Shown here one piece after another: positions 1 through 64,000 of a DNA stretch of 64,000 nt. The position numbers and the translations under genes were made by a program. The stretch comes from an uncultured Methanosarcinales archaeon (GTDB taxonomy: Archaea; Nanobdellota; Nanobdellia; Woesearchaeales; GW2011-AR15). Position 1 is the stretch's first letter, and each line of letters starts with the position of its first letter. Under the pieces are notes generated by a model. That model was not told the DNA's origin and ran no database searches. It saw nothing but the letters and a program-made list of their open reading frames with translations. Location: contig CAYRXW010000003.1 of NCBI GenBank assembly GCA_964428335.1, positions 150,368 through 214,367 on the forward strand, in the 5' to 3' direction.

Positions 1-2727
1 GCAAACCTAGAAAAGGTAACAATAAATGAAAACTATGCAAAGCAGGTTTCAGATTACCTGATAAGATGCCAGTTCATGTTTGAAGACAATGGGAAGGATA
101 AAACAAGATGCTATGAAATGAATGTTGAAACAGGACAGGTAAAAATAAGTGAGACTGAAATAAAGAAAGCACTGGATGAAATAAGAAAAGAGGGTTATAT
201 AAATGAGCCTGGGGACTGCGATGAGCTATGCATTGACAGGGCAAGATGGCTAAAGGGATTATGGAGGCTAAAATTTGAAGATAATGTTATAGAGCCAAAT
301 ACTCCTTTATACATGTGCGAACAGGATACACTGATAGGAGAGACAATATACCTTTCAAGAAAAGAGCAGCATAATGCATGCAAAACTGCAGCCAATACTG
401 AACATAAGCTAGGGATGAGAGTAAAAGATTTCTACATGGAGCAAAAATACGGAAACATGGACAATGTTAACAGGTTTATTCACGGATACAGGCCAAGCAT
501 ACTTTACTATGAAGTTGCTGATGAATCAATAACTGAAGATTTTGAACAGGGTTTATATGAATGGGACTGGGATGAAGTAATATTATGGGAAACTGTCTTT
601 TTTGCATTTGATTTCATGCCAGGGGGAAGCGAGATACTGGAGTTTGTCGGAAAAGCAGTAGGGAAAAATGTTGCTAAAGGAGCAGAGAAAGAAGCTGCTA
701 AGGAATGGATAAAACCATGGATAAAAAAGTTTGTTGAAAACATACCTTTAGGAAAAGATTTTATTGAAACTTTAAGAGGAATCAGAGATTCATTCAGGAC
801 ATTCAATGATTTTTTGGATGAATTGTTCTTGAAATTAAGGCTTGCACCATATAATGCCCTTCTATCAGTTATAGATAGTAAAATAGGTAAAGCTTCAGCA
901 GATAACTTATTAAGACAATATGGGCAGGAATTCTTCGAGAAAAGATTATTTATCAATAATGCAGGTGTTGATTTAATTGAACCTTTTACAAAAAGTCTTG
1001 GCTCAGATTTAACAAGTGAAGTAAAAAATGCTGCAAAGGAAAGCCTGCAGAAAAAATACAGCCAAATACTTGAGGAAGAATTAAAAAATGTTCTAGGCAG
1101 CTCTGAAACAAGAGTACTAACAAAGCAAGAAACTGATATAATCTATTCTAGGCTAAATAGCAGAATTGCAGATTTAAAATCATCTTTGACTGGAATATTA
1201 CCTGAAGAAAAATTAATTTCAATATCTAGCTCAACTTTTATGAATATTAATAAACCTATTTCCGAAGGTCTTGAAGGCTTTTCAATGAGAGGATACAGGC
1301 AATATGTGAAAAGAAATTTAAGGATTATGGGAAGATTCTTAAATTATGTTCAAAGGCCGCTCACAGATCTTACAGATGAGGAAGCAAAAGTAGTTTTAAA
1401 GGAAATTATAGATGATAATCATAAAAGATTATTTAAGGATTTAAACCCAAGGGATACTTTAAGTTTTTTTAGAAAATACGGAACAGATCCTGAAGTTTTA
1501 GAAAAAGAATTTACTTCAAATTTAAATAATGAGGAGCTTGCTAATCTAAAAAAAGTTGCTGAGCAGTTTGGACCAGGTGTTCAAATGTATGATGATTTAG
1601 AAAGATATTACAGGAATAAGCTTAGAGGTGCAGACAGAAAAAGGACTCTTCTTTTAGCTGCTATGTGGATGGTAAGCGCTAAAATGGAAAGTGATTCAGA
1701 GATATTTCATCCTGTAGGCACAAATGCCTTTGGATATAAAAATGCAATCAGTACTCCTGTAATATTTGACGATTCAATGAGAAAGTTCTGGAACTATGAA
1801 TCAGATGAAAGCAAGTATGAAGATTTCTTCAAGCACTATGGAAACAGTAAGCTGGAAGTAGTGGATGAAAAGACAAAAAACACTGAAGAAGAAGAGGATA
1901 CAATCTCTGTTTACGAGACAGAAGCATACCAGGGAAATATTCCAGAACTTTACAATTATTTTGTCGCACTTGAGAAAGACAATAAAGAGATGAATATTTT
2001 TGACCAAAAGCCTGAAAGATTTTATTTAATTGCTCCATGTAAGGCAGATTTGGATGTAAAAATAACACATGTTGAATGCTATGGCAAGCCTTCTCCTGAC
2101 ATTGATGAGACAAGCCTTATTAACAGCTTTTTAGGGAGATACCCAACTTATGAATCAGGAGAAACAAACCCTATTACAGGGGAATTTGTAGAATTTTATG
2201 ATGGGACAAATAAGATGCTTTACAGCCTAGATGATAACGGAGAACCTGTAAAACACTGTTATAACAATGCATGGGCAAAGTTTACCTCTGGTGTTGATAT
2301 AACTGATGGGACAATAAATCCTTTTGAAGAAACCTATTCACCGGTTACAATTACAGTAAATCCTTCGTTAGACAGAGATAAAGTGCCAAATTATTGCTAT
2401 GCTGGTTATGATGGAAAAGAAGCAGTCATCTGGGCGACTTTGAATGTAGGTTTCCCGCTTTTAGGAACTGTTGGCGGAGGGCTTACATGCTCAGCAGTAA
2501 CAGCAGTCGCTACAGGAGGAGCAGGTGTTGCCGCTGCTCCTATATGCCTTGCTGCAGGAAATTTGGCAGGAGGCATTATAGGCGGGCTTATATATGAAGG
2601 ATTGGAAGCAGGATATATGGGTGGAAGGATACACTGGCCTTTCCACACCCAGTCATATAATGACAGGAGTACAGCAGGAATAGTTACAGATGTTTTGGAT
2701 GGAAAAGAAAATGAACAAGGCCCTTAA
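1..2727 (+). CDS. Large hypothetical protein, 5'-partial (reading frame open to window start). C-terminal Gly/Ala-rich hydrophobic glycine-zipper-like segment.
   Basis: Frame 1 is open from nt 1 through the annotated ATG at 76, so the gene probably begins upstream of the window. C-terminus GGGLTCSAVTAVATGGAGVAAAPICLAAGNLAGGIIGGLIY is glycine-zipper/TM-like. No recognisable catalytic motif. Confidence 0.45.
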   Translation, partial: ANLEKVTINENYAKQVSDYLIRCQFMFEDNGKDKTRCYEMNVETGQVKISETEIKKALDEIRKEGYINEPGDCDELCIDRARWLKGLWRLKFEDNVIEPNTPLYMCEQDTLIGETIYLSRKEQHNACKTAANTEHKLGMRVKDFYMEQKYGNMDNVNRFIHGYRPSILYYEVADESITEDFEQGLYEWDWDEVILWETVFFAFDFMPGGSEILEFVGKAVGKNVAKGAEKEAAKEWIKPWIKKFVENIPLGKDFIETLRGIRDSFRTFNDFLDELFLKLRLAPYNALLSVIDSKIGKASADNLLRQYGQEFFEKRLFINNAGVDLIEPFTKSLGSDLTSEVKNAAKESLQKKYSQILEEELKNVLGSSETRVLTKQETDIIYSRLNSRIADLKSSLTGILPEEKLISISSSTFMNINKPISEGLEGFSMRGYRQYVKRNLRIMGRFLNYVQRPLTDLTDEEAKVVLKEIIDDNHKRLFKDLNPRDTLSFFRKYGTDPEVLEKEFTSNLNNEELANLKKVAEQFGPGVQMYDDLERYYRNKLRGADRKRTLLLAAMWMVSAKMESDSEIFHPVGTNAFGYKNAISTPVIFDDSMRKFWNYESDESKYEDFFKHYGNSKLEVVDEKTKNTEEEEDTISVYETEAYQGNIPELYNYFVALEKDNKEMNIFDQKPERFYLIAPCKADLDVKITHVECYGKPSPDIDETSLINSFLGRYPTYESGETNPITGEFVEFYDGTNKMLYSLDDNGEPVKHCYNNAWAKFTSGVDITDGTINPFEETYSPVTITVNPSLDRDKVPNYCYAGYDGKEAVIWATLNVGFPLLGTVGGGLTCSAVTAVATGGAGVAAAPICLAAGNLAGGIIGGLIYEGLEAGYMGGRIHWPFHTQSYNDRSTAGIVTDVLDGKENEQGP

Positions 2728-3367
2728 GATAACACTGATTGCACTTTCTGTAATAGTTTTGCTAGTTTTAGTTCTGTTCCTTTATGACAATATAAAACCA
2801 AAGGTCTACACTTCAAATTATTACTCAGAAGAACCTGAAAAATGGGTTGAGGAAACTCCATATGATAACATTGAGGATAATTACGCTGTAAATGTCCAGA
2901 AAGCCACAAGGGGAAAAGGAAGCTTTGAAACATATAAACTTGAATACATGGATAGTGGTGTCAATACAATATTCTTGAGAGGGTTTTACAACGGGACAGC
3001 ATTCACTTTCAGGATAAATAACACAATAAGCCTGGATAATGAATTAATACCCAATGATGGCATCCCTGAAGGATTTATACTAATGAAAAAAGAGGAAGAA
3101 AAATTTAATTTCTATATCTATATTGATGAGGACTGGAAAAAAAAAATCAAAACAAACATCCTTTGGTCAGACGATTTTGAAAAAGGGATAAGCGAAAAGC
3201 AGTTTGATTTTTCAGGCGGGAAAAACGGGATATATATTGAAAAAATTGAAAATCTGGAATGGTTCAAGAAGAGTCCAAGAACCGGTGGAATCTATGTTGG
3301 AGACTTAACAAAGGATAACTATAAGACACAGAATGTAAGCGGGAAGACTTTCATGTATGCAAGGTGA
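2711..3367 (+). CDS. Membrane-anchored hypothetical protein (N-terminal signal anchor)
   Basis: Internal start MNKALKITLIALSVIVLLVLVLFLY is more plausible than the ORF-track start at 2690. Single N-terminal TM. No known motif. Confidence 0.45.
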   Translation: MNKALKITLIALSVIVLLVLVLFLYDNIKPKVYTSNYYSEEPEKWVEETPYDNIEDNYAVNVQKATRGKGSFETYKLEYMDSGVNTIFLRGFYNGTAFTFRINNTISLDNELIPNDGIPEGFILMKKEEEKFNFYIYIDEDWKKKIKTNILWSDDFEKGISEKQFDFSGGKNGIYIEKIENLEWFKKSPRTGGIYVGDLTKDNYKTQNVSGKTFMYAR

Positions 3368-3370
3368 TTA

Positions 3371-3670
3371 TTGATGAATAAAAAAGGGATGGAACTTGAA
3401 TATGTTGTAAAAGCCATATTGGCTTTGCTTGTGCTGGCTGTAATTGCAGGCCTTCTGTATTTCTTTGTTGTAAAAAAAGCAGGAGGAGGAATAGGCACTG
3501 TGACTGACACAACAACAGAAGAAGGGGACGGTGTTTTAGATAAGCTAAGGGATTTACTTGGGAATTCATGTGATAATGGCGCAACTAAATGCAGCCTTTC
3601 AGGCAAAGAGATGACATGCGAAGACGGCAAATGGGTTATTGGGGAGGATCCTTGTGAATCGGAAAGCTGA
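3371..3670 (+). CDS. Small type-IV-pilin-like protein (class III signal peptide) with Cys-rich C-terminus
   Basis: N-terminus MMNKKG/MELEYVVKAILALLVLAVIAGLL has a short basic leader, Gly at -1, acidic residues just after the putative cleavage site, then a ~20-aa hydrophobic helix. Confidence 0.45.
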   Translation: MMNKKGMELEYVVKAILALLVLAVIAGLLYFFVVKKAGGGIGTVTDTTTEEGDGVLDKLRDLLGNSCDNGATKCSLSGKEMTCEDGKWVIGEDPCESES

Positions 3671-4115
3671 GGAGATTGCAGGTAAGGTGCTTGTTGAAAT
3701 ATTGATTTTTGTAATCATATTTTTTGTTGCACTCCAGATAGGCTCAAAAGTATGGCAGCTCTACATATCAAAGCCGCAGGAAGTTACAGCAAGCTCCATG
3801 TATCTTCTGCAGAAGCACATAAAATATTTTGATGGGACACCAGATACGTTTGCATTACAGGTACATAAAAAGCATACGATTGAAGGTTTTGATGCAGATT
3901 CAGGCAATAAACCAGGTTCATGCGAAGGAAGCTGCATATGCATGTGCAATGGCGAATGCTGTCCTGATAATGAATGCAGCAAAGTCATAAAATGCGTTGA
4001 AGCATTTGATTCAAAAGGGGAAAGTGTAGGATTAAGTTATCCTTTCCTTGTTACTTCAACAGAACCAAAGAATTACCTATTGACAGAATCAGACGATAAG
4101 CTTGTTATAGAATGA
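3639..4115 (+). CDS. Pilin-like protein with Cys-rich C-terminal domain
   Basis: N-terminus RKAEEIAG/KVLVEILIFVIIFFVAL has Glu at +5 after Gly and a hydrophobic helix. CxC-rich tail (CEGSCICMCNGECCPDNEC). Start codon uncertain; overlaps the previous ORF. Confidence 0.4.
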   Translation: MGRILVNRKAEEIAGKVLVEILIFVIIFFVALQIGSKVWQLYISKPQEVTASSMYLLQKHIKYFDGTPDTFALQVHKKHTIEGFDADSGNKPGSCEGSCICMCNGECCPDNECSKVIKCVEAFDSKGESVGLSYPFLVTSTEPKNYLLTESDDKLVIE

Positions 4116-4555
4116 ATAAAAGAGGGGAATTGGAAGTAGAACTTATCTTTTTTATAGACTTAATCATACTTGTAGCTGTTTTCATCGCATTCCTTAATGG
4201 CATAATTGCAGTAGGCCAGAATACGGATTTTAAGATGAAATTTTCTGCAAAAAATGCAGCACTTATGGCAGATTCTGTTGCAACTTCCCCTTATCCGATG
4301 CATCTTTACTATAATGAAAATACTTATGGATATGATTTTTCATTCAAGAAAGAATATGTCGAAGTGATTGATAACTTCCAGAAAGCAACATATCCATATA
4401 TTCCAGACATAAACAAGCAGTTTGAGGAAAAAACAATCTACCCTATTGAGATTGAAGACAAGGAAACTGAGAAGACAACGCCAATAGTTTTTGTATCAGA
4501 CAGAAAGAACCTTGGTTTCATTGCAGCGATACCTTCAGGTGAGAAAAGTGAATAA
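4112..4555 (+). CDS. Pilin-like protein (class III signal peptide)
   Basis: MNKRG/ELEVELIFFIDLIILVAVFIAFL is a basic leader followed by G, then E at +1/+3/+5 and a hydrophobic helix. Start overlaps the upstream gene by 4 nt (operon). Confidence 0.45.
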   Translation: MNKRGELEVELIFFIDLIILVAVFIAFLNGIIAVGQNTDFKMKFSAKNAALMADSVATSPYPMHLYYNENTYGYDFSFKKEYVEVIDNFQKATYPYIPDINKQFEEKTIYPIEIEDKETEKTTPIVFVSDRKNLGFIAAIPSGEKSE

Positions 4556-4565
4556 AAAAGCCCAG

Positions 4566-5045
4566 ATGTTCAAGGCTTTCTGGTACTATATGATAAGGGT
4601 GCCTATAATCATTTTATTATTTGGGCTTTTCATGTATTTCTCAGGAGGTCTCCAGAACCAGGCTCTTGCCAGCCCGAATGTAAGGGAAAAAATAATAGTG
4701 AACAGGCTTTTTTTCTCAGCAAACTCGATTTCTTATGTTGATGAAACTATAGGGAAAGTCTACCCCGGCATAATAGACATTGAAAAATTTGAAAACAATG
4801 TTCTGGATGCATCATTTTTTACAAGGGAAAACAAAGCAGCTGCTGCGAAACTTGACCTGATCAATCTTGACACAAACGAAACAAAGGAAGCCTACATCAA
4901 TAAGGACCTTTATGACAGGTGGAAAAATTATGTGAAATTTGAGCAGTACAGCAGCGTGAAAGACCAGTTTTATGTACTGATAAAAGACGGAGATAATCAG
5001 TACAGCGGATTATTAAAAGTAAACGTGTTGATGCATAATGGGTAG
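4566..5045 (+). CDS. Membrane protein, possible minor pilin-like
   Basis: An internal Met start (MFKAFWYYMIRVPIIILLFGLFMYF) avoids overlap with the upstream gene. N-terminal TM helix. Confidence 0.4.
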   Translation: MFKAFWYYMIRVPIIILLFGLFMYFSGGLQNQALASPNVREKIIVNRLFFSANSISYVDETIGKVYPGIIDIEKFENNVLDASFFTRENKAAAAKLDLINLDTNETKEAYINKDLYDRWKNYVKFEQYSSVKDQFYVLIKDGDNQYSGLLKVNVLMHNG

Positions 5046-5460
5046 AGGGTTTTTTTTGTTAAGCTATTATGACCTTGTTGCAATGATACTTCTGATACTA
5101 ATAGTCCCATTCTGGATAATGGTATTAAAGTCCCCTGGCAACAGGTCTGCAGAGATAACAGAAGAAATAACCTATATTGAAGATGACTTGATTCTTATTA
5201 ACATACTAAAAACCAGGCATGAAAATAAGCTTATACTTGATTATGTGATTGAAAAAGATGAGACAATTAAAGAAAATATCCAGCAGATACTTGAAAAAAG
5301 CTATGGGAAAGTATGCTTTGAACTAAAACTGAATAATGAGATATTCATAAAGGAAAAATGCAATATATTCCAGAAAGACGATGTCCTCAGGTCAAGCGTT
5401 TTAGTCCCTTCTGAAACACCAATAAAAATAGAATTAACCTTACCGGGGTACAGGGAATGA
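5038..5460 (+). CDS. Pilin-like/membrane protein
   Basis: MGRG/FFLLSYYDLVAMILLILIVPFWIMVL has a short leader and a hydrophobic helix with Asp. Confidence 0.4.
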   Translation: MGRGFFLLSYYDLVAMILLILIVPFWIMVLKSPGNRSAEITEEITYIEDDLILINILKTRHENKLILDYVIEKDETIKENIQQILEKSYGKVCFELKLNNEIFIKEKCNIFQKDDVLRSSVLVPSETPIKIELTLPGYRE

Positions 5461-6602
5461 AAGGAAACATACTTATGATTGGCCTTGTAGTTGTTTTCTT
5501 CCTTGTCGTGCTTGTAGGGCTTTATATACAGGTGACAAATAAGGCAAATGATTTTGAGGAAGCAATAGGAAGCCACCAGTCAAAGGTCCTGAATGCATAT
5601 AAAGATGGAGAAAAAGCCCTCTTTTTCATAGAGCTTGCAGGCAGGAATTCTTTTTATGAATCCTTTGAAAAACTAGATACAGAATGCGGAAATTATGAGG
5701 GAGTGCCTCTGTTAAATTCCGAAAGCAAAAGTTGCATGAATGAGATATTTGAAGCGACAGTTGATGGAACAAACAAAAAAACAGAAAAGTTCACAGAACA
5801 AATGCCAAAAATTGATTATGACATAAAAATAGGTGACAAAGGAATATTTTTTTTCGCAAAGAATTCCCTGAGAATGGACATTGGCGGAAAATATAATTTT
5901 GAAATTTCAAAAGCACCAGAATTCAAGAAAACAGAGCCTGAAACTCCGGAACCATCAGTGCCAATAGAAGAGCCCATTGAGAGTCCTGTCCAGCCACCTA
6001 CAACGCCTGTTCAGGGTGGAAGCGGAGGCAAATGTGGATTTATTGCAGATTATGCAAAGCAGTATGTTGCTGCACAATGTCCTTATTCCCTTAGCCTAAT
6101 TTATGGCGCAACTCCACAGACATGCCACGAGAAACCTTTGACATGTGCAACTTTTGTAGCTTCATTATATTACTATACTTTTGGTGAATGGATATATGGC
6201 AATGGAAATACAAAATGTACAGATGGAAAGGTTGTTCCTATGGGAAATAATCCAAACAGCCTTGCTTTCATTAACAAAAACACAGGAAAATCAATTTCAA
6301 CATCGCTTCAGCCAGGAGATATATTCCAGGCTGACCTTATCTCATCAAGAACCGGCCAGCCTACTGCATGGGGACACACAGGAATCTATGTTGGCAGGGG
6401 ATACCTAGACTTAGGTTCATATGATGGTCCATATTGTTTCAGGAGCTATAAGCCGGATGAAAAAGGCAACCTTATATTTGCGCATTCTTACGGATGGCAG
6501 GACTATGGGCAGCCAGGTGTATGTTTTTCAGATTATAAGAACCTATTTGGTGGCGGACAGATAATACCGACAAACTTCTGCAGGTACAGGGGATGCGCAT
6601 GA
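5457..6602 (+). CDS. Pilin-like N-terminus fused to an NlpC/P60-CHAP superfamily (papain-fold) cysteine peptidase domain
   Basis: N-terminus MKG/NILMIGLVVVFFLVVLVGLYI. C-terminal domain has Cys in LTCATFVASLYYYTF and the downstream motif QPGDIFQADLISS...WGHTGIYVGRG, which matches the NlpC/P60 pattern (PGD...hH.GIY.G). Confidence 0.55.
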   Translation: MKGNILMIGLVVVFFLVVLVGLYIQVTNKANDFEEAIGSHQSKVLNAYKDGEKALFFIELAGRNSFYESFEKLDTECGNYEGVPLLNSESKSCMNEIFEATVDGTNKKTEKFTEQMPKIDYDIKIGDKGIFFFAKNSLRMDIGGKYNFEISKAPEFKKTEPETPEPSVPIEEPIESPVQPPTTPVQGGSGGKCGFIADYAKQYVAAQCPYSLSLIYGATPQTCHEKPLTCATFVASLYYYTFGEWIYGNGNTKCTDGKVVPMGNNPNSLAFINKNTGKSISTSLQPGDIFQADLISSRTGQPTAWGHTGIYVGRGYLDLGSYDGPYCFRSYKPDEKGNLIFAHSYGWQDYGQPGVCFSDYKNLFGGGQIIPTNFCRYRGCA

Positions 6603-9600
6603 AAAAAATAATTATACTTTTTTTCCTGCTTCTGCCATTTGCGCATGCTGAACTGCTTGTAAACTTTGGTGAAAGAATAAGTTCAATAGACCAGATTGAG
6701 AAATCCACTTATTATTATGAGTACTACCTAAGCAGTCCACAGGAATCAGAGTATATTTTTGTATTTCATTATAATGATGAAAAAATCAATAAAAATTCTA
6801 CAAACAGCATGTTCATACTTACAGATATAGATGCAAGCCGGCTTTATAGGATAGACTTACTGAAAAATAACGAGCTTAGGGATTCGGTGCTCACTAACTT
6901 CTGCAACCATGATTCAATATGTGAAAACAACCTTACAAAAGGGATATTTGAAAATGAGCTTACATGTTCAGACTGTGAAAAAAGCGCTAAAGATAACTTC
7001 TGCAATATTGAAGATGATGATATCTGCGACCCTGACTGCATAGGATATAATTATGATGAATTTCCTGGAACGTGCCTTGAAGATTATTTCAGGGCAAATG
7101 AATGCTCAAACTACTGCAGTGAAAATGAGATATGCACATCTGATGTTTTTGTATCAGAATTGGGGTTATGCTGTACAGGAGAATGTGTAAAGAACACTGA
7201 AGATTTTTGCGGGGAATACCTTAATGGGACAATATGCATGGGAAATGAAGCATGTAGCGGGCAGGAAGTTGTTTTCGGGACAGAAGGGAAAACATGCTGC
7301 TACGGAGGAACCTGTGAAGAAGATGAAAATGTTGATTACTATAATATAACTTTGATCAATGATACAGCGGAAACAAAGAACCTAAACATTTATTTTATCA
7401 TTGGGATATTTGCATCCCTTGTAATACTTGTCATCGGGCTTCACTATAAGAACCTGAATATTGTGATTGCATCCAGCCTTTTTTTCATACTTATGCTTAG
7501 CTTTCTTCTTTTGGACGCAAGGAATATAATTACAGGAAAGGCAACCTCCAATACCTTGACACAGGAAGAAATAAACCTCATCATGACCACCCCTTCAGTA
7601 TTCAATTACGGGGGGCAAAGTAATACAAACTTATTTTTGGCATTAAAAAGCATTTCATCAGAATTCAGGAAAAGGAATGTCGAATTTTCCGAGAATCTTA
7701 TGATTGCAACAATAACAACGATGGAGAAGGAAGTGGGTGGGTATGGTTTTTTACCAGTAGAAGAATATGGAGACTATTGTGCAGGACCAACTTCAAAATT
7801 TACTATTGCAGGAAAACACAGGAAAACGCCTTATGATGGAGGATGTGACTACAAAGGAAGAGGGTACATGCAGGTAACTCACTATAGCGGATATCTGAAA
7901 TACTGTGGTCCTGATTGTGTTACAAGAAGTACAGCAGGAAACATACTGGATGAATGCAAATGCAAAGGACTTGCATATTGCTCAGTAAAGGACGAAGCAA
8001 AGTGTCCACCAAATAAAGCACTTAGACCTGAATATGCAGGAAGAATTTTTTCTAATTTTTACATTGGAAAAGGATTACTTGGTCTTGTGGATTCAAAAAA
8101 CTATGTTGAAATAGGTACAAGAATTAACGGCGTTAAGTCTTATGGTATTGATTTTGAGAAAAAAGCTAATGCTAAACATAGTTCATATAATAAAGACCAG
8201 GTAAGAAAACTGCTTGCATATTTTAATCAGAGAAGCATTACAACTCCAAGTGCTCCAACTACACCAACAACTCCAAGCACAGGAACAACTGGAGAAGAAC
8301 CTGTTTCAGTAGATACAACTGTCACAACAGATGTCGCTGATGAGATAATTTCAGGGGATAAGCTTGGATATTATTACTTAAATCCTTCATTCAAAATTGA
8401 GACAGAGCTTTCTTTCATTCCAACTTTGGTTGAGGAAGCAAAAGATTATGAAACATTGAAATCAACACTGGAAAAATATGATAAGGAGGAATTATGGATA
8501 ATCGGCGGATGCGGTGAAATAAAGAAAATTGATGAAGAATCAACAAAATTCATTTTCTGCGTTGATGACGGTGTTAAGAAGATAGAATTTGCACTTGACC
8601 TGGAAGGGAAGATTGAACCAAAGATTACTGAAGCAGAACGGCAGGAAACAGCAGAAGCAGGAACAGGGACACAGACAGAAACAGGAACGCAAACAGAGAC
8701 AAACAGCCAAGAAGAGACAGAAGAAGAAATAACAGAAGGGTTTTCTCAATTATTTTCAGGAATACAATATGGGAAATTTTCAGCAGCAGGACCAATTGTA
8801 TATCATGTCACAAAGATTGATCTGAGGAACCAAAATATAAGGTTTTTAGTGACACCGCAAAACCAGCTTGGGCAACCTACTTCTTCGTTTTTCGCTGCAA
8901 ACAGGCCACAGGTTGCAATTAACGGAGACGAATTCAGGACACTTGGAAGCCCTAAAGGTGTTGCTGTTTCAAACGGGAATGTTTATTCTTCATCAGCAGA
9001 GACAGGAGAACAGACAGTATTTATTTCAACAAAGAACGAAGTAAGCATAGGGAACAAGATTCCACAGGGGACATTAAATGCTGTATCTGGCTCACACGTG
9101 TTCTTAGAGAATGGAGTAGTTCCTGAAAGGATTAGATCATGCTCAAAAATCCCATATTGCAATGATATGCATCCAAGGACTTCAATAGGGGTAAGCCAGG
9201 ATGGAAATACCATGATAATAATCACAGTTGATGGCAGGAGAAGCGACTATAGCATAGGAATCAAGCTCCATAGCAACAATCCATCAGATTTGACCTTGGC
9301 AGAACTTCATCTTGCATTTGGTTCATACAACGCAATAAATCTTGATGGGGGAGGTTCAACAACTCTTGTCATGGAAGGAAAAGGGACAGTAAATAACCCA
9401 ACAGATCCACCTGAAGAATACCTTAATGATGCAGCAAAGAAAGCAGAGCTTATCTACTATGACGGCTTTTTGGTGCACCCAAACAAAAATATATTCAGGG
9501 AGAGGTATGTCTCAAACCATCTTGGGATTTATGCAGCAAAAGTAGCAGCAGCACCTGAAAAAACAAATCAGGAAAGCTGCCTAAGCGATGACATGGATAT

Positions 9601-10174
9601 TGTGCTTTTTGGAGACAGCATTACAGAAGGCCATGCAACATATGGGAACAAGGCATTAAGTTCAGAATTTAACAGTAGGATTTCAAAAGATGTAACCATG
9701 TTTTATACAACAGGACTGGGAGGAAAGAGAGCAGATAGCCCAGAATCAATTGATTCATACAATAAGTTCATCCTTCCAAAAAAGCCTGATATTGTGCTTT
9801 TATGGTTCGGAATGAATTCACATGGTTTTGAAGCGTCGCATAAAACCCAGTATATAAATTATATTAATGACATGAAAAAAAAAGGGATAATCCCTGTAAT
9901 CCTTACGACTTCACCTGCATGCGATGCGCTTACAGAAAAAGACATATCTTATCTTGAGGATATCCAGGCAATAAATAAGGATCTGGCGAAGACAGCAGGA
10001 GTTTACCTGATTGATGTCAAAACCAAGCTTGAAAACGAGATGAATGGCAAGTGTAAAGACTATTTCATGGATGCATATCATATGAACCCACAGGCACATT
10101 CAATAGTTGCAAAAATAGTTGTTGACCAGTTCAGTGCATGGAAAAAGGCAAAAACAGGACCTTATTCCTGCTGA
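6593..10174 (+). CDS. Giant multi-domain membrane-anchored hydrolase: Cys-rich N-terminal region, 2 TM helices, GH19-chitinase/lysozyme-like domain, Thr/Pro linker, phosphodiester-glycosidase (NAGPA/DUF2233-like) domain, C-terminal SGNH/GDSL hydrolase
   Basis: Signal peptide MRMKKIIILFFLLLPFAHA. GH19 signature: EKEVGGYGF...GDYCAG...YKGRGYMQVTHYSGY (compare HETTGG and YYGRGPIQLSWNYNY). NAGPA-like: VAINGDEF...INLDGGGSTTLV. SGNH: VLFGDSITEG ... DAYHMNPQAH. Confidence 0.65.
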   Translation: MRMKKIIILFFLLLPFAHAELLVNFGERISSIDQIEKSTYYYEYYLSSPQESEYIFVFHYNDEKINKNSTNSMFILTDIDASRLYRIDLLKNNELRDSVLTNFCNHDSICENNLTKGIFENELTCSDCEKSAKDNFCNIEDDDICDPDCIGYNYDEFPGTCLEDYFRANECSNYCSENEICTSDVFVSELGLCCTGECVKNTEDFCGEYLNGTICMGNEACSGQEVVFGTEGKTCCYGGTCEEDENVDYYNITLINDTAETKNLNIYFIIGIFASLVILVIGLHYKNLNIVIASSLFFILMLSFLLLDARNIITGKATSNTLTQEEINLIMTTPSVFNYGGQSNTNLFLALKSISSEFRKRNVEFSENLMIATITTMEKEVGGYGFLPVEEYGDYCAGPTSKFTIAGKHRKTPYDGGCDYKGRGYMQVTHYSGYLKYCGPDCVTRSTAGNILDECKCKGLAYCSVKDEAKCPPNKALRPEYAGRIFSNFYIGKGLLGLVDSKNYVEIGTRINGVKSYGIDFEKKANAKHSSYNKDQVRKLLAYFNQRSITTPSAPTTPTTPSTGTTGEEPVSVDTTVTTDVADEIISGDKLGYYYLNPSFKIETELSFIPTLVEEAKDYETLKSTLEKYDKEELWIIGGCGEIKKIDEESTKFIFCVDDGVKKIEFALDLEGKIEPKITEAERQETAEAGTGTQTETGTQTETNSQEETEEEITEGFSQLFSGIQYGKFSAAGPIVYHVTKIDLRNQNIRFLVTPQNQLGQPTSSFFAANRPQVAINGDEFRTLGSPKGVAVSNGNVYSSSAETGEQTVFISTKNEVSIGNKIPQGTLNAVSGSHVFLENGVVPERIRSCSKIPYCNDMHPRTSIGVSQDGNTMIIITVDGRRSDYSIGIKLHSNNPSDLTLAELHLAFGSYNAINLDGGGSTTLVMEGKGTVNNPTDPPEEYLNDAAKKAELIYYDGFLVHPNKNIFRERYVSNHLGIYAAKVAAAPEKTNQESCLSDDMDIVLFGDSITEGHATYGNKALSSEFNSRISKDVTMFYTTGLGGKRADSPESIDSYNKFILPKKPDIVLLWFGMNSHGFEASHKTQYINYINDMKKKGIIPVILTTSPACDALTEKDISYLEDIQAINKDLAKTAGVYLIDVKTKLENEMNGKCKDYFMDAYHMNPQAHSIVAKIVVDQFSAWKKAKTGPYSC

Positions 10175-10246
10175 TTTCTTTTAAAAGCCAAACCTAATAT
10201 TTTAAATACACCTATCCTTTCTAACGATACATTAACTTAATGATTT

Positions 10247-11356
10247 ATGGGGTGTTATAACTTGATAAAGATACCAAAAGAAATGCTTATTGAAAAGATA
10301 AAAGAGAAAGGGCTTACTGAAGCGCAGATAAAATCCAAAGTTAAGGATAAACTAGACCAGCTTTCAGGCCTGATTTCAGAGGAAGGGGCTCTACATATAA
10401 TTGCCAATGAGCTTGGAGTGAAGGTCATGGATGAAGGCAAGCTGAAACTGAAGAATGTGCTTTCAGGCATGAGAAGCCTTGACATCACGGCTAAAGTCCT
10501 TAAGATATATGAAGTAAGGGAATTCAACAAGGGAGATAAGAAAGGAAAGGTAGGAAATTTCCTGATAGGCGATGAGACAGGGGTTATGAGAGTAGTTGCC
10601 TGGAATGACAAAGCTGATTTACTTACCAGCTTAAAGGAAGGGACAACAGTAAAGGTTACAGCTGCTTATACAAAGGATAACCAGGGGAAGACTGAGATAC
10701 ACCTTGGAGACAAGTCACAGGTCACTATAAGCGATGAGGAGATAAAGGTTGCCAGCAAGGAAAATGTAAGGAAGAATATCTCAGATTTAAAGGAAAATGA
10801 TGATAATGTTGAAATCATGGGAACAATTGTCCAGGTTTTTGACCCAAGGTTCTGGCCAACTGATCCAACAACAGGAAAAAAGGCTGTTGAAAAAGAAGGG
10901 GAATATTTCTATGAAGACAAGCCAATAACGCCTGATTTTTCATATGTGACAAACATCTTCCTGGATGATGGCACAGAGAACATAAGGGTAGTATTATGGA
11001 AAGCCCAGACAGAAAAACTTTTTGAGATGACCCATGAAGAGATAAAATCAAAAAGGATTGCCGGGTTTGAAGACAAGAAAAATGATCTTTTGGGAAAGAT
11101 AGTGAAATTTTCAGGAAAGACAAGCAAGAACCAGATGTTTGATAGGCTTGAATTCATTGCACAGAATGTTGATATGAACCCAAATCCAGAAGAAGAGATT
11201 GAAAGGCTAAAGGCAATGGAAGCAAAGGAATCAAAGGAAGAAAAAAAGGAAGAGAAAGAAGAAGAGCTTCCAAAGCCAAAAGAGAAAAAACCTGATGTTA
11301 AAACATCTGATGAACTAAATATAGATGATATAGAAGGATTAGAGGATTTGGAATAA
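10247..11356 (+). CDS. rpa: Replication protein A-like ssDNA-binding protein (OB-fold) with KE-rich acidic C-terminal tail
   Basis: N-terminal region (LSGLISEEGALHIIANELGV) is typical of archaeal RPA. Repeated OB-fold-like segments (GKVGNFLIGDETG.MRVVAWND; ENIRVVLWKAQ). Acidic C-terminus DDIEGLEDLE. Confidence 0.75.
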   Translation: MGCYNLIKIPKEMLIEKIKEKGLTEAQIKSKVKDKLDQLSGLISEEGALHIIANELGVKVMDEGKLKLKNVLSGMRSLDITAKVLKIYEVREFNKGDKKGKVGNFLIGDETGVMRVVAWNDKADLLTSLKEGTTVKVTAAYTKDNQGKTEIHLGDKSQVTISDEEIKVASKENVRKNISDLKENDDNVEIMGTIVQVFDPRFWPTDPTTGKKAVEKEGEYFYEDKPITPDFSYVTNIFLDDGTENIRVVLWKAQTEKLFEMTHEEIKSKRIAGFEDKKNDLLGKIVKFSGKTSKNQMFDRLEFIAQNVDMNPNPEEEIERLKAMEAKESKEEKKEEKEEELPKPKEKKPDVKTSDELNIDDIEGLEDLE

Positions 11357-11358
11357 TC

Positions 11359-11910
11359 CTAAACTAACATTTCCTGATATTTCTTTCCTTTTTTTAACAT
11401 TGCAGGCCTTTTATATCCTATAGGATTTGAATAATATAACTGAGGGAAATGGTTGTATTTTTCATTAGGGATTATAATGTTTTTTTCCAGTATAGAAAGA
11501 GTTACTTTAGAATCATCTTTTCCATGGCTTCCTATAGTAAAATCACTACTTACTGAAGAAACCAAAATCCTGGATATATCATCTTTTGGAATGTTTTTAT
11601 CAATTATATCCAATGCTTCAATTAAGGAAGTTCTGGCAATATAGAATTCAACATGGCTTGGCTTATAGCCAAATTTGCTAAAAAAAGCAAGGTCACCAGA
11701 TTTTTTAAATTCATCATGCACAAATATCCCAAACCTATCAAACAATTCATAAGTATGCAGAAAAGGCAGATTTATTCCTGCTTCATTTAATATGAAATTC
11801 ACATAGCCTGAACATGAAAATCCTTCAGTTGCATTTCCGGGTTTTTCTTTTGAGTATCTTTTGCAGGGATAGTTTAGATATTTGAGAGCTATAGGGATTA
11901 ATTGGGACAT
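11359..11910 (-). CDS. NlpC/P60 family cysteine peptidase-like protein
   Basis: EGFSCSGYVNFILNEAG matches the D/E-CSG-h-V catalytic Cys motif. Later His in KPSHVEFYIA. Confidence 0.5.
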   Translation of the reverse strand: MSQLIPIALKYLNYPCKRYSKEKPGNATEGFSCSGYVNFILNEAGINLPFLHTYELFDRFGIFVHDEFKKSGDLAFFSKFGYKPSHVEFYIARTSLIEALDIIDKNIPKDDISRILVSSVSSDFTIGSHGKDDSKVTLSILEKNIIIPNEKYNHFPQLYYSNPIGYKRPAMLKKGKKYQEMLV

Positions 11911-12061
11911 GCAGGTGAAATGAAGATTGAGGTTTAAGAAGGGTTTGACATAAAATATGATTGGAGGTAGATGACAGGAGAGTGGACGTATGACGCAGGA
12001 GCAATTTTAGTTGCGCATGTAAATCATAAAAAACATAAAGAAAGCCTAAATACTATTTAAT

Positions 12062-13042
12062 ATGCAGAGTATTATGAATTACATTAAAAATCCAGTAAGA
12101 CAAGGAGTATACAAAGCTAAAATACACTTTAAGTCAAAAGAATTACTTCTAAGTTTCATCAATTTTCAGAAAAATTGCAGAAAAAAATTTGAGGAACTAA
12201 AAAAGAAGCCAACAATAGGTTTTTACCAAGCAGGGATGTATGAAGAGTATCTAAAAAAAGAAAAATATGAAAACTGGTTATTAGAATCCATATTAGATAA
12301 TTTATTTATGCTTTTAAAGTTTAATAAGGAAGGTGTTTCTAAAGAACTTGAAAATGAATATAATAAGATTTGGCAAGATCTTGAAACAGGTAACTCAGCT
12401 TATTGCAATTTTGGAGATGATAATTACCTTTTAAAATTCAATGATGCCTTTTCAACAGAAATTAAACAACTTGAAACAAAGGATTTTATATTTTTTATAT
12501 ATTCTATAAAAGAATCAACTTTATTGAGTTTTGTAAATATAATAACTCTTGCTTTTGGCGAATCATCATTTAAACTTATTTACCAAATAAATAGTCATGT
12601 AAAAGAAGATGTAATATTTCCTTATATATCTGCAGTTTTTCTATGTTTAGATAATAAATCAGAGTTTATTGAAGATTATTTGATTAATGATTTAGAGGAA
12701 ATTAAAAACAACTATGGACTTGGTTTTTATAGAATGAGCATTCTGTTTATAGGTATTATCTTAGAAGAGATATTAGCTAGAACCTATGAAAATATATTGA
12801 ATGAGGAAGTTCCAAAGGATGCAGGAATTGGATTTTTAATTAAAGCCTTATTTGAAAAAAAAGAGAAAAAATTAGATATACCCAAAGACATCTATTCTAA
12901 TTTATATGATGATGCAAGAGAACTTAGAAATAGCGCAGTTCATCGAGGTAAAAAAGATTTTTCAAGATATGACGTAAAAATAATGTTAAAAGGAGTATTT
13001 AGGCTATACTTATTTTTAAAAGAGAATCAAGTGCGCAACTAA
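12062..13042 (+). CDS. Hypothetical protein with a C-terminal Rx4H (HEPN-type) motif; sits in an AT-richer island
   Basis: C-terminal ~110 aa are helical and carry LYDDARELRNSAVHRGKKDF, which fits the HEPN RN-x3-H motif. Codon usage is markedly more AT-rich than the flanking radA/RPA. Confidence 0.45.
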   Translation: MQSIMNYIKNPVRQGVYKAKIHFKSKELLLSFINFQKNCRKKFEELKKKPTIGFYQAGMYEEYLKKEKYENWLLESILDNLFMLLKFNKEGVSKELENEYNKIWQDLETGNSAYCNFGDDNYLLKFNDAFSTEIKQLETKDFIFFIYSIKESTLLSFVNIITLAFGESSFKLIYQINSHVKEDVIFPYISAVFLCLDNKSEFIEDYLINDLEEIKNNYGLGFYRMSILFIGIILEEILARTYENILNEEVPKDAGIGFLIKALFEKKEKKLDIPKDIYSNLYDDARELRNSAVHRGKKDFSRYDVKIMLKGVFRLYLFLKENQVRN

Positions 13043-13133
13043 AATTGTTGAACATAACGATTCGTCGGGCAGACGACGTGGGAAGACAATTTCTTAAATC
13101 CAAATATTTTAACGAATAGTAAGCCTATAAATT

Positions 13134-13835
13134 TTAATTATTGAGCCATTTACTATAAGCTAACTTATCAATTAATAAGTGAATTGTTGGTGGCCTATTA
13201 TCCCAAGTAATTTTTAAAACATTAGCGTGTTCGACAACCAATAAATTTTCATATTCATCATCAATAATTATTTTATCAATAGTATACTCTCTAAAAGTTA
13301 CACGATCTTCAATAGTCTTTGTTGAATAGAATGCAAAATTCAGAAACATAACAATTAATAGAATATAAAAAAACTCGTTACCTAGACCAGAATTAAATAC
13401 ACCTACACCGGCGACTATTGACAAAAAACCCAACACAAAATTTATAACAGTGAAAGCGGACTTGATTTTTTTTTGTTCCTGCAAAATATTGAGATTTCTT
13501 AATTTTTTATTGTAATCATGCCTAAGTTTTATCGCACGAACTTTTTCATTTAAGTTAGATAACATTTCTACAAAAACCATATGTCTCTTTATTTCGCTAT
13601 TGTCTTGAATATTGTCGCTGTAACCAAAACTGTTTTTATCAATTTTAACAATTTGCTTGCCCTTTAAATTCTTTAGTTTAAGTGTCTTGGTGTCATAAAA
13701 CACATATTTTGGAACAATTTTGGCACTTTTGTCGTTTATTATAACTAAATCACCCATAAGGCAATAGTCTTTGCCTATTTTATGTATAAGATTTTTATGA
13801 GATATAATTTCCAAGCCTTTGATAATTACAGTCAT
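13134..13835 (-). CDS. Hypothetical two-TM membrane protein (island gene)
   Basis: Central hydrophobic pair FTVINFVLGFLSIVAGVGVF / FFYILLIVMFLNFAFY. No known motif. Confidence 0.4.
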   Translation of the reverse strand: MTVIIKGLEIISHKNLIHKIGKDYCLMGDLVIINDKSAKIVPKYVFYDTKTLKLKNLKGKQIVKIDKNSFGYSDNIQDNSEIKRHMVFVEMLSNLNEKVRAIKLRHDYNKKLRNLNILQEQKKIKSAFTVINFVLGFLSIVAGVGVFNSGLGNEFFYILLIVMFLNFAFYSTKTIEDRVTFREYTIDKIIIDDEYENLLVVEHANVLKITWDNRPPTIHLLIDKLAYSKWLNN

Positions 13836-13912
13836 AATAATTACATTATTTTAAAGTATATATTTTTTATTAAAAGTAGAAAACCTACGGTTTTCCACAC
13901 CTTTCCCTAAAT

Positions 13913-14953
13913 TCAAAATAATAAGAAATTATTCCTATATTTTTCAGCGAACAAATCAATTTCTCTATTAAGGATATTCAATTGTCTATCTAAATATTTA
14001 TAATTAATAATATAAATAAACCCTGGGTGAATATAGTTTAACCGAGATAATATTGATGACAATTTTTTATTTGAATCTATCTCAAGAAGTAACTTACTTT
14101 CTTCATTATTTAGTTTCAGAGGTCCAGTCTTATTAAGTTCATCATTAAATTTATTAAAATATTCAAAACCAACATTGTAAACAGCAACTGCTTCTTGATT
14201 ATTACATAGTTTTAGGGTATCGTTTTCTTTTTCTATTTCTTCTAAAGTAATATTTTCTTTTAAGGTATATAAATCAGCTGTTGTAACGATAATTGGAAGT
14301 GTCAATGTACTTAACAATGTGGAAAATTTTGGCTGTTTATATTTTAACAAATATAATACATCAAATAAACATAAATCTCTATAAAGTCGATGCGTTACAA
14401 TAGATCCACAAACAGTTTGAAAGATTGCTCGAATGATAGAATTTGGATTTGCACCCTTTTCAAATATCTCTATCCCTTTATTAACTTCAGGACATGATAA
14501 GATATTTTTTTGGAGCAATTTCAAATTTAAGTTATCATCCTTTTTTTTCTTATCTAAAAGTGATAAGACAGGCGATTCAAATTCTGACAAAATTAGATTT
14601 CCCCCAGAAAAATTTCTAAATCCACTAGGTTCTTCTGGAAACCTTATAAAAAACCAACTATGATTTTTGGTTTTATATTTACATTCAATCACAAGTTGGA
14701 TGCTCAACTCAAGTCTATCAATTAGTATTAGGTTTTTATCTGCATAGATATCTGTTGAAAATAACTTATTTTCCCGATTGTAATGGACTTCTCCTTCGTC
14801 ATTAAAACCAATATTTTGAATCTTTTTAACGACAGAAGATTCAAGAGGAATACCAGATTTCAAAACAAACTCTTTAAAAGATGGATTTACCATAAATTTA
14901 GAATAATTCCTTAATTTATAAAATAAGGCATGGTTTGTCATGCTAATTAACAA
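13913..14953 (-). CDS. Hypothetical protein with possible N-terminal PD-(D/E)xK nuclease-like motif (island gene)
   Basis: TDIYADKNLILIDRLELSIQLVIECKYK has the pattern hhhD ... 10-12 aa ... hhE-x-K characteristic of restriction-endonuclease-fold nucleases. This is speculative from the motif alone. Confidence 0.35.
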   Translation of the reverse strand: MLISMTNHALFYKLRNYSKFMVNPSFKEFVLKSGIPLESSVVKKIQNIGFNDEGEVHYNRENKLFSTDIYADKNLILIDRLELSIQLVIECKYKTKNHSWFFIRFPEEPSGFRNFSGGNLILSEFESPVLSLLDKKKKDDNLNLKLLQKNILSCPEVNKGIEIFEKGANPNSIIRAIFQTVCGSIVTHRLYRDLCLFDVLYLLKYKQPKFSTLLSTLTLPIIVTTADLYTLKENITLEEIEKENDTLKLCNNQEAVAVYNVGFEYFNKFNDELNKTGPLKLNNEESKLLLEIDSNKKLSSILSRLNYIHPGFIYIINYKYLDRQLNILNREIDLFAEKYRNNFLLF

Positions 14954-15204
14954 CTAACGACTACGAACTTGTCTCCCACAAGACGAGATATATTAATAGA
15001 TGTCGCTAACGCTCCTTAGATGTTGCCCAACGAGGTTATTCGGTGGAACAGTAGTTATCTCTAATTCACATTCTCCCACACTGGACACACTGGACATCCC
15101 TGCGTGAGATATTTAAAGGAAGTCAATTTATCATATCCTAACCTGTTTGAAAGAATAGGCCCTCCCGGTTCTGGGAACTAATAATTCCATAATATAAGGA
15201 ACCG

Positions 15205-15513
15205 TTGAAACAAGACCCGAAAGGAATGGAGGCATTAAAAATGCAAACAACAAAACAAACAAAAGAAATAAAGGCAAACACGCCTGAAAAAAAGTTTAGG
15301 GCAGGAACTATAACTGCTACAGTCTGGAAAAACCAGGCAGAAAAAAACGGAAAGGCGTTTGAATACCGCACCGTCTCATTTGAACGAAATTACACAGATG
15401 AGAAAGGTGAATGGAACACAACAAATTCTTTGAGGCTTAATGACTTACCTAAAGCATCATTGGTACTAACAAAAGCTTACGAATACCTTGCAATGAACGG
15501 AGTTGAAGAATAA
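15205..15513 (+). CDS. Small conserved protein, possibly PC4/YdbC-like ssDNA-binding; translationally coupled to radA
   Basis: Stop codon overlaps the radA ATG (TAATG). Core GTITATVWKN...EYRTVSFERNY.DEKGEWNTTNSLRLNDL resembles the PC4/YdbC pattern (W..E.R.W....KGITLS.EE). True start may be the internal Met at 15241. Confidence 0.4.
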   Translation: MKQDPKGMEALKMQTTKQTKEIKANTPEKKFRAGTITATVWKNQAEKNGKAFEYRTVSFERNYTDEKGEWNTTNSLRLNDLPKASLVLTKAYEYLAMNGVEE

Positions 15514-16496
15514 TGGCTAAAGAAAAAGAAACTAAGGAAACAAAAGAAGAAAACATGGAAAATGACGCAATGACTGTCATGGATTTACCAGGAGTAGGAC
15601 CTGCAACAGCAGAAAAACTTGCAATTGCAGGCTATGAGGATTTAATGGCAATAGCTGTCGCAACACCAGGGGAGCTTATAGATGCTTCAGGTGTAACAGA
15701 TGCAACAGCAAAAAAGATAATTGCCGCAGCAAGGGCTGCAATGAGGATGGGCTTTGAATCAGGGATAGATATCCTGAAAAAAAGGCAGAATGTGATGAAA
15801 ATACCTCTTGGTTCGAAAGCATTAAATGAGCTTTTGGGAGGAGGATTTGAATCAGGTGCCATAACCGAGGCATTTGGGGAATTTGGGTCAGGAAAGACCC
15901 AGATTGCGCATTCATTGGCTGTTGAGATACAGAAAATGGATCCTGATGCTTTCGCAGTATTCATCGATACTGAAAACACCTTCAGGCCAGAAAGGATTGT
16001 AGAACTTGCAAAAGGCGCTGGCCTTGACCCTGAAAAAGTTCTTGGAAATATAAAAGTTGCAAGGGCATTTAATTCAGACCACCAGATGCTTTTGGCTGAA
16101 AAGATAAACGACCTGATAACAAAACAGGGCATAAAAGTCAAAGTTGTTGTCGTTGATTCATTGACAGCGCATTTCAGGGCAGAATTCATCGGCCGTGGAA
16201 CATTGGCAGAAAGGCAGCAGAAGCTAAACAAGCACATGCACGAACTTATGAAAGTTGCAGACACACATAATATTGTTGTCTATGTGACAAACCAAGTAAT
16301 GTCAAAGCCTGATGTGTTCTTTGGGGACCCAACCCAGGCAATAGGAGGCCATGTTGTAGCGCATGCATCAACATTTAGGCTATACCTAAGGAAGAGTAAG
16401 AAGAATTCAAGGGTTGCAAAACTTATTGATTCTCCAAACCTGCCAGACGGCGAGGCTGCTTTCATTGTAGAAACGCCAGGAATAAAAGATATTTAA
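15513..16496 (+). CDS. radA: DNA repair and recombination protein RadA
   Basis: N-terminal HhH (LPGVGPATAEKLAIAGY). Walker A GEFGSGKTQIAH. Walker B VVVVDSLTAHFR. Full RecA/Rad51 core of 327 aa. Confidence 0.95.
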   Translation: MAKEKETKETKEENMENDAMTVMDLPGVGPATAEKLAIAGYEDLMAIAVATPGELIDASGVTDATAKKIIAAARAAMRMGFESGIDILKKRQNVMKIPLGSKALNELLGGGFESGAITEAFGEFGSGKTQIAHSLAVEIQKMDPDAFAVFIDTENTFRPERIVELAKGAGLDPEKVLGNIKVARAFNSDHQMLLAEKINDLITKQGIKVKVVVVDSLTAHFRAEFIGRGTLAERQQKLNKHMHELMKVADTHNIVVYVTNQVMSKPDVFFGDPTQAIGGHVVAHASTFRLYLRKSKKNSRVAKLIDSPNLPDGEAAFIVETPGIKDI

Positions 16497-16497
16497 T

Positions 16498-16520
16498 TTT
16501 TTTATCTTTTTTGTCAACTT
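16498..16520 (+). terminator. T-rich tract after radA (archaeal oligo-T terminator candidate)
   Basis: tttaatttttttatcttttttgtc lies immediately 3' of the radA stop. Coordinates are approximate. Confidence 0.3.
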
Positions 16521-16590
16521 CTACCATATATTTAAATACTAAATTACTTTTTCCAAGCCTTAAATAAAATAAATATAGGTGTAAATAAAT

Positions 16591-16935
16591 ATGATGAACG
16601 GAAATAACATGGCCCCTGTATCAGAAGGGGAAGAATTGGATGTTAGGATTGAAGCCATCGGAGAAAAAGGCGATGGAATAGCCAAGAAGAACGGCTTTGT
16701 ACTGGTAATCCCAGGGACACAGATAAATGACGAAGTAAGAATAAAAGTCACAAAAGTCCTAAGGAAAGTCGGTTTTGCTGAAGTTGTTGGAAAAGCAGAG
16801 AATGCCCCAAAGGCAGATGAAGAAAAACCAGCAAAAGCTTCAAAAGCAAAAAGCAAAAGAAAAGCCCCTCAGGAAGAAGAAATGGAAGCTGAGGAATCAG
16901 AAACAGAACCAGCAGAAGATTCAGAAGACTTCTAG
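16591..16935 (+). CDS. TRAM-domain RNA-binding protein with K/E-rich acidic C-terminal tail
   Basis: EELDVRIEAIGEKGDGIAKKNGFVLVIPGTQINDEVRIKVTKV is the beta-barrel TRAM pattern. Confidence 0.65.
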   Translation: MMNGNNMAPVSEGEELDVRIEAIGEKGDGIAKKNGFVLVIPGTQINDEVRIKVTKVLRKVGFAEVVGKAENAPKADEEKPAKASKAKSKRKAPQEEEMEAEESETEPAEDSEDF

Positions 16936-16940
16936 AGGTT

Positions 16941-17438
16941 ATGAGGCTTTTTTTAGCGGTTGATTTCCCAAGGGAAGTCAATGATTATCTTTTTTTTCTA
17001 CAAACTTTCTTTAAGGATTCAGAGAACATACATTTGGTTTCTTCTTTTCATCTTACCCTGAAATTTTTTGGAGAATATGACAAGGAAGAGATAATAAAAA
17101 AAGCTGAAAGCATAAAAGAAAAAAAATTCAGATTACATTTAACAGGGTTTGGAGTTTTCCCAAATGAGAAATTCCCAAAATTAATCTGGGTAGGCGTAAA
17201 TAACGAGCCAGGCCTGAATGCCTTATCAGAGAAGATAAATTCACTGTTTCCAGATTTCAAGCCAGATTTTGATTTCCATCCACATATAACTTTGGCTAGA
17301 TGCAGCACAAAAGTAACCTTGCCAGATTTAAAGATTAAACCAATGGAGTTTGAAGTATCAGGATTCAGGCTTTACCAAAGCATACTGACAAGAGAAGGGC
17401 CAATATATAAAGAAATAAGAAAAATAAATCTTACATGA
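16941..17438 (+). CDS. thpR: RNA 2',3'-cyclic phosphodiesterase / 2'-5' RNA ligase (2H phosphoesterase, LigT/ThpR)
   Basis: Two H-x-T-x motifs: FHLTLKFFGE and HPHITLARC. Confidence 0.8.
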   Translation: MRLFLAVDFPREVNDYLFFLQTFFKDSENIHLVSSFHLTLKFFGEYDKEEIIKKAESIKEKKFRLHLTGFGVFPNEKFPKLIWVGVNNEPGLNALSEKINSLFPDFKPDFDFHPHITLARCSTKVTLPDLKIKPMEFEVSGFRLYQSILTREGPIYKEIRKINLT

Positions 17439-18087
17439 TTTTCAACAGTTCAAAAGCAAGCCTTGAAGATGCCCTTAATAGTTCCTGAGGATCTTTCCCT
17501 TCTACTACAATGCATCCTAGCTCATCGCTTATCCTTGTCTCGTTTGAAAGCCTTAATTCAACTACCCTTACACCTTCGCCATAATCACTGCATGTTATAA
17601 CAGGAGCATCTGTCTTATTGCTTGGAATTGTAACAGCTGCTTTCACATCCATTTCATAGACCTGGCCAAGTATCTTTGCAACTTCAACACCAGAAAGAAC
17701 AACACTTGCCGGATAGGTCGGATCCATTGTTATGTAAATCTTCCTTCCTCCGATTATGAGTATTTTTGGAGAAGTAGCTTCACCAAGTGAATTTGTGATT
17801 GTAGGGACATCCTCAACCTGACTTGGATTATAATGGAAATAAAGATTGTATTGCCTTTCCCACCCTTTTATCTTATCTTTTATTGAAAGCTCAGTATACC
17901 ACAGTTCCCCTCGCTTTGCAAAAGTATATCCCTTATACATGACATTCTCTTCCTGTACAGGCTCTACTTTATTATTTTTCAGAACTATCAAAATACCTGC
18001 AAAAATGACAAATATCGCAAGCAGACTGATAATGAGTATCTTGTCATTTGATGATGATTTTTCTGTTTTTTTCTTTTCTTTGCTCAT
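17431..18087 (-). CDS. Membrane-anchored hypothetical protein
   Basis: N-terminal K-rich leader followed by TM ILIISLLAIFVIFAGILIVL. Confidence 0.45.
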   Translation of the reverse strand: MSKEKKKTEKSSSNDKILIISLLAIFVIFAGILIVLKNNKVEPVQEENVMYKGYTFAKRGELWYTELSIKDKIKGWERQYNLYFHYNPSQVEDVPTITNSLGEATSPKILIIGGRKIYITMDPTYPASVVLSGVEVAKILGQVYEMDVKAAVTIPSNKTDAPVITCSDYGEGVRVVELRLSNETRISDELGCIVVEGKDPQELLRASSRLAFELLKIM

Positions 18088-18698
18088 ATCTCAACACCAT
18101 TTAAAACATAAACCAATGAATCCCTGACCTGAAGGGCAGACTGGCTGTTAAGCTCAATATTAATGCATGAATTCAAGTTCTCAACTTTTGTGACATTTGA
18201 AGATTTGACAATTATGACTGGCGCAATAACAGTTGAATTTTGGCATGTTACCTTCGGCAGATTATACAATGTTGAATTGTCAACCAATGAATCAAAGAAA
18301 AATTTCCCTGTGGGAAGATTGTTCCTTAAATCAAATCTTAGATAATCCATCAACTGAACGCTTTCATCATTAGGGTCAAATGCAAAATAGAAATAGTTCG
18401 CATTTTTTATGATGCTTTTTGTGTTATCGTCAAAAGTCAATGCCAGACTTTCAGGAAGAAAAAATGTTGTGAATTTTTCATCCTTATAGCTGACTTCATA
18501 AAACCTATTTCCTAATTCATCACTTTTTGACATGAACTTATACTTATTCTCCCCGTATGTCCTTGTCAAAGTCTCCTCGCCATTTGAATAATAAATGACA
18601 ACGCTTCCAACAGTTGAAAGCACGAAAACAACAAGCATGAACATGACAAGCACTTTATTTTTCCTATCTTTCTTTTTCATTTTCCTAAAAAAAGGCAT
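18084..18698 (-). CDS. Membrane-anchored hypothetical protein (start trimmed to avoid overlap with AMMECR1 gene)
   Basis: Starting at the internal Met (MPFFRKMKKKDRKNKVLVMFMLVVFVLSTV) removes a 130-nt overlap with 18730..19311. Confidence 0.45.
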   Translation of the reverse strand: MPFFRKMKKKDRKNKVLVMFMLVVFVLSTVGSVVIYYSNGEETLTRTYGENKYKFMSKSDELGNRFYEVSYKDEKFTTFFLPESLALTFDDNTKSIIKNANYFYFAFDPNDESVQLMDYLRFDLRNNLPTGKFFFDSLVDNSTLYNLPKVTCQNSTVIAPVIIVKSSNVTKVENLNSCINIELNSQSALQVRDSLVYVLNGVEI

Positions 18699-18729
18699 TT
18701 TGTTTAAAAATCTTCCTAAATAAGCAGGA

Positions 18730-19311
18730 TTAATTAGCAAGTTTTGCAACATTTCCCCCAGGCTCTTCTTCATGAAATATCTCGGCTGAAAATGTATAGA
18801 TCTCAGCGTTTTCAGTCCAGTCTTCAAAATCAAGACCTGCTTTTTCGCATACCATCCCAAGAGCTTCCAACGGAGTGCATTCCTGCTCAGAAAAAACCTG
18901 CGGAAGCAGTAGCCCTGATTTCCATTCTTTTTTTATTATCAGCCCATGCTTTCCAATCTCTATCTTATCAAGATATTCACTTGAATCCTTAACTTCTAGG
19001 AGCTCAGGGACTGAAAGAACAGAGATTTCTATTGTGATATCATCCATGTCTTCTTTAGATACAGGATGGAACCTTGGGTCCTTAAATGCAGCAGCCCTTG
19101 CTGCTTCAATAATTGCCCTTTGTAATGGATATATTGGTGTAGGAAAGCCAATACACCCTCTCAACTTATCATATAACTTTAGCGTTACAAAAACACCCTG
19201 CTTTCCGCTGAATTTCTCGCTATCTGCAAGGCTTAACTTTTTTGAGGTAAAGATACTATTTATTGAATTCCTTGCAAGATCAATGAGAATTTTCCCGTCT
19301 TCTATTTCCAT
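18730..19311 (-). CDS. AMMECR1 domain protein
   Basis: Signature LRGCIGFPTP is the AMMECR1 CxG motif. Length 193 aa is typical. Confidence 0.8.
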   Translation of the reverse strand: MEIEDGKILIDLARNSINSIFTSKKLSLADSEKFSGKQGVFVTLKLYDKLRGCIGFPTPIYPLQRAIIEAARAAAFKDPRFHPVSKEDMDDITIEISVLSVPELLEVKDSSEYLDKIEIGKHGLIIKKEWKSGLLLPQVFSEQECTPLEALGMVCEKAGLDFEDWTENAEIYTFSAEIFHEEEPGGNVAKLAN

Positions 19312-19351
19312 AGTTTAATCATAATCAAAAACAGGTTTATAAATTTATACG

Positions 19352-19819
19352 CTAATATCTTTTCCTATCCGGCCTCTTTTTAACAGCGGTATTTTTATAC
19401 CATTCTTCAATCAGATTCATCTGCGAATCATCAATTGGCAGCATGAAAAGATAAGGCGTCCTTCCACCATACTTCGGCTGGTTTTCTGCCCTTTTCACAA
19501 GCTTTGTTTTCCTCTCAAGATATTGTCTAGCATTCTGGATTTCCTGATGTGTTGGCAGGTTTTCATATCCCAGTTTGCGTTGTTCAAGGGAATCTATTAT
19601 CTCATATAATGGCTGAAAAGTGAATAACCCCTCTTTTGCAAGCTCAAACCTATCACCTTTTCTCTTTCTTTCATGGTAAATAACAGAAATGTATTCCTTG
19701 AGGAAATACCTGGTAAGCTCAACATCCGGAAGCTTTTCTTTTAAAGAACCAAGGTGTTTAGTAATCTTTTTTTTAACAATTTCGGTTTCATCTCTTATTT
19801 TCTCTTCTAGACTAACCAC
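19352..19819 (-). CDS. Conserved hypothetical basic protein
   Basis: 155 aa, K/R-rich, no recognised motif. Adjacent to and co-oriented with rpoL. Confidence 0.4.
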   Translation of the reverse strand: MVSLEEKIRDETEIVKKKITKHLGSLKEKLPDVELTRYFLKEYISVIYHERKRKGDRFELAKEGLFTFQPLYEIIDSLEQRKLGYENLPTHQEIQNARQYLERKTKLVKRAENQPKYGGRTPYLFMLPIDDSQMNLIEEWYKNTAVKKRPDRKRY

Positions 19820-19864
19820 TAAACAAGGGAAAATAAGGAAATATTTAAATTAAATTTAAAAGAA

Positions 19865-20122
19865 TCACTTAAAGGATTTCAGGACTTCATTGTTCCTTTT
19901 CTTAAGCCTTGAAATGGCGTCCTTTACAGAAGCTTTTGGGTCTTCAGCTTCAACAATGAACTTTGGAACCCCAATCATAGGGTGGCTGATGTTATATGCT
20001 GCAACTGTTACAGACTTATCATTCCATAATTCTTCCCTAAGCGCATTGCATAGGGTATGGTCTTCCCCTTTAATCTCAAAAACCAGCCTTTTCTTCTTAT
20101 CCTCTAAAATTGTGACTTCCAT
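19865..20122 (-). CDS. rpoL: DNA-directed RNA polymerase subunit L (Rpo11, Rpb11-like)
   Basis: From the internal Met: MEVTILEDKKKRLVFEIKGEDHTLCNALREELWNDKSVTVAAYNISHPMIGVPKFIVEAED. The 27 aa upstream in the ORF-track call are hydrophobic junk. Confidence 0.85.
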   Translation of the reverse strand: MEVTILEDKKKRLVFEIKGEDHTLCNALREELWNDKSVTVAAYNISHPMIGVPKFIVEAEDPKASVKDAISRLKKRNNEVLKSFK

Positions 20123-20210
20123 AAAAACAAGAAAATAAGGGTGCTTTAAAAAGGTTTTCATGGCCTTAAAAAAAATAAGGTATATAAAGGAGTAATTCAT
20201 TTTTCTGGAA

Positions 20211-21461
20211 ATGAAATTTTACCCAATTTCAGCTTTCATGCTTTTTTTCATGCTATCTTCAGCTTTTTCATTCGAGATAACAGAGATAATGCATACTCCA
20301 AGCGATGGCAACGAATGGATTGAGTTTTACACAGGAAGCGAGATAAATTTTTCGGGATATGAGTTAATTGACAATCTGCATACTGATCAATTGGTATGCT
20401 GCGGGTTAAGCTGTAATTATATTGTTCCTTCAGGTTCTTTTTTCCTTGTTCTTGACCAGGATTCAACATTAAATTATTCAGGAATAAGATTCTGTGTTGA
20501 TGATTTTACAATCGGAAATACGCTTGGAAATACCAATGATAAAATCGTAATTACAAAAAATTTAGTAACTTACGTAAACACATCATATCAAAAAGCAGTA
20601 ACTTCAGGAAACTCAATAACCTTTATCAATAATTCATGGGTTGAAACTGAACCAACTATTGGATATGGTGTCATTGTTATAGATAATGAAACTGAAATCA
20701 ATGACACTATAAATGAGACATATGTCAATGAGACAGAGACAAATGAAACAGCTAATGAAACAGCTAATGAAACAGGTAACGAAACCTGCAGCGTATGCAC
20801 AAATACAACTATAACAGTCTATATCAATAATTCATGCAACTATGAGAACTTTACTTTAATGATAAATGAGCTAAGTTTACTTCTTAATGAATCAAGGGAA
20901 ACAATAAACGAGCTGGAAAATGAATCAGATTCAAAAGATGAAACAATCTTTATGCTGGAATCAAAGATAATCAACCTGACCAATAAACTGGAGCAGTTTA
21001 ATGGATGCAATTTCAACAATCCAGTGTGCGGCGATAATTATGTATGCATGAATAACCAATGTGTTTTGAAAGAAGGGTGCAGCTTTAGCAATCCAAGTTG
21101 CGATGAAGGATATATATGCAAGGAAAACATATGCGTGGCAAAAAAACAGGTGATTTTCAGGACAAACATCAATGACGGCAATTATTACTCAAAAGAAGGA
21201 GAGATTGCAATAGATGGGAACAATGACGAAACTTTGGACTGTTATAAATCTGAATCATTCAGCATGTTTTACTTTGCCCAGTTCACAAAGAAGCTTGGGA
21301 AGACAATGGAGCTTTACCCGGTAGAAAAGCTGCCACTTAATAGGATAATAGTAAGGGATAAAAAAAGAAATCCAATCTACAGGCTTTCAGACAGCTGCAG
21401 CCTGCCTTTGGCAGCAGATGAGCATCAGGGTTACATCGGAATGGAAGTCTATAAGCAATAG
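20211..21461 (+). CDS. Secreted Lamin-Tail-Domain (LTD) protein with NET glycosylation-sequon repeats and Cys-knot modules
   Basis: Signal peptide. FEITEIMHTPSDGNEWIEFYTGSEINFSGYELIDN...IVPSGSFFLVL matches the LTD pattern (EImynP.g..EWIEL.N...LsGw.L.D). NETYVNETETNETANETANETGNET repeat. CxxxxxC motifs. Confidence 0.6.
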   Translation: MKFYPISAFMLFFMLSSAFSFEITEIMHTPSDGNEWIEFYTGSEINFSGYELIDNLHTDQLVCCGLSCNYIVPSGSFFLVLDQDSTLNYSGIRFCVDDFTIGNTLGNTNDKIVITKNLVTYVNTSYQKAVTSGNSITFINNSWVETEPTIGYGVIVIDNETEINDTINETYVNETETNETANETANETGNETCSVCTNTTITVYINNSCNYENFTLMINELSLLLNESRETINELENESDSKDETIFMLESKIINLTNKLEQFNGCNFNNPVCGDNYVCMNNQCVLKEGCSFSNPSCDEGYICKENICVAKKQVIFRTNINDGNYYSKEGEIAIDGNNDETLDCYKSESFSMFYFAQFTKKLGKTMELYPVEKLPLNRIIVRDKKRNPIYRLSDSCSLPLAADEHQGYIGMEVYKQ

Positions 21462-21529
21462 AGAACTTTGAAAAACCCAATTATATCATACTTTAATTCT
21501 GATCCAGATGAGATTCAAAGTTCTTCTTT

Positions 21530-21570
21530 GAGAGGTTTGCAGGTTTTTCAAAACCTCTCAATAGTTTTTC
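21530..21570 (+). terminator. Hairpin (9-bp stem gagaggttt/aaacctctc, 12-nt loop) followed by T-tract
   Basis: Seen directly in the sequence, ~70 nt downstream of the LTD gene stop and upstream of leuS. Confidence 0.3.
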
Positions 21571-21682
21571 AGCAAAACTTTAAATATTTAATACTTTATT
21601 CTAAATAAGAATGAGAAACCTGCTCCTCCTATAAAGCCGGAAGTTTCATAGTTCTCTCAATATTTGCTTTGGGTGATAAAAA

Positions 21683-24499
21683 ATGAAGACAGAAGAAAAA
21701 TGGGTCAAGAAATGGCAAGAGTCTAAAGTATTTGAGGCAAAGCCAGACAAAAGAAAAAAGTTCTTTGGAACGTTTCCTTATCCTTATGTAAATTCATACC
21801 TTCATCTGGGGCATTTCTATTCATCGATGAGGCTTGAAGCGCTTTCCAGGTACAAGAGGATGAAAGGCTTCAATGTACTATATGCGCAGGGCTGGCACTG
21901 CACAGGAAGCCCAATAGTCAGCGCTGCAAAAAGAATAGAGGAAAATGAGCCAAAACAGGTAGGGATATTGAAGATGCAAGGATTTTCCGATGAAGAGATA
22001 AAAGAGTTTTCCAATCCGAAAAAATGGATTGAATTTTTCCCAAAAGAAGCAAAAAAAGACTTCACAGACATGGGATACTCGATTGATTTTAGAAGATCAT
22101 TCATCACAACAGACATGAACCCAAGCTATGATAAGTTCATCAGGTGGCAGTTCAATAAACTAAAAGAAAAAGAGTATGTATTGAAAGGGCATTTTCCTGT
22201 TGTGTGGGATCCAAAAGACAATTGCCCTGTAGGAGACCATGACAGGATTGAAGGAGAAGGGGAAGTTCCGCAGGAATATGTAATCTATAAGCAGCCCCTA
22301 AAAGACGGAAGGTATGTAATCTCTGCAACATTAAAGCCTGACACAGTCCTTGGGATAACAAATATGTTTGTAAACCCGAAATCAGAGCTTGTTGAAGCAA
22401 GGGTCAACAGAGAAATATGGATATTATCTGAAAAATCTGCAAGGGAACTTGGTTTTCAGGACAGGAAGGTAGAAATAATAAAAAAAATAGCAGGCAAGGA
22501 ACTTATTGGGAAGACTGTTCGGCAGTTCAATGGCTTAGATGTTCCGATACTTCCTGCAGATTTTGTTGCAACAGAAGTAGGGACTGGAATTGTGCACAGC
22601 TGCCCAAGCGATTCAGCTGATGATTTAATTGCTTTAATGGATCTAATAAAAAACGAGAAATACCAAAAGGAATTCGGGCTAAAAAAAGAAGACCTGGAAA
22701 AAATAAAGCCAATTCCAATAATAGATATTGAAGGCTATTCAAAAATACCTGCAGAAGACATAATAAAAAAATTCAAGATAACAGACCAAAATGACTTAGG
22801 GAAGCTAAAAGAAGCAAAAAAAGAGCTTTATGGAGATGGGTATTACAAAGGAAAATTCAATGAAAAATACACAACAAAATTTTTCAAGAAAAAATATTTT
22901 GGTCTTAATGTAATAGACCATAAGGATGAAATAAAGCTTGAACTTATAGACAAAGGCTTTGCTGAAATCTATTTCCAGCTTACAGGAAGGGTTCTTGCAA
23001 GATCATTATCTGAATGCGTTGTAAAGATAGTAGATGACCAGTGGTTCATGGCATATGGAAGCGAAGAATGGAAAAAGCTTGCACATGAATGCCTGGACAA
23101 CATGAAATTATATCCTGAAAAAACAAGATCACAGTTCAATTATGTCCTGGACTGGCTGAGGAACTGGGCATGCACCCGTGAATTCGGCCTTGGGACAAGG
23201 CTTCCATGGGATGAGAAATGGCTTATAGAATCATTAAGCGATTCAACAATCTATATGGCTTATTATACAATTGCGCATAAGATACAAAATGTTGATGCAG
23301 AAAAACTGGATGATAACTTCTTTGATTACGTGTTATTAGGCAAGGGAGACTTAGCCAAAATAAAAATAGATAAGAAACTGACTGTGGAACTTAGGGAAGA
23401 ATTCGATTACTGGTATCCTATGGACTTTAGGACTACAGGAAAAGACCTGATACAGAACCACATGAGCTTCTCAATATTTAACCATGTTGCAATATTCCCA
23501 AAAGAAAAATGGCCAAGAAGCTTTGGCTCAAACGGCCATGTCTTAGTAGATGGGGACAAGATGTCAAAATCAAAAGGGAATTTTGTGACAATGAGGCAGG
23601 CTTATCTTGATTATGGCGCAGATGCATCAAGATTCACAGCGCTTTCTGGTGGAGAAGGGATTGACGATGCCAACTTTGATCGGGAAATGGCAAAAGCTAT
23701 GATACCAAAACTTGCACAGCTAAATGAGTTTGCAAAAGAATATTACAACAAGGGAAGGAAGGACAAGCTTTCAATAGACAAATGGCTTATGGCAAAGGTC
23801 AGTAGGATAATAATGGAAACAGAAAAATGCTACGAGGAAACAATGTTTAGGTCAGCTCTTCAGGTATGCTATTTTGAGATGCAGAATTCCTTAAAGTGGT
23901 ACATGAGAAGATGTCTCAATAACCCGAACAAGGAAGCAATAAACTATTTCATTGAGACACAGGCATTATTGCTTGCTCCTATCACTCCTTTCATAAGTGA
24001 GGAGATCTGGGAAGCAATAGGAAAAAAAGGATTTATTGCTGCTGCAGATTGGCCACAGGCAACACATCTTGAAGACATAAATTCAGAAGAATTCATAAAA
24101 AGCACAATGGAAGATATAAATTCCATCCTAAAGCTTGTGAAAACCAAGCCAAATAAAATAACTCTGTTTGTTTCAGAATACTGGAAATACGGCTTTTACA
24201 ATGAACTGAAAAAAGAGATGGCAAAGTCAAGGGATTTCAAGATGCTTATGCAGGCAATGATGCAAAAAAGTGAATTCAAGAAGCATGGGCAGGATGTACC
24301 TAAGATGATTGAAAAAGCATTGAAATCAGGGATCAAGGAATTCTCAAGTCAAAATGATGAATTTACATCATTAAAAGAGTGCCTGGGTTTCCTTGGAGAG
24401 GAATTCAACTGCGCTTTGGAAGTCAAGAAAGCAGAAGAAAGCAAAGAAGCAAAGGCAAAAATGGCAATTCCTGGAAAAGTTGCGATACTTGCAGAATAA
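21683..24499 (+). CDS. leuS: Leucyl-tRNA synthetase (archaeal/eukaryotic type)
   Basis: HIGH-region HLGHFYS. KMSKS motif DKMSKSKGN. 938 aa with archaeal-type editing-domain insertion. Confidence 0.95.
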   Translation: MKTEEKWVKKWQESKVFEAKPDKRKKFFGTFPYPYVNSYLHLGHFYSSMRLEALSRYKRMKGFNVLYAQGWHCTGSPIVSAAKRIEENEPKQVGILKMQGFSDEEIKEFSNPKKWIEFFPKEAKKDFTDMGYSIDFRRSFITTDMNPSYDKFIRWQFNKLKEKEYVLKGHFPVVWDPKDNCPVGDHDRIEGEGEVPQEYVIYKQPLKDGRYVISATLKPDTVLGITNMFVNPKSELVEARVNREIWILSEKSARELGFQDRKVEIIKKIAGKELIGKTVRQFNGLDVPILPADFVATEVGTGIVHSCPSDSADDLIALMDLIKNEKYQKEFGLKKEDLEKIKPIPIIDIEGYSKIPAEDIIKKFKITDQNDLGKLKEAKKELYGDGYYKGKFNEKYTTKFFKKKYFGLNVIDHKDEIKLELIDKGFAEIYFQLTGRVLARSLSECVVKIVDDQWFMAYGSEEWKKLAHECLDNMKLYPEKTRSQFNYVLDWLRNWACTREFGLGTRLPWDEKWLIESLSDSTIYMAYYTIAHKIQNVDAEKLDDNFFDYVLLGKGDLAKIKIDKKLTVELREEFDYWYPMDFRTTGKDLIQNHMSFSIFNHVAIFPKEKWPRSFGSNGHVLVDGDKMSKSKGNFVTMRQAYLDYGADASRFTALSGGEGIDDANFDREMAKAMIPKLAQLNEFAKEYYNKGRKDKLSIDKWLMAKVSRIIMETEKCYEETMFRSALQVCYFEMQNSLKWYMRRCLNNPNKEAINYFIETQALLLAPITPFISEEIWEAIGKKGFIAAADWPQATHLEDINSEEFIKSTMEDINSILKLVKTKPNKITLFVSEYWKYGFYNELKKEMAKSRDFKMLMQAMMQKSEFKKHGQDVPKMIEKALKSGIKEFSSQNDEFTSLKECLGFLGEEFNCALEVKKAEESKEAKAKMAIPGKVAILAE

Positions 24500-24502
24500 A
24501 GA

Positions 24503-24862
24503 ATGAAAAAAATAAACCTGGATGAAAAATTCAAGCTATTCAAGGAGACATGGAGCCCAAAATTAATAGGAGAATTGAATGACTGCAATTTCCAGCTGGT
24601 TAAATGCAAAGGCGAACTGCCATGGCATCATCATGATGATGAGGATGAAGTATTTCTGACAGTCAAAGGTGAATTTATAGTAAGGACAAAAGAGCAGGAA
24701 TTTAGGTTAAAGAAAGGCGAGTGTTTATTCATGCCCCGCATGATTGAGCACCAGACAGCAGCTGAGAAACTTACTGAGATAATATATATCTCTAGAAAAG
24801 GGTCTGTAAACACAGGAAATGTGAAAGAAAAAAGGACTGTTGAAAGACCAGAAAAGATTTAA
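24503..24862 (+). CDS. Cupin-domain protein
   Basis: GELPWHHHDDEDEVFLTVKGEFIV ... MPRMIEHQ has the cupin two-motif pattern. Confidence 0.65.
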   Translation: MKKINLDEKFKLFKETWSPKLIGELNDCNFQLVKCKGELPWHHHDDEDEVFLTVKGEFIVRTKEQEFRLKKGECLFMPRMIEHQTAAEKLTEIIYISRKGSVNTGNVKEKRTVERPEKI

Positions 24863-24924
24863 CAGGTTTAATTTCTTAATTTTATCCGACAGCTTTATAA
24901 ACCCTGCTTTTTTCCTTTTCCCCT

Positions 24925-25125
24925 ATGATAATCCCAATCAGATGCTGGTCATGCGGAAAGCCAATAGCCCATTTATGGGAAGACTTCCTTGCAAGGACAA
25001 ACAACAGGAAGCAAAATGTCAAAGAGACACTGGATGATTTAGGTGTTGAAAGATACTGCTGCAGAGCACAGTTCCTGGGTCATGTTGATTTAATGGATAC
25101 AGTATCAGCATTCAAGAAATTCTGA
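24925..25125 (+). CDS. rpoN: DNA-directed RNA polymerase subunit N (Rpo10)
   Basis: MIIPIRCWSCGKPI...ERYCCR zinc-binding motifs. 66 aa. Confidence 0.9.
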   Translation: MIIPIRCWSCGKPIAHLWEDFLARTNNRKQNVKETLDDLGVERYCCRAQFLGHVDLMDTVSAFKKF

Positions 25126-25145
25126 TTAGGCTCTTAGGTTTTAAT

Positions 25146-26087
25146 TTATTTTAGCCTTATCTTCTTAATCTTTATATCTGGTTGCTTTTCCTTGATATAA
25201 ACATAATCCTGATGCCACACATTCTTTTTTTCCTTAAATGAGTCAACGCCAGTAGTTCCGCCGAAATGGTCATTCCTGCCAAGAGCTATATGCAGTCCAA
25301 GCTTTTCATCAAGTAACGTACGACCGCATGGCTTTATCCCGTATTTTCCTAAAACACCCATTGCAAGTTCAGCAATATTTCCTACAGCATAATCCTCTTT
25401 TATCCTGTCCATAAGCAGATGAGGCTTATCTGAAGAGATGATATGATTATCTTCAACCCTAAATACAACAACATTTCCCTCCAGCTGTATCGGTAGTTCC
25501 CCTCTTGTCCCGCTATCTTTGTCTTTTGGAGAGATGAATGTTTCCCCACTTGGAAGGTTGATTATTTTTCCAGTCTTTGTGCATGAGCCATCATCTCTAA
25601 GCACTTTCATCCCTCTCAGGTCGAAGAACATCTTATATTCCTTTCCTTTTACTTCAAAAACAATCTGTGCATCCTCTCCAAAATCAATCATGTCAACATC
25701 TTTTTTCAGCTCTTTAAAGTCGATATCAAGTGCAGGGAGCATCTCCTTAGTAAATCCTGGCATGCTTGCCCCTCTAAAACTATGCTTCTTTGCAAGCTTT
25801 GACAAAGGAGCTGTAGCTGAAAATTCAGTAAGTGCTATTATAATATCAAACTTAGACAACACAGATTTAAAATCCTGTTTTTTACCCTGAAAAATGCATT
25901 CTTTTGGAAGGTCTGAATTATTTGCGTAAGTTGCATCATAAGAAGCATAAGGAAGCTTAAGGCTTTCTGCAAGTTTCCTTCTATATTCCCAGTCAGGATT
26001 GTCACTTTTTGGGATATCATAGATAACAAGGACTGTCTCATCCTTTTTTTTATTGAAAACTTCTTTCAAGATTTTTTTTATGTTCAT
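25146..26087 (-). CDS. M29 (AmpS/aminopeptidase T)-like peptidase family protein
   Basis: PSGETFISP ... AELAMGV ... RTLLDEKLGLHIALGRNDHFGG ... VWHQDYV parallels M29 conserved blocks (PsGEvf..P; LlDEKiGgtvHlAlG; HwD). Confidence 0.55.
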   Translation of the reverse strand: MNIKKILKEVFNKKKDETVLVIYDIPKSDNPDWEYRRKLAESLKLPYASYDATYANNSDLPKECIFQGKKQDFKSVLSKFDIIIALTEFSATAPLSKLAKKHSFRGASMPGFTKEMLPALDIDFKELKKDVDMIDFGEDAQIVFEVKGKEYKMFFDLRGMKVLRDDGSCTKTGKIINLPSGETFISPKDKDSGTRGELPIQLEGNVVVFRVEDNHIISSDKPHLLMDRIKEDYAVGNIAELAMGVLGKYGIKPCGRTLLDEKLGLHIALGRNDHFGGTTGVDSFKEKKNVWHQDYVYIKEKQPDIKIKKIRLK

Positions 26088-26173
26088 AAAAGCAATTTCA
26101 TCTCCTGATTTTTATATATCTTTGGTTGTTTCATTTAAATTTATAATTAACCAACAATTTCCGGGTTTGGAAA

Positions 26174-26872
26174 ATGGATTCAAAAAACCTGGAAGAGCGC
26201 GTCTTGCTTAATTCAGTAAGGGATTTTGCTGTAGTTGCATCTACAGCGTTTGCAAGCATACCATTCGCTTTCATAAGTTTCGTATCTTTAAGCTTACTTG
26301 ACAATCCACCATATCTTCATCAAAGGAAGGTTATAGGAAAAAACGGAGAGAATATCATCATATATAAGTTTAGGACTCTTCACCCAGATTCTGAACCCAA
26401 CTATGTTCCAGGACAAAAGCAAGATGATCCAAGGCAAACCAAAGTCGGGAAATGGCTTAGGATATTAAAATGGGATGAAATCCCGCAGCTATATAATGTC
26501 CTGAAAAGAGAATTGAACGTTTTTGGATATCGGCCCTTTGATGAGGAGCAGCTTCAAAGAGCAAGGACTCTATTAGGTGAGGATGTAGATAAATATATTT
26601 TAAAGACCACTCCTGGCTTGGTTGCGTATCCCCAGGGATTGTCCCTTCTTTATCCAGAGTGTCCAGAAAGGGAAGAACTATATTTTAGAAATGTAAGGGA
26701 TTACTGCAGATATAGGCTCGAGCATCCCTTTAAATCACACTTAAAAGACTATAAAGACATGTTCTTAATTTCAGCAGCTATCTTCTTAAGCCTAAAAACA
26801 GCAGTTGCAAAAAAGCAGATGGATTACGAAAAAAAATCAGTACAATTTTTAAGAAAAAGGCTTCTAGCTTAA
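26174..26872 (+). CDS. Polyprenyl-phosphate hexose-1-phosphate transferase (bacterial sugar transferase family, WbaP/EpsL C-terminal domain-like)
   Basis: N-terminal TM then YKFRTLHPDSE ... DPRQTKVGKWLRILKWDEIPQLYNVLKRELNVFGYRP matches KFRTM...DpRiT.vGrfLRktslDELPQL.NVLkGdMS.VGPRP. Confidence 0.7.
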   Translation: MDSKNLEERVLLNSVRDFAVVASTAFASIPFAFISFVSLSLLDNPPYLHQRKVIGKNGENIIIYKFRTLHPDSEPNYVPGQKQDDPRQTKVGKWLRILKWDEIPQLYNVLKRELNVFGYRPFDEEQLQRARTLLGEDVDKYILKTTPGLVAYPQGLSLLYPECPEREELYFRNVRDYCRYRLEHPFKSHLKDYKDMFLISAAIFLSLKTAVAKKQMDYEKKSVQFLRKRLLA

Positions 26873-26909
26873 CCATAATTTTTTATACCTGTAACCATTC
26901 AATAATGGT

Positions 26910-27716
26910 ATGGATTCAAAGATACTCTTTTTAGGAACAGGTGGGGATGCTTTTGTCATCGGAAAGCAAAAAAGAGCATCAGGCGGGATAATATTCAGCT
27001 ATGGAGAAAACCAGTTCCATATTGACCCAGGCCCAGGCTCTTTAGTCATGGCGAAACTAACTAACGCTAACCTTAGGGGAAACACGGGAATCTTAGTTAC
27101 AGGTAATGACTTATTTAGGGCAAATGACGTAAATGCAGTCATATTTGCAATGACACACGACGGGCTTGATAAAAGAGGTGTTTTAATCTGCCCTTCAAAA
27201 GTCATATCTGATGATGAGAAAGGGAGCTTTGCAAACAGGCATTACCTGAATTTCCTGGAAAGGGTAATAATCACGACAAACACAAAAAGGATTGGGATAA
27301 ATGATATAGATATAGAAGTGATAGACCTGGAAGAAGATAACTGCGGCTATAAGCTTCTGACTCCAAAATTCAACATGGCTTATATCCCGCACACAATCAA
27401 AACAGAAGAGCTTCTCAATTTAGAAGACATTGACATACTTATCCTTAGCATAAAGGATTCAGTTGAGGTAAAAGATTCGCTTAATGCAGAGCAGGCTCAA
27501 AAGATAATATCAAAACTTGCACCGCAGATTGCAATAATTACAGGTTTTGGGGCAAGAATGCTAGAAAATGAGGCATTATATGAGTGCAGGGAGATACAAA
27601 AGAACACAGGTATACAGGTAATCTCGGCAAAAGACGGCATGACCATAAACCCTGCTTCTTTTTCAGCGGTTGTCAGGCAGAAGAAACTGCATGGTGTGGA
27701 ATCCCCACAAGCTTAA
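26910..27716 (+). CDS. Metallo-beta-lactamase-fold-like protein (degenerate)
   Basis: ILFLGTGGDAFVIG ... IIFSYGENQFHIDPGPGS resembles the RNase Z/MBL N-terminal blocks, but no clear HxHxDH. Confidence 0.35.
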   Translation: MDSKILFLGTGGDAFVIGKQKRASGGIIFSYGENQFHIDPGPGSLVMAKLTNANLRGNTGILVTGNDLFRANDVNAVIFAMTHDGLDKRGVLICPSKVISDDEKGSFANRHYLNFLERVIITTNTKRIGINDIDIEVIDLEEDNCGYKLLTPKFNMAYIPHTIKTEELLNLEDIDILILSIKDSVEVKDSLNAEQAQKIISKLAPQIAIITGFGARMLENEALYECREIQKNTGIQVISAKDGMTINPASFSAVVRQKKLHGVESPQA

Positions 27717-27767
27717 GTTTCATATTTTTAAGTAACTTTTTTAAACCATTTATTATTCATATTTCCT

Positions 27768-28103
27768 ATGATGCCAGGAATGAATCCAAGGGATATGGAA
27801 AAAGCCATGAAACGCTTAGGTATAAAGCAGCATGAGATCGAAGCTATAGCAGTCATAATCAGGACAAAAACTGAAGACATTATCATAAGGAATCCGTCAG
27901 TACAGAAGATTGATATGATGGGAAACAATTCTTACCAGGTTTCAGGAACTGAAGAGATAAGGAAAATCGAGCCTGAAATAAGTGAGGAAGACATAAAAAC
28001 AGTTATGGAGCAGGCAAAAGTTTCAAAAGAGAGAGCAACCAAAGCGTTAAAAGAGAGCAATGGAGAACTGGCAGCAGCCATAATTTCACTGCAAAATGCA
28101 TGA
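27768..28103 (+). CDS. nac: Nascent polypeptide-associated complex protein (alpha-NAC, NAC + UBA domains)
   Basis: MNPRDMEKAMKRLGIKQHEIEAIAVIIRTKTEDIIIRNPSVQKIDMMG ... C-terminal UBA-like EQAKVSKERATKALKESNGELAAAIISL. Confidence 0.85.
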   Translation: MMPGMNPRDMEKAMKRLGIKQHEIEAIAVIIRTKTEDIIIRNPSVQKIDMMGNNSYQVSGTEEIRKIEPEISEEDIKTVMEQAKVSKERATKALKESNGELAAAIISLQNA

Positions 28104-28497
28104 TTCAAAAAAACATATAGATCTTGCTGAAAACCTGGTTTTAAGAACCTATACATTGACAGGAAGCCCAAAAATCTTAAAAATAGCGATGAATAACCTA
28201 TACACAGGTCTTAAGTTCCTGATGAAAGAAGCCACAAAATCAGAAACAGAAGATTTTTCAGAACTGGTTGATTTATCAGAAAAGGAGTTTAAGAAAAGAG
28301 GTATAAATAAAAACTTCATAACCTATTTAAGGGACATCCACAGCTTAAAGATGCACCAAAAAGAGTCAAACATTGAATTTTCAAGAAAAGATAAGTATAT
28401 ATTTGCATCTGAATCATATGATTTGGAAGTATTAAGCGAAAAAGAAGTGAAAGATTATATACTTAAAGCAAAACTACTATTAAACCTGGTGATATAA
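28096..28497 (+). CDS. Hypothetical helical protein (paralogous to next gene)
   Basis: Shared N-terminal pattern with the downstream ORF (IDLAENLVLRTYTLTG vs IDHLIYVTLKYTRT). Confidence 0.4.
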   Translation: MHDSKKHIDLAENLVLRTYTLTGSPKILKIAMNNLYTGLKFLMKEATKSETEDFSELVDLSEKEFKKRGINKNFITYLRDIHSLKMHQKESNIEFSRKDKYIFASESYDLEVLSEKEVKDYILKAKLLLNLVI

Positions 28498-28943
28498 TGC
28501 TGGAATCGTTAGAAAACGCAAAAGAAGAGTTAAAAAGGATTGACCACTTAATCTATGTCACTTTAAAATATACAAGAACTGTTGATGTTTTAATAAGCGT
28601 AGTTGAAAGGATGATAAACTGCTATGAATTCATGATAGATGCCTTAATAAAAAAAGCAGTAAGCGAAGGAAAACTTAGCGATGAACCGGACAACCCCATT
28701 GCAAAAGGGCATGAAATTGTCAAGCTGTATCCATCAAAAGCAATCAAGGCAAATATAGAGAAATACCTGATGTTTCGAAAGCTTAGAAGGGTTGCACATG
28801 ACAAGATGAATGAGTTCAGAAGGCACGTCACTTTGACAGCAGAAGTTGACGGAAAAGAAATCAAGGTTCATATTGATAATATCACAGAAGACTTTCATGA
28901 TATAAAAAAATTCATGGAGCTTGTTGAAAAGACTGTAAAATAG
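28497..28943 (+). CDS. Hypothetical helical protein (paralogue of upstream gene)
   Basis: Stop/start overlaps the upstream gene. Similar N-terminal helix pattern. Confidence 0.4.
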   Translation: MLESLENAKEELKRIDHLIYVTLKYTRTVDVLISVVERMINCYEFMIDALIKKAVSEGKLSDEPDNPIAKGHEIVKLYPSKAIKANIEKYLMFRKLRRVAHDKMNEFRRHVTLTAEVDGKEIKVHIDNITEDFHDIKKFMELVEKTVK

Positions 28944-28950
28944 GTTTTTT

Positions 28951-29727
28951 ATGACAAAGTTCATTGTAATTGCTTCAAGTAAAGGAGGAGTAGGAAAAAC
29001 TACTACTGCCATAAATCTAGGGACTGCCCTTACTTTGTTTGGAAAAGATGTTGTTGTTGTTGACTGCAACCTGAACACGCCAAATGTTTCTTTGTATCTT
29101 GGAGCTGCTTCTGTCCCTGTGACTTTGCATGATGTATTGAATAAAAACAAGAAAATAACAGATGCAATGTATATGCACAGCCACGGCCTGAAGATAATAC
29201 CTGCAAGCAATGCTTTTAAGGACAGGCATAAGATAGATTATGAAAAGCTTTCAAGAACCCTTAAGGAACTATCAGGAAAAACAGATTATGTGATCATTGA
29301 CAGTGCTGCCGGTGTTGGAGAGGGAGCGATAACCAGCATGAAAATGGCTGATGAACTTTTGGTTGTCTCAACCCCCGAACTTCCTGCAGTTGCAGATGCG
29401 CTAAAGACAATGAAGCTTGCAAAAGAGCATGGAAAGAATGTAAGGGGAATAATACTTACAAGGGCTTATGAAGATGAACTGGAACTTAGCAGGAAAGATG
29501 TTGAAGCAATGCTTGAGACTAAAGTTATAGGGATAATACCTGAAGACGAGACAATGAGGGAAGCAGTAAAAATGAAAAACCCTGTAATGCATACTCACCC
29601 AAATTCCCCAGCATCACAGGGATATAAGAAACTTGCCTCTGAACTAATAGGGGAAAAATATGTGGAAAGCATTGAAAAAGAGGAATCAGGTATGGATACC
29701 TTCATGAAAAAACTGGGGCTGAAATGA
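28951..29727 (+). CDS. minD: MinD/ParA-family P-loop ATPase (archaeal MinD-like)
   Basis: Deviant Walker A IVIASSKGGVGKTTTAINLG. D-I-D-S-A-A-G switch region. Confidence 0.85.
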   Translation: MTKFIVIASSKGGVGKTTTAINLGTALTLFGKDVVVVDCNLNTPNVSLYLGAASVPVTLHDVLNKNKKITDAMYMHSHGLKIIPASNAFKDRHKIDYEKLSRTLKELSGKTDYVIIDSAAGVGEGAITSMKMADELLVVSTPELPAVADALKTMKLAKEHGKNVRGIILTRAYEDELELSRKDVEAMLETKVIGIIPEDETMREAVKMKNPVMHTHPNSPASQGYKKLASELIGEKYVESIEKEESGMDTFMKKLGLK

Positions 29728-30125
29728 TGGAACTTATAGAATGGGCATCTCATTATATTGACTATGCAAATTCCTTTAAAAAAGACCTTCTAAGCAAAAA
29801 AAATGAAGGGAATAAAATTGAATGCGAATACAAGGCAAAAGGAAAAGTTACTTATGTCATTGCAGAACATCTTGATGAAAATACAGTAAAAGAATCATTA
29901 AATGGAAACATTGTAATTGTGACATTAAACAAAAAAGAAAATGCAAAATATATGCTTGAAAAATGGCAGGACTACATAAAAAATAAGGCACTAAAGATTA
30001 TGTTTTCAAACCCAACATTAAACCTGCAATGGACTGTCATACCTTATCTTCACAATAATTTTACAGATCCAGCAGCCTTAAAGACAGGGATAAAAACATT
30101 ATTTGAAAGCATCCCGGAAGCCTGA
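29724..30125 (+). CDS. Hypothetical protein, translationally coupled to MinD-like ATPase
   Basis: ATGA overlap with the minD stop. No motif recognised. Confidence 0.4.
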   Translation: MMELIEWASHYIDYANSFKKDLLSKKNEGNKIECEYKAKGKVTYVIAEHLDENTVKESLNGNIVIVTLNKKENAKYMLEKWQDYIKNKALKIMFSNPTLNLQWTVIPYLHNNFTDPAALKTGIKTLFESIPEA

Positions 30126-30153
30126 AAAAATTAACTCAATCTAAAAAATTAAA

Positions 30154-31986
30154 ATGAAACTAAATCCTAAGGAAATCAAGACAGAATGGAATCTATCTGT
30201 CCTGTTTAAAAATGAAGATGACAATGATATAAAAGAAGAGAGAAAAAGGATAGAAAAATCAAGCTATGATTTCATAAAAAAATGGAAAGACAACAAGGAA
30301 TACCTAAACAATCCTTTAATCCTAAGAAAAGCGCTTGATGAATTTGAGGAACTCGAAAATAATTTTGGGAATGCAGGAAAGGAAGGATTATATTTTATGC
30401 TCAGGTCATCCATTGACCAGGACGACCCAAAACTAAAGGCAAAACTTTCAAAGCTCAATGAATTCTGGCAGAAAATAGAAAACGAGATGCAGTTCTTTGA
30501 GCATTCCATTGCAAAGATAGCAAAAGAGCAGCAGAACATATTTCTGGCTCACAAAGAGCTTGAAAAATACAGGCATTTTTTAGAGGGGCTTTTTGAGAAT
30601 GCAAAATACATGCTTAGCGAAAAAGAAGAAAAAATCCTGAACCTAAAAAACCAATCTTCATATGCGAACTGGGTTAAGATGACTTCAGGATTCCTATCAA
30701 AAGAAGAAAGAAAAGTCCTAATGGAAAATGGAAAAATACAAACAAAGAATTTTTCTGAAATAATCTCATTGATGGACAGCCATGATAAAAAAACAAGGGA
30801 TTGCGCAGCAGAAGCATTTAATGACATACTAAAAAAGCATGCAGAAGTTGCAGAAGCAGAACTTAATTCAATCCTTGAAGATAAAAAAGTAGACGATGAG
30901 CTTAGAGGCTTAAACAGGCCAGACCTATCAAGGCATATAGCAGATGATATAGAAAGCAGTGTCATAGATTCGCTTAGGGCTTCTGTCTCAAAAGGATACA
31001 GGATATCAAATAGGTATTATGAATTAAAAGCAAAGATGCTTGGGCTAAAAAAACTGAAATATCATGAAAGAAACATACCTTATGGCAAGCTTACAAAAAA
31101 GTACCCTTATGCAAAAGCTGTTGAATTAGTCTATAATACTTTTCTCAAGCTTGATACGGAATTCGCAGAAATGTTCATATCATTCTGCAAAAATGGCCAG
31201 ATAGATGTTTATCCAAAAAAAGGGAAAAACAGCGGAGCTTTCTGTGCCGGCTCAAATAAGCTGCTGCCTTCATATGTCCTTCTTAACCATGATGAAAGCC
31301 TTAATGATGTACTAACAATTGCACATGAGATGGGGCATGCAATAAACAACGAACTCATGAAAAAAAAAGTCAATGCATTGTATTATGAAACACCGCTTTC
31401 AACAGCTGAAGTCGCAAGCACATTCATGGAAGATTTTGTGCTCGAGGAGCTATTAAGGGATGCAAATCCAGAGCTAAAGCTTTCAATACTTATGATGAAA
31501 CTGAATTCAGACATCTCCTCGATTTTCAGGCAGGTAGCATGCTATAATTTTGAATTGGAGATGCATGAAAATTACAGGAAAACAGGGTACCTGTCAAAAG
31601 AAGACATAGGCAAGATATTTCAGAAGCACATGTCCTTATACATGGGGAAAAGTGTTGAACTTTCAGAAGGTTCTGAAAACTGGTGGGTATATTGGGGGCA
31701 TATAAGGAATTATTTTTATGTTTATTCCTATGCATCAGGACAGCTTATTTCAAAATCACTACAAAACAGCGTAAAAAAAGACCCTAGGTTCATATTAAAA
31801 GTAAAAGAGTTTCTGTCAATGGGAGAATCAGATTCCCCAAAAAATATATTTCAAAAACTAGGGATCGAAATAACAAAAAAAGAATTCTGGGACAAGGGAC
31901 TGGGGGAAATCGAGCAGCTTTTGGATGAGACTGAAAACCTTGCAAAAAACATCAGAAAAAACGAGAAAACTAGAATCAATAACTAA
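30154..31986 (+). CDS. pepF: Oligoendopeptidase F (M3B family zinc metallopeptidase)
   Basis: HEMGHAINNE (HExxH) at the expected position. ~610 aa with M3B-like layout. Confidence 0.8.
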   Translation: MKLNPKEIKTEWNLSVLFKNEDDNDIKEERKRIEKSSYDFIKKWKDNKEYLNNPLILRKALDEFEELENNFGNAGKEGLYFMLRSSIDQDDPKLKAKLSKLNEFWQKIENEMQFFEHSIAKIAKEQQNIFLAHKELEKYRHFLEGLFENAKYMLSEKEEKILNLKNQSSYANWVKMTSGFLSKEERKVLMENGKIQTKNFSEIISLMDSHDKKTRDCAAEAFNDILKKHAEVAEAELNSILEDKKVDDELRGLNRPDLSRHIADDIESSVIDSLRASVSKGYRISNRYYELKAKMLGLKKLKYHERNIPYGKLTKKYPYAKAVELVYNTFLKLDTEFAEMFISFCKNGQIDVYPKKGKNSGAFCAGSNKLLPSYVLLNHDESLNDVLTIAHEMGHAINNELMKKKVNALYYETPLSTAEVASTFMEDFVLEELLRDANPELKLSILMMKLNSDISSIFRQVACYNFELEMHENYRKTGYLSKEDIGKIFQKHMSLYMGKSVELSEGSENWWVYWGHIRNYFYVYSYASGQLISKSLQNSVKKDPRFILKVKEFLSMGESDSPKNIFQKLGIEITKKEFWDKGLGEIEQLLDETENLAKNIRKNEKTRINN

Positions 31987-31987
31987 T

Positions 31988-32371
31988 TCATATCTCTTTT
32001 TTTGCCAATGATTTAAAGACAGTCCTGATAAGTTTTTCATTATCAAATGGTTTAGTAATATAATCCAAAGCATTAAGCTTCCTTAGATAGCTTTTATCAA
32101 CAACCGACAAGCTTAGTGCAGTCAAAAATATCACTTTTAGTTTGCTGGTTTTTGTGGTTGATCTTATTTTTTCACAGACATCAAACCCAGACATGCCCGG
32201 CATCATAATATCAAGCATAAGCAGGTCAGGCTTTTCAGAATTCAATTTTTCTAACGCTTCTGTTCCACTGCCTGCAGTGATAACTTCAAGCTCATTTAGT
32301 TTAAGTATTGCGCTGAGAAGTTCAAGAACATTTGGCTCGTCATCTACAATCATTACTTTTTCTTTTTTCAT
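31988..32371 (-). CDS. Stand-alone response-regulator receiver domain protein (CheY-like)
   Basis: From the internal Met: MKKEKVMIVDDEPNVLELL ... DLLMLDIMMPGMSGFDVCEKIR ... KVIFLTA shows the receiver DD/D/T/K pattern. No output domain. Confidence 0.75.
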   Translation of the reverse strand: MKKEKVMIVDDEPNVLELLSAILKLNELEVITAGSGTEALEKLNSEKPDLLMLDIMMPGMSGFDVCEKIRSTTKTSKLKVIFLTALSLSVVDKSYLRKLNALDYITKPFDNEKLIRTVFKSLAKKEI

Positions 32372-32455
32372 TCTAATCCTGCATTTTTTAATATGCCTTT
32401 CTTTAAGGATATAAACCTTGCTATTAGGTATAGAATCACTTTTAATTAGCAAAAA

Positions 32456-32775
32456 AGTGTAGAGCAGCTATAAGCCACCTTTTGTACGCCTTCTCACTTT
32501 CGCAAGAACAGGCATCCTTGACATTCAACTAAGCCTCTCTAAGGAGTTGCACAAGCCAGGACTCACCGTTTCATCCGTTCCATCTACGACGTCAGGAGGT
32601 TAACTCTCTTTTGTCGCCAAAAGATTCGCATCCATCATCCCATTAATAGATGGTGGTCTCGTTTCTGAGTGGTTGCCCTCAGTTTCCCGTTAGCTGGCTT
32701 TGGCCAGTGGCTGCATTAGTGGGTGGACTTTCCTCAATGCTTACGCACCGAAAGTCAAGCACTGCCCTACAACCA
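32456..32775 (-). ncRNA. rnpB: RNase P RNA (archaeal type A-like)
   Basis: Minus strand contains GAGGAAAGUCCAC (universal CR-I GGAAAGUCC), GGAUGAAACGGUG (CR-II-like), and GGCUUAUAG near the 3' end (CR-V GGCUUA). The 5' GUAGGGCAG can pair with 3' CUGCUCUAC as P1. The region is GC-rich relative to the genome, and the two ORF-track ORFs over it are incoherent. Confidence 0.75.
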
Positions 32776-32783
32776 ACTGAGAA

Positions 32784-33104
32784 CTATCTCTTCTTATTTA
32801 ACTTTTTCTCAATCCTATCCAGCCTTTCGACTATCTCAAGGATATATGGATTGTTCCCTGAAGTCTTCCTCTGCTCTTGCTCATAGAAAAACCTGTATTC
32901 AAGATAGCCGAAAAGGAGCATTCCAAGGAGAGAAACAACAAACAAAGGCAAGATAAAATCCTTTATCTCAACATCAATGCCATATTTTTCTAAGTTTGAA
33001 AGGAATAAAAACAGGATCATCCCAGTATTTAATAGGCCAATATAGCTTGCTGTCCTTGCCATATAAACTTTTAGGTTTATTATAAAATCCCTGAATTTTT
33101 TCAT
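32784..33104 (-). CDS. Small membrane protein, hypothetical
   Basis: Two hydrophobic segments. Overlaps the next gene by ATGA. Confidence 0.4.
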   Translation of the reverse strand: MKKFRDFIINLKVYMARTASYIGLLNTGMILFLFLSNLEKYGIDVEIKDFILPLFVVSLLGMLLFGYLEYRFFYEQEQRKTSGNNPYILEIVERLDRIEKKLNKKR

Positions 33105-33361
33105 AATTCTTCCTCAAGACAAGCTATTTTTTTTGATAGTGACCTGTTTATCATGACAAAATACAGCAGGTACATGAAAGGTATAATCAGGCAGATAACA
33201 GCTAAAAAAACAGAATGCTTTCCGTTGATCAAGGCATAAAAGAAATAAAATATCTCAGAAACAAAAGATACTGCTATTGAATGCAGAAGATAAATCATCT
33301 TGTCTTTTTTATACTGGTCAATCCTGAATCTTACTTCTTCTTTTTTCATAGTTAACTTCAA
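33101..33361 (-). CDS. Small membrane protein, hypothetical
   Basis: Two TM helices. Divergent from the ArsR-like regulator. Confidence 0.4.
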   Translation of the reverse strand: MKLTMKKEEVRFRIDQYKKDKMIYLLHSIAVSFVSEIFYFFYALINGKHSVFLAVICLIIPFMYLLYFVMINRSLSKKIACLEEEL

Positions 33362-33415
33362 TCCATATTGCAGCTATCCAATTATTTAAATATATGGGTA
33401 AATATCTTTTAAGCT

Positions 33416-34015
33416 ATGGCAGATGAACCTTACCTATTAGTTAGCCTGGAAGAAGAGAAATCAAAAAAGCTTGCCCAGGTACTCAGCAATGACACTTCAA
33501 GAAAAATACTTGACTATATGTCAAAAAAGGAATATGTAACAGAGACAGAAGTAGCAAAAGAATTGAAAATACCACTTTCGACAGCGCACTATAACCTTGA
33601 TTTGCTGCTAAAAACAGACTTAATAAACGGGGATCAGTATAAATATTCAGAAAAAGGCAAAAAAATAGTCCATTACATGCTTTCAAATAAATACGTTATA
33701 ATCGCGCCAAGGAAATCAACTGCAATATTTGAAAAATTAAAGGAATTCCTGCCTGTTGTCATATTAAGCGGGATTGCAACTTATGGCGTAAATTATTTTT
33801 TCATGCCAAAACCTCCGCAACCAGAAGCTTTTGGGCTTATGATTGCTGCAGAAGAAGCAGCGCAGGATGCTGCAGGGGCATCACTTAAGGTGGCAGCAGA
33901 AGCAGTTCCTGTTGTAAATGAGCCAAACATAGCGCTTTGGTTCCTGATAGGATGCATATTTTCCGCTGTGGCATACTTATTGATATCAATCATCAGGAAG
34001 AAAAAAGACAACTGA
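33416..34015 (+). CDS. ArsR-type winged-helix transcriptional regulator with C-terminal TM anchor
   Basis: LAQVLSNDTSRKILDYMSKKEYVTETEVAKELKIPLSTAHYNLDLLLKTDLI is an HTH. C-terminal TM helix NIALWFLIGCIFSAVAYLLISII. Confidence 0.6.
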   Translation: MADEPYLLVSLEEEKSKKLAQVLSNDTSRKILDYMSKKEYVTETEVAKELKIPLSTAHYNLDLLLKTDLINGDQYKYSEKGKKIVHYMLSNKYVIIAPRKSTAIFEKLKEFLPVVILSGIATYGVNYFFMPKPPQPEAFGLMIAAEEAAQDAAGASLKVAAEAVPVVNEPNIALWFLIGCIFSAVAYLLISIIRKKKDN

Positions 34016-34073
34016 GCCTTTACTGTTTATTTTTAATAAAAATTATAAGCTGTGGCTGTTTTATCAAAATGCA

Positions 34074-35042
34074 ATGAAAGCAACAGCCATAGCAAATTCA
34101 AATATTGCTTTTGTAAAATACTGGGGAAAGAAAGATGAATCCCTCAACATTCCATTTAACCCAAGCATATCAATGACCCTTGATGAGAAAATAAGCACAA
34201 AAACAACAGTCGAATTCTCAGAAAAATATGAATCAGACATACTGATATTAAACAATGAAAAACTAAGCGACAATAAGCTTATCAGGGTATCAAATTTTCT
34301 TGACATGATAAGGAAAAAATCAGGCTGCATATATCATGCAAAGGTAATCTCAAAAAACACATTCCCGACAGGATGCGGAATCGCAAGTTCAGCATCAGGC
34401 TTTGCAGCGTTGGCAGCAGCAGCAGCAAGAGCATCAGGTCTTAATCTGAAAGATGAAGAGCTCTCAAAACTTGCAAGAATGGGCTCAGGAAGCGCAGCAA
34501 GGTCTGTTTATGGCGGGTTTGCAATATGGGACAATGAATCTGCAACACAGATAAAAGATGAAACTTTCTGGCCGGAATTAACAGATATAATCGCAATAAC
34601 AGATGACCAGCAAAAAAAAATCAGCTCAAGGGAAGCCATGAAAATAACAGTGAAGACAAGCAAAAAATATAGAGAAAGGCTACAAAAAGTTGATGAAAAA
34701 ACCTCACTCATGAAACAAAGCATACTGGCTAAAGATTTTCCCAACATGGCAAAACTTATAATGTCTGAATCAGACAACCTTCACGAATGCATGCATGATA
34801 GCGTTCCTGAAATAGAATACCTAAACGAAAACTCATACAGGATAAAAGAATTAATCAATGAAATGAATAAGGAAAAACCAATAGCCGCATATACCTTTGA
34901 TGCAGGTCCCAATGCGCATATAATAACTTTAAAAAAGCATTCTTCAAAAATAAAAAAGGAGCTTTTGAAGATATTCGGGCTAAGGCTGATTGAATCAAAA
35001 ATAGGAAAAGGGATAAGGTATACAGAGGAACACATGATATGA
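34074..35042 (+). CDS. mvd: Diphosphomevalonate decarboxylase family protein (GHMP superfamily; could be the phosphomevalonate/bisphosphomevalonate decarboxylase variant)
   Basis: AIANSNIAFVKYWGKKDE ... GCGIASSASGFAALAAAAA ... MGSGSAARSVYGGFAIWD are conserved MVD-family blocks. Confidence 0.85.
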   Translation: MKATAIANSNIAFVKYWGKKDESLNIPFNPSISMTLDEKISTKTTVEFSEKYESDILILNNEKLSDNKLIRVSNFLDMIRKKSGCIYHAKVISKNTFPTGCGIASSASGFAALAAAAARASGLNLKDEELSKLARMGSGSAARSVYGGFAIWDNESATQIKDETFWPELTDIIAITDDQQKKISSREAMKITVKTSKKYRERLQKVDEKTSLMKQSILAKDFPNMAKLIMSESDNLHECMHDSVPEIEYLNENSYRIKELINEMNKEKPIAAYTFDAGPNAHIITLKKHSSKIKKELLKIFGLRLIESKIGKGIRYTEEHMI

Positions 35043-36082
35043 AAGCGAAAGCATACGGAAAAATACTCCTTTTTGGAGCATATGGCATACTTGAGCCAGG
35101 AAACATAGGGCTTGTGCTAAATGTCAATAAAGGGACTACAACAGAGACAAAAGAGACAGAAAGCGGGAAGATAATATTTGACATGAAAAATTTCAAGATA
35201 AATGCGGAGGTCAAGCTTGACCTCCTTCACCTGTTTAAAAATCCAGGAATGATTTATGTAAAAAACGCTGTGCAATACTCATTTGAATATTTAAGGTCCA
35301 AAGACATAAAGGTAAAAGACATAAAGATAACTACAGTAAATGATGCTGAGTTCCAGATCGGAAGACATAAGACAGGGTTTGGCAGCAGTGCAACATCAAC
35401 AGTTTCAGCTGTAGCAGCAATATTAAAGCTTCATGACATTGATGACAGGGAGACAGTCTATAAGATATCAAGGTATTCCCATTATAAAAGCCAGGGTGAC
35501 TTAGGTTCAGGATTTGATGTCTTCTCTGCGTGCTTCGGCAGCCACTTTTTTACTTCGCAGGAAGAGAGGATAGAAGGATTTTTGGATTATATGAAAAATT
35601 CCAGGCTTCCTCAATCAGAGAGTTACATCTGGCCAAGCCAGTTTAGCTATATCTTGGCTTTCAGCGGAAAATCAGCAAGCACAGAAAAACTAATTAAAAA
35701 GGTAAATGCATTCAAAAAGCAAAAACCCAGTGTTTACAACGAACTGATGAAAAAATATTCAATTGCAAATAATCATGCGGCATTAGCTTTCAAAGGAGAA
35801 GACATGAAAGAAATAATCTCTTCTCTGGACTTATCTTTTGAGCTTAGGAGAAAGCTTGGAGAGTTATCAGGTGCAGATATAGAAAGCCCTAAATTAAGCA
35901 GCTTATTGAAAGAGACAAGAAATAACGGGGCATACATTTCAGGCTTAGTTGGTGCAGGAGGAGGGGATACTATCTTTTCAATCTGTGAAAACAAGGAGAA
36001 ATTAACTGAATTCCTGGATGAAAAAGGATATGCAGTCATTGATGACATTGAGATTTCTTCACAGGGATACGAATTCCAATAA
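35039..36082 (+). CDS. GHMP kinase of mevalonate pathway, phosphomevalonate kinase (ERG8-type)-like
   Basis: AYGKILLFGAYGILEP N-terminal block. GHMP motif GFGSSATSTVSAVAAI. Translationally coupled to the MVD-family gene. Confidence 0.6.
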   Translation: MKAKAYGKILLFGAYGILEPGNIGLVLNVNKGTTTETKETESGKIIFDMKNFKINAEVKLDLLHLFKNPGMIYVKNAVQYSFEYLRSKDIKVKDIKITTVNDAEFQIGRHKTGFGSSATSTVSAVAAILKLHDIDDRETVYKISRYSHYKSQGDLGSGFDVFSACFGSHFFTSQEERIEGFLDYMKNSRLPQSESYIWPSQFSYILAFSGKSASTEKLIKKVNAFKKQKPSVYNELMKKYSIANNHAALAFKGEDMKEIISSLDLSFELRRKLGELSGADIESPKLSSLLKETRNNGAYISGLVGAGGGDTIFSICENKEKLTEFLDEKGYAVIDDIEISSQGYEFQ

Positions 36083-36114
36083 TATTTTATATCCCTAAAC
36101 TTTTTCTAGATGCC

Positions 36115-37416
36115 ATGGAAGCCAAAACAGGAGATAAAATCAGGATAATAACAGATGAAGAAAGTTATGAAGGGACTCTTATGCCTTCTTTGGAAGAGAC
36201 AGGAAAGGATACAACAATCCTGAAGCTAGTGAATGGATATAACATAGGCATACAAAAAAAAAGGATAAAAAAAACAGAAATCATCGAATCATTTAAGGAA
36301 ACAAAGAAACACCTAAAAAAAAGCAGCCAGGATAAAGAGCTTCCTGTGATTTCTATTTTACATACAGGCGGGACAATAGCATCAAAAATAGATTATAGGA
36401 CAGGCGCTGTCTATAGCTCATTTGAGCCTGAAGAACTTCTAAATATGTTTCCAGAACTTTCCAAGATTGCAACTCTTAGATCAAACCTAATCTCAAAAAT
36501 GTGGTCAGATGACTTAAGGTTTGGGCATTTTAAGCTGATAGCAGAAGCAATAAAAAAAGAGATAGAGAAAGGATGTGAAGGAATCATAATAGGGATAGGG
36601 ACAGATAACATGGCAGTTGCAGCAGCAGCAATGGCTTTTATCCTTGAAGAGCTTCCTGTGCCTGTGATTTTTGTCGGCGCACAAAGAAGTTCTGACAGAG
36701 GGAGCAGCGATGCAGCGATGAACCTGATATCTGCAGCTGAATTCATAACAAAAACAGATTTTTCAGGAGTCGGAATATGCATGCATGAGAATATGGATGA
36801 TGAAACCTGTGTCATCCTTCCAGCAGTAAAAACCTATAAGCTTCATTCATCACGAAGGGATGCATTCAAGCCGGTAAATGATGTTGCTATAGCAAGAATA
36901 AATCATTCTACAAAAAAAATTGAGTTCCTCTATGAAAATTATAGCAAAAAAGACAAGACAAGAAAACTTGTCATAAAACCAAAAATGGAAGAAAAAGTAG
37001 GATTACTAAAAATTCATATCAACATGTTTCCTGAGCAGTTTGAGTTTTTTAAAGGATATAAAGGATTAATAATCGAAGGAACTGGCCTTGGGCATACTCC
37101 GGGGCAGGTGCCAAATGAAATATGTGAAATACATAAGAAAATATACCCAGCAATAAAAAAAGTTGTTGAATCAGGGTGCATTGTTGTGATGACAACCCAG
37201 ACAATATTTGGCTCTGTCAACATGCATGTCTATGATAAGGGAACTGATCTTACAGGACTTGGAGTCATACCTGGAAAAGACATGCTTGCAAATACAGCAT
37301 TAGTTAAATTGTCATGGCTTTTAGGGAACCATACAAAAGATGAAGCAAAAAAAATGATTTCTGAAAACATAAGAGGAGAAATCAACGAACGAATAACAGG
37401 GGAGATGTACCTATAA
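36115..37416 (+). CDS. gatD: Glutamyl-tRNA(Gln) amidotransferase subunit D
   Basis: GatD-specific N-terminal domain (GDKIRIITDEESYEGTLMP) plus asparaginase-like domain ISILHTGGTIASK ... GTDNMA. Confidence 0.85.
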   Translation: MEAKTGDKIRIITDEESYEGTLMPSLEETGKDTTILKLVNGYNIGIQKKRIKKTEIIESFKETKKHLKKSSQDKELPVISILHTGGTIASKIDYRTGAVYSSFEPEELLNMFPELSKIATLRSNLISKMWSDDLRFGHFKLIAEAIKKEIEKGCEGIIIGIGTDNMAVAAAAMAFILEELPVPVIFVGAQRSSDRGSSDAAMNLISAAEFITKTDFSGVGICMHENMDDETCVILPAVKTYKLHSSRRDAFKPVNDVAIARINHSTKKIEFLYENYSKKDKTRKLVIKPKMEEKVGLLKIHINMFPEQFEFFKGYKGLIIEGTGLGHTPGQVPNEICEIHKKIYPAIKKVVESGCIVVMTTQTIFGSVNMHVYDKGTDLTGLGVIPGKDMLANTALVKLSWLLGNHTKDEAKKMISENIRGEINERITGEMYL

Positions 37417-37429
37417 TTTTATTAATTCT

Positions 37430-38899
37430 CTACTTCATTCCACTGTCTCCATAACCCGAAAGTTCTCCAGGCTTAAGACAATATTTTGCCAATTGTTCAT
37501 ATGCACCAGGGACACAGAAGGCAGCATCTTTTACCATCTGCTCAGTGCATCCTGTCCTGGTAAGCATTAGGTCTGCAGCATCCTGTGCCAGCATTTTTCC
37601 TTTTTCCATTACAAATCCATAATATGTGCTTCCTGAATAATATTCAGGACCCCATTCTTTCAATGCTGTTGCATCAGATGGACAGCCATTATTATTTTGC
37701 TGTATATTATGTGCTATTTCATGCCTAAATAGCTTATTTTTTTCTTCATTGGAAATACTGTTTACAACACCTGTGCAATACACAGCAGCTGGAGAGCACA
37801 TATTAGATGCACCAACCCAGCAATATGCTCCTTTTGGAACACAATCAGGAACAACAGCTAAATCATATGTCCCACCCATCTCATTTTTTATCTGATAGAA
37901 TATTTTTTCAACGTCTCCATTTACCATCTCATAACCAATTTCAGGAGCAGTAGAACCTACTAATCCTCCTGAAGTGGAAAACTCACTTGAGTCTGAAGGA
38001 ATTGCCTCATTTAATCCCTGATGCACATCTTCTGTTGAAAGCATTGGAACTCCGGAAGGCAAAGGGGCTTCTTTTATAAGTCCGTAATTAGTTGAATAGT
38101 GAACATCTGCAGTAATATAGCCATCTTCCACAGAAGTATCAGAAAAATAATACCATTTTTCTGAAAATGGATTCTGCCATGCCAGCCTTATTTTTTCAAT
38201 GCCTAAAGAATCATGATAAATATTATCTACATACAGCTTTATCTGGATAGGATTCTCTGAAAAATATCCGATAGGGTAAATCCCATACACAAGATTCCCT
38301 TCAAGTCCCTCTCCGTTTACTTCCCTTTTATCAGACACTTTTATATAAATCTCTTTTGCAGGCTTTCCTTTTATATCTTTTAACTCAATTTCATCGCCAG
38401 ATTCAATAATCATATTTTTATCTTCTGAAAATACAGCATTTTCTAAGACCTCCTCAGGCTTAAACCTTGTAATCTTCTCAAAAGTCTGAGTATACCCCTG
38501 GAAAGTATAATCAAAACTTTTGTATTTAATTGAAACAGGATAATCAATTTTTACAATTGCATTAACTTCATTAATGTCAAGAGTGACAATTGCTCCTGCA
38601 TCCTTTACACTCATTCCTTTTTCCTTTAATTTTTCTAAGTACTCAAATGAACACTCTCTTATCTTCAGGGAAACATAATCCTGATATTCTTCTTTTATAG
38701 TTTCATGGATCCCAATCCTTGTGTTTGCGTCAAGGACAATAATCCTGCTGCATTCAGAGAAATATGATTCAAATTCCTTAACATCCAAAGACACGTCAAT
38801 ATCATTATCTTTTATTATTTTTTTCGGAAGCATTATGAATAAAACAAGCAGCAGGACAATACCAATTATTATGGAAATCGTTGCCTGGGACTTTTTCAT
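37430..38899 (-). CDS. Membrane-anchored secreted protein with HExxH zinc-metallopeptidase motif
   Basis: N-terminal signal anchor. KLFRHEIAHNIQQNN near the C-terminal third. Family not assignable by eye. Confidence 0.45.
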   Translation of the reverse strand: MKKSQATISIIIGIVLLLVLFIMLPKKIIKDNDIDVSLDVKEFESYFSECSRIIVLDANTRIGIHETIKEEYQDYVSLKIRECSFEYLEKLKEKGMSVKDAGAIVTLDINEVNAIVKIDYPVSIKYKSFDYTFQGYTQTFEKITRFKPEEVLENAVFSEDKNMIIESGDEIELKDIKGKPAKEIYIKVSDKREVNGEGLEGNLVYGIYPIGYFSENPIQIKLYVDNIYHDSLGIEKIRLAWQNPFSEKWYYFSDTSVEDGYITADVHYSTNYGLIKEAPLPSGVPMLSTEDVHQGLNEAIPSDSSEFSTSGGLVGSTAPEIGYEMVNGDVEKIFYQIKNEMGGTYDLAVVPDCVPKGAYCWVGASNMCSPAAVYCTGVVNSISNEEKNKLFRHEIAHNIQQNNNGCPSDATALKEWGPEYYSGSTYYGFVMEKGKMLAQDAADLMLTRTGCTEQMVKDAAFCVPGAYEQLAKYCLKPGELSGYGDSGMK

Positions 38900-38945
38900 C
38901 AGCTTTTTTTTAATTAGTAAGAATAAAAATGTTATGGTGCCTTCC

Positions 38946-38963
38946 TTAACATCGTTCTAGGGA
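38946..38963. repeat. Direct repeat copy (aacatcgttctagggaa) duplicating the 3' end of asnS
   Basis: 17/18-nt match to 39057..39074, which encodes the asnS C-terminus (PFPRTM). Confidence 0.45.
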
Positions 38964-39043
38964 ATGCTATCGCACAAGGCTTTTAAGAAAAGCCTTGAGG
39001 TAAAACATATTAAGGACTACCTCGCAATGCTCAGTAGTCCGAA

Positions 39044-40354
39044 TTACGGTGCTTTTCTAAGCATCGTTCTAGGGAAAGGAATTGCATCCTTGATATTCTC
39101 AAACCCGCAAATCCACCTTACAACCCTTTCAACCCCAAGACCATAGCCTGAATGAGGGACTGAGCCATATTTTCTCAGGTCAAGATACCAGTCATAATGC
39201 TCAGGTTTCTCACCTTGTAGTTTCAGGTATTTCTGTAGCTCTTTGATATCTGTATCCCTTTCACTTCCTCCTATTATCTCGCCATAGCCTTCAGGTGCAA
39301 GCATGTCAAAGCATAATGCAACATCATCATTCGCTTCACTTGGCTTTGGAAGCTTTCTTTTCTTATAGAATGCCATTATCTCTTTTGGGTATTCAGTCAC
39401 AACAATAGGCGTATCAAATAATTCCATGACCGTTTCTTCTTCTATAGTCCGTAAGTCTTTTCCCCATTCAACTTCCATCCCTTTCTTTTCTTTCAATAGC
39501 CTTAGAACTTCTGTATAAGTGACAGTAGGGATTTCTTTTTCAGCAGTTGCCTTTAATTTTGAAATATCCCTCTCAAGGATCTTCAGTTCCTTTTCATTGT
39601 TCTCAAGAACTTTTTTCACAATGAATTTTATCTCGTCTTTTGCAACCTGGGTGCACTCGTCAAGATGCATCCATGCAGATTCCATTTCAGCCATCCAGAA
39701 TTCTGCGAGGTGCCTTGAAGTCTTTGATTTTTCAGATCTGAATGTAGGACTCATGTTATAGATTTTTTCTAATGCGAAAACTCCTGCTTCAGCATAAAGC
39801 TGCCAGGACTGTGAAAGATAAACAGTATCCTCAAAAAACTTCACAGAAAATAATGTCGAACCTCCTTCGCAGGCATTAGGCTGGAAGATAGGTGCTTCAA
39901 ACTCATAATATCCTTTATTCCTGAAAAACTCGTGAATTGCGCCTGTAATAGTGCTCCTTATCTTAAGCATTGCAACCATCTTCCTGCTCCTAATCCATAA
40001 GTGTCTGTTATCCAGTAGATACTCAGTTGAGAAATCCTTAGTTATTGGGAAAGGTTCAGAGGAATGCACTATTTTAAGGTCATGAACATCAACCTCAAAT
40101 CCTGTAGGTGCCCTTTCATCCTTTTTTATAGTTCCTGAAAGCTCTAATGATGATTCCATCCCTAATTTTGATGCTGCTTCAAAAATCTCCTTTTTATCTT
40201 CCTTCACAACGCACTGTATTATGTCTGAACTGTCCCTAATGACAATAAAAACAAACTTATTGCTCATCCTTATCCTATAGACCCAGCCTCTTATAGAGAC
40301 TTCGCCTGAGCCTTTTTGCATTGCATCTGAAATTGAGATAAATTTTTGTTCCAT
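39044..40354 (-). CDS. asnS: Asparaginyl-tRNA synthetase (class IIb)
   Basis: N-terminal OB anticodon-binding domain. Motif 2 region TFRSEKSKTSRHLAEFWMAEME (compare E. coli AsnRS RHLAEFWM). Motif 3 GSERDTD... GLGVERVV. AspRS cannot be fully excluded. Confidence 0.75.
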   Translation of the reverse strand: MEQKFISISDAMQKGSGEVSIRGWVYRIRMSNKFVFIVIRDSSDIIQCVVKEDKKEIFEAASKLGMESSLELSGTIKKDERAPTGFEVDVHDLKIVHSSEPFPITKDFSTEYLLDNRHLWIRSRKMVAMLKIRSTITGAIHEFFRNKGYYEFEAPIFQPNACEGGSTLFSVKFFEDTVYLSQSWQLYAEAGVFALEKIYNMSPTFRSEKSKTSRHLAEFWMAEMESAWMHLDECTQVAKDEIKFIVKKVLENNEKELKILERDISKLKATAEKEIPTVTYTEVLRLLKEKKGMEVEWGKDLRTIEEETVMELFDTPIVVTEYPKEIMAFYKKRKLPKPSEANDDVALCFDMLAPEGYGEIIGGSERDTDIKELQKYLKLQGEKPEHYDWYLDLRKYGSVPHSGYGLGVERVVRWICGFENIKDAIPFPRTMLRKAP

Positions 40355-40421
40355 ACCTTACAGGATAAATTATGATTTTATAAAATTGGCGAAATATATA
40401 TATAACCCGCATCCATAATCC

Positions 40422-40931
40422 TTGAATATGAAAAAGAGGGGACAGTTTTCAGTAGAATATATTATGATAATCACAATCTCCCTTCTTATACTTTTACCTG
40501 GAATCTATATTTTCAGAAACTATGCATTTGAATCAAATGACAGGTTGATGGAAACCAGGCTAGATGAGGTTGCAAATTCAATACTTTTGAGGGCAAAAAA
40601 AATGCATTACTTTGGCCCGCCATCCAAATCAGTTGTTGAAGTGGAGATGCCTTCCGGTATAAGCAGCATGTATGTCTATAATGAAGGGACAGAGTATTTT
40701 TTGGGTTTTTTAGTTCTCACTTCTTCAGGAGAGAAAGAATTTCTTTTTGATTCTGATATACCCATACGTGTGGATTCCCCAGTAGCCTGCAAAAACCCAT
40801 GCAGTTCCTGCTCGTGTTTCCCTGAAAATGCGTATGGTGAAGGGCTAAAAAACATCAAAGTTGAATCAGCAAAAGACACCATGTTTTATGTCAGGATAAA
40901 AGAGGATTCAGAGGCAGTTGCAAATGGCTAA
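40422..40931 (+). CDS. Archaeal type IV pilin-like protein (class III signal peptide)
   Basis: MNMKKRGQFSVEYIMIITISLLILLPGIYIF matches the KRGQ-x-S-x-EY class III signal peptide consensus. Confidence 0.6.
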   Translation: MNMKKRGQFSVEYIMIITISLLILLPGIYIFRNYAFESNDRLMETRLDEVANSILLRAKKMHYFGPPSKSVVEVEMPSGISSMYVYNEGTEYFLGFLVLTSSGEKEFLFDSDIPIRVDSPVACKNPCSSCSCFPENAYGEGLKNIKVESAKDTMFYVRIKEDSEAVANG

Positions 40932-41409
40932 GGCCCAGATAATCAGCATGGATTTCATCATGGCTTTCATAATCTTCATGGGGGCGATATCTATTTTTTT
41001 TTATTCATACCAAAGCAATATCAGGTCTTCAAACTTTAAAATAGATCCGAAAGCAACTTTCTCTAAGCTTACAAACATGGAGAATTCTTTTCTTTCAGGA
41101 GCAAAACTTGTCAATTTTGATGAATACATAACAGAATATGAGCCGTTAACACTTCATGAAATATTAAAAGGCACAGAGAATGCAAACTACTGCATCTATC
41201 TTCAGAATGGCACGAAAATACTGAGAAATTTTGAAGCTGTTGATAGTGACAATAATATTTTTTTTGGAGCGAAAAAATGCGGGGAAGTCAGGTTTACACC
41301 AACTTTAGAAGAGCCTATATGCAGGGGAAAAGAGGCAATCATTATCACAAAACCAGTTGTTTTTAACGGTGGGATAATGTCTCTGAATGTGCTTGCATGT
41401 GAAAAATGA
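40918..41409 (+). CDS. Pilin-like protein
   Basis: MQMAKAQIISMDFIMAFIIFMGAISIFF has a short leader and an acidic residue early in a hydrophobic helix. Overlaps the upstream gene. Confidence 0.45.
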   Translation: MQMAKAQIISMDFIMAFIIFMGAISIFFYSYQSNIRSSNFKIDPKATFSKLTNMENSFLSGAKLVNFDEYITEYEPLTLHEILKGTENANYCIYLQNGTKILRNFEAVDSDNNIFFGAKKCGEVRFTPTLEEPICRGKEAIIITKPVVFNGGIMSLNVLACEK

Positions 41410-41921
41410 AAAAAGGATATTTTTTCTTAATTGATGGGATATTTGCAATAGTCATACTTGTAATAGGCTTTTTGCTTGTATCAACAGAAAAGCCATATAA
41501 AGAGCAGACAATGCCAGTAGAATTCTCAGCGGACAATTTCATAGACATATTATCAACAGTCAAGCTTAGTGACATCTGTGAAAATTCAGTGTGCACAAAC
41601 AAGAAAATAGAACAATATATTGGACAGACAAATAATCGTGAACAGACTATTATTGATTTTCTCGGGGAGTTATATTCAGCAGGGAAAAAAAATGAAGCAA
41701 AGATCATTTTCACAAACTTAACATACATAGTCAGAAACGACATATATGGTGTTTCCCTCTCCATAAATAATGAAGAACTCTATTCCGACGCCGGAAAAAT
41801 CCAAAGCAGAGAATTAATAGCATCCAAAAAGATGGTTTTTGGCTTTGCAGAAAACCAGGCAAATGGGAAAGTAAGATACTGGGGACCATATCTTGCAGAG
41901 GTCATGATATGGGAAAAATGA
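41406..41921 (+). CDS. Pilin-like protein
   Basis: MKKG/YFFLIDGIFAIVILVIGFLLV. ATGA overlap with the upstream gene. Confidence 0.5.
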   Translation: MKKGYFFLIDGIFAIVILVIGFLLVSTEKPYKEQTMPVEFSADNFIDILSTVKLSDICENSVCTNKKIEQYIGQTNNREQTIIDFLGELYSAGKKNEAKIIFTNLTYIVRNDIYGVSLSINNEELYSDAGKIQSRELIASKKMVFGFAENQANGKVRYWGPYLAEVMIWEK

Positions 41922-42727
41922 TCCTTTCAAACAATGGGAAATTAAGAAAAAGAGCAATCTTCTTTTCCATAATGAGCATGTTCATCATTATCCTATTTGT
42001 TTCACTCTCTACGATATTATCAAAATTCAGGGTTGAGGAAACAGAACTTGACATAACAAGGGATAGGGTCAGCGTATTAAATTCGGTTGTAAGCGACATG
42101 GAAGAGGTTTATTTTGAAAAAATGGTATATGTGGCTGCAAAAAACTCTTTAATAGGGCTTTCAAAATACTATCACGAAAACCAATACGGAAGCAGGGTAA
42201 AGAGGACCGCAGAGGCAAATATGAGAACGCTTCTTTATGAAGGGATATTGGTTGAGCCAAACGGTGAAAAAATCAACCTTACAGTGCTTAGATTTAATGA
42301 TGACAACCAGCCTTATATCAACAGAAGCTATACAATAAAAGGGCTGAAGGAAGGGGTTGTTTTAATGTTTAATGACCTTGGTGTAAATGTGAACGAGTTC
42401 TCCATAAACATCTCAACAGGAAATATGGACCAGATTGACCCATGGACAATGCAGATAAAAGCAGACATCTACTATGATTTTGAAGATAAGACAAAAATTG
42501 TATCATGGTCAGGATTTACTGAAAAAACAGTAAAAGTGCCAATATATGGGATGTATTCATATGATCTTCAGAATGGAAAAGGAAACTTTGAAATCATTAC
42601 AAGAAACTGGAAAGAAGACAAATTCACAAAGACAGAGCCATCTGTACTTTCAAAATTGAGCAATTACAATAATCCAAAGCAAAACGGGATATGTTCGCCA
42701 AGCGCAACATGTGATGCAAATGTCTAA
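41909..42727 (+). CDS. Membrane-anchored hypothetical protein of pilin operon
   Basis: N-terminal TM AIFFSIMSMFIIILFVSLSTIL. Overlapping starts and stops with neighbours. Confidence 0.4.
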   Translation: MGKMILSNNGKLRKRAIFFSIMSMFIIILFVSLSTILSKFRVEETELDITRDRVSVLNSVVSDMEEVYFEKMVYVAAKNSLIGLSKYYHENQYGSRVKRTAEANMRTLLYEGILVEPNGEKINLTVLRFNDDNQPYINRSYTIKGLKEGVVLMFNDLGVNVNEFSINISTGNMDQIDPWTMQIKADIYYDFEDKTKIVSWSGFTEKTVKVPIYGMYSYDLQNGKGNFEIITRNWKEDKFTKTEPSVLSKLSNYNNPKQNGICSPSATCDANV

Positions 42728-43613
42728 GTCACAGGTTTCCTTTGAATTTATAATGATCTTTGTACTTGTGCTTTTTGCATTATCAGGGTTTATCTATATA
42801 ATAAACCAGAGAATTTTTGAACTAAGCAAAAAACAGGAAAATCTTGTTTTAGTGCATCTTTCAAACAGCATAATAAACGAGGCAATAATAGCATCAAGCG
42901 CCAACAACAATTATGTAAGGAAGTTTGATATCCCGCAAAAATTGTTCGGAAAAGATTATAGGATGAGCATTGAAAACTCAGAGCTTTCTATAGTTGTACT
43001 GGAGAATAACCAGACCTATCTAGAGCATCTGGCAGTTTTTCCAATCCCTGTAAAAGGTAGCTTCATACAGCAGATAACAGAGAACACGACAGAGCACTGC
43101 GTCTCAAGAAGCACAGACGGCATAAGATTTTCAAGGACACAGGCAAGCATCGACCCGAATGTCACAAATCCAGGACTAGGAGATGTATTTGACGTTTTCA
43201 TAAGCCTTCACTGCGTGACAGATGTCGCTAGCGCAAGATTCACGATAAAATATGATCCAGAAGCGCTTGAGCTTATGGATATGGAAGCAGTTCCAGTGAT
43301 ATTTCAAAAACAGGAATTTCGGAAAAAAAATCCTCTGTTCGAAAACGTCCTTACTGAATTTCCTATAAATGATCCGGAACTAATAAATGAAGATATTGCA
43401 AGATTCACGTTTGGCTACATCGGGACAACATGCGAATCAGGTTCAGGAAACTTTGCTAGGATGAAATTCAGGGCATTAAAGGCAGGGGAAACAGAGATAA
43501 AATTTGATGAGGATGTAAACGAATACATAAACATCCTTGACTGCAACACTAATCCAACAACAGAATTCGCACTGCCTGATTCAAGGAACAATGCCAGGAT
43601 TGTTATAGAGTAG
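42711..43613 (+). CDS. Pilin-like (class III signal peptide) protein with C-terminal cohesin-like domain
   Basis: N-terminus MSKSQVSFEFIMIFVLVLFAL (SQ-x-S-x-EF). C-terminal ~140 aa (nt ~43160-43580) carry ARFTIKYDPEALELMDMEAVPVIF and GNFARMKFRALKAGETEIKF, which align with cohesin blocks (a.F.h.YDP..L.v ... G.fA.i.Fkv...G). Confidence 0.5.
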   Translation: MMQMSKSQVSFEFIMIFVLVLFALSGFIYIINQRIFELSKKQENLVLVHLSNSIINEAIIASSANNNYVRKFDIPQKLFGKDYRMSIENSELSIVVLENNQTYLEHLAVFPIPVKGSFIQQITENTTEHCVSRSTDGIRFSRTQASIDPNVTNPGLGDVFDVFISLHCVTDVASARFTIKYDPEALELMDMEAVPVIFQKQEFRKKNPLFENVLTEFPINDPELINEDIARFTFGYIGTTCESGSGNFARMKFRALKAGETEIKFDEDVNEYINILDCNTNPTTEFALPDSRNNARIVIE

Positions 43614-43668
43614 AAAAGTTTATATAGCAGTAAACCGGTAAGAAAACCAAGGAAAAGAGGGGTTTTTA

Positions 43669-44151
43669 ATGAAAAAAGCACTAATCTTAATGGTAACACT
43701 TATAATATTTCTAAGCGCATGCACAATAAAAAAAGAAGAAAATGGATGTTTTGCTTTGTCTGGGGAAGATAGGGCAAAATGTTTTTCTGCTCAAGCTGCA
43801 GAAACTTTAAATATAGAATTTTGTGAAAACCTCCAAGAACAGGAGCTAAAAAAAGAATGCATTGAAGGGAGCATTAATGCAAGATTATCTCCAGAGGATT
43901 GTTCAATGCTTGATGAAACAGGCGACGTTGATTTTTGTGTGTACACAGTAGCGAAGAAAACAAAGGATATGGGTGTCTGTGAAAAAATAAGTGCCCTGAT
44001 TACGAAGGACAGTTGTTATCTTGATATGGTTAGTATCTATGGATTAGATGCATGCAAAAGCATTACAGGTTCTGGCTTAAAGGAACTATGTGAAAAAACT
44101 GCTAACAAAGAAGAAAATATTAACCTTGATGGTGTAAACGTTGTCAATTAA
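43669..44151 (+). CDS. Cys-rich lipoprotein-like protein
   Basis: Signal peptide with lipobox-like LSAC. Repeated C-x(n)-C modules. Confidence 0.45.
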   Translation: MKKALILMVTLIIFLSACTIKKEENGCFALSGEDRAKCFSAQAAETLNIEFCENLQEQELKKECIEGSINARLSPEDCSMLDETGDVDFCVYTVAKKTKDMGVCEKISALITKDSCYLDMVSIYGLDACKSITGSGLKELCEKTANKEENINLDGVNVVN

Positions 44152-47100
44152 AATGAAAAACAACCTAAAGCGAACTTTATTTGTTTTTTTCGGATTAATT
44201 TTATTAACTTTTTTTGCAAAATTAACTCTTGCTATTTGTTGGGGTGTTGAGTGTCCACCAGGCAGTCCAGGATGTAAAGATGACTGGTGCGATGATTTGT
44301 ATGATGCTGAATGTGTTGCATGTGATGATCCTGCAGAAGAGAATCAAGATCCACCTTGCGAACCTTCATGTGGTTCCAATGAATGCGGTGGAAACGGTTG
44401 CGGGGGATCATGTGGATCGTGTGATGCTGAACCATACACAACAGGTTGTACAAACGGAGCATGTATGTTCCAGCCAGCAACTCTAACAGCAAGTTCAAAC
44501 ACACCTTGCATAGATGAGACTGCAGCATCAAAAAAAATAATAGTAACTGGGACAAGCGGATACTGCGGGGATGTTTCTATAAAATTGCCATGGAATGCAA
44601 ACTTAGTACCTGTTGAAACAACAAAAACTTTCGAGACTTATAATTTTCAAAAAGAAATAACAATACCAGACGATGTTGCTTTAGCAAACACTCCTTTTGT
44701 AGTTGAAGTATGGGGGAACAGGGAAGCAAAGGACTCATCAAAAGATGAAGTTGATTATGTGCCTGTGTGTTATAAGGAGATTCTTGTTGAACTTAACTAC
44801 CTTAATTTTTTCTATTGCCCAGATTCTGAAAATTTGCAGATAGCAGCAGATGGCAGGTTTGATTACTACAATGAAACAGCACAATATATTTTTGATTCAT
44901 TTACTTATGTGAAATGGGATGAATGCGTAAGCAGCTTAACAGTCACAGCATGCTCCCCAAACCCAACAGACTGCGTTGATAATTCAGGAACTTCAAAAAG
45001 CCAGAACAGCGTTTTCAACGGTGATACTGATTCAGAGACAGAGGTCTGCTGGTCAAAAGAAGGCATACAGGGTGCCTGGACAGATGCTGATATCAGCCCT
45101 AATGTATGTGCAAAAATAACAGGGGCAGACTGGTATGACTGCAATCCTTCAGCAGAATGTGATAATGGTGTTGATGATGTAACTGGTACAAACAACCTGG
45201 ACATTGACGGACTTTGCTGTGGCGATGACAACAGTGAAAACAACCTTCAGACAAAGGTCAAATATGCAGGAAATACGGCTTTTATTCCAAACATTAATTA
45301 CAATGCATGTTGCGATGATGGGTTTACCTGTGCAACAGAATACGGAAGCTGCATAAGAAGCGGAGATACTTATTGTTTAGAAATAGAAAACTACAGGGCT
45401 ACATGCAAGGCTGAAGGTCATATAGAAATCAGCCAGGATACAAGATGCAAGTCAGACTGTCAAATATGCAACATAAATGATGAAGAACAGTCTTTTGGGG
45501 TAATAGATGATATTGATCTAAATGCAATAAATTCTTTTATTGAGAATTCACCAGGAGATTATGATCCTTTGTATGACACTAACAGGGATAATAATGTAAA
45601 TGAAGATGACATATTGTTCTGCAGGTCAATGTATGGTGAAGCATGTGTTACATGCTTAAGATTAGCTGAAGAAGGAAGAGATGTGTGCGCAGAAACAGAT
45701 GACGGAATCGTGTTTGGGCAAAACAAGCCTTTCAGATGCTCACCAAACGAAAACAATTTCACTGTTGAATTAAGAAATGATGATTACTGCGGTGAAGTCT
45801 GCGACTATACTTTTGAGAAAGCAGCATGCGATGTAAACAAGTGCGGTGGCTGCGCAGTAGATAGTGACTGTGGTTCTGACCAGTATTGTGATGTATCAAG
45901 ATGCTCATGCGAGCCAAGGATGTGCAATGACGATATATGTTCAGACTTTGACTGTAGTGTCTGTGGAGGAACAGGAGACTGTGGAACATGCCCTCCACCA
46001 TGCACTAAAACAGAAAACAATGAATATACCTTGGATGACAACAAAGATAATGATTGTGATGGTTTGGTTGATGAACCAATCTTCGAAGAAGAAGGGACGT
46101 ATATTTGGGAATCTTCCTGTAACTATTATGTATGTGAATTTACAGATTCAGTAAAAAAGAAGAAAGCAGAAGTCACTTTGAAAGGAAGTGTTAGTGCAGC
46201 TACAAAAGTTTTGAGTGAACTTGATGATGTAGTAGCAAGAACAGCAATAAAGACTTCTTTTGTTTCTCATTTAAACAATTCAGATAATATAGACTGCATG
46301 CTTTTCAAATCAGGAGAAGTACTTGAATATTTTGTAAACTTTTCAGGCAGTACAAATACAGCACAGATATTTTTAGGAGACACATTAAGAAACCCAATAT
46401 CAAATCCTTTCAGTTATGCTTCACCTTCCTGTGCACTAGGTTGTTCATCACCTGGAAATTGCCAGAGGCTGAGCTGTGATCCTGCAGAATGCCTGTTTGA
46501 TTGCGGAGGATATTTTGTTGACACTTCAACAGATTATTGTGCAGCATGCCAGGAATCTACTGTATGCTCAAATTATACAGACAGATATTCATGCTATTAT
46601 GATCCATGTTCAGGGGCAATGACAAACAAAGGATGCTCTTGGAATGAGACCAACAAGCAATGCTCAGACTCTTTTAACTATTGCCCTCCAGGCACTGCTC
46701 TTTGCACAGATGGAAGCTGCAGCGTTAATTGCAAAGACAGCGAGTTTCAGGGATGTGTCCAGAGTGTTATAGACTATTCAAAAATAAAAGACAAGGCAGG
46801 AACAAATAACGGAAAAGTTGTCGGTTCTGAGATATACGAAGATGGAAGGATCAACGAAGGCTTTGAATTTGATGGAAATGATTTCATCAGTGTTCCAGAT
46901 AAAGCCATATTTGACCTTGATTATTTCACAATATCTTTTTATGTCAACCCTTCAGATGTAGATATAAAAAACGAATATGTAAGTAAAAGACTATCATGCG
47001 GAAACAGCAACTATTTTGACATATGGGGGAATGACAGCATATATCTTGAGGTGAACAAAGGCTCAAGGGCATATGTTGTAAAGACTTCCAGAGTGAAGGA

Positions 47101-48796
47101 AAATTCATGGGATTTTGTAACATTTGTAAAAGAAGGAGATAAAATCAAGGCGTACACAAATGGCAGATTATCATCTGAAGTTTCACTAAATGAGAACTTC
47201 AAGATAATTAATGATGCAAACATAACAATAGGTTCAAGCCCATGTGTAGGCCAGAATGGGATGTATAGATTAAAGGGAATAATGGATGATTTCAGAATAT
47301 ACAAAACAGCCCTTTCAGCAACAGAGGTAAGCAGGCTTTACAATAAAACCTACTCAAACACACAAGTTCCAATACTTCATTACACATTTGATTATGACAG
47401 TTTCGATAGCACTGTTGTAGGTTCTGAAGGAGATGAAAACGGCATCTGTGAGGTTGGTGAAGGGTGCGCATGTGATGATTGCCTAAATAAAAGAGACAGC
47501 TGTACAGCAGGTGCACTTTGTTCAGAGGAAGGATTATGCGGATGTCCAATTGGCACAACCTTATGTAAGGATATGACTTGCAGTAGCGATTGCTCAAAAA
47601 ATCAGGGGATGAAAGCATGTGTTGGGCTTCCAAACGGAAGATGCGAATTATATGAAGGATGTGACTGTGTTGACTGTAAAGGAAGACAGGACAGCTGCAT
47701 GTCAGGGCTTTTATGCGTTGATGATTTTTGTGGAAAACCAGGAAAGCCAGAATGCAAAGTTGGAGAAGCGCTGTGTAAGGATTTGACTTGTGATAAAACT
47801 TGCGAGTTACATGGCGGAAAAATGGGCTGCGATGGACAGGCAAACGGAGTTTGTGAATACCTTGAAGGCTGTGCATGCCCTGATTGCGATGGTAAAAGAG
47901 ACAGCTGCACGGAACTTGGCGTGTGCGAAATTGATAATATGCTTTGTGTATCAAAAGCTCCTGGTGGAACCATATATGAGGAATGTGTTGATACAGATTT
48001 GGACGGTTATTATAAGATAAGTTCACTATGCGAAGGCAGCAATGATTGTAACGACAACGACCCAGAAGTCAATCCAGGCGCAATAGAAATCAAAGGAAAC
48101 CAGAAAGATGATGATTGCGATCTTGAAGTAGATGAGGATTCCTACCAAGGCATAACTATTGAAAGCCTGACAAAAAGGGTGGAACCATTTACAAAGCTCA
48201 CTTTGAATGTCAATGTAGAGAATGAACTTGAAAACGAACTTCAGAATGCCAGGATATCTCTAGCAGGCCCAGGCGGAATCAGGATAATAGAATCAAGCAA
48301 GAGCGTGTCAGTCCCTGCAAAAAGTTCAGAGACAATCACATTTGAACTGTTTATCAAAGATTACAATGAGGATTATGCGGATTTAACCATGGACTTTGTG
48401 TTTGGAGAACTTAGCAAATCCCAGGTATTATCCTTGGATATCGATTCTCCAAATTTCCTTATAGCTGCAGATCCAGAGGACCTTGATGAAAACAAGGAAT
48501 GTGTGGATATATATTATATGTCAAAAGGCAGCGGAAATGCAGATATTGAAATGAATATAATAGATCCAAATGCATTCAGCCAGACTGTCATAGTTGATTA
48601 CATCTCTTCAGCAAGATTGGGAGAAACAGCAGAAATGCTTTCAAATCCATATTGCCTGCCAAATGATAAGGATTATTTAATAAAAGGATACTTATATAAG
48701 TCAGTTCCAGGCAGATTTGTAGATGTGGCTGATTCAAGCGAAAGAGACATGAATCCGGTTGAGGATAGCATGGTTGTAAGTATCAAGGTGAGGTAA
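44141..48796 (+). CDS. Giant secreted Cys-rich surface protein with dockerin-like Ca-binding module, LamG/ConA-like domain and MopE-type DNDCDG motifs
   Basis: Signal peptide. YDTNRDNNVNEDDILF (D-x-N-x-D-x-x-V-N-x-x-D, dockerin/EF-hand-like; nt ~45494-45640). LamG hallmark GIMDDFRIYKTALSATEVSRLYN (nt ~47280-47345). DNDCDGLVDE and DDDCDLEVDE MopE-like motifs. Confidence 0.6.
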   Translation: MSIKMKNNLKRTLFVFFGLILLTFFAKLTLAICWGVECPPGSPGCKDDWCDDLYDAECVACDDPAEENQDPPCEPSCGSNECGGNGCGGSCGSCDAEPYTTGCTNGACMFQPATLTASSNTPCIDETAASKKIIVTGTSGYCGDVSIKLPWNANLVPVETTKTFETYNFQKEITIPDDVALANTPFVVEVWGNREAKDSSKDEVDYVPVCYKEILVELNYLNFFYCPDSENLQIAADGRFDYYNETAQYIFDSFTYVKWDECVSSLTVTACSPNPTDCVDNSGTSKSQNSVFNGDTDSETEVCWSKEGIQGAWTDADISPNVCAKITGADWYDCNPSAECDNGVDDVTGTNNLDIDGLCCGDDNSENNLQTKVKYAGNTAFIPNINYNACCDDGFTCATEYGSCIRSGDTYCLEIENYRATCKAEGHIEISQDTRCKSDCQICNINDEEQSFGVIDDIDLNAINSFIENSPGDYDPLYDTNRDNNVNEDDILFCRSMYGEACVTCLRLAEEGRDVCAETDDGIVFGQNKPFRCSPNENNFTVELRNDDYCGEVCDYTFEKAACDVNKCGGCAVDSDCGSDQYCDVSRCSCEPRMCNDDICSDFDCSVCGGTGDCGTCPPPCTKTENNEYTLDDNKDNDCDGLVDEPIFEEEGTYIWESSCNYYVCEFTDSVKKKKAEVTLKGSVSAATKVLSELDDVVARTAIKTSFVSHLNNSDNIDCMLFKSGEVLEYFVNFSGSTNTAQIFLGDTLRNPISNPFSYASPSCALGCSSPGNCQRLSCDPAECLFDCGGYFVDTSTDYCAACQESTVCSNYTDRYSCYYDPCSGAMTNKGCSWNETNKQCSDSFNYCPPGTALCTDGSCSVNCKDSEFQGCVQSVIDYSKIKDKAGTNNGKVVGSEIYEDGRINEGFEFDGNDFISVPDKAIFDLDYFTISFYVNPSDVDIKNEYVSKRLSCGNSNYFDIWGNDSIYLEVNKGSRAYVVKTSRVKENSWDFVTFVKEGDKIKAYTNGRLSSEVSLNENFKIINDANITIGSSPCVGQNGMYRLKGIMDDFRIYKTALSATEVSRLYNKTYSNTQVPILHYTFDYDSFDSTVVGSEGDENGICEVGEGCACDDCLNKRDSCTAGALCSEEGLCGCPIGTTLCKDMTCSSDCSKNQGMKACVGLPNGRCELYEGCDCVDCKGRQDSCMSGLLCVDDFCGKPGKPECKVGEALCKDLTCDKTCELHGGKMGCDGQANGVCEYLEGCACPDCDGKRDSCTELGVCEIDNMLCVSKAPGGTIYEECVDTDLDGYYKISSLCEGSNDCNDNDPEVNPGAIEIKGNQKDDDCDLEVDEDSYQGITIESLTKRVEPFTKLTLNVNVENELENELQNARISLAGPGGIRIIESSKSVSVPAKSSETITFELFIKDYNEDYADLTMDFVFGELSKSQVLSLDIDSPNFLIAADPEDLDENKECVDIYYMSKGSGNADIEMNIIDPNAFSQTVIVDYISSARLGETAEMLSNPYCLPNDKDYLIKGYLYKSVPGRFVDVADSSERDMNPVEDSMVVSIKVR

Positions 48797-49831
48797 ATGA
48801 TAATATTTGGTGTCAATCTTCCATTAGCAGAGATTTTTTTTATATTGGTTATGCTATTCTTGGTTTTTTTAGTGATGATTATTCTGCAGCTTCAGAAGCT
48901 TCAGAAAATGACAGAAGATGAAAAGAAAGACCTTGAAGAGCTGGAAAGAATAGCACAGGATGAGAAAAAAGACCTTGAAGATATTAAAGCATTTGAACAG
49001 AGGGAGTCTCAGGATATATCCAAATTTGAGAAAGACATAATGGATTTGGAAGAAGATACAGACACACTTTACCTGAAAAAACTTGCTCCTGACCTATATA
49101 AAATTCAGAATTATACACTTTGGGCACTTAAAAAAGGCATGGATCCAAAGCAGATCAAGGAAACTTTAATCAGCAAGGGATGGAAAGACAAAAAACTAGT
49201 TGAGATGATTGTTGAAGACACATTAAAATATTCAGGATATTATTCCGGAAGAAAAGGAGATGTGCAGATACCGGATATAAAGATTGAAGAAGAGAAAAAA
49301 GTGATTGAAAAACCTATAAATATAGTTAAGGTTGTCCAGCCTGAAGCTCAAAAAGAAGAGAAAAAGGAAACAACTACCAAGGTTCTTCTTTTAAAAGAGC
49401 CAAAAGAAGAGAAGCCAATTGCACAAAAGAAGAGTGTAAAACCAAAAAAACTGAAATTAAAGCCAGTTAAGAAGGAAATTAAACCTGTTAAGCTTAAAAA
49501 AGCAGTTACAGCAAAACTTCCTGAAGATAGCTTTGGTGCAATAGAAAAAGAGCTGACAAAGCTTGAAAAAGACTTGAAGTCAAAGGAAAAGAAAACAGAA
49601 GAGAAAAAAACAAGTCCAAAGAAGCAGGATAAAAAGCCGGAAGCTAAAAAAGCACAAGTGAAAAAGCCTGAAACTAAAAAAGTAGCAACTGTTCCAAAAA
49701 AAGAGCAGAAAGCTTCAAAATCGAGCAGCTCAAAGAAAGCTCCAGATAAAAAATCTGGGAAAAAAGGAAAAGAGGATACAGTCCATATTGAAGCTAAAAA
49801 AGGAACAGAGGTAAAGGTTACTTATAAATAA
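48797..49831 (+). CDS. Membrane protein with coiled-coil region and lysine-rich (histone-H1-like) C-terminal tail
   Basis: N-terminal TM. EDEKKDLEELERIAQDEKKDLEDIK repeats. KKPEAKKAQVKKPETKK tail. Contains the recurrent GxxxxQIKxxLxxxGW motif described in the findings. Confidence 0.5.
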   Translation: MIIFGVNLPLAEIFFILVMLFLVFLVMIILQLQKLQKMTEDEKKDLEELERIAQDEKKDLEDIKAFEQRESQDISKFEKDIMDLEEDTDTLYLKKLAPDLYKIQNYTLWALKKGMDPKQIKETLISKGWKDKKLVEMIVEDTLKYSGYYSGRKGDVQIPDIKIEEEKKVIEKPINIVKVVQPEAQKEEKKETTTKVLLLKEPKEEKPIAQKKSVKPKKLKLKPVKKEIKPVKLKKAVTAKLPEDSFGAIEKELTKLEKDLKSKEKKTEEKKTSPKKQDKKPEAKKAQVKKPETKKVATVPKKEQKASKSSSSKKAPDKKSGKKGKEDTVHIEAKKGTEVKVTYK

Positions 49832-49853
49832 TGTTTAAGGAGGACAGGATAGT

Positions 49854-49863
49854 TTTATAAATA
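49854..49863 (+). promoter_or_regulatory. TATA-box-like element (tttataaata) ~27-36 nt upstream of aIF5A start
   Basis: AT-rich octamer at the canonical archaeal promoter distance for a short or leaderless transcript. Confidence 0.3.
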
Positions 49864-49889
49864 CCTATAAAATCCAAAAGGTAGTAAAA

Positions 49890-50288
49890 ATGGCAGGAAC
49901 AAAACAAGTAAGCGTAAGTAGTCTGAAGAAAGGAAGTTATGTCTGCATTGAAGATGCAGCATGCATCGTCAAGGATATCCAGGTATCAAGGCCTGGAAAA
50001 CATGGACATGCAAAGATTAGGGTCAGTGCTACAGGAATTATGGACGGCAGAAGAAGAGAGACAGTCATGCCAGGACACGATAACATCGACGTTCCTATAA
50101 TTGACAAGCTTAATGCGCAGGTGCTTTCTGTTTCCGGAGACACTGCAAATTTGATGGACATGGAATCATATGTCACATTTGATCTGAAAATACCTGAGGA
50201 ATTAAAGGACACAGTAAAAGATGGAGCTACAATAGTCTACTGGGATATTTTGGGAGAAAAAGTAATGAAACAGTTAAAAGGAGAGTAA
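49890..50288 (+). CDS. eif5a: Translation initiation factor 5A (aIF5A)
   Basis: Hypusination loop SRPGKHGHAKIRV. 132 aa. Confidence 0.9.
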   Translation: MAGTKQVSVSSLKKGSYVCIEDAACIVKDIQVSRPGKHGHAKIRVSATGIMDGRRRETVMPGHDNIDVPIIDKLNAQVLSVSGDTANLMDMESYVTFDLKIPEELKDTVKDGATIVYWDILGEKVMKQLKGE

Positions 50289-50292
50289 AAAC

Positions 50293-50454
50293 ATGGTTAA
50301 GTTCCCAGAAGCAGATGCAAGGATAATGAAGGGTGTGTTTTGTTGCAGAGGATGCAAGTCAAAAACAAGGACATCAAACCTAAAGGTACTTGCAGGAAAA
50401 GTCACATGCAAAAAATGTGGCGGGCACAATTTTAGGCCACTTAGGAAGAAATGA
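50293..50454 (+). CDS. rpl40e: Ribosomal protein L40e (53 aa; below ORF-track length cutoff)
   Basis: MVKFPEADARIMKGVFCCRGCKSKTRTSNLKVLAGKVTCKKCGGHNFRPLRKK has the L40e pattern (FPEAeARI...C.rC....K.C..C....LRPkK). 4-nt overlap with the next gene. Confidence 0.65.
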   Translation: MVKFPEADARIMKGVFCCRGCKSKTRTSNLKVLAGKVTCKKCGGHNFRPLRKK

Positions 50455-51629
50455 TGAGTTTTTTTTCTGAATATTTTAGTGTTATTCTATTTTATAGTGC
50501 TATAGTCTTGCTTGTTTATGTCAACAGGAACAGGTTTGAAAAGCAGGCAGCGTTCATGTATCTGTATAAGACCAAATTTGGCCTTAAGTTCATGGACAAT
50601 TCTGGCAAAAAGTTTGGTAGCATAATAAGATTTTTAGGATATGTTGGCATAATAGTTGCATATGCAGGCTTTTTTTTAGTCACTTATGCACTTTTAAACA
50701 ATGCTTATGACCTTATCATCAATAAGCCTGGAGCAGTAGGCGGTTCTCCGGTCATTCCAGGTCTTCCTATAGCAGGGTTAGGCATAAGATTTCCACTAAT
50801 TATAGGCTGGATTAGCCTTTTTATAATCATGATTGTGCACGAATTTGCGCATGGGATGGTTGCCAGGGCACATAATGTGAAAGTAAAGAGTTCAGGGATA
50901 GCTTTCTTTGGGCCAATTTTAGGGGCTTTTGTGGAGCCAGATGAAAAAGAGATATCAAAAAAATCACATAAGGTGCAGCATTCAATATTTGCAGCAGGGC
51001 CTTTTTCAAATGTCTTGCTGTGGCTGGTTTGCCTGGGGTTATTGTTCATGACAGTGCCATTCACAAACACTTTCACTCTAAGCCAGGGTGTAAAAATAGG
51101 GGTTATGCAGGAGAATCTTCCAGCATTTGAAGCAGGAATTAAAGAAGGAGCTGTAATTACAGGAATTAATAATGACATAATTACAAATATCTCCTCACTT
51201 GAAAAAGCATTGCAGAAGATTAAACCAGGAGAAGAACTGGTTTTAAAAACAAGAAATGAGACATATGAATTAAGAGCAGCAAAAAACCCGAACAACGAAA
51301 CAAGAGCTTACTTAGGAATATGGCTATATGGAGAAGAAAAGAAATTAAAGGATGAGAGCAAGAATTGGCAATATAAGATTATGCTTTGGATAATAGAACT
51401 TCTGACATGGACAGGGTTCATCAGCATAAACATAGGTCTAATCAACTTATTCCCAATATTTATTACTGATGGTGCAAGGATGCTAAAACTTAATTTTGAC
51501 TATCTTTTCAAGAAAAAAGGGTTTGAATACTGGAAAACCGTTAACATGGTATCACTTTTTATAATACTTATAATCATCTTCCTTCCTCTGTTGAGATCAG
51601 TCCTGTCATCATTAGTTTCATTGTTCTAA
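50451..51629 (+). CDS. Site-2 protease family (M50) intramembrane zinc metalloprotease with PDZ domain
   Basis: HEFAHGMVARAH within a TM helix. PDZ-like GVKIGVMQENLPAFEAGIKEGAVITGINND. Multiple TM helices. Confidence 0.8.
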   Translation: MMSFFSEYFSVILFYSAIVLLVYVNRNRFEKQAAFMYLYKTKFGLKFMDNSGKKFGSIIRFLGYVGIIVAYAGFFLVTYALLNNAYDLIINKPGAVGGSPVIPGLPIAGLGIRFPLIIGWISLFIIMIVHEFAHGMVARAHNVKVKSSGIAFFGPILGAFVEPDEKEISKKSHKVQHSIFAAGPFSNVLLWLVCLGLLFMTVPFTNTFTLSQGVKIGVMQENLPAFEAGIKEGAVITGINNDIITNISSLEKALQKIKPGEELVLKTRNETYELRAAKNPNNETRAYLGIWLYGEEKKLKDESKNWQYKIMLWIIELLTWTGFISINIGLINLFPIFITDGARMLKLNFDYLFKKKGFEYWKTVNMVSLFIILIIIFLPLLRSVLSSLVSLF

Positions 51630-51674
51630 TTTTTTGGATACTAATTTAAATAAAACAACATATACCAGGTACCA

Positions 51675-52358
51675 ATGATTTCCGTAGTTTTGCTAAGGCC
51701 ACAAAATGCTGAAAACCTGGGATTTATCTCTAGAGCCATGGCAAATTTCGATTTTGAAAACCTTGTCTTAGTTAATCCAACATGCAGCAATCTTTCAGAC
51801 CAGGCTATGAGAACAGCAATGCATTCCAAAGAAATACTGAAAAAAGCAAAAGTAAGGAAAAAGCTTCCTAACTATGACCTTGTAGTTGGCACAACTTCAG
51901 CTTTAGGAACAGACTATAATATACCTAGAGTGCCTATGACAGCAGAGGAATTTGCAAAAAAATATGATGCTAACCAAAATGTTGCACTTGTATTTGGAAA
52001 TGAGGGCACAGGGCTTACTAATAAGGAACTGGCACTTTGTGATTTCATAATAACAATACCAACATCAAAAAAATACCCGGCAATGAACCTAAGCCATGCA
52101 GTGTCACTTGTCCTTTATGAGATATATAAAAAACATGGAAAAAATAAGATTGGAGAAAACATAAAGAAAGCAACAAAGATTGAAAAGCAGATAATCCTTG
52201 GGCTTCTTAATGATATAATTGATAACACCGAATTTTCAACAAAAGAAAAAAGGGAAACCCAAAAGATAGTATGGAAAAAGATAATTGAAAAATCAATGCT
52301 GTCTAAAAGAGAAGCTTTTGCAGTGCTTGGCCTTTTAAGGAAGCTTAACAGGACTTAA
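51675..52358 (+). CDS. SpoU/TrmH-family RNA 2'-O-methyltransferase (SPOUT class)
   Basis: AENLGFISRAMANFDFENLVLVNP ... ALVFGNEGTGLTNKEL ... TIPTSKKYPAMNLSHAVSLVLYEI are SPOUT motifs. Confidence 0.75.
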   Translation: MISVVLLRPQNAENLGFISRAMANFDFENLVLVNPTCSNLSDQAMRTAMHSKEILKKAKVRKKLPNYDLVVGTTSALGTDYNIPRVPMTAEEFAKKYDANQNVALVFGNEGTGLTNKELALCDFIITIPTSKKYPAMNLSHAVSLVLYEIYKKHGKNKIGENIKKATKIEKQIILGLLNDIIDNTEFSTKEKRETQKIVWKKIIEKSMLSKREAFAVLGLLRKLNRT

Positions 52359-52977
52359 TGCTGCTGAAAGATATCATCTTATCTTTGCAAACGTACTTTT
52401 TTCCTCCTTCAACAATACCAGGAGTCAATTCAACAGCATATATTTCACCAATTCCATAGTCAACCACGTTTGTTGAAACATCTTCAGGAAGCAGGTTCAA
52501 ATTTTCTATAGTTTCTTCAAAATCCTTCTTTAGGATGCCTGTATCAGTGCCAACTACTTTAACTTTGACAAAATTGATATTGCTTTCCCCGCTATTTTTT
52601 ACTATCATCTGTATCTTTGAATTATCAGGGAATGAGCAGATTATTTTTTCACCATTTAATTCATGGACATCTAATTTAACTTCATCGCAGCCAGCACTGA
52701 TTGATGGCATCTGCAGCTTTAATATCAAAACTACAAGAACACATAAGACAAGGATATGGACCCAGATAGGAATCTTTCTTTTCTTAACTGCTTTTTTTTC
52801 CTGCAATTTTGGCTGGTTCGGAACAGGAGGAACAATAGGCGTGGCTATCTGCTTGAATGCTTCAGTTACCATCTCATCACTGTATCCGTTAGCAAGCAGA
52901 TGCTCTTTTATATCGCTGTCTTTAAATCCCTGTGCCCTTACCTGCTTAATGTAATTAACCAGTTCTTCACTTGCCAT
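52345..52977 (-). CDS. Single-pass membrane protein with N-terminal cytoplasmic recurrent motif domain
   Basis: LVNYIKQVRAQGFKDSDIKEHLLANGYSDEMV, then TM IPIWVHILVLCVLVVLIL, then an extracellular domain. Confidence 0.5.
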   Translation of the reverse strand: MASEELVNYIKQVRAQGFKDSDIKEHLLANGYSDEMVTEAFKQIATPIVPPVPNQPKLQEKKAVKKRKIPIWVHILVLCVLVVLILKLQMPSISAGCDEVKLDVHELNGEKIICSFPDNSKIQMIVKNSGESNINFVKVKVVGTDTGILKKDFEETIENLNLLPEDVSTNVVDYGIGEIYAVELTPGIVEGGKKYVCKDKMISFSSIKSC

Positions 52978-53269
52978 TTTGTACTAATATCCCTTTAGGA
53001 GAGGCGTTCTTCCCAAGCCTGTAATATATTTTTTCAGCTGTCTCTCCCCAGGAATATTCCCCTTTTTCCTTTTCTATTTTTTCTATCTCAAATTCAGCAG
53101 TGTCAAGGCCTTTTTTCAGATGATAATAGATTGATCTAAGTGTGACTTTTGGAAATTTTTCAACATAAGTCTTATAGATATCATAACCGTAAGCATTGCC
53201 AAGAGTAAAGAGAATTTCAACCATATTCTGTCTGATAACTGAATTTATAGGTCTTCCTCTCTTTCCCAT
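52967..53269 (-). CDS. PadR-like winged-helix transcriptional regulator
   Basis: ILFTLGNAYGYDIYKTYVEKF...VTLRSIYYHLKKGLDTAEFEIEKIEKEKGEYSWGETAEKIYYRLGKN parallels the PadR blocks (G.hGYeI ... lYp.L.rLe.eGli ... k.Y.lT). Confidence 0.5.
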   Translation of the reverse strand: MGKRGRPINSVIRQNMVEILFTLGNAYGYDIYKTYVEKFPKVTLRSIYYHLKKGLDTAEFEIEKIEKEKGEYSWGETAEKIYYRLGKNASPKGILVQNGK

Positions 53270-53352
53270 AATGCTTTTTTATACCAGCCTGTTTAAATAT
53301 TTTGCTTTATAGAAAAGAATCTTTTCTAATAATCTGGCTTTTGCCTGATATA

Positions 53353-53377
53353 TTGAAAATAATTATATTATTTTCAA
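53353..53377. promoter_or_regulatory. 25-bp perfect palindrome ttgaaaataat-tat-attattttcaa (candidate operator of the PadR-like regulator)
   Basis: 11-bp arms are exact reverse complements. Related half-sites (tgaaattaatttca at 53403-53416; attgaaaatgatt at ~53452) occur in the same divergent intergenic region. Confidence 0.45.
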
Positions 53378-53527
53378 AGAGTTAAGATAAACTTTAACCT
53401 ATTGAAATTAATTTCATTATTTTCAAATAATCAAGCAAAAAATACTTTGATATATTGAAAATGATTCTCTTTTTTTCATACAAAAATCAATAAATCTATT
53501 AATACGGATTTTCCCATATACCTTAAA

Positions 53528-54451
53528 ATGAAAATCATCCTTCAATTATCAAAAGAAAACCTAAGCCTAGCAATAGACGAAGCAATAGCATTAACAAAAA
53601 AAAAATATGCGCTATACGAGAATTTTCTTATAACTTCATACCTTAAAAACATGGAAAAAAGGCTTGGCTTTTCACATAACCTATATGAATTCCTATTTGC
53701 GTGCAAGCGTGTTGAACTAGACCAAAAAATAGGCCTTTTTGACTGGCAGAGAAAATATGCTACTAATTTTTCAGCAAGGGCACATGGTCTTGATGAAAAA
53801 GAGATAGCTAAAAAAGTATTCAAGAAGCTTAAGAATCCTACAGTTAAGCTTAGGAATTCAGATTCAGAATTTCATTTTTTCCTTATAGATGATAATGTAA
53901 TATGCGGAAAATTCCTCTATGAAGTAGATAAAACCCACCTAAAGCGAAAAGCTCACCTTAGGCCCAGCCTTCATCCAACTTCAATGAACCCGGCTTTGGC
54001 AAAAGCATGCATAAACCTTACAGGGCTAAAAAAAGGCAGCATATTGGATCCATTCTGCGGTTCAGGAGGCATACTCATTGAAGCAGCAATAATGGGATTT
54101 AATGCTATTGGGTATGATATAGATGAGATGCAAATCAAAAGGGCAGGAAAAAACCTTGAATATTACCAAGCAAAGGCGGAACTTCAGACTGTTGATGCAT
54201 TAACTTCTAAAGTAAAAGTAAATGCAATAGTTACAGATATTCCCTATGGAAAAAGCTCTAAAGCAGGGAATGTAAGCACTCTTGCAAATAAATTCTTAGC
54301 CCATGCAAAGAACCTTACAGACAATATGGTCATTATCTACCCGGATTTTATTAACCCAGATTTTTATGGGTGGAAAGTTGAAAAAGAATATTCAGTATAT
54401 ATCCACAAGTCTTTGACAAGAAAGATTGCTAAGCTTCATTCTGTTCATTAA
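53528..54451 (+). CDS. tRNA (guanine-N2)-methyltransferase, Trm11/Trm-G10 family (THUMP-associated class I MTase)
   Basis: SAM-binding motif I ILDPFCGSGGILIEAA. Motif IV DIPYG (DPPY-type). N-terminal region compatible with THUMP. Confidence 0.65.
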   Translation: MKIILQLSKENLSLAIDEAIALTKKKYALYENFLITSYLKNMEKRLGFSHNLYEFLFACKRVELDQKIGLFDWQRKYATNFSARAHGLDEKEIAKKVFKKLKNPTVKLRNSDSEFHFFLIDDNVICGKFLYEVDKTHLKRKAHLRPSLHPTSMNPALAKACINLTGLKKGSILDPFCGSGGILIEAAIMGFNAIGYDIDEMQIKRAGKNLEYYQAKAELQTVDALTSKVKVNAIVTDIPYGKSSKAGNVSTLANKFLAHAKNLTDNMVIIYPDFINPDFYGWKVEKEYSVYIHKSLTRKIAKLHSVH

Positions 54452-57400
54452 TCCTCTTTGCTCTTATTGTAATAAACACTGCAAAAATAGCTAGTACAAT
54501 GAAGCTTATTAAAATCGGCCTGAAGTAAGGTATTTCGCTTATCTTTATTGCCCATGCAAGCGGGCTGTCATTTTTTAGCTTGCTCTTGCTTACCAGGTTC
54601 TTGCAGCCCTGGATGACTGAGTCAATAATAATCTGTGCTTCTTCATAGTTCCCTTGTTCTGTATGCTCAAGGGCTTTTTTAAGATATTCATTAAGTTCCA
54701 TGCATTCGGGATTACTGCTAAGTAAATCTTTTGCAAAAGTTATTTTTGTCTGCGTTAATGTGTCATCTCCCTTGCTTTTTTCTAGTGCATTAATGTATAT
54801 CACAGCCTTATCCTTATAAAATGGAGAAGTAACATTTGCATAAATGGTTATCACATAATTATTATAAAGCCTGTAGTCTTTTACTATTAAATCAACTTTT
54901 TCTTCAGAATTTGGCTCAAGATTCGCTAAGAAAACATTGGAAAAAGTTATGTCTGCTGTTGATGAGTTTGTCAGGGCAGAAAGCTTTATTCCATGTAAAG
55001 TCTTATTTCCGCTGTTTAATATCACAATTTTTTGCCTTAATGTATTATTATTGTATATAACAGCTGGTTCAGGGTTTAATATGTCTAAAAATACTTCTTT
55101 TTCCACTTCAACCTGCTCAAATACAGGATATGGGACTGATTTTTTCCTGGTCCTTGTACTGGATGACTGAGGAGTATCAGATTCAGGAATTTCAGTAACA
55201 TTAATTGTGACGTTATTACTTATCTTTGTATCTGTTCCATCATCTGCTGTGAAAATAACAGTTTCAGAGCCAACTGCAAGAGGCGTAAATATGACATCAT
55301 TTCCATCATACTCAATGTCGACTTTTGTTGTTTCTGTATTTGTATATGTCAGTGTGTCATTATCTGGATCATTAAACCTGACATTTCCAGATCCACCAGT
55401 CAGATAATTTGTCCACCTGAATGCCTGTGTTATATTTGTGACGTTTGGAAGGCTACTATTTAGTAATGGAATTCTGTTCTTATTATGTATTGTTAGATAC
55501 CATGTAAAATTAATATCATGTGCCATAAGTCCAGATACATTATCATAAACAATTAAGACAACAGTATATGTCCCGTTTTCAGCAAATCCAAAATACCTTG
55601 AATAGTTTCTTGAGCTACTGACAATGCTTCCATCTAATGTCCAATTATATTCAAGCTGGTCTCCATCTGGGTCATATGTCTCATGCGCAAAATATATTGT
55701 AGTGTTTTCAGTTGTATTTGTATATGTATAATTTTCTCCAATTGAAGATACTAAAACAAAACTGGTATTTATTGGCCTGTCATAAGGTGTAATATTCTGA
55801 ATTATCGGAGCATATGTCCTATTGATTATTGTTATATTAAATAGCACAGAATCAGTAAGCCCATACAAGTCTCTTACTGTTACATTAATTCTATATTCTC
55901 CGTCTGCAGTAGAATTTGGTGTAAATGATATAATTCCATTTGCAGATATGTTGAAAAGAGCTGCTGAGCCAATAAACCTTGAAGTGAATGTCTTATTATC
56001 ATTTTCAAAACATGTGGTATCAGGGTCAGTAGTCTGGCTGCCGATATCAAGATAGTACAAATAGCTTTCAATTATTGTTGAATTTAGAACATTTGGAAGA
56101 ATAGGGGCATCAGCAGTATTTTGTATTTCAAGAGTAAATATGCTTGAATTCTCCCCGCCATTTGTATCGTTTATCCTTATGTATACTGAATAATTTCCAT
56201 CTATTGAGCAGTTTGGTGTGAAATTTATAAGGCCTGAACTTGATATTACAAAAAATGATGAATTATCTATAAATGTATCAAAAGCTCCATCTGGGTCTGT
56301 TGCATTTATCTTATATGTGAAAAGAGAGTCTTCATATGCAGTTTGATTTTGTGGAACTTGGTTAAAATAAGGTGGATAGTTTTGAAGTATAGTAATATTA
56401 AATATTTCAGTATCAGTTTTTCCACCATCATCTGTAACAGTGATTAGATAATAATAATTTCCAGTGAAACTTGAATTAGGCATGAACGTAACTGTTCCTG
56501 TAGATGAATTTATTGAAAGGTGCGGACAGTTAGCTAAACAATTACTTGAATTTGTAGCGTAGGACAATGATTCACTAAAATTCACCAAAGAATCCATGTC
56601 AGTTGCATTAATTCTGTATACAAACCTTATATCTGTATAAGCTGTAAGATTATTTATTTTCTTGTTATCTAGGTAGTTACCAGAATATAGGCTGTTTCTA
56701 TGTATTAAAGGATTATCATTCCTATTGCTTAAATTAAGATACACATTTTGACTAACTGTAACTTTTGTATCTGTTATATAAACTGTAAAATTAGCGCAAT
56801 ATATATGAGTATTATTTAAAGTTACATTGATTAAAGCTGTTGCATTTTCATTCCCATGCTCAATTGTTGTTAAGTTCCATATATTTAATCCACAATCTTC
56901 AGTTATGCTGAAATTTATCTGATCTGGATCTACATCGCTCGCATTAATCCTTAATGTAAACCTTTGGTTCTGCACACCTGATTTATTAGGAATTACCTCT
57001 ATTTCAGGAGCATGATTTATTGATATGACTTCCAAATTAAATGAATCAGAAACACAAAGAGCATTATCTTCAGGATCACAAGCAGTAATAGTAACAGTAT
57101 GATTTCCTTCATCAGTATAATTAGCTTTTCTGTTATCAAAAAACTGAATTGTAAAAATATACTCGTTAGCAGTTGTGTTTTCAATCCTTTCAGGATTATA
57201 TGATGAATTTACAGAAAACAAGAAAGGCCCTGTTGAATTTTCTTCATCACCAACAGTTATTATATATTGCAAAGTTTCGTTTTCTTCAACTGACTGGTTT
57301 GCAATTGATGTAATAAAATAAGGAACGTCATTTACAGGTGTTACATTAAACTCAATTGACATTCCAACAATATTTGTTCCGTCTCTGACTAGAAAATCAT

Positions 57401-58019
57401 ACTCATCATTAATGCTTAAATCAGGTTCGTCTTCAGGGGAACAGGTAACTATGCCTGAACCAGAATTTATCGTACAGTAATCATCCCCAGTTATAAAACT
57501 CTTTGAATAAATTAATGTATCAGAATCAGCATCTGTTGTTTGCAAGGTAAATGAATAATTATAGCCTTCTGTTAAAGTTTCATAGCTTCCAATATTTATG
57601 TTTGAAGAGTTCTTTAAAAAAGGAGTAGTTGGAGGGGAATTTTGGATAGTAATCCTACTGCTTTCAATATCAAATGTAAGGTCTGTTGAATTTTCTGCCC
57701 TTACAGTGCAATTCCACTTCTGGCCTTTCTTTGTGTAAGTATGCGAAAGCACATCAGGGCTTGTCGAATTAATTGTAGTCCTGAACAATACTGAATTATT
57801 ATACCATGAAACATTCACCTGAGTATGGCCTGATACTGTGAAATAACATGATAAATTGCTGGAAGTTGTTGCATTAACTGGTGAAATTGAGATACTGGAA
57901 AGATTTAATGAGTTTATGAATATGGAGAATAGTATTACAAGAATTCCGATGATTGCTATTTTTTTATATCTCATTTTAAATAAGGGCCAGACACGCTTGT
58001 TTTGGGGGTGCATATCCAT
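54429..58019 (-). CDS. Giant surface adhesin-like protein with tandem Ig/cadherin-like repeats, very high N-x-S/T sequon density and C-terminal TM anchor
   Basis: Likely true start at the internal Met MRYKKIAIIGILVILFSIF (nt 57974). Repeated ~100-aa modules with DADSD/DPDGD calcium-binding-like motifs. C-terminal TM ILISFIVLAIFAVFITI plus basic tail. Confidence 0.6.
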   Translation of the reverse strand: MDMHPQNKRVWPLFKMRYKKIAIIGILVILFSIFINSLNLSSISISPVNATTSSNLSCYFTVSGHTQVNVSWYNNSVLFRTTINSTSPDVLSHTYTKKGQKWNCTVRAENSTDLTFDIESSRITIQNSPPTTPFLKNSSNINIGSYETLTEGYNYSFTLQTTDADSDTLIYSKSFITGDDYCTINSGSGIVTCSPEDEPDLSINDEYDFLVRDGTNIVGMSIEFNVTPVNDVPYFITSIANQSVEENETLQYIITVGDEENSTGPFLFSVNSSYNPERIENTTANEYIFTIQFFDNRKANYTDEGNHTVTITACDPEDNALCVSDSFNLEVISINHAPEIEVIPNKSGVQNQRFTLRINASDVDPDQINFSITEDCGLNIWNLTTIEHGNENATALINVTLNNTHIYCANFTVYITDTKVTVSQNVYLNLSNRNDNPLIHRNSLYSGNYLDNKKINNLTAYTDIRFVYRINATDMDSLVNFSESLSYATNSSNCLANCPHLSINSSTGTVTFMPNSSFTGNYYYLITVTDDGGKTDTEIFNITILQNYPPYFNQVPQNQTAYEDSLFTYKINATDPDGAFDTFIDNSSFFVISSSGLINFTPNCSIDGNYSVYIRINDTNGGENSSIFTLEIQNTADAPILPNVLNSTIIESYLYYLDIGSQTTDPDTTCFENDNKTFTSRFIGSAALFNISANGIISFTPNSTADGEYRINVTVRDLYGLTDSVLFNITIINRTYAPIIQNITPYDRPINTSFVLVSSIGENYTYTNTTENTTIYFAHETYDPDGDQLEYNWTLDGSIVSSSRNYSRYFGFAENGTYTVVLIVYDNVSGLMAHDINFTWYLTIHNKNRIPLLNSSLPNVTNITQAFRWTNYLTGGSGNVRFNDPDNDTLTYTNTETTKVDIEYDGNDVIFTPLAVGSETVIFTADDGTDTKISNNVTINVTEIPESDTPQSSSTRTRKKSVPYPVFEQVEVEKEVFLDILNPEPAVIYNNNTLRQKIVILNSGNKTLHGIKLSALTNSSTADITFSNVFLANLEPNSEEKVDLIVKDYRLYNNYVITIYANVTSPFYKDKAVIYINALEKSKGDDTLTQTKITFAKDLLSSNPECMELNEYLKKALEHTEQGNYEEAQIIIDSVIQGCKNLVSKSKLKNDSPLAWAIKISEIPYFRPILISFIVLAIFAVFITIRAKRINEQNEA

Positions 58020-58066
58020 TAATAGAACCGGACCAGGTCCTATGTAAGCGTGACTGGCTTTCCTTT

Positions 58067-58192
58067 TTACTTTTTTAATTTCTCCTCTATTGCCTTAATG
58101 ACAAAATCCTTTATTGACATCTCTTCAATAGCGCATTTTACCTTGGCTTTCTTATGAAGCTCATCAGGGATTTCGATATTTATATTGGTCAT
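58067..58192 (-). CDS. Ribbon-helix-helix (CopG/Arc/MetJ-like) DNA-binding protein, 41 aa (not in ORF track)
   Basis: MTNINIEIPDELHKKAKVKCAIEEMSIKDFVIKAIEEKLKK has the pattern of an N-terminal beta-strand followed by two helices, as in RHH regulators and antitoxins. Confidence 0.5.
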   Translation of the reverse strand: MTNINIEIPDELHKKAKVKCAIEEMSIKDFVIKAIEEKLKK

Positions 58193-58337
58193 TAGAGAAA
58201 ACTATATGTGTGGTGGTTTAAATACTTATTTATTTAATTTAAATTAATAAGTTTACTTATTTTACTTACTTTACTTAATTAACTTAATTTTAACTAGCTT
58301 TAGAAAATATCAGTTTTTAAATCATGTATTTAAGCAC

Positions 58338-58925
58338 TCATTTAAGACGCCAACAACCAAAATAGCCTGTAAATTCTCCAGATTTCAATACTCCGTCACT
58401 TAATGCTTTTTCAGTTGTATAAATAGTTGAAGCGTAATTTCCAAAAATTATTGCGCCATTGATTTCAATTGGATTTCCCTTGTAAAATGTATTCTCAGCA
58501 TCATTTTTTATTTGAATGGCTGCTTGGCAGTTTTTATGGTTTGGATAAAAATACCCTCCTGCTAATCCAGCAATGAGTCCCAGGGAAACTGCAAATATTG
58601 TTGTGTTAAATGCAACCTGCTTCCAATATGTTGAGGTTCTTCTATGAATAGTCACCGGCTGAAATGGCATATGATTATCATGTGCCTTAAAAGAATCAAT
58701 AAATCTTTTATAGGTTCTTTCAAATTTCTCTAGATTTTCATAAATGAGATCTTTAGCTGATTCAATTGCCTCGTAAAAACTATCTGCAGCTTTTTTCCTA
58801 GTATCTTTAAATCCGGAATTTAATTCTGATTTTAAGTAAGCAATATCATAATTAATACCAGCTTTTGCAAGAAAATAGTAATATTCAAGGCTATCAATAA
58901 TTTCAGGAAGTGAAGGATGAGACAT
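58338..58925 (-). CDS. Hypothetical membrane protein
   Basis: Internal TM IFAVSLGLIAGLAGGYFY. No motif. Confidence 0.4.
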   Translation of the reverse strand: MSHPSLPEIIDSLEYYYFLAKAGINYDIAYLKSELNSGFKDTRKKAADSFYEAIESAKDLIYENLEKFERTYKRFIDSFKAHDNHMPFQPVTIHRRTSTYWKQVAFNTTIFAVSLGLIAGLAGGYFYPNHKNCQAAIQIKNDAENTFYKGNPIEINGAIIFGNYASTIYTTEKALSDGVLKSGEFTGYFGCWRLK

Positions 58926-58936
58926 TTTCTAAAAAA

Positions 58937-59323
58937 CTAATTACAATTTCCGTTTGCATCCGGAAAATAGGGCATATCTAGATAAGCACCAATATCTCTT
59001 CTGTCCTGAATTATGCCATTTTGCATAGCTGGAGAGCCATTATTTCTTTTAATTATTTCCTGTTGCAACAAATCCCATTCAAGATCAGACATTGGTGCTT
59101 TATATTGTGCTCTTAACTCATTTAAACCCATTCCTGCAGTAACCGGCAATTGATAATTAGTTGGACATGCGTATCTTGGAATAGCAGTTGGCTGTGGTTC
59201 AGGGGGAAAAGACACTTGTGTTGAACCTAAAGCAAAAGTGCATGCGTAAGATAACAAACTAACAAAAGTAATTCCACCAACGATGATTCTTCCTATTGCA
59301 GTTTTTGGACTATTAGTAGACAT
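58937..59323 (-). CDS. Small secreted/membrane hypothetical protein
   Basis: N-terminal hydrophobic segment IIVGGITFVSLLSYACTFALG. Confidence 0.4.
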   Translation of the reverse strand: MSTNSPKTAIGRIIVGGITFVSLLSYACTFALGSTQVSFPPEPQPTAIPRYACPTNYQLPVTAGMGLNELRAQYKAPMSDLEWDLLQQEIIKRNNGSPAMQNGIIQDRRDIGAYLDMPYFPDANGNCN

Positions 59324-59468
59324 TAATCAGTGGTTAAAACCTTCTATTTTTAAATGTTTTCAGTAATATTCAAGTTTTTCACCTAAAAATACCTTTTTTA
59401 GCATATTAACACTCTCGAAAATTATTTATACCCATTTCACAAAAGATCATTTAAAAGGTGAGTGGGTC

Positions 59469-62243
59469 ATGAAAAAATTGCTTATTCTTATGGTTTTATT
59501 TGTTATATCTTCAGTTTCTGCAGTATTTGCTGAGGGAGAATCTCCTGATTCTTTGCCTTTACAGGATAGCACAGGGTGCAGGCTTATAACAGCTGACTAT
59601 ACTTTGGAGGAAGATTATACAGCAAATGGAGATTGCCTAGTCATAGGAAGCAGCAATATAATACTAGATGGAAATGGCCATACTATAACAGGTGATGGTA
59701 CAGGGATAGGAATAACAGCAATAGGGACAACAGGCATCACAATAAAAAATTTCAAGATAAGAGGATTTAAGACCTCCATCTCAATCCAAGATGCAGATAA
59801 TTCTATAATTGAGAATAACGATATTGTAAGCACAAACGACTATTCTAAAGGAATTTCTTCAGTCTCATCAGACAATGTAATCTTCAAGGATAACAATGTG
59901 GTGATGGAGAATCAAGAAAGCGCAGGAATGTATCTTACAGGCCACAAGAACATGGTTTTTGACGGAAACAAGGTCACCTGCAAAAGCAAAATATTTTTAG
60001 AGAAAACATCTTGTGTGAGTTTAGCAAGCATATCAGATTCTGAAATAAAAAATAATGAAGTAGAGTACAAATCGGGCAATTTTCATATCAAAGGAGAATG
60101 CATCAAACTAAGCACAGGACAGAACAACAAGTTCCATGATAACACAATTAAAGGCTACTGTCTGGCACTGACATCTTCAGGAATAAGCAATTCAGAATTT
60201 TATTCAAACTTTATAGCAACTGACGGAGCATATTACGGCTCATATTCAAGAGGATTCACATTTGCAGATGGTGCAAATAACCTGATTAGAGATAATGAGA
60301 TTAGTGCTTCTGCACAGGTTTTTAACATAAATACTGCATACAGCACAAGCAGTCCTGCAGGATATGTTGTAACCAATCTTAAGATGGATAATGGCTTAAT
60401 CTTTTCTGCTAGCAAAGTCACACAAATCAATGTGTATGGAAGCAAGATTCCTAATGTAGTTGTTCCGGATTATGTTTCAAAAATTGGGTTAGGAAAATTT
60501 GGAATCCATACTTATACAAATACGCCAGGCTATATTGAATTTTCAGTGAAATATGACCCGACAGATGAAGTAGATGAAGACACAATAGGATTATACTATT
60601 ATTATTCAAATAAATGGATTCCTTTTCCAGGGAGCAGAGTTGACAAAGAAAATGATGTCCTCTATGTAGATTACATAAAATTCCCTACAGCTTTTAGTGG
60701 AAACAGTCTTAACTTAGGTATATGGGCAGAGGTTAAAGAGCCAGAACCTGAACCAACTGACTTATGCCAATCTGATTGCACAAGAGGGGATAATATTGCT
60801 TATCTTGAATGCGAATCACATGAAGGCTGCCAGGATGTCCAGATGAATTTTCTTGATCCTTCAGGAACAGGAAAGGTAGTTGCTGACTGCGATAATAGGA
60901 CATTAGACAGCAATTATTATTTTTCAGATTCGTACTGCATTGGCAATTTAGTCTATGAACAATATTCATGCAAAAAGAATCAAGGAGTAAGCGGCACTAT
61001 TGTTAATGTAAATCCAGCAGGCAGAACTTGTGAGAATGGGTGTGAAAACAGAGCATGCGTAAATGAAATTTTGAATGATACTATGCCAATTGAGGGAATC
61101 TGCCAGAAAAACCGTATCTTAATTTGCCATAATGAGAACAATCCTCATGAACTTTGCGTTGCAAATGAAAGCATAAGTGTCCATCTTGCCCATGCAGATT
61201 ATCTAGGTGTTTGTGTTTCAGATGATGAGGAAATTCAGCAAAACAAAACAATAGAACTTAACGAGAGCATAGAAAATGAGGAAAACGAGACTAAAGAAGA
61301 AACTGAGGCTGAGGAAGAAACAAAAACTGATGAAGAAGAACCAACAAATGGAAGCTGTCCTACTGAAAAAGCCTTCATCTGCCACGTAAAAAATAAAGAG
61401 CATGAACTTTGTGTTTCCATATCTGCACTGAGTTCACATCTTGCCCATGGGGATTATGAAGGGCGTTGCATAAACGAAAAAAAAGAAGAAAAGATTATTG
61501 ATTTGGTTTCACAGGATAAAAAAGCAGAGATTCTTTCAGAAGGTACAGTAAGAAAAATAGAGTTCAAAACAAAGAAAGAAAAAAAAGATATCAAAGTAAC
61601 AGTCAAAACAAGGAATACAGCACCACCGCAGGTAAAGGAGCATGAGAGAAAAGTCTATAATTATATTACGATAGATCATCCGGATATATCAAATGATGAG
61701 ATTGAAGATTCAAAAGTCGAATTTAGTGTTGAGAAAAAATGGGTTGCTTTAACAGGAAAGCCTGAGGATGTTGTCTTAAGCAAGTTTGAGAACGATTGGA
61801 GAGACCTAAAGACAAGATATAATAGAAGCGATGATACTCATTATTATTTTGAGTCAGATACAGATGGATTCTCAGAATTTGCAATTAACATGCAGTCAAC
61901 AGTTTCTGAGCCAATTCCAACAATTAATGAAACAATTGCACTCAATGAGAACACAGCCAAAGAAAATATAATTCCTAAAAATTCATACATTGATGTTGCA
62001 AAGAGAATATGGCCCATATTTTTATTGGCAGCATTGATACTTTACCTAACAATATTTTATACAACAAGAAATAAACTTAACGCTGAAGAAAAAGAAAAAA
62101 AAGAAAGAGAGCCCTACAAGATATTAATAGAATATGTAGCTGACCTAAAGAAAAAAGGAAATTCAACAGATCAGATAAAAGCTAAACTGAATGAGGCAGG
62201 ATGGGAAAAAGAGGATGTTGAGAAAGTCTTGAAATTTTCATAA
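59469..62243 (+). CDS. Secreted right-handed parallel beta-helix (pectin-lyase-fold/NosD-like) surface protein with Cys-rich region, duplicated Cys/His module, C-terminal TM and cytoplasmic recurrent motif
   Basis: Signal peptide. PbH1-type repeats (NIILDGNGHTITGDGTGIGITAIGTTGITIKNFKIRGF...IENNDIV...FKDNNVV). Duplicated ICHxxNxHELCV...SxHLAHxDYxGxC modules. TM IWPIFLLAALILYLTIFY. C-terminal DLKKKGNSTDQIKAKLNEAGWEKEDV. Confidence 0.6.
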   Translation: MKKLLILMVLFVISSVSAVFAEGESPDSLPLQDSTGCRLITADYTLEEDYTANGDCLVIGSSNIILDGNGHTITGDGTGIGITAIGTTGITIKNFKIRGFKTSISIQDADNSIIENNDIVSTNDYSKGISSVSSDNVIFKDNNVVMENQESAGMYLTGHKNMVFDGNKVTCKSKIFLEKTSCVSLASISDSEIKNNEVEYKSGNFHIKGECIKLSTGQNNKFHDNTIKGYCLALTSSGISNSEFYSNFIATDGAYYGSYSRGFTFADGANNLIRDNEISASAQVFNINTAYSTSSPAGYVVTNLKMDNGLIFSASKVTQINVYGSKIPNVVVPDYVSKIGLGKFGIHTYTNTPGYIEFSVKYDPTDEVDEDTIGLYYYYSNKWIPFPGSRVDKENDVLYVDYIKFPTAFSGNSLNLGIWAEVKEPEPEPTDLCQSDCTRGDNIAYLECESHEGCQDVQMNFLDPSGTGKVVADCDNRTLDSNYYFSDSYCIGNLVYEQYSCKKNQGVSGTIVNVNPAGRTCENGCENRACVNEILNDTMPIEGICQKNRILICHNENNPHELCVANESISVHLAHADYLGVCVSDDEEIQQNKTIELNESIENEENETKEETEAEEETKTDEEEPTNGSCPTEKAFICHVKNKEHELCVSISALSSHLAHGDYEGRCINEKKEEKIIDLVSQDKKAEILSEGTVRKIEFKTKKEKKDIKVTVKTRNTAPPQVKEHERKVYNYITIDHPDISNDEIEDSKVEFSVEKKWVALTGKPEDVVLSKFENDWRDLKTRYNRSDDTHYYFESDTDGFSEFAINMQSTVSEPIPTINETIALNENTAKENIIPKNSYIDVAKRIWPIFLLAALILYLTIFYTTRNKLNAEEKEKKEREPYKILIEYVADLKKKGNSTDQIKAKLNEAGWEKEDVEKVLKFS

Positions 62244-62268
62244 AAATAGATTTTTTTATTATATTTTA

Positions 62269-62922
62269 CTAGTAATATTTTATGTTGCCTTCAGAATGGA
62301 TGCCTTTCTTAAGCTCAATAGGTCTCCATTCATCCTCAATAAGCTCAGCATTCAGCCATTTTGCCAATTCTTTAGGGTTGCCGATTGTTGCAGAAAGCCC
62401 GATTATCTGGGCATTCTTCAGTATGCTTTTTAGTATTGTTATGACTATCTCCAGTGTAGGACCTCTTGTTGGGTCATTAAGAAGGTGAATCTCGTCAAAT
62501 ATTATGGTAGAAATATGTCTTATGAATGCAGCCTTATGCCTAATCAATGAATCAAGCTTTTCAGAGACAGTGATTATAATATCAAATTTCTCAAGAAAAG
62601 CATCGCTTGAGTCTGTGTCCCCAATTGAAATTGCAACCCTTAAATCGGGATATTTTTCTTTAAAATAGTCAAACTTTTCTGAAGCCAATGCTTTTAAGGG
62701 CACAACATAGACAGCTTTCCCAATCTTATTATAAATACCCTGAAGCATGGCTATTTCGGCAATTAGTGTCTTTCCTGAGGCAGTTGGAGTGCAGACAAGA
62801 AGGTTTTTTCTTTCAAGCAGGCCGGCATTAATTGCTTTTGACTGTGCGGGACGGAATTCTTTTATGTTCAGCTTTGAATAGAGGGAAGGATGAATCAAGG
62901 ACTTTACTGATGAAATTTCCAT
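62269..62922 (-). CDS. Hel308/Ski2-like helicase N-terminal RecA domain only (3'-truncated; possible pseudogene or split gene)
   Basis: Motif I TPTASGKT. Motif II FDEIH. Motif III LSAT. Ends after ...EDEWRPIELKKGIHSEGNIKYY, where Hel308 normally continues into RecA2/WH/ratchet domains. Stop abuts the convergent gene. Confidence 0.5.
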   Translation of the reverse strand: MEISSVKSLIHPSLYSKLNIKEFRPAQSKAINAGLLERKNLLVCTPTASGKTLIAEIAMLQGIYNKIGKAVYVVPLKALASEKFDYFKEKYPDLRVAISIGDTDSSDAFLEKFDIIITVSEKLDSLIRHKAAFIRHISTIIFDEIHLLNDPTRGPTLEIVITILKSILKNAQIIGLSATIGNPKELAKWLNAELIEDEWRPIELKKGIHSEGNIKYY

Positions 62923-63012
62923 AGGCAGCAATAAAACACCCAGCTTTAAAAAATTAGTTTTCTTTTTGGATTTAAAGCAAAATTTATTAACCACAATACA
63001 TATAATAAAAAA

Positions 63013-63357
63013 ATGAACATCCTAATATTAATTTTAATAATCGTTGCTGTGTTTATCGGCCTTAAGCTACTAAAAAAAGTATTAAAGCTAGCGTTATTTA
63101 TCCTAGGCTCGGTTTTGCTGATTTCTATAGTCTGCAGCTTTCTGATAGTCAGGGACTTTAGAGCAATGGATGATGAAAAGATAGTCTTCCTGTCATATAA
63201 TGAAAACACAACAGAACAGGCAGATAGGTATGTTATCTTCTATTCAGAGGAAAAATCAAATCTTTCAAACTCCCAGATTGTAAAATATTATTGGAATGAG
63301 GATATTGAAGTTATCCCAGAAACGCCGCTTTTTAGGATAATTAAGATATTAAGATGA
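63013..63357 (+). CDS. Small two-TM membrane protein, hypothetical
   Basis: MNILILILIIVAVFIGL ... LALFILGSVLLISIVCSFLIV. Confidence 0.4.
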   Translation: MNILILILIIVAVFIGLKLLKKVLKLALFILGSVLLISIVCSFLIVRDFRAMDDEKIVFLSYNENTTEQADRYVIFYSEEKSNLSNSQIVKYYWNEDIEVIPETPLFRIIKILR

Positions 63358-64000
63358 GAAAACAAATCTTATTTTTACTTTTTGCAAGCCTTTTTGTTTC
63401 ATCAGTATCAGGGATAACAGATGCTTACAGCGGCTGGATATACAACAACAATGAATTCTCGTTTGACGGCATAGATTATGATGTCGTCATTTCAAAAGGT
63501 GGCTCTTCAATAGTTCTAGTATCAGAAGATTCAATAAATATAGAACTAAATAGCTGCAGACACCAAGATTTCAGGAAATTCTGCTACAACACATCATTTT
63601 ATGACACGCAGCTTAAAGAATACAAAGCTTACCTGAACATCTATTACCTAAAGCCGGAAATCACAGTCGAAAGAACAATCTCAGATGCTAGTTTGGAAGT
63701 CGGAGAAACCTCAGAGATAACTATTGAACTTGAGAATACAGGGGATGAGGAAGCAACTGTTGAATTCTATGATGAACTGCCGAAAAATGTGAAAATAACA
63801 AGTGCTGACAATGCAGAGATATCAGGAAATTCAATAATATGGGAAGGAGAGATTGAGCCGGATGAGATATATGAGATAACATATGAAATAAAGAGCATTG
63901 GAAGCTTTGACATATATACCAAAGCAAGGGCAAAGTACTTTGATGGTGTTAATGAAATCACCGTATTCTCAGAGCAGGCAAACCTTGTTTCCCTAGAACC
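63354..64000 (+). CDS. Secreted protein with CARDB/DUF11-like beta-sandwich domain, 3'-partial (runs off window end)
   Basis: ATG at 63354, signal peptide MRKQILFLLFASLFVSSVSG. SLEVGETSEITIELENTGDEEATVEFYDELP is typical of CARDB/DUF11 repeats. No stop before nt 64000. Confidence 0.5.
   Translation, partial: MRKQILFLLFASLFVSSVSGITDAYSGWIYNNNEFSFDGIDYDVVISKGGSSIVLVSEDSINIELNSCRHQDFRKFCYNTSFYDTQLKEYKAYLNIYYLKPEITVERTISDASLEVGETSEITIELENTGDEEATVEFYDELPKNVKITSADNAEISGNSIIWEGEIEPDEIYEITYEIKSIGSFDIYTKARAKYFDGVNEITVFSEQANLVSLE

Follow-up and report, generated by a model that had tools for sequence, protein, structure and literature searches.

How might a tiny archaeon of the DPANN/Woesearchaeota type keep a very large secreted protein at its surface? 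The question is raised by a conserved plus-strand block of the window (that is, the whole 64-kb stretch of DNA that was analysed), in which a pilin-like protein fused to a cohesin is encoded next to a 1551-aa protein with an internal dockerin; the window contains exactly one module of each kind in its 64 kb, about 1.8 kb apart. We suggest that this block (40422–49831, extending past the end of the giant) would encode both the subunits of a surface structure of the type IV filament class and its cargo, and that the cohesin-bearing pilin probably docks a separately secreted lectin-like adhesin onto a type IV filament or a short pseudopilus.

Pilin-like genes and the cohesin of gene 5

An ORF check of the window found the five pilin-like genes, the 160-aa gene and the giant on the plus strand and at their coordinates. 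Five pilin-like genes overlap successively (by 14, 4, 13 and 17 nt): gene 1 (40422–40931, 169 aa), gene 2 (40918–41409, 163 aa), gene 3 (41406–41921, 171 aa), gene 4 (41909–42727, 272 aa) and gene 5 (42711–43613, 300 aa). The likely true starts are ATG codons at 40428 (gene 1), 40924 (gene 2), 42714 (gene 5) and 44153 (the giant), the upstream TTG/GTG codons being disfavoured. Gene 1 is divergent from an Asn/Asp-tRNA synthetase-like gene (39044–40354, minus strand), and the intergenic region between the two (40355–40421, plus strand) contains TATA-like A/T-rich boxes (TTTATAAAA and ATATATATATAA) that, as read from the sequence, may mark a promoter.

All five N-termini combine basic residues, a small residue (G, A or S) and at least 20 hydrophobic residues, with predicted cut motifs MKKRG↓QFSVEY (gene 1, Glu at +5), KA↓QIISMDF (gene 2), MKKG↓YFFLIDG (gene 3), RKRA↓IFFSIMS (gene 4, which lacks an acidic residue at +5/+6) and SKS↓QVSFEF (gene 5). 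This matches the class III signal, defined by a short basic leader, a small residue at −1 and a hydrophobic stretch of about 20 residues, to which the present subtype adds Q at +1 and, near +5, an acidic residue. The motifs are kept gene by gene across 8 syntenic loci and are class III-like rather than Sec/SPI-like, in line with the preliminary description of five overlapping genes with such leaders. The KRGQ-FSVEY leader singled out there in gene 1 also stands: the window copy matches Pfam Class_IIIsignal (PF04021) with an E-value of 0.0014 and 18.9 bits (window copies fall below the Pfam cut-off of 23.7 bits), and 8 of 8 gene 1 orthologues match the same family (best 6.4e-6). Among syntenic homologues, genes 1 and 5 keep Q at +1 together with E at +5. 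The alignment of gene 5 homologues gives G, A or S at −1 and the motif [KR][GAS]↓Q..(F/M)E, and one homologue (P0002) has a precomputed PF04021 match and a JGI name that places it in the UPF0333 family. The window copy of gene 5 carries Ser, not Gly or Ala, at −1, which counts against a filament.

Gene 5 is composed of two modules. Its pilin module (residues 1–152, 42711–43166) is predicted by AF2 to form an α-helix (residues 11–63, 53 residues) followed by a β-sheet head (residues 69–149), that is, the lollipop fold of pilins (pLDDT 81.3 and pTM 0.70 for the gene 5 model), and this module alone is matched by hundreds of free-standing proteins that are pilin-like and about 130 aa long. The remainder (residues 153–300 plus the stop codon, 43167–43613) is a cohesin, as had been proposed: gene 5 matches PF00963 over residues 153–268 (E 3.4e-9, 37.5 bits, against a curated cut-off of 24.1 bits), the isolated domain does so at 6.9e-10 and orthologues in loci L009 and L012 at 1.7e-10 and 3.4e-10. 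The fold agrees, being a flattened jelly-roll β-sandwich superimposable on solved cohesins, with 2xdh and 2vo8 among the best structural matches. The cohesin-pilin of L010 bears extra DUF4215 repeats and a LamG domain of its own, so a lectin on this pilin recurs as a theme.

The giant protein and its neighbours

The giant (44141–48796) has a signal peptide as its one N-terminal hydrophobic segment and, by hydropathy, no further membrane segment, and would therefore require a partner to stay on the cell. It is strongly acidic and contains 118 Cys. The LamG/concanavalin A-like lectin domain attributed to it earlier is present at residues 911–1064 (46871–47332; Pfam Laminin_G_3, PF13385, E 3.7e-23, 82.8 bits against a cut-off of 27.6 bits); LamG was the only domain above the curated cut-off, and the Pfam scan detected no catalytic domain. 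Two MopE-type motifs had also been reported, and the strings exist (DxDCD at residues 636 and 1323, as DNDCDG and DDDCD), whereas the family assignment fails in the window copy, in which Pfam Cu-binding_MopE (PF11617) finds no match at E ≤ 1; the orthologues in L009 (8.4e-13) and L010 (7e-10) do match this family, and precomputed matches exist for L001 and L004.

The dockerin is internal (residues 435–506, 45443–45658) and has conserved Cys on both sides. By consensus, a dockerin has two segments in tandem, both about 22 residues long and made up of an EF-hand-like Ca loop (D-x-[ND]-x-D-G-x-[IV]-[ND]-x-x-D) and an ensuing helix. In the window copy, where the string YDTNRDNNVNEDDILF occupies residues 478–493 of the giant, loop 2 (DTNRDNNVNEDD) is canonical, and loop 1 (NINDEEQSFGVIDDID) is a degenerate Ca loop with a 4-residue insert that L004 shares; in 8 of the 9 other aligned orthologues both loops are canonical (for example, CDINQDGVVNDID...YDVNLDGEVDDSD). 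Alone, the window segment scores below the Dockerin_1 (PF00404) cut-off of 22.9 bits (E 0.008–0.015, 16–17 bits). The corresponding segments of all 11 of 11 syntenic orthologues match that family (best 8.6e-8), the full-length giant of L018 exceeds the cut-off (24.3 bits), and profiles built from this family of segments match solved dockerins across both repeats (E 4.8e-7 and 3.7e-6). The earlier assignment of a dockerin is upheld unambiguously across the 11 orthologues and is weak for the window copy taken by itself; given its sub-threshold score and the insert in loop 1, the strength and mode of binding are uncertain. A single-sequence AF2 model of residues 425–515 had a pLDDT of 45, too low to interpret.

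Two smaller genes accompany the giant. Between it and gene 5 lies a 160-aa Cys-rich protein (43669–44151) with a lipoprotein-like signal (MKKALILMVTLIIFLSAC; weak NCBIfam lipoprotein-signal matches, E about 0.006), kept in some syntenic loci only and found at the homologous position in L004 and one JGI contig. The product of the conserved last gene (48797–49831, 344 aa) has a membrane helix at its N-terminus, an acidic stretch resembling a coiled coil, a Lys-rich tail and a domain that hardly varies and spans about 55 aa (YLKKLAPDLYKxQNYTLWALKKG...GWKD...DTLKY); searches of Pfam and PDB returned no relatives of this protein. The gene stands directly 3′ of the giant in L001, L009, L010, L011, L013 and L014, and is kept in L012 although the giant is absent there.

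Linkage, assembly machinery and alternative readings

The arrangement recurs across divergent Woesearchaeota, including the complete genome GW2011_AR15. Among the approximately 19 loci with enough flanking sequence, 14 encode a dockerin giant no more than two genes downstream of the cohesin-pilin; these linked loci span 28–70% identity, and their syntenic giants range from 877 to 1874 aa. The distance matrices of cohesins and dockerins correlate (r 0.64, Mantel p 2e-4), which shows co-inheritance without partner swapping; shared ancestry by itself would produce such a correlation. Five loci (L008, L012, L017, L019 and L020) have a cohesin-pilin but no adjacent giant, and this counts against docking. 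Together with the nearest dockerin candidate in L020 (a subtilase/FG-GAP protein whose C-terminus carries a dockerin-like loop) and the giant of L015, which carries two or more dockerins, they would fit a situation in which the two modules are not mutual partners, the cohesin binding other dockerin proteins (for example, proteases) or the dockerin another cohesin, and adjacency reflecting a surface-protein island. We consider this improbable, as adjacency persists in most loci over deep divergence, the window offers a single cohesin and a single dockerin, and the window and L004, which form the closest pair, have in common both the loop-1 insert and their closest cohesins.

Whether the pilin-like proteins form a filament is a separate matter. 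The absence of a pilus ATPase, platform protein and prepilin peptidase from the window, remarked on in the preliminary description, was confirmed: phmmer detected no T2SSE or T2SSF homologue (best E ≥ 0.13), and a crude regex search found neither a T2SSE-type Walker A nor an A24-peptidase motif. None of the three lies within 10 kb of most loci, which counts against a filament, and a prepilin peptidase was seen neither in the window nor in any locus. These absences favour a membrane-tethered scaffold, in which the N-terminal helices are kept as signal anchors, or build a very short pseudopilus or bindosome-like assembly, and the cohesin tethers the giant to the envelope. So do those N-termini that do not follow the strictest class III consensus (gene 5 with Ser at −1, and genes 1, 3 and 4 with Phe or Tyr behind the cut site), and archaeal class III proteins that act as binding proteins on the cell surface and not as fibres are known, for example the Sulfolobus bindosome (discussed in the 2026 TFF preprint). 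However, five conserved pilin families in a fixed order resemble a set of pilins and minor pilins, genes 1 and 5 retain Q at +1 and E at +5, and gene 5 is predicted to adopt a pilin fold. Moreover, one distant locus, L020, ties the same five families to filament machinery: there they flank a T2SSE ATPase (E 4.8e-36) plus a pair of T2SSF platform genes, the orthologues of genes 2–4 lying in one strand cluster with these and genes 1 and 5 alongside (orthologue E-values of 1.2e-37, 4.6e-23, 4.8e-45 and 1.3e-47 for genes 1, 2, 3 and 4). On balance, we regard a tethered scaffold as unlikely, if far from negligible. A secretion pseudopilus, that is, a piston resembling type II secretion through which the giant is exported with the cohesin as a transient cargo receptor, seems very improbable. 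Five-pseudopilin sets are typical of type II secretion, and the position of the giant immediately 3′ of the pilin block is conserved, but the giant has an ordinary N-terminal signal peptide, a single-membrane archaeon does not need a second export step, and none of the loci showed a secretin-like or other secretion component. To our knowledge, every known cohesin–dockerin pair serves as a stable docking module.

A proposed docking mechanism and its relatives

Where the preliminary description was put to the test (in the cohesin profile and fold, the dockerin at the level of its family and the N-termini), the results came out in its favour. In the filament reading that we prefer, the five distinct pilin-like proteins with class III signal peptides would presumably be processed by a prepilin peptidase, and an ATPase and a platform, presumably encoded elsewhere in the genome, would assemble them. 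Through its pilin module, the gene 5 product would take its place in the filament alongside the other low-copy pilins, most probably at the tip or close to it, leaving its C-terminal cohesin exposed. The giant, disulfide-rich, acidic and apparently devoid of its own anchor, would be exported by Sec and attach to the cohesin through its internal dockerin in a non-covalent, Ca-dependent manner. A LamG lectin-like, Cys-rich adhesin would thus come to sit on the filament and may bind a host cell, a prey cell or another surface. Assembly into a true fibre, as opposed to a short pseudopilus or membrane anchor, is inferred.

Parts of this design have precedents. In bimodular type IV pilins such as PilB (vWA module) and PilC (lectin module) of Streptococcus sanguinis, a small pilin module carries a C-terminal functional module for filament display, as in gene 5, and modules of the lectin type (PF13385) rank among those most often grafted (Raynaud et al. 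2021, PMC8179133). Unlike these bacterial proteins, gene 5 is archaeal with a class III/UPF0333-type N-terminus, and its graft is not an adhesin but a cohesin, an adaptor that would recruit a separate protein. The 2021 survey searched the bacterial IPR012902 motif only, and the word 'cohesin' does not occur in its text or accessible supplements (PMC8179133). Bacterial type IVa PilY1/PilC offers an analogous logic, in function only and not by homology: a very large non-pilin adhesin, encoded beside four or five low-abundance pilins, is displayed through a small, specific interaction with one pilin (predicted here). In PilC/PilY1, however, binding to PilK is by β-strand augmentation of a 12-residue C-terminal plug (bioRxiv 10.64898/2026.09.18.752573), whereas the predicted link here is a cohesin and an internal dockerin; the C-terminal β-propeller of PilY1/PilC was not seen in the giant, as only LamG passed the curated Pfam cut-off.

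Single cohesins and dockerins on non-cellulolytic extracellular proteins are known from Archaeoglobus fulgidus (2xdh), the toxin complexes of Clostridium perfringens (2vo8, 2w1n, 2jnk/2ozn) and ANME/SRB adhesins (PMC10553843), and have been proposed to build surface or cell–cell adhesion complexes. In none of them is the cohesin fused to a type IV pilin, and the dockerin described here is stapled between Cys clusters within the giant rather than placed at the C-terminus of an enzyme. The term 'cellulosome-style' put forward in the preliminary description holds for the docking chemistry only: the two module families are those of the clostridial cellulosome, with presumably the same Ca-dependent docking, but there a many-cohesin scaffoldin binds dockerin-bearing glycoside hydrolases, whereas the carrier here is a pilin. 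We reject a cellulosome because the 64 kb hold a single cohesin and a single dockerin, with neither a carbohydrate-active enzyme nor a CBM-scaffoldin. The 'system 1' (Epd-like) loci of archaeal type IV filaments, which combine diverse pilins with proteins resembling adhesins (bioRxiv 10.64898/2026.04.22.720090; Makarova et al. 2016, PMC4858521), share the Q +1 (QxSxEF-type) class III N-termini, the several pilin genes, the large adhesin-like proteins and, in L020, a platform split into two genes beside the ATPase, a split also found in some DPANN. The difference is that the pilin block is detached from ATPase and platform in most of our loci, and neither of the two papers mentions a cohesin or dockerin.

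We found no published description of a cohesin-pilin paired with a dockerin giant, and our analysis suggests that the pair is a previously undescribed way to hang a large adhesin on a type IV filament. More tentatively, and with less than even confidence, we put forward that Woesearchaeota equip the tip of a type IV filament with a separately secreted, lectin-like giant by means of a cohesin–dockerin plug-and-socket, that this is a host-attachment device and that the giants could be swapped between lineages. If true, this would be a third solution for functionalizing pili, independent of modular pilins and of the β-strand plug of PilY1, and would represent the physical host-attachment device of these small-genome archaea, in which dockerin giants could swap between lineages and thereby change host or substrate specificity.

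Organization of the block and of neighbouring surface-protein genes

Inspection of the open reading frames (ORFs) places eight genes at 40422–49831, all on the plus strand and flanked by housekeeping genes (that is, a class II tRNA synthetase-like gene on the minus strand at 39044–40354 and an aIF5A-like gene at 49890–50288). The run of five consecutive, overlapping short genes reported in the preliminary description is borne out (genes 1–5 at 40422–40931, 40918–41409, 41406–41921, 41909–42727 and 42711–43613, with overlaps of 14, 4, 13 and 17 nt), and the N-termini of their products read MKKRG/QFSVEY, KA/QIISMDF, KKG/YFFLIDG, RKRA/IFFSIMS and SKS/QVSFEF (slash between positions −1 and +1), with gene 5 joining a pilin to a cohesin. 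A gap of 55 nt separates gene 5 from a Cys-rich protein of 160 aa with a lipoprotein-like signal (43669–44151), followed by the 1551-aa ORF of the giant protein (44141–48796) and, directly 3′ of it, a last gene for a 344-aa membrane/Lys-rich protein (48797–49831). In this window (G+C approximately 36%), A/T-rich, TATA-like boxes of the TTTATA(T/A)A type occur in every intergenic gap (5′ of gene 1, at 43614–43668 and at 49832–49889), and the lipoprotein and giant may thus have a promoter apart from that of the five pilin genes. The product of the last gene has a membrane helix, an acidic stretch resembling a coiled coil, an almost invariant domain of approximately 55 aa (YLKKLAPDLYKxQNYTLWALKKG..GWKD..DTLKY) and a tail rich in Lys. 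The gene is kept even in a related locus without the giant (L012), and its profile returned only noise and no relative from Pfam and PDB.

Further candidate surface-protein genes lie within the window. A second, unrelated set of small genes, which overlap and encode class III-like N-termini, is located at 3371–10174 (+), namely 3371–3670 (KKGMELEYVV), 3639–4115, 4112–4555 (NKRGELEVELIFF), 4491–5045, 5038–5460 (MGRGFFLLSYYD) and 5457–6602, and is followed by a gene for a secreted 1193-aa protein in which a NAGPA phosphodiester glycosidase domain (E 1e-25) accompanies a GDSL/SGNH hydrolase domain (E 2.8e-13). Cohesin and dockerin are absent from this cluster, and blastp detected no paralogy between it (3.4–10.2 kb) and the 40–49 kb operon; it may represent a second pilin-like set paired with a hydrolytic giant protein. 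On the minus strand, a 489-aa protein (37430–38899) with a class III-like N-terminus (MKKSQATISIIIGIVLLLVLF) carries an HExxH-like string (FRHEIAHNIQ) in its C-terminal part and has no Pfam match, and a 1196-aa surface protein (54429–58019) with Ig-like repeats (Big_9 E 2.4e-20, PKD and He_PIG) is a candidate for a further adhesin within the 64 kb.

Cohesin and dockerin modules

The C-terminus of the gene 5 product is a cohesin by profile (Pfam Cohesin, residues 153–268; E 3.4e-9, 37.5 bits against a cut-off of 24.1), and among the 50 matches listed by Foldseek against PDB there are solely cohesins (best E 5.9e-8; TM no higher than 0.70, normalized to target length), which gives the domain the fold that the preliminary description had expected of it. 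In one related locus (L010), the cohesin-pilin (10004–12184) is extended to 726 aa by four added DUF4215 Cys repeats and a LamG domain of its own, which indicates the same function, that is, a lectin on this pilin.

The dockerin/EF-hand loop proposed for the giant needs a more differentiated reading: the string YDTNRDNNVNEDDILF is present (residues 478–493), but the window copy stays below the Pfam cut-off, as a scan of the whole giant reported no dockerin and the excised segment gave Dockerin_1 as its sole match at E 0.008–0.015 (16–17 bits against a cut-off of 22.9). At family level the identity is clear: the syntenic giants carry dockerins at the equivalent position, within a common Cys pattern (C-x3-C-x2-C ... 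C-x7-C-x2-C), most of them being textbook two-loop versions (for example, CDINQDGVVNDIDITAI...YDVNLDGEVDDSDYIIC in the related locus L001 and CDVNSDGRVDSEDITAI...YDINSDGYIDDADIELC in L010; the two loops of the L009 copy are likewise canonical). Dockerin_1 is matched by all 11 of the 11 aligned copies (best 8.6e-8), and family profiles match solved dockerins over both repeats (2vn5_B, 4.8e-7; 4fl4_A, 3.7e-6), with dockerins making up 16 of 18 matches. Given a 4-residue insert in loop 1 of the window copy and of its closest relative, L004 (NINDEEQSFGVIDDID), the window dockerin may keep only one intact Ca site and hence a single binding mode; a single-sequence AF2 model of this region had a pLDDT of 45, too low to interpret.

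Elsewhere in the giant, the LamG/ConA-like domain noted previously is clear (residues 911–1064, E 3.7e-23) and is followed by three Cys-rich repeats of approximately 50 aa each (residues 1101–1270) and weak Ig-like Pfam matches near residues 1352–1417. The two MopE-type motifs hold as strings (both DxDCD), whereas the Pfam MopE model is silent on the window copy; it does match orthologues of the giant. These orthologues were drawn from syntenic loci because homologue searches with the N-terminal 700 and the C-terminal 217 residues returned none, self included. The protein contains 118 Cys and 267 acidic versus 119 basic residues, its sole hydrophobic segment is N-terminal (signal peptide), and no catalytic domain was found in it. 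Being secreted, anchorless and dockerin-bearing, it has the profile expected of cohesin cargo.

The window holds one cohesin and one dockerin, on the same strand and approximately 1.8 kb apart. Relatives of gene 5, collected through exact-protein look-ups and scans of 185,579 species genomes and of metagenomes, belong to Candidatus Woesearchaeota/DPANN metagenome-assembled genomes and to the complete genome "Archaeon GW2011_AR15" (AR15; L009; CP010425.1). Of approximately 19 loci having enough flank, 14 encode a dockerin giant at most two genes 3′ of the cohesin-pilin (the window, L001, L003, L004, L005, L009/AR15, L010, L011, L013, L014, L015, L016, L018 and L023; gene 5 identity 28–70%), the exceptions being L008, which is rearranged, L012, L017, L019 and L020. 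The distance matrix of the cohesins is correlated with that of the dockerins (r 0.64, Mantel p 2e-4), which shows that the two modules were inherited jointly and without swapping; common ancestry by itself predicts an equal correlation, and we therefore downgraded co-evolution as its explanation. In L001, the cohesin-pilin and adhesin genes are separated by a pair of nucleotidyltransferase genes (NTP_transf_2/Polbeta; 1025–1965, −) that runs on the other strand, and the adhesin itself is divided between two proteins, one of 502 aa with LamG and one of 1256 aa with the dockerin.

Pilin-like families and filament machinery

In each product of genes 1–5, basic residues are followed by a small residue and a hydrophobic stretch of 20–30 residues. 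The five are distinct families, each keeping its own N-terminal signature and operon position in eight syntenic loci. The window copy of gene 1 falls just below the cut-off of Pfam Class_IIIsignal (E 0.0014), all eight of its eight orthologues match (best 6.4e-6), and the family profile found no meaningful match among PDB sequences. Among homologues of gene 5, position −1 is occupied by G, A or S, with Q at +1 and E at +5, and one of them carries a precomputed PF04021 match and the JGI name UPF0333 family. For gene 5, an AF2 model built on a 12-sequence alignment (pLDDT 81.3, pTM 0.70) predicts an N-terminal helix (residues 11–63, 53 residues), a beta-sheet head (69–149) and a separate C-terminal beta sandwich (159–299), that is, a predicted pilin "lollipop" with an additional module. 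A search of the gene 5 profile against 1.84 billion representative proteins returned hundreds of proteins of 120–150 aa that stand alone, have KxQ(V/I)SxEF N-termini and align to positions 3–100 only, and so the pilin module also occurs by itself; full-length pilin–cohesin proteins form approximately 25–30 clusters at 50% identity (31 proteins at E ≤ 1e-30, some being fragments), a small but real family.

As already stated in the preliminary description, the window lacks a pilus ATPase and a platform protein (no T2SSE or T2SSF homologue, phmmer best E at least 0.13) as well as a prepilin peptidase; a crude regular-expression search of the window found neither an A24 peptidase motif nor a T2SSE-type Walker A, and T2SSE, T2SSF and A24 genes are also missing within 10 kb of most related loci. 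This would suit the main rival explanation, in which an identical cohesin–dockerin tether is carried by an assembly that is anchored in the membrane or resembles a very short pseudopilus. Pointing instead to a filament is the distant locus L020 (gene 5 identity 28%), where a minus-strand cluster combines a T2SSE ATPase (E 4.8e-36), two T2SSF genes and orthologues of genes 2, 3 and 4 (E 4.6e-23, 4.8e-45 and 1.3e-47), with the gene 1 (1.2e-37) and gene 5 orthologues lying beside it. A two-gene platform is described as the hallmark of "system 1" archaeal type IV filaments (TFF), a system present in some DPANN (bioRxiv 10.64898/2026.04.22.720090). This linkage is the strongest support for regarding the five families as probable filament components and not merely as membrane-anchored proteins, and we consider the main rival rather unlikely. 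Unlikely, in our judgement, is a lesser alternative in which cohesin and dockerin are non-cognate partners, given how regularly the two lie together, and a secretion pseudopilus seems very improbable.

Two observations on related loci may be added. As with the L010 cohesin-pilin, some lineages have enlarged pilins of their own: gene 2 reaches 516–543 aa in L017 (6833–8464) and L019 (6983–8533). Beside the L020 cluster, a 1180-aa subtilase (11319–14861, −; Peptidase_S8 E 1.3e-57) with FG-GAP repeats has a putative dockerin-like loop (DVDDDGLITNYD) at its C-terminus and is a possible alternative cargo for the cohesin-like pilin of that locus.

A putative filament-borne adhesin

We propose that the five class III proteins would be processed and assembled by type IV filament machinery encoded elsewhere, and that the gene 5 product would join the filament through its pilin module, exposing the cohesin, possibly at the tip. 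The giant, exported by Sec and folded with many disulfides, would then dock Ca-dependently via its dockerin to this cohesin, with LamG and the Cys-rich repeats as the parts that would bind a host cell or surface through one of its glycans or proteins. Building on domain identities, architecture, conserved linkage and, in one lineage, the link between the pilin families and an ATPase and platform, we regard this mechanism as a whole as fairly probable. The preliminary description, which read the locus as a docking system on a pilus-like fibre, is thereby confirmed in its observation and, within the reach of sequence analysis and structure prediction, supported in its interpretation.

Such a system would work similarly to modular pilins (Streptococcus sanguinis PilB/PilC; PMC8179133) and to PilY1/PilC tip adhesins on minor pilins (bioRxiv 10.64898/2026.09.18.752573), but with a cohesin–dockerin pair as the connector. 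The absence of a propeller domain rules out a PilY1 homologue, and a single cohesin and no enzymes rule out a cellulosome; the block belongs with the non-cellulosomal cohesin–dockerin group (for example, A. fulgidus, C. perfringens and ANME/SRB adhesins; PMC10553843). It combines known parts (that is, a modular pilin and a non-cellulosomal cohesin–dockerin pair). We found no paper in which archaeal pilins or DPANN/Woesearchaeota are connected with cohesin or dockerin; two surveys of archaeal TFF (bioRxiv 10.64898/2026.04.22.720090; PMC4858521) do not mention cohesin, and it is absent from the text and the available supplements of the modular-pilin survey (PMC8179133). In public databases, the AR15 orthologue is annotated as "hypothetical protein".

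To our knowledge, the mechanism of DPANN host attachment is largely unknown, and the mounting of large non-pilin adhesins on type IV filaments has recently been solved for one bacterial family only. The locus provides a concrete two-module hypothesis that is open to testing with recombinant proteins (cohesin, residues ~150–300; dockerin, residues ~435–506) and that also covers the public complete genome GW2011_AR15. If true, cohesin–dockerin biology would reach beyond enzyme scaffolds to pili, cohesin would join the repertoire of pilin-grafted modules, and the pair would offer a marker for the attachment genes of uncultured archaea.
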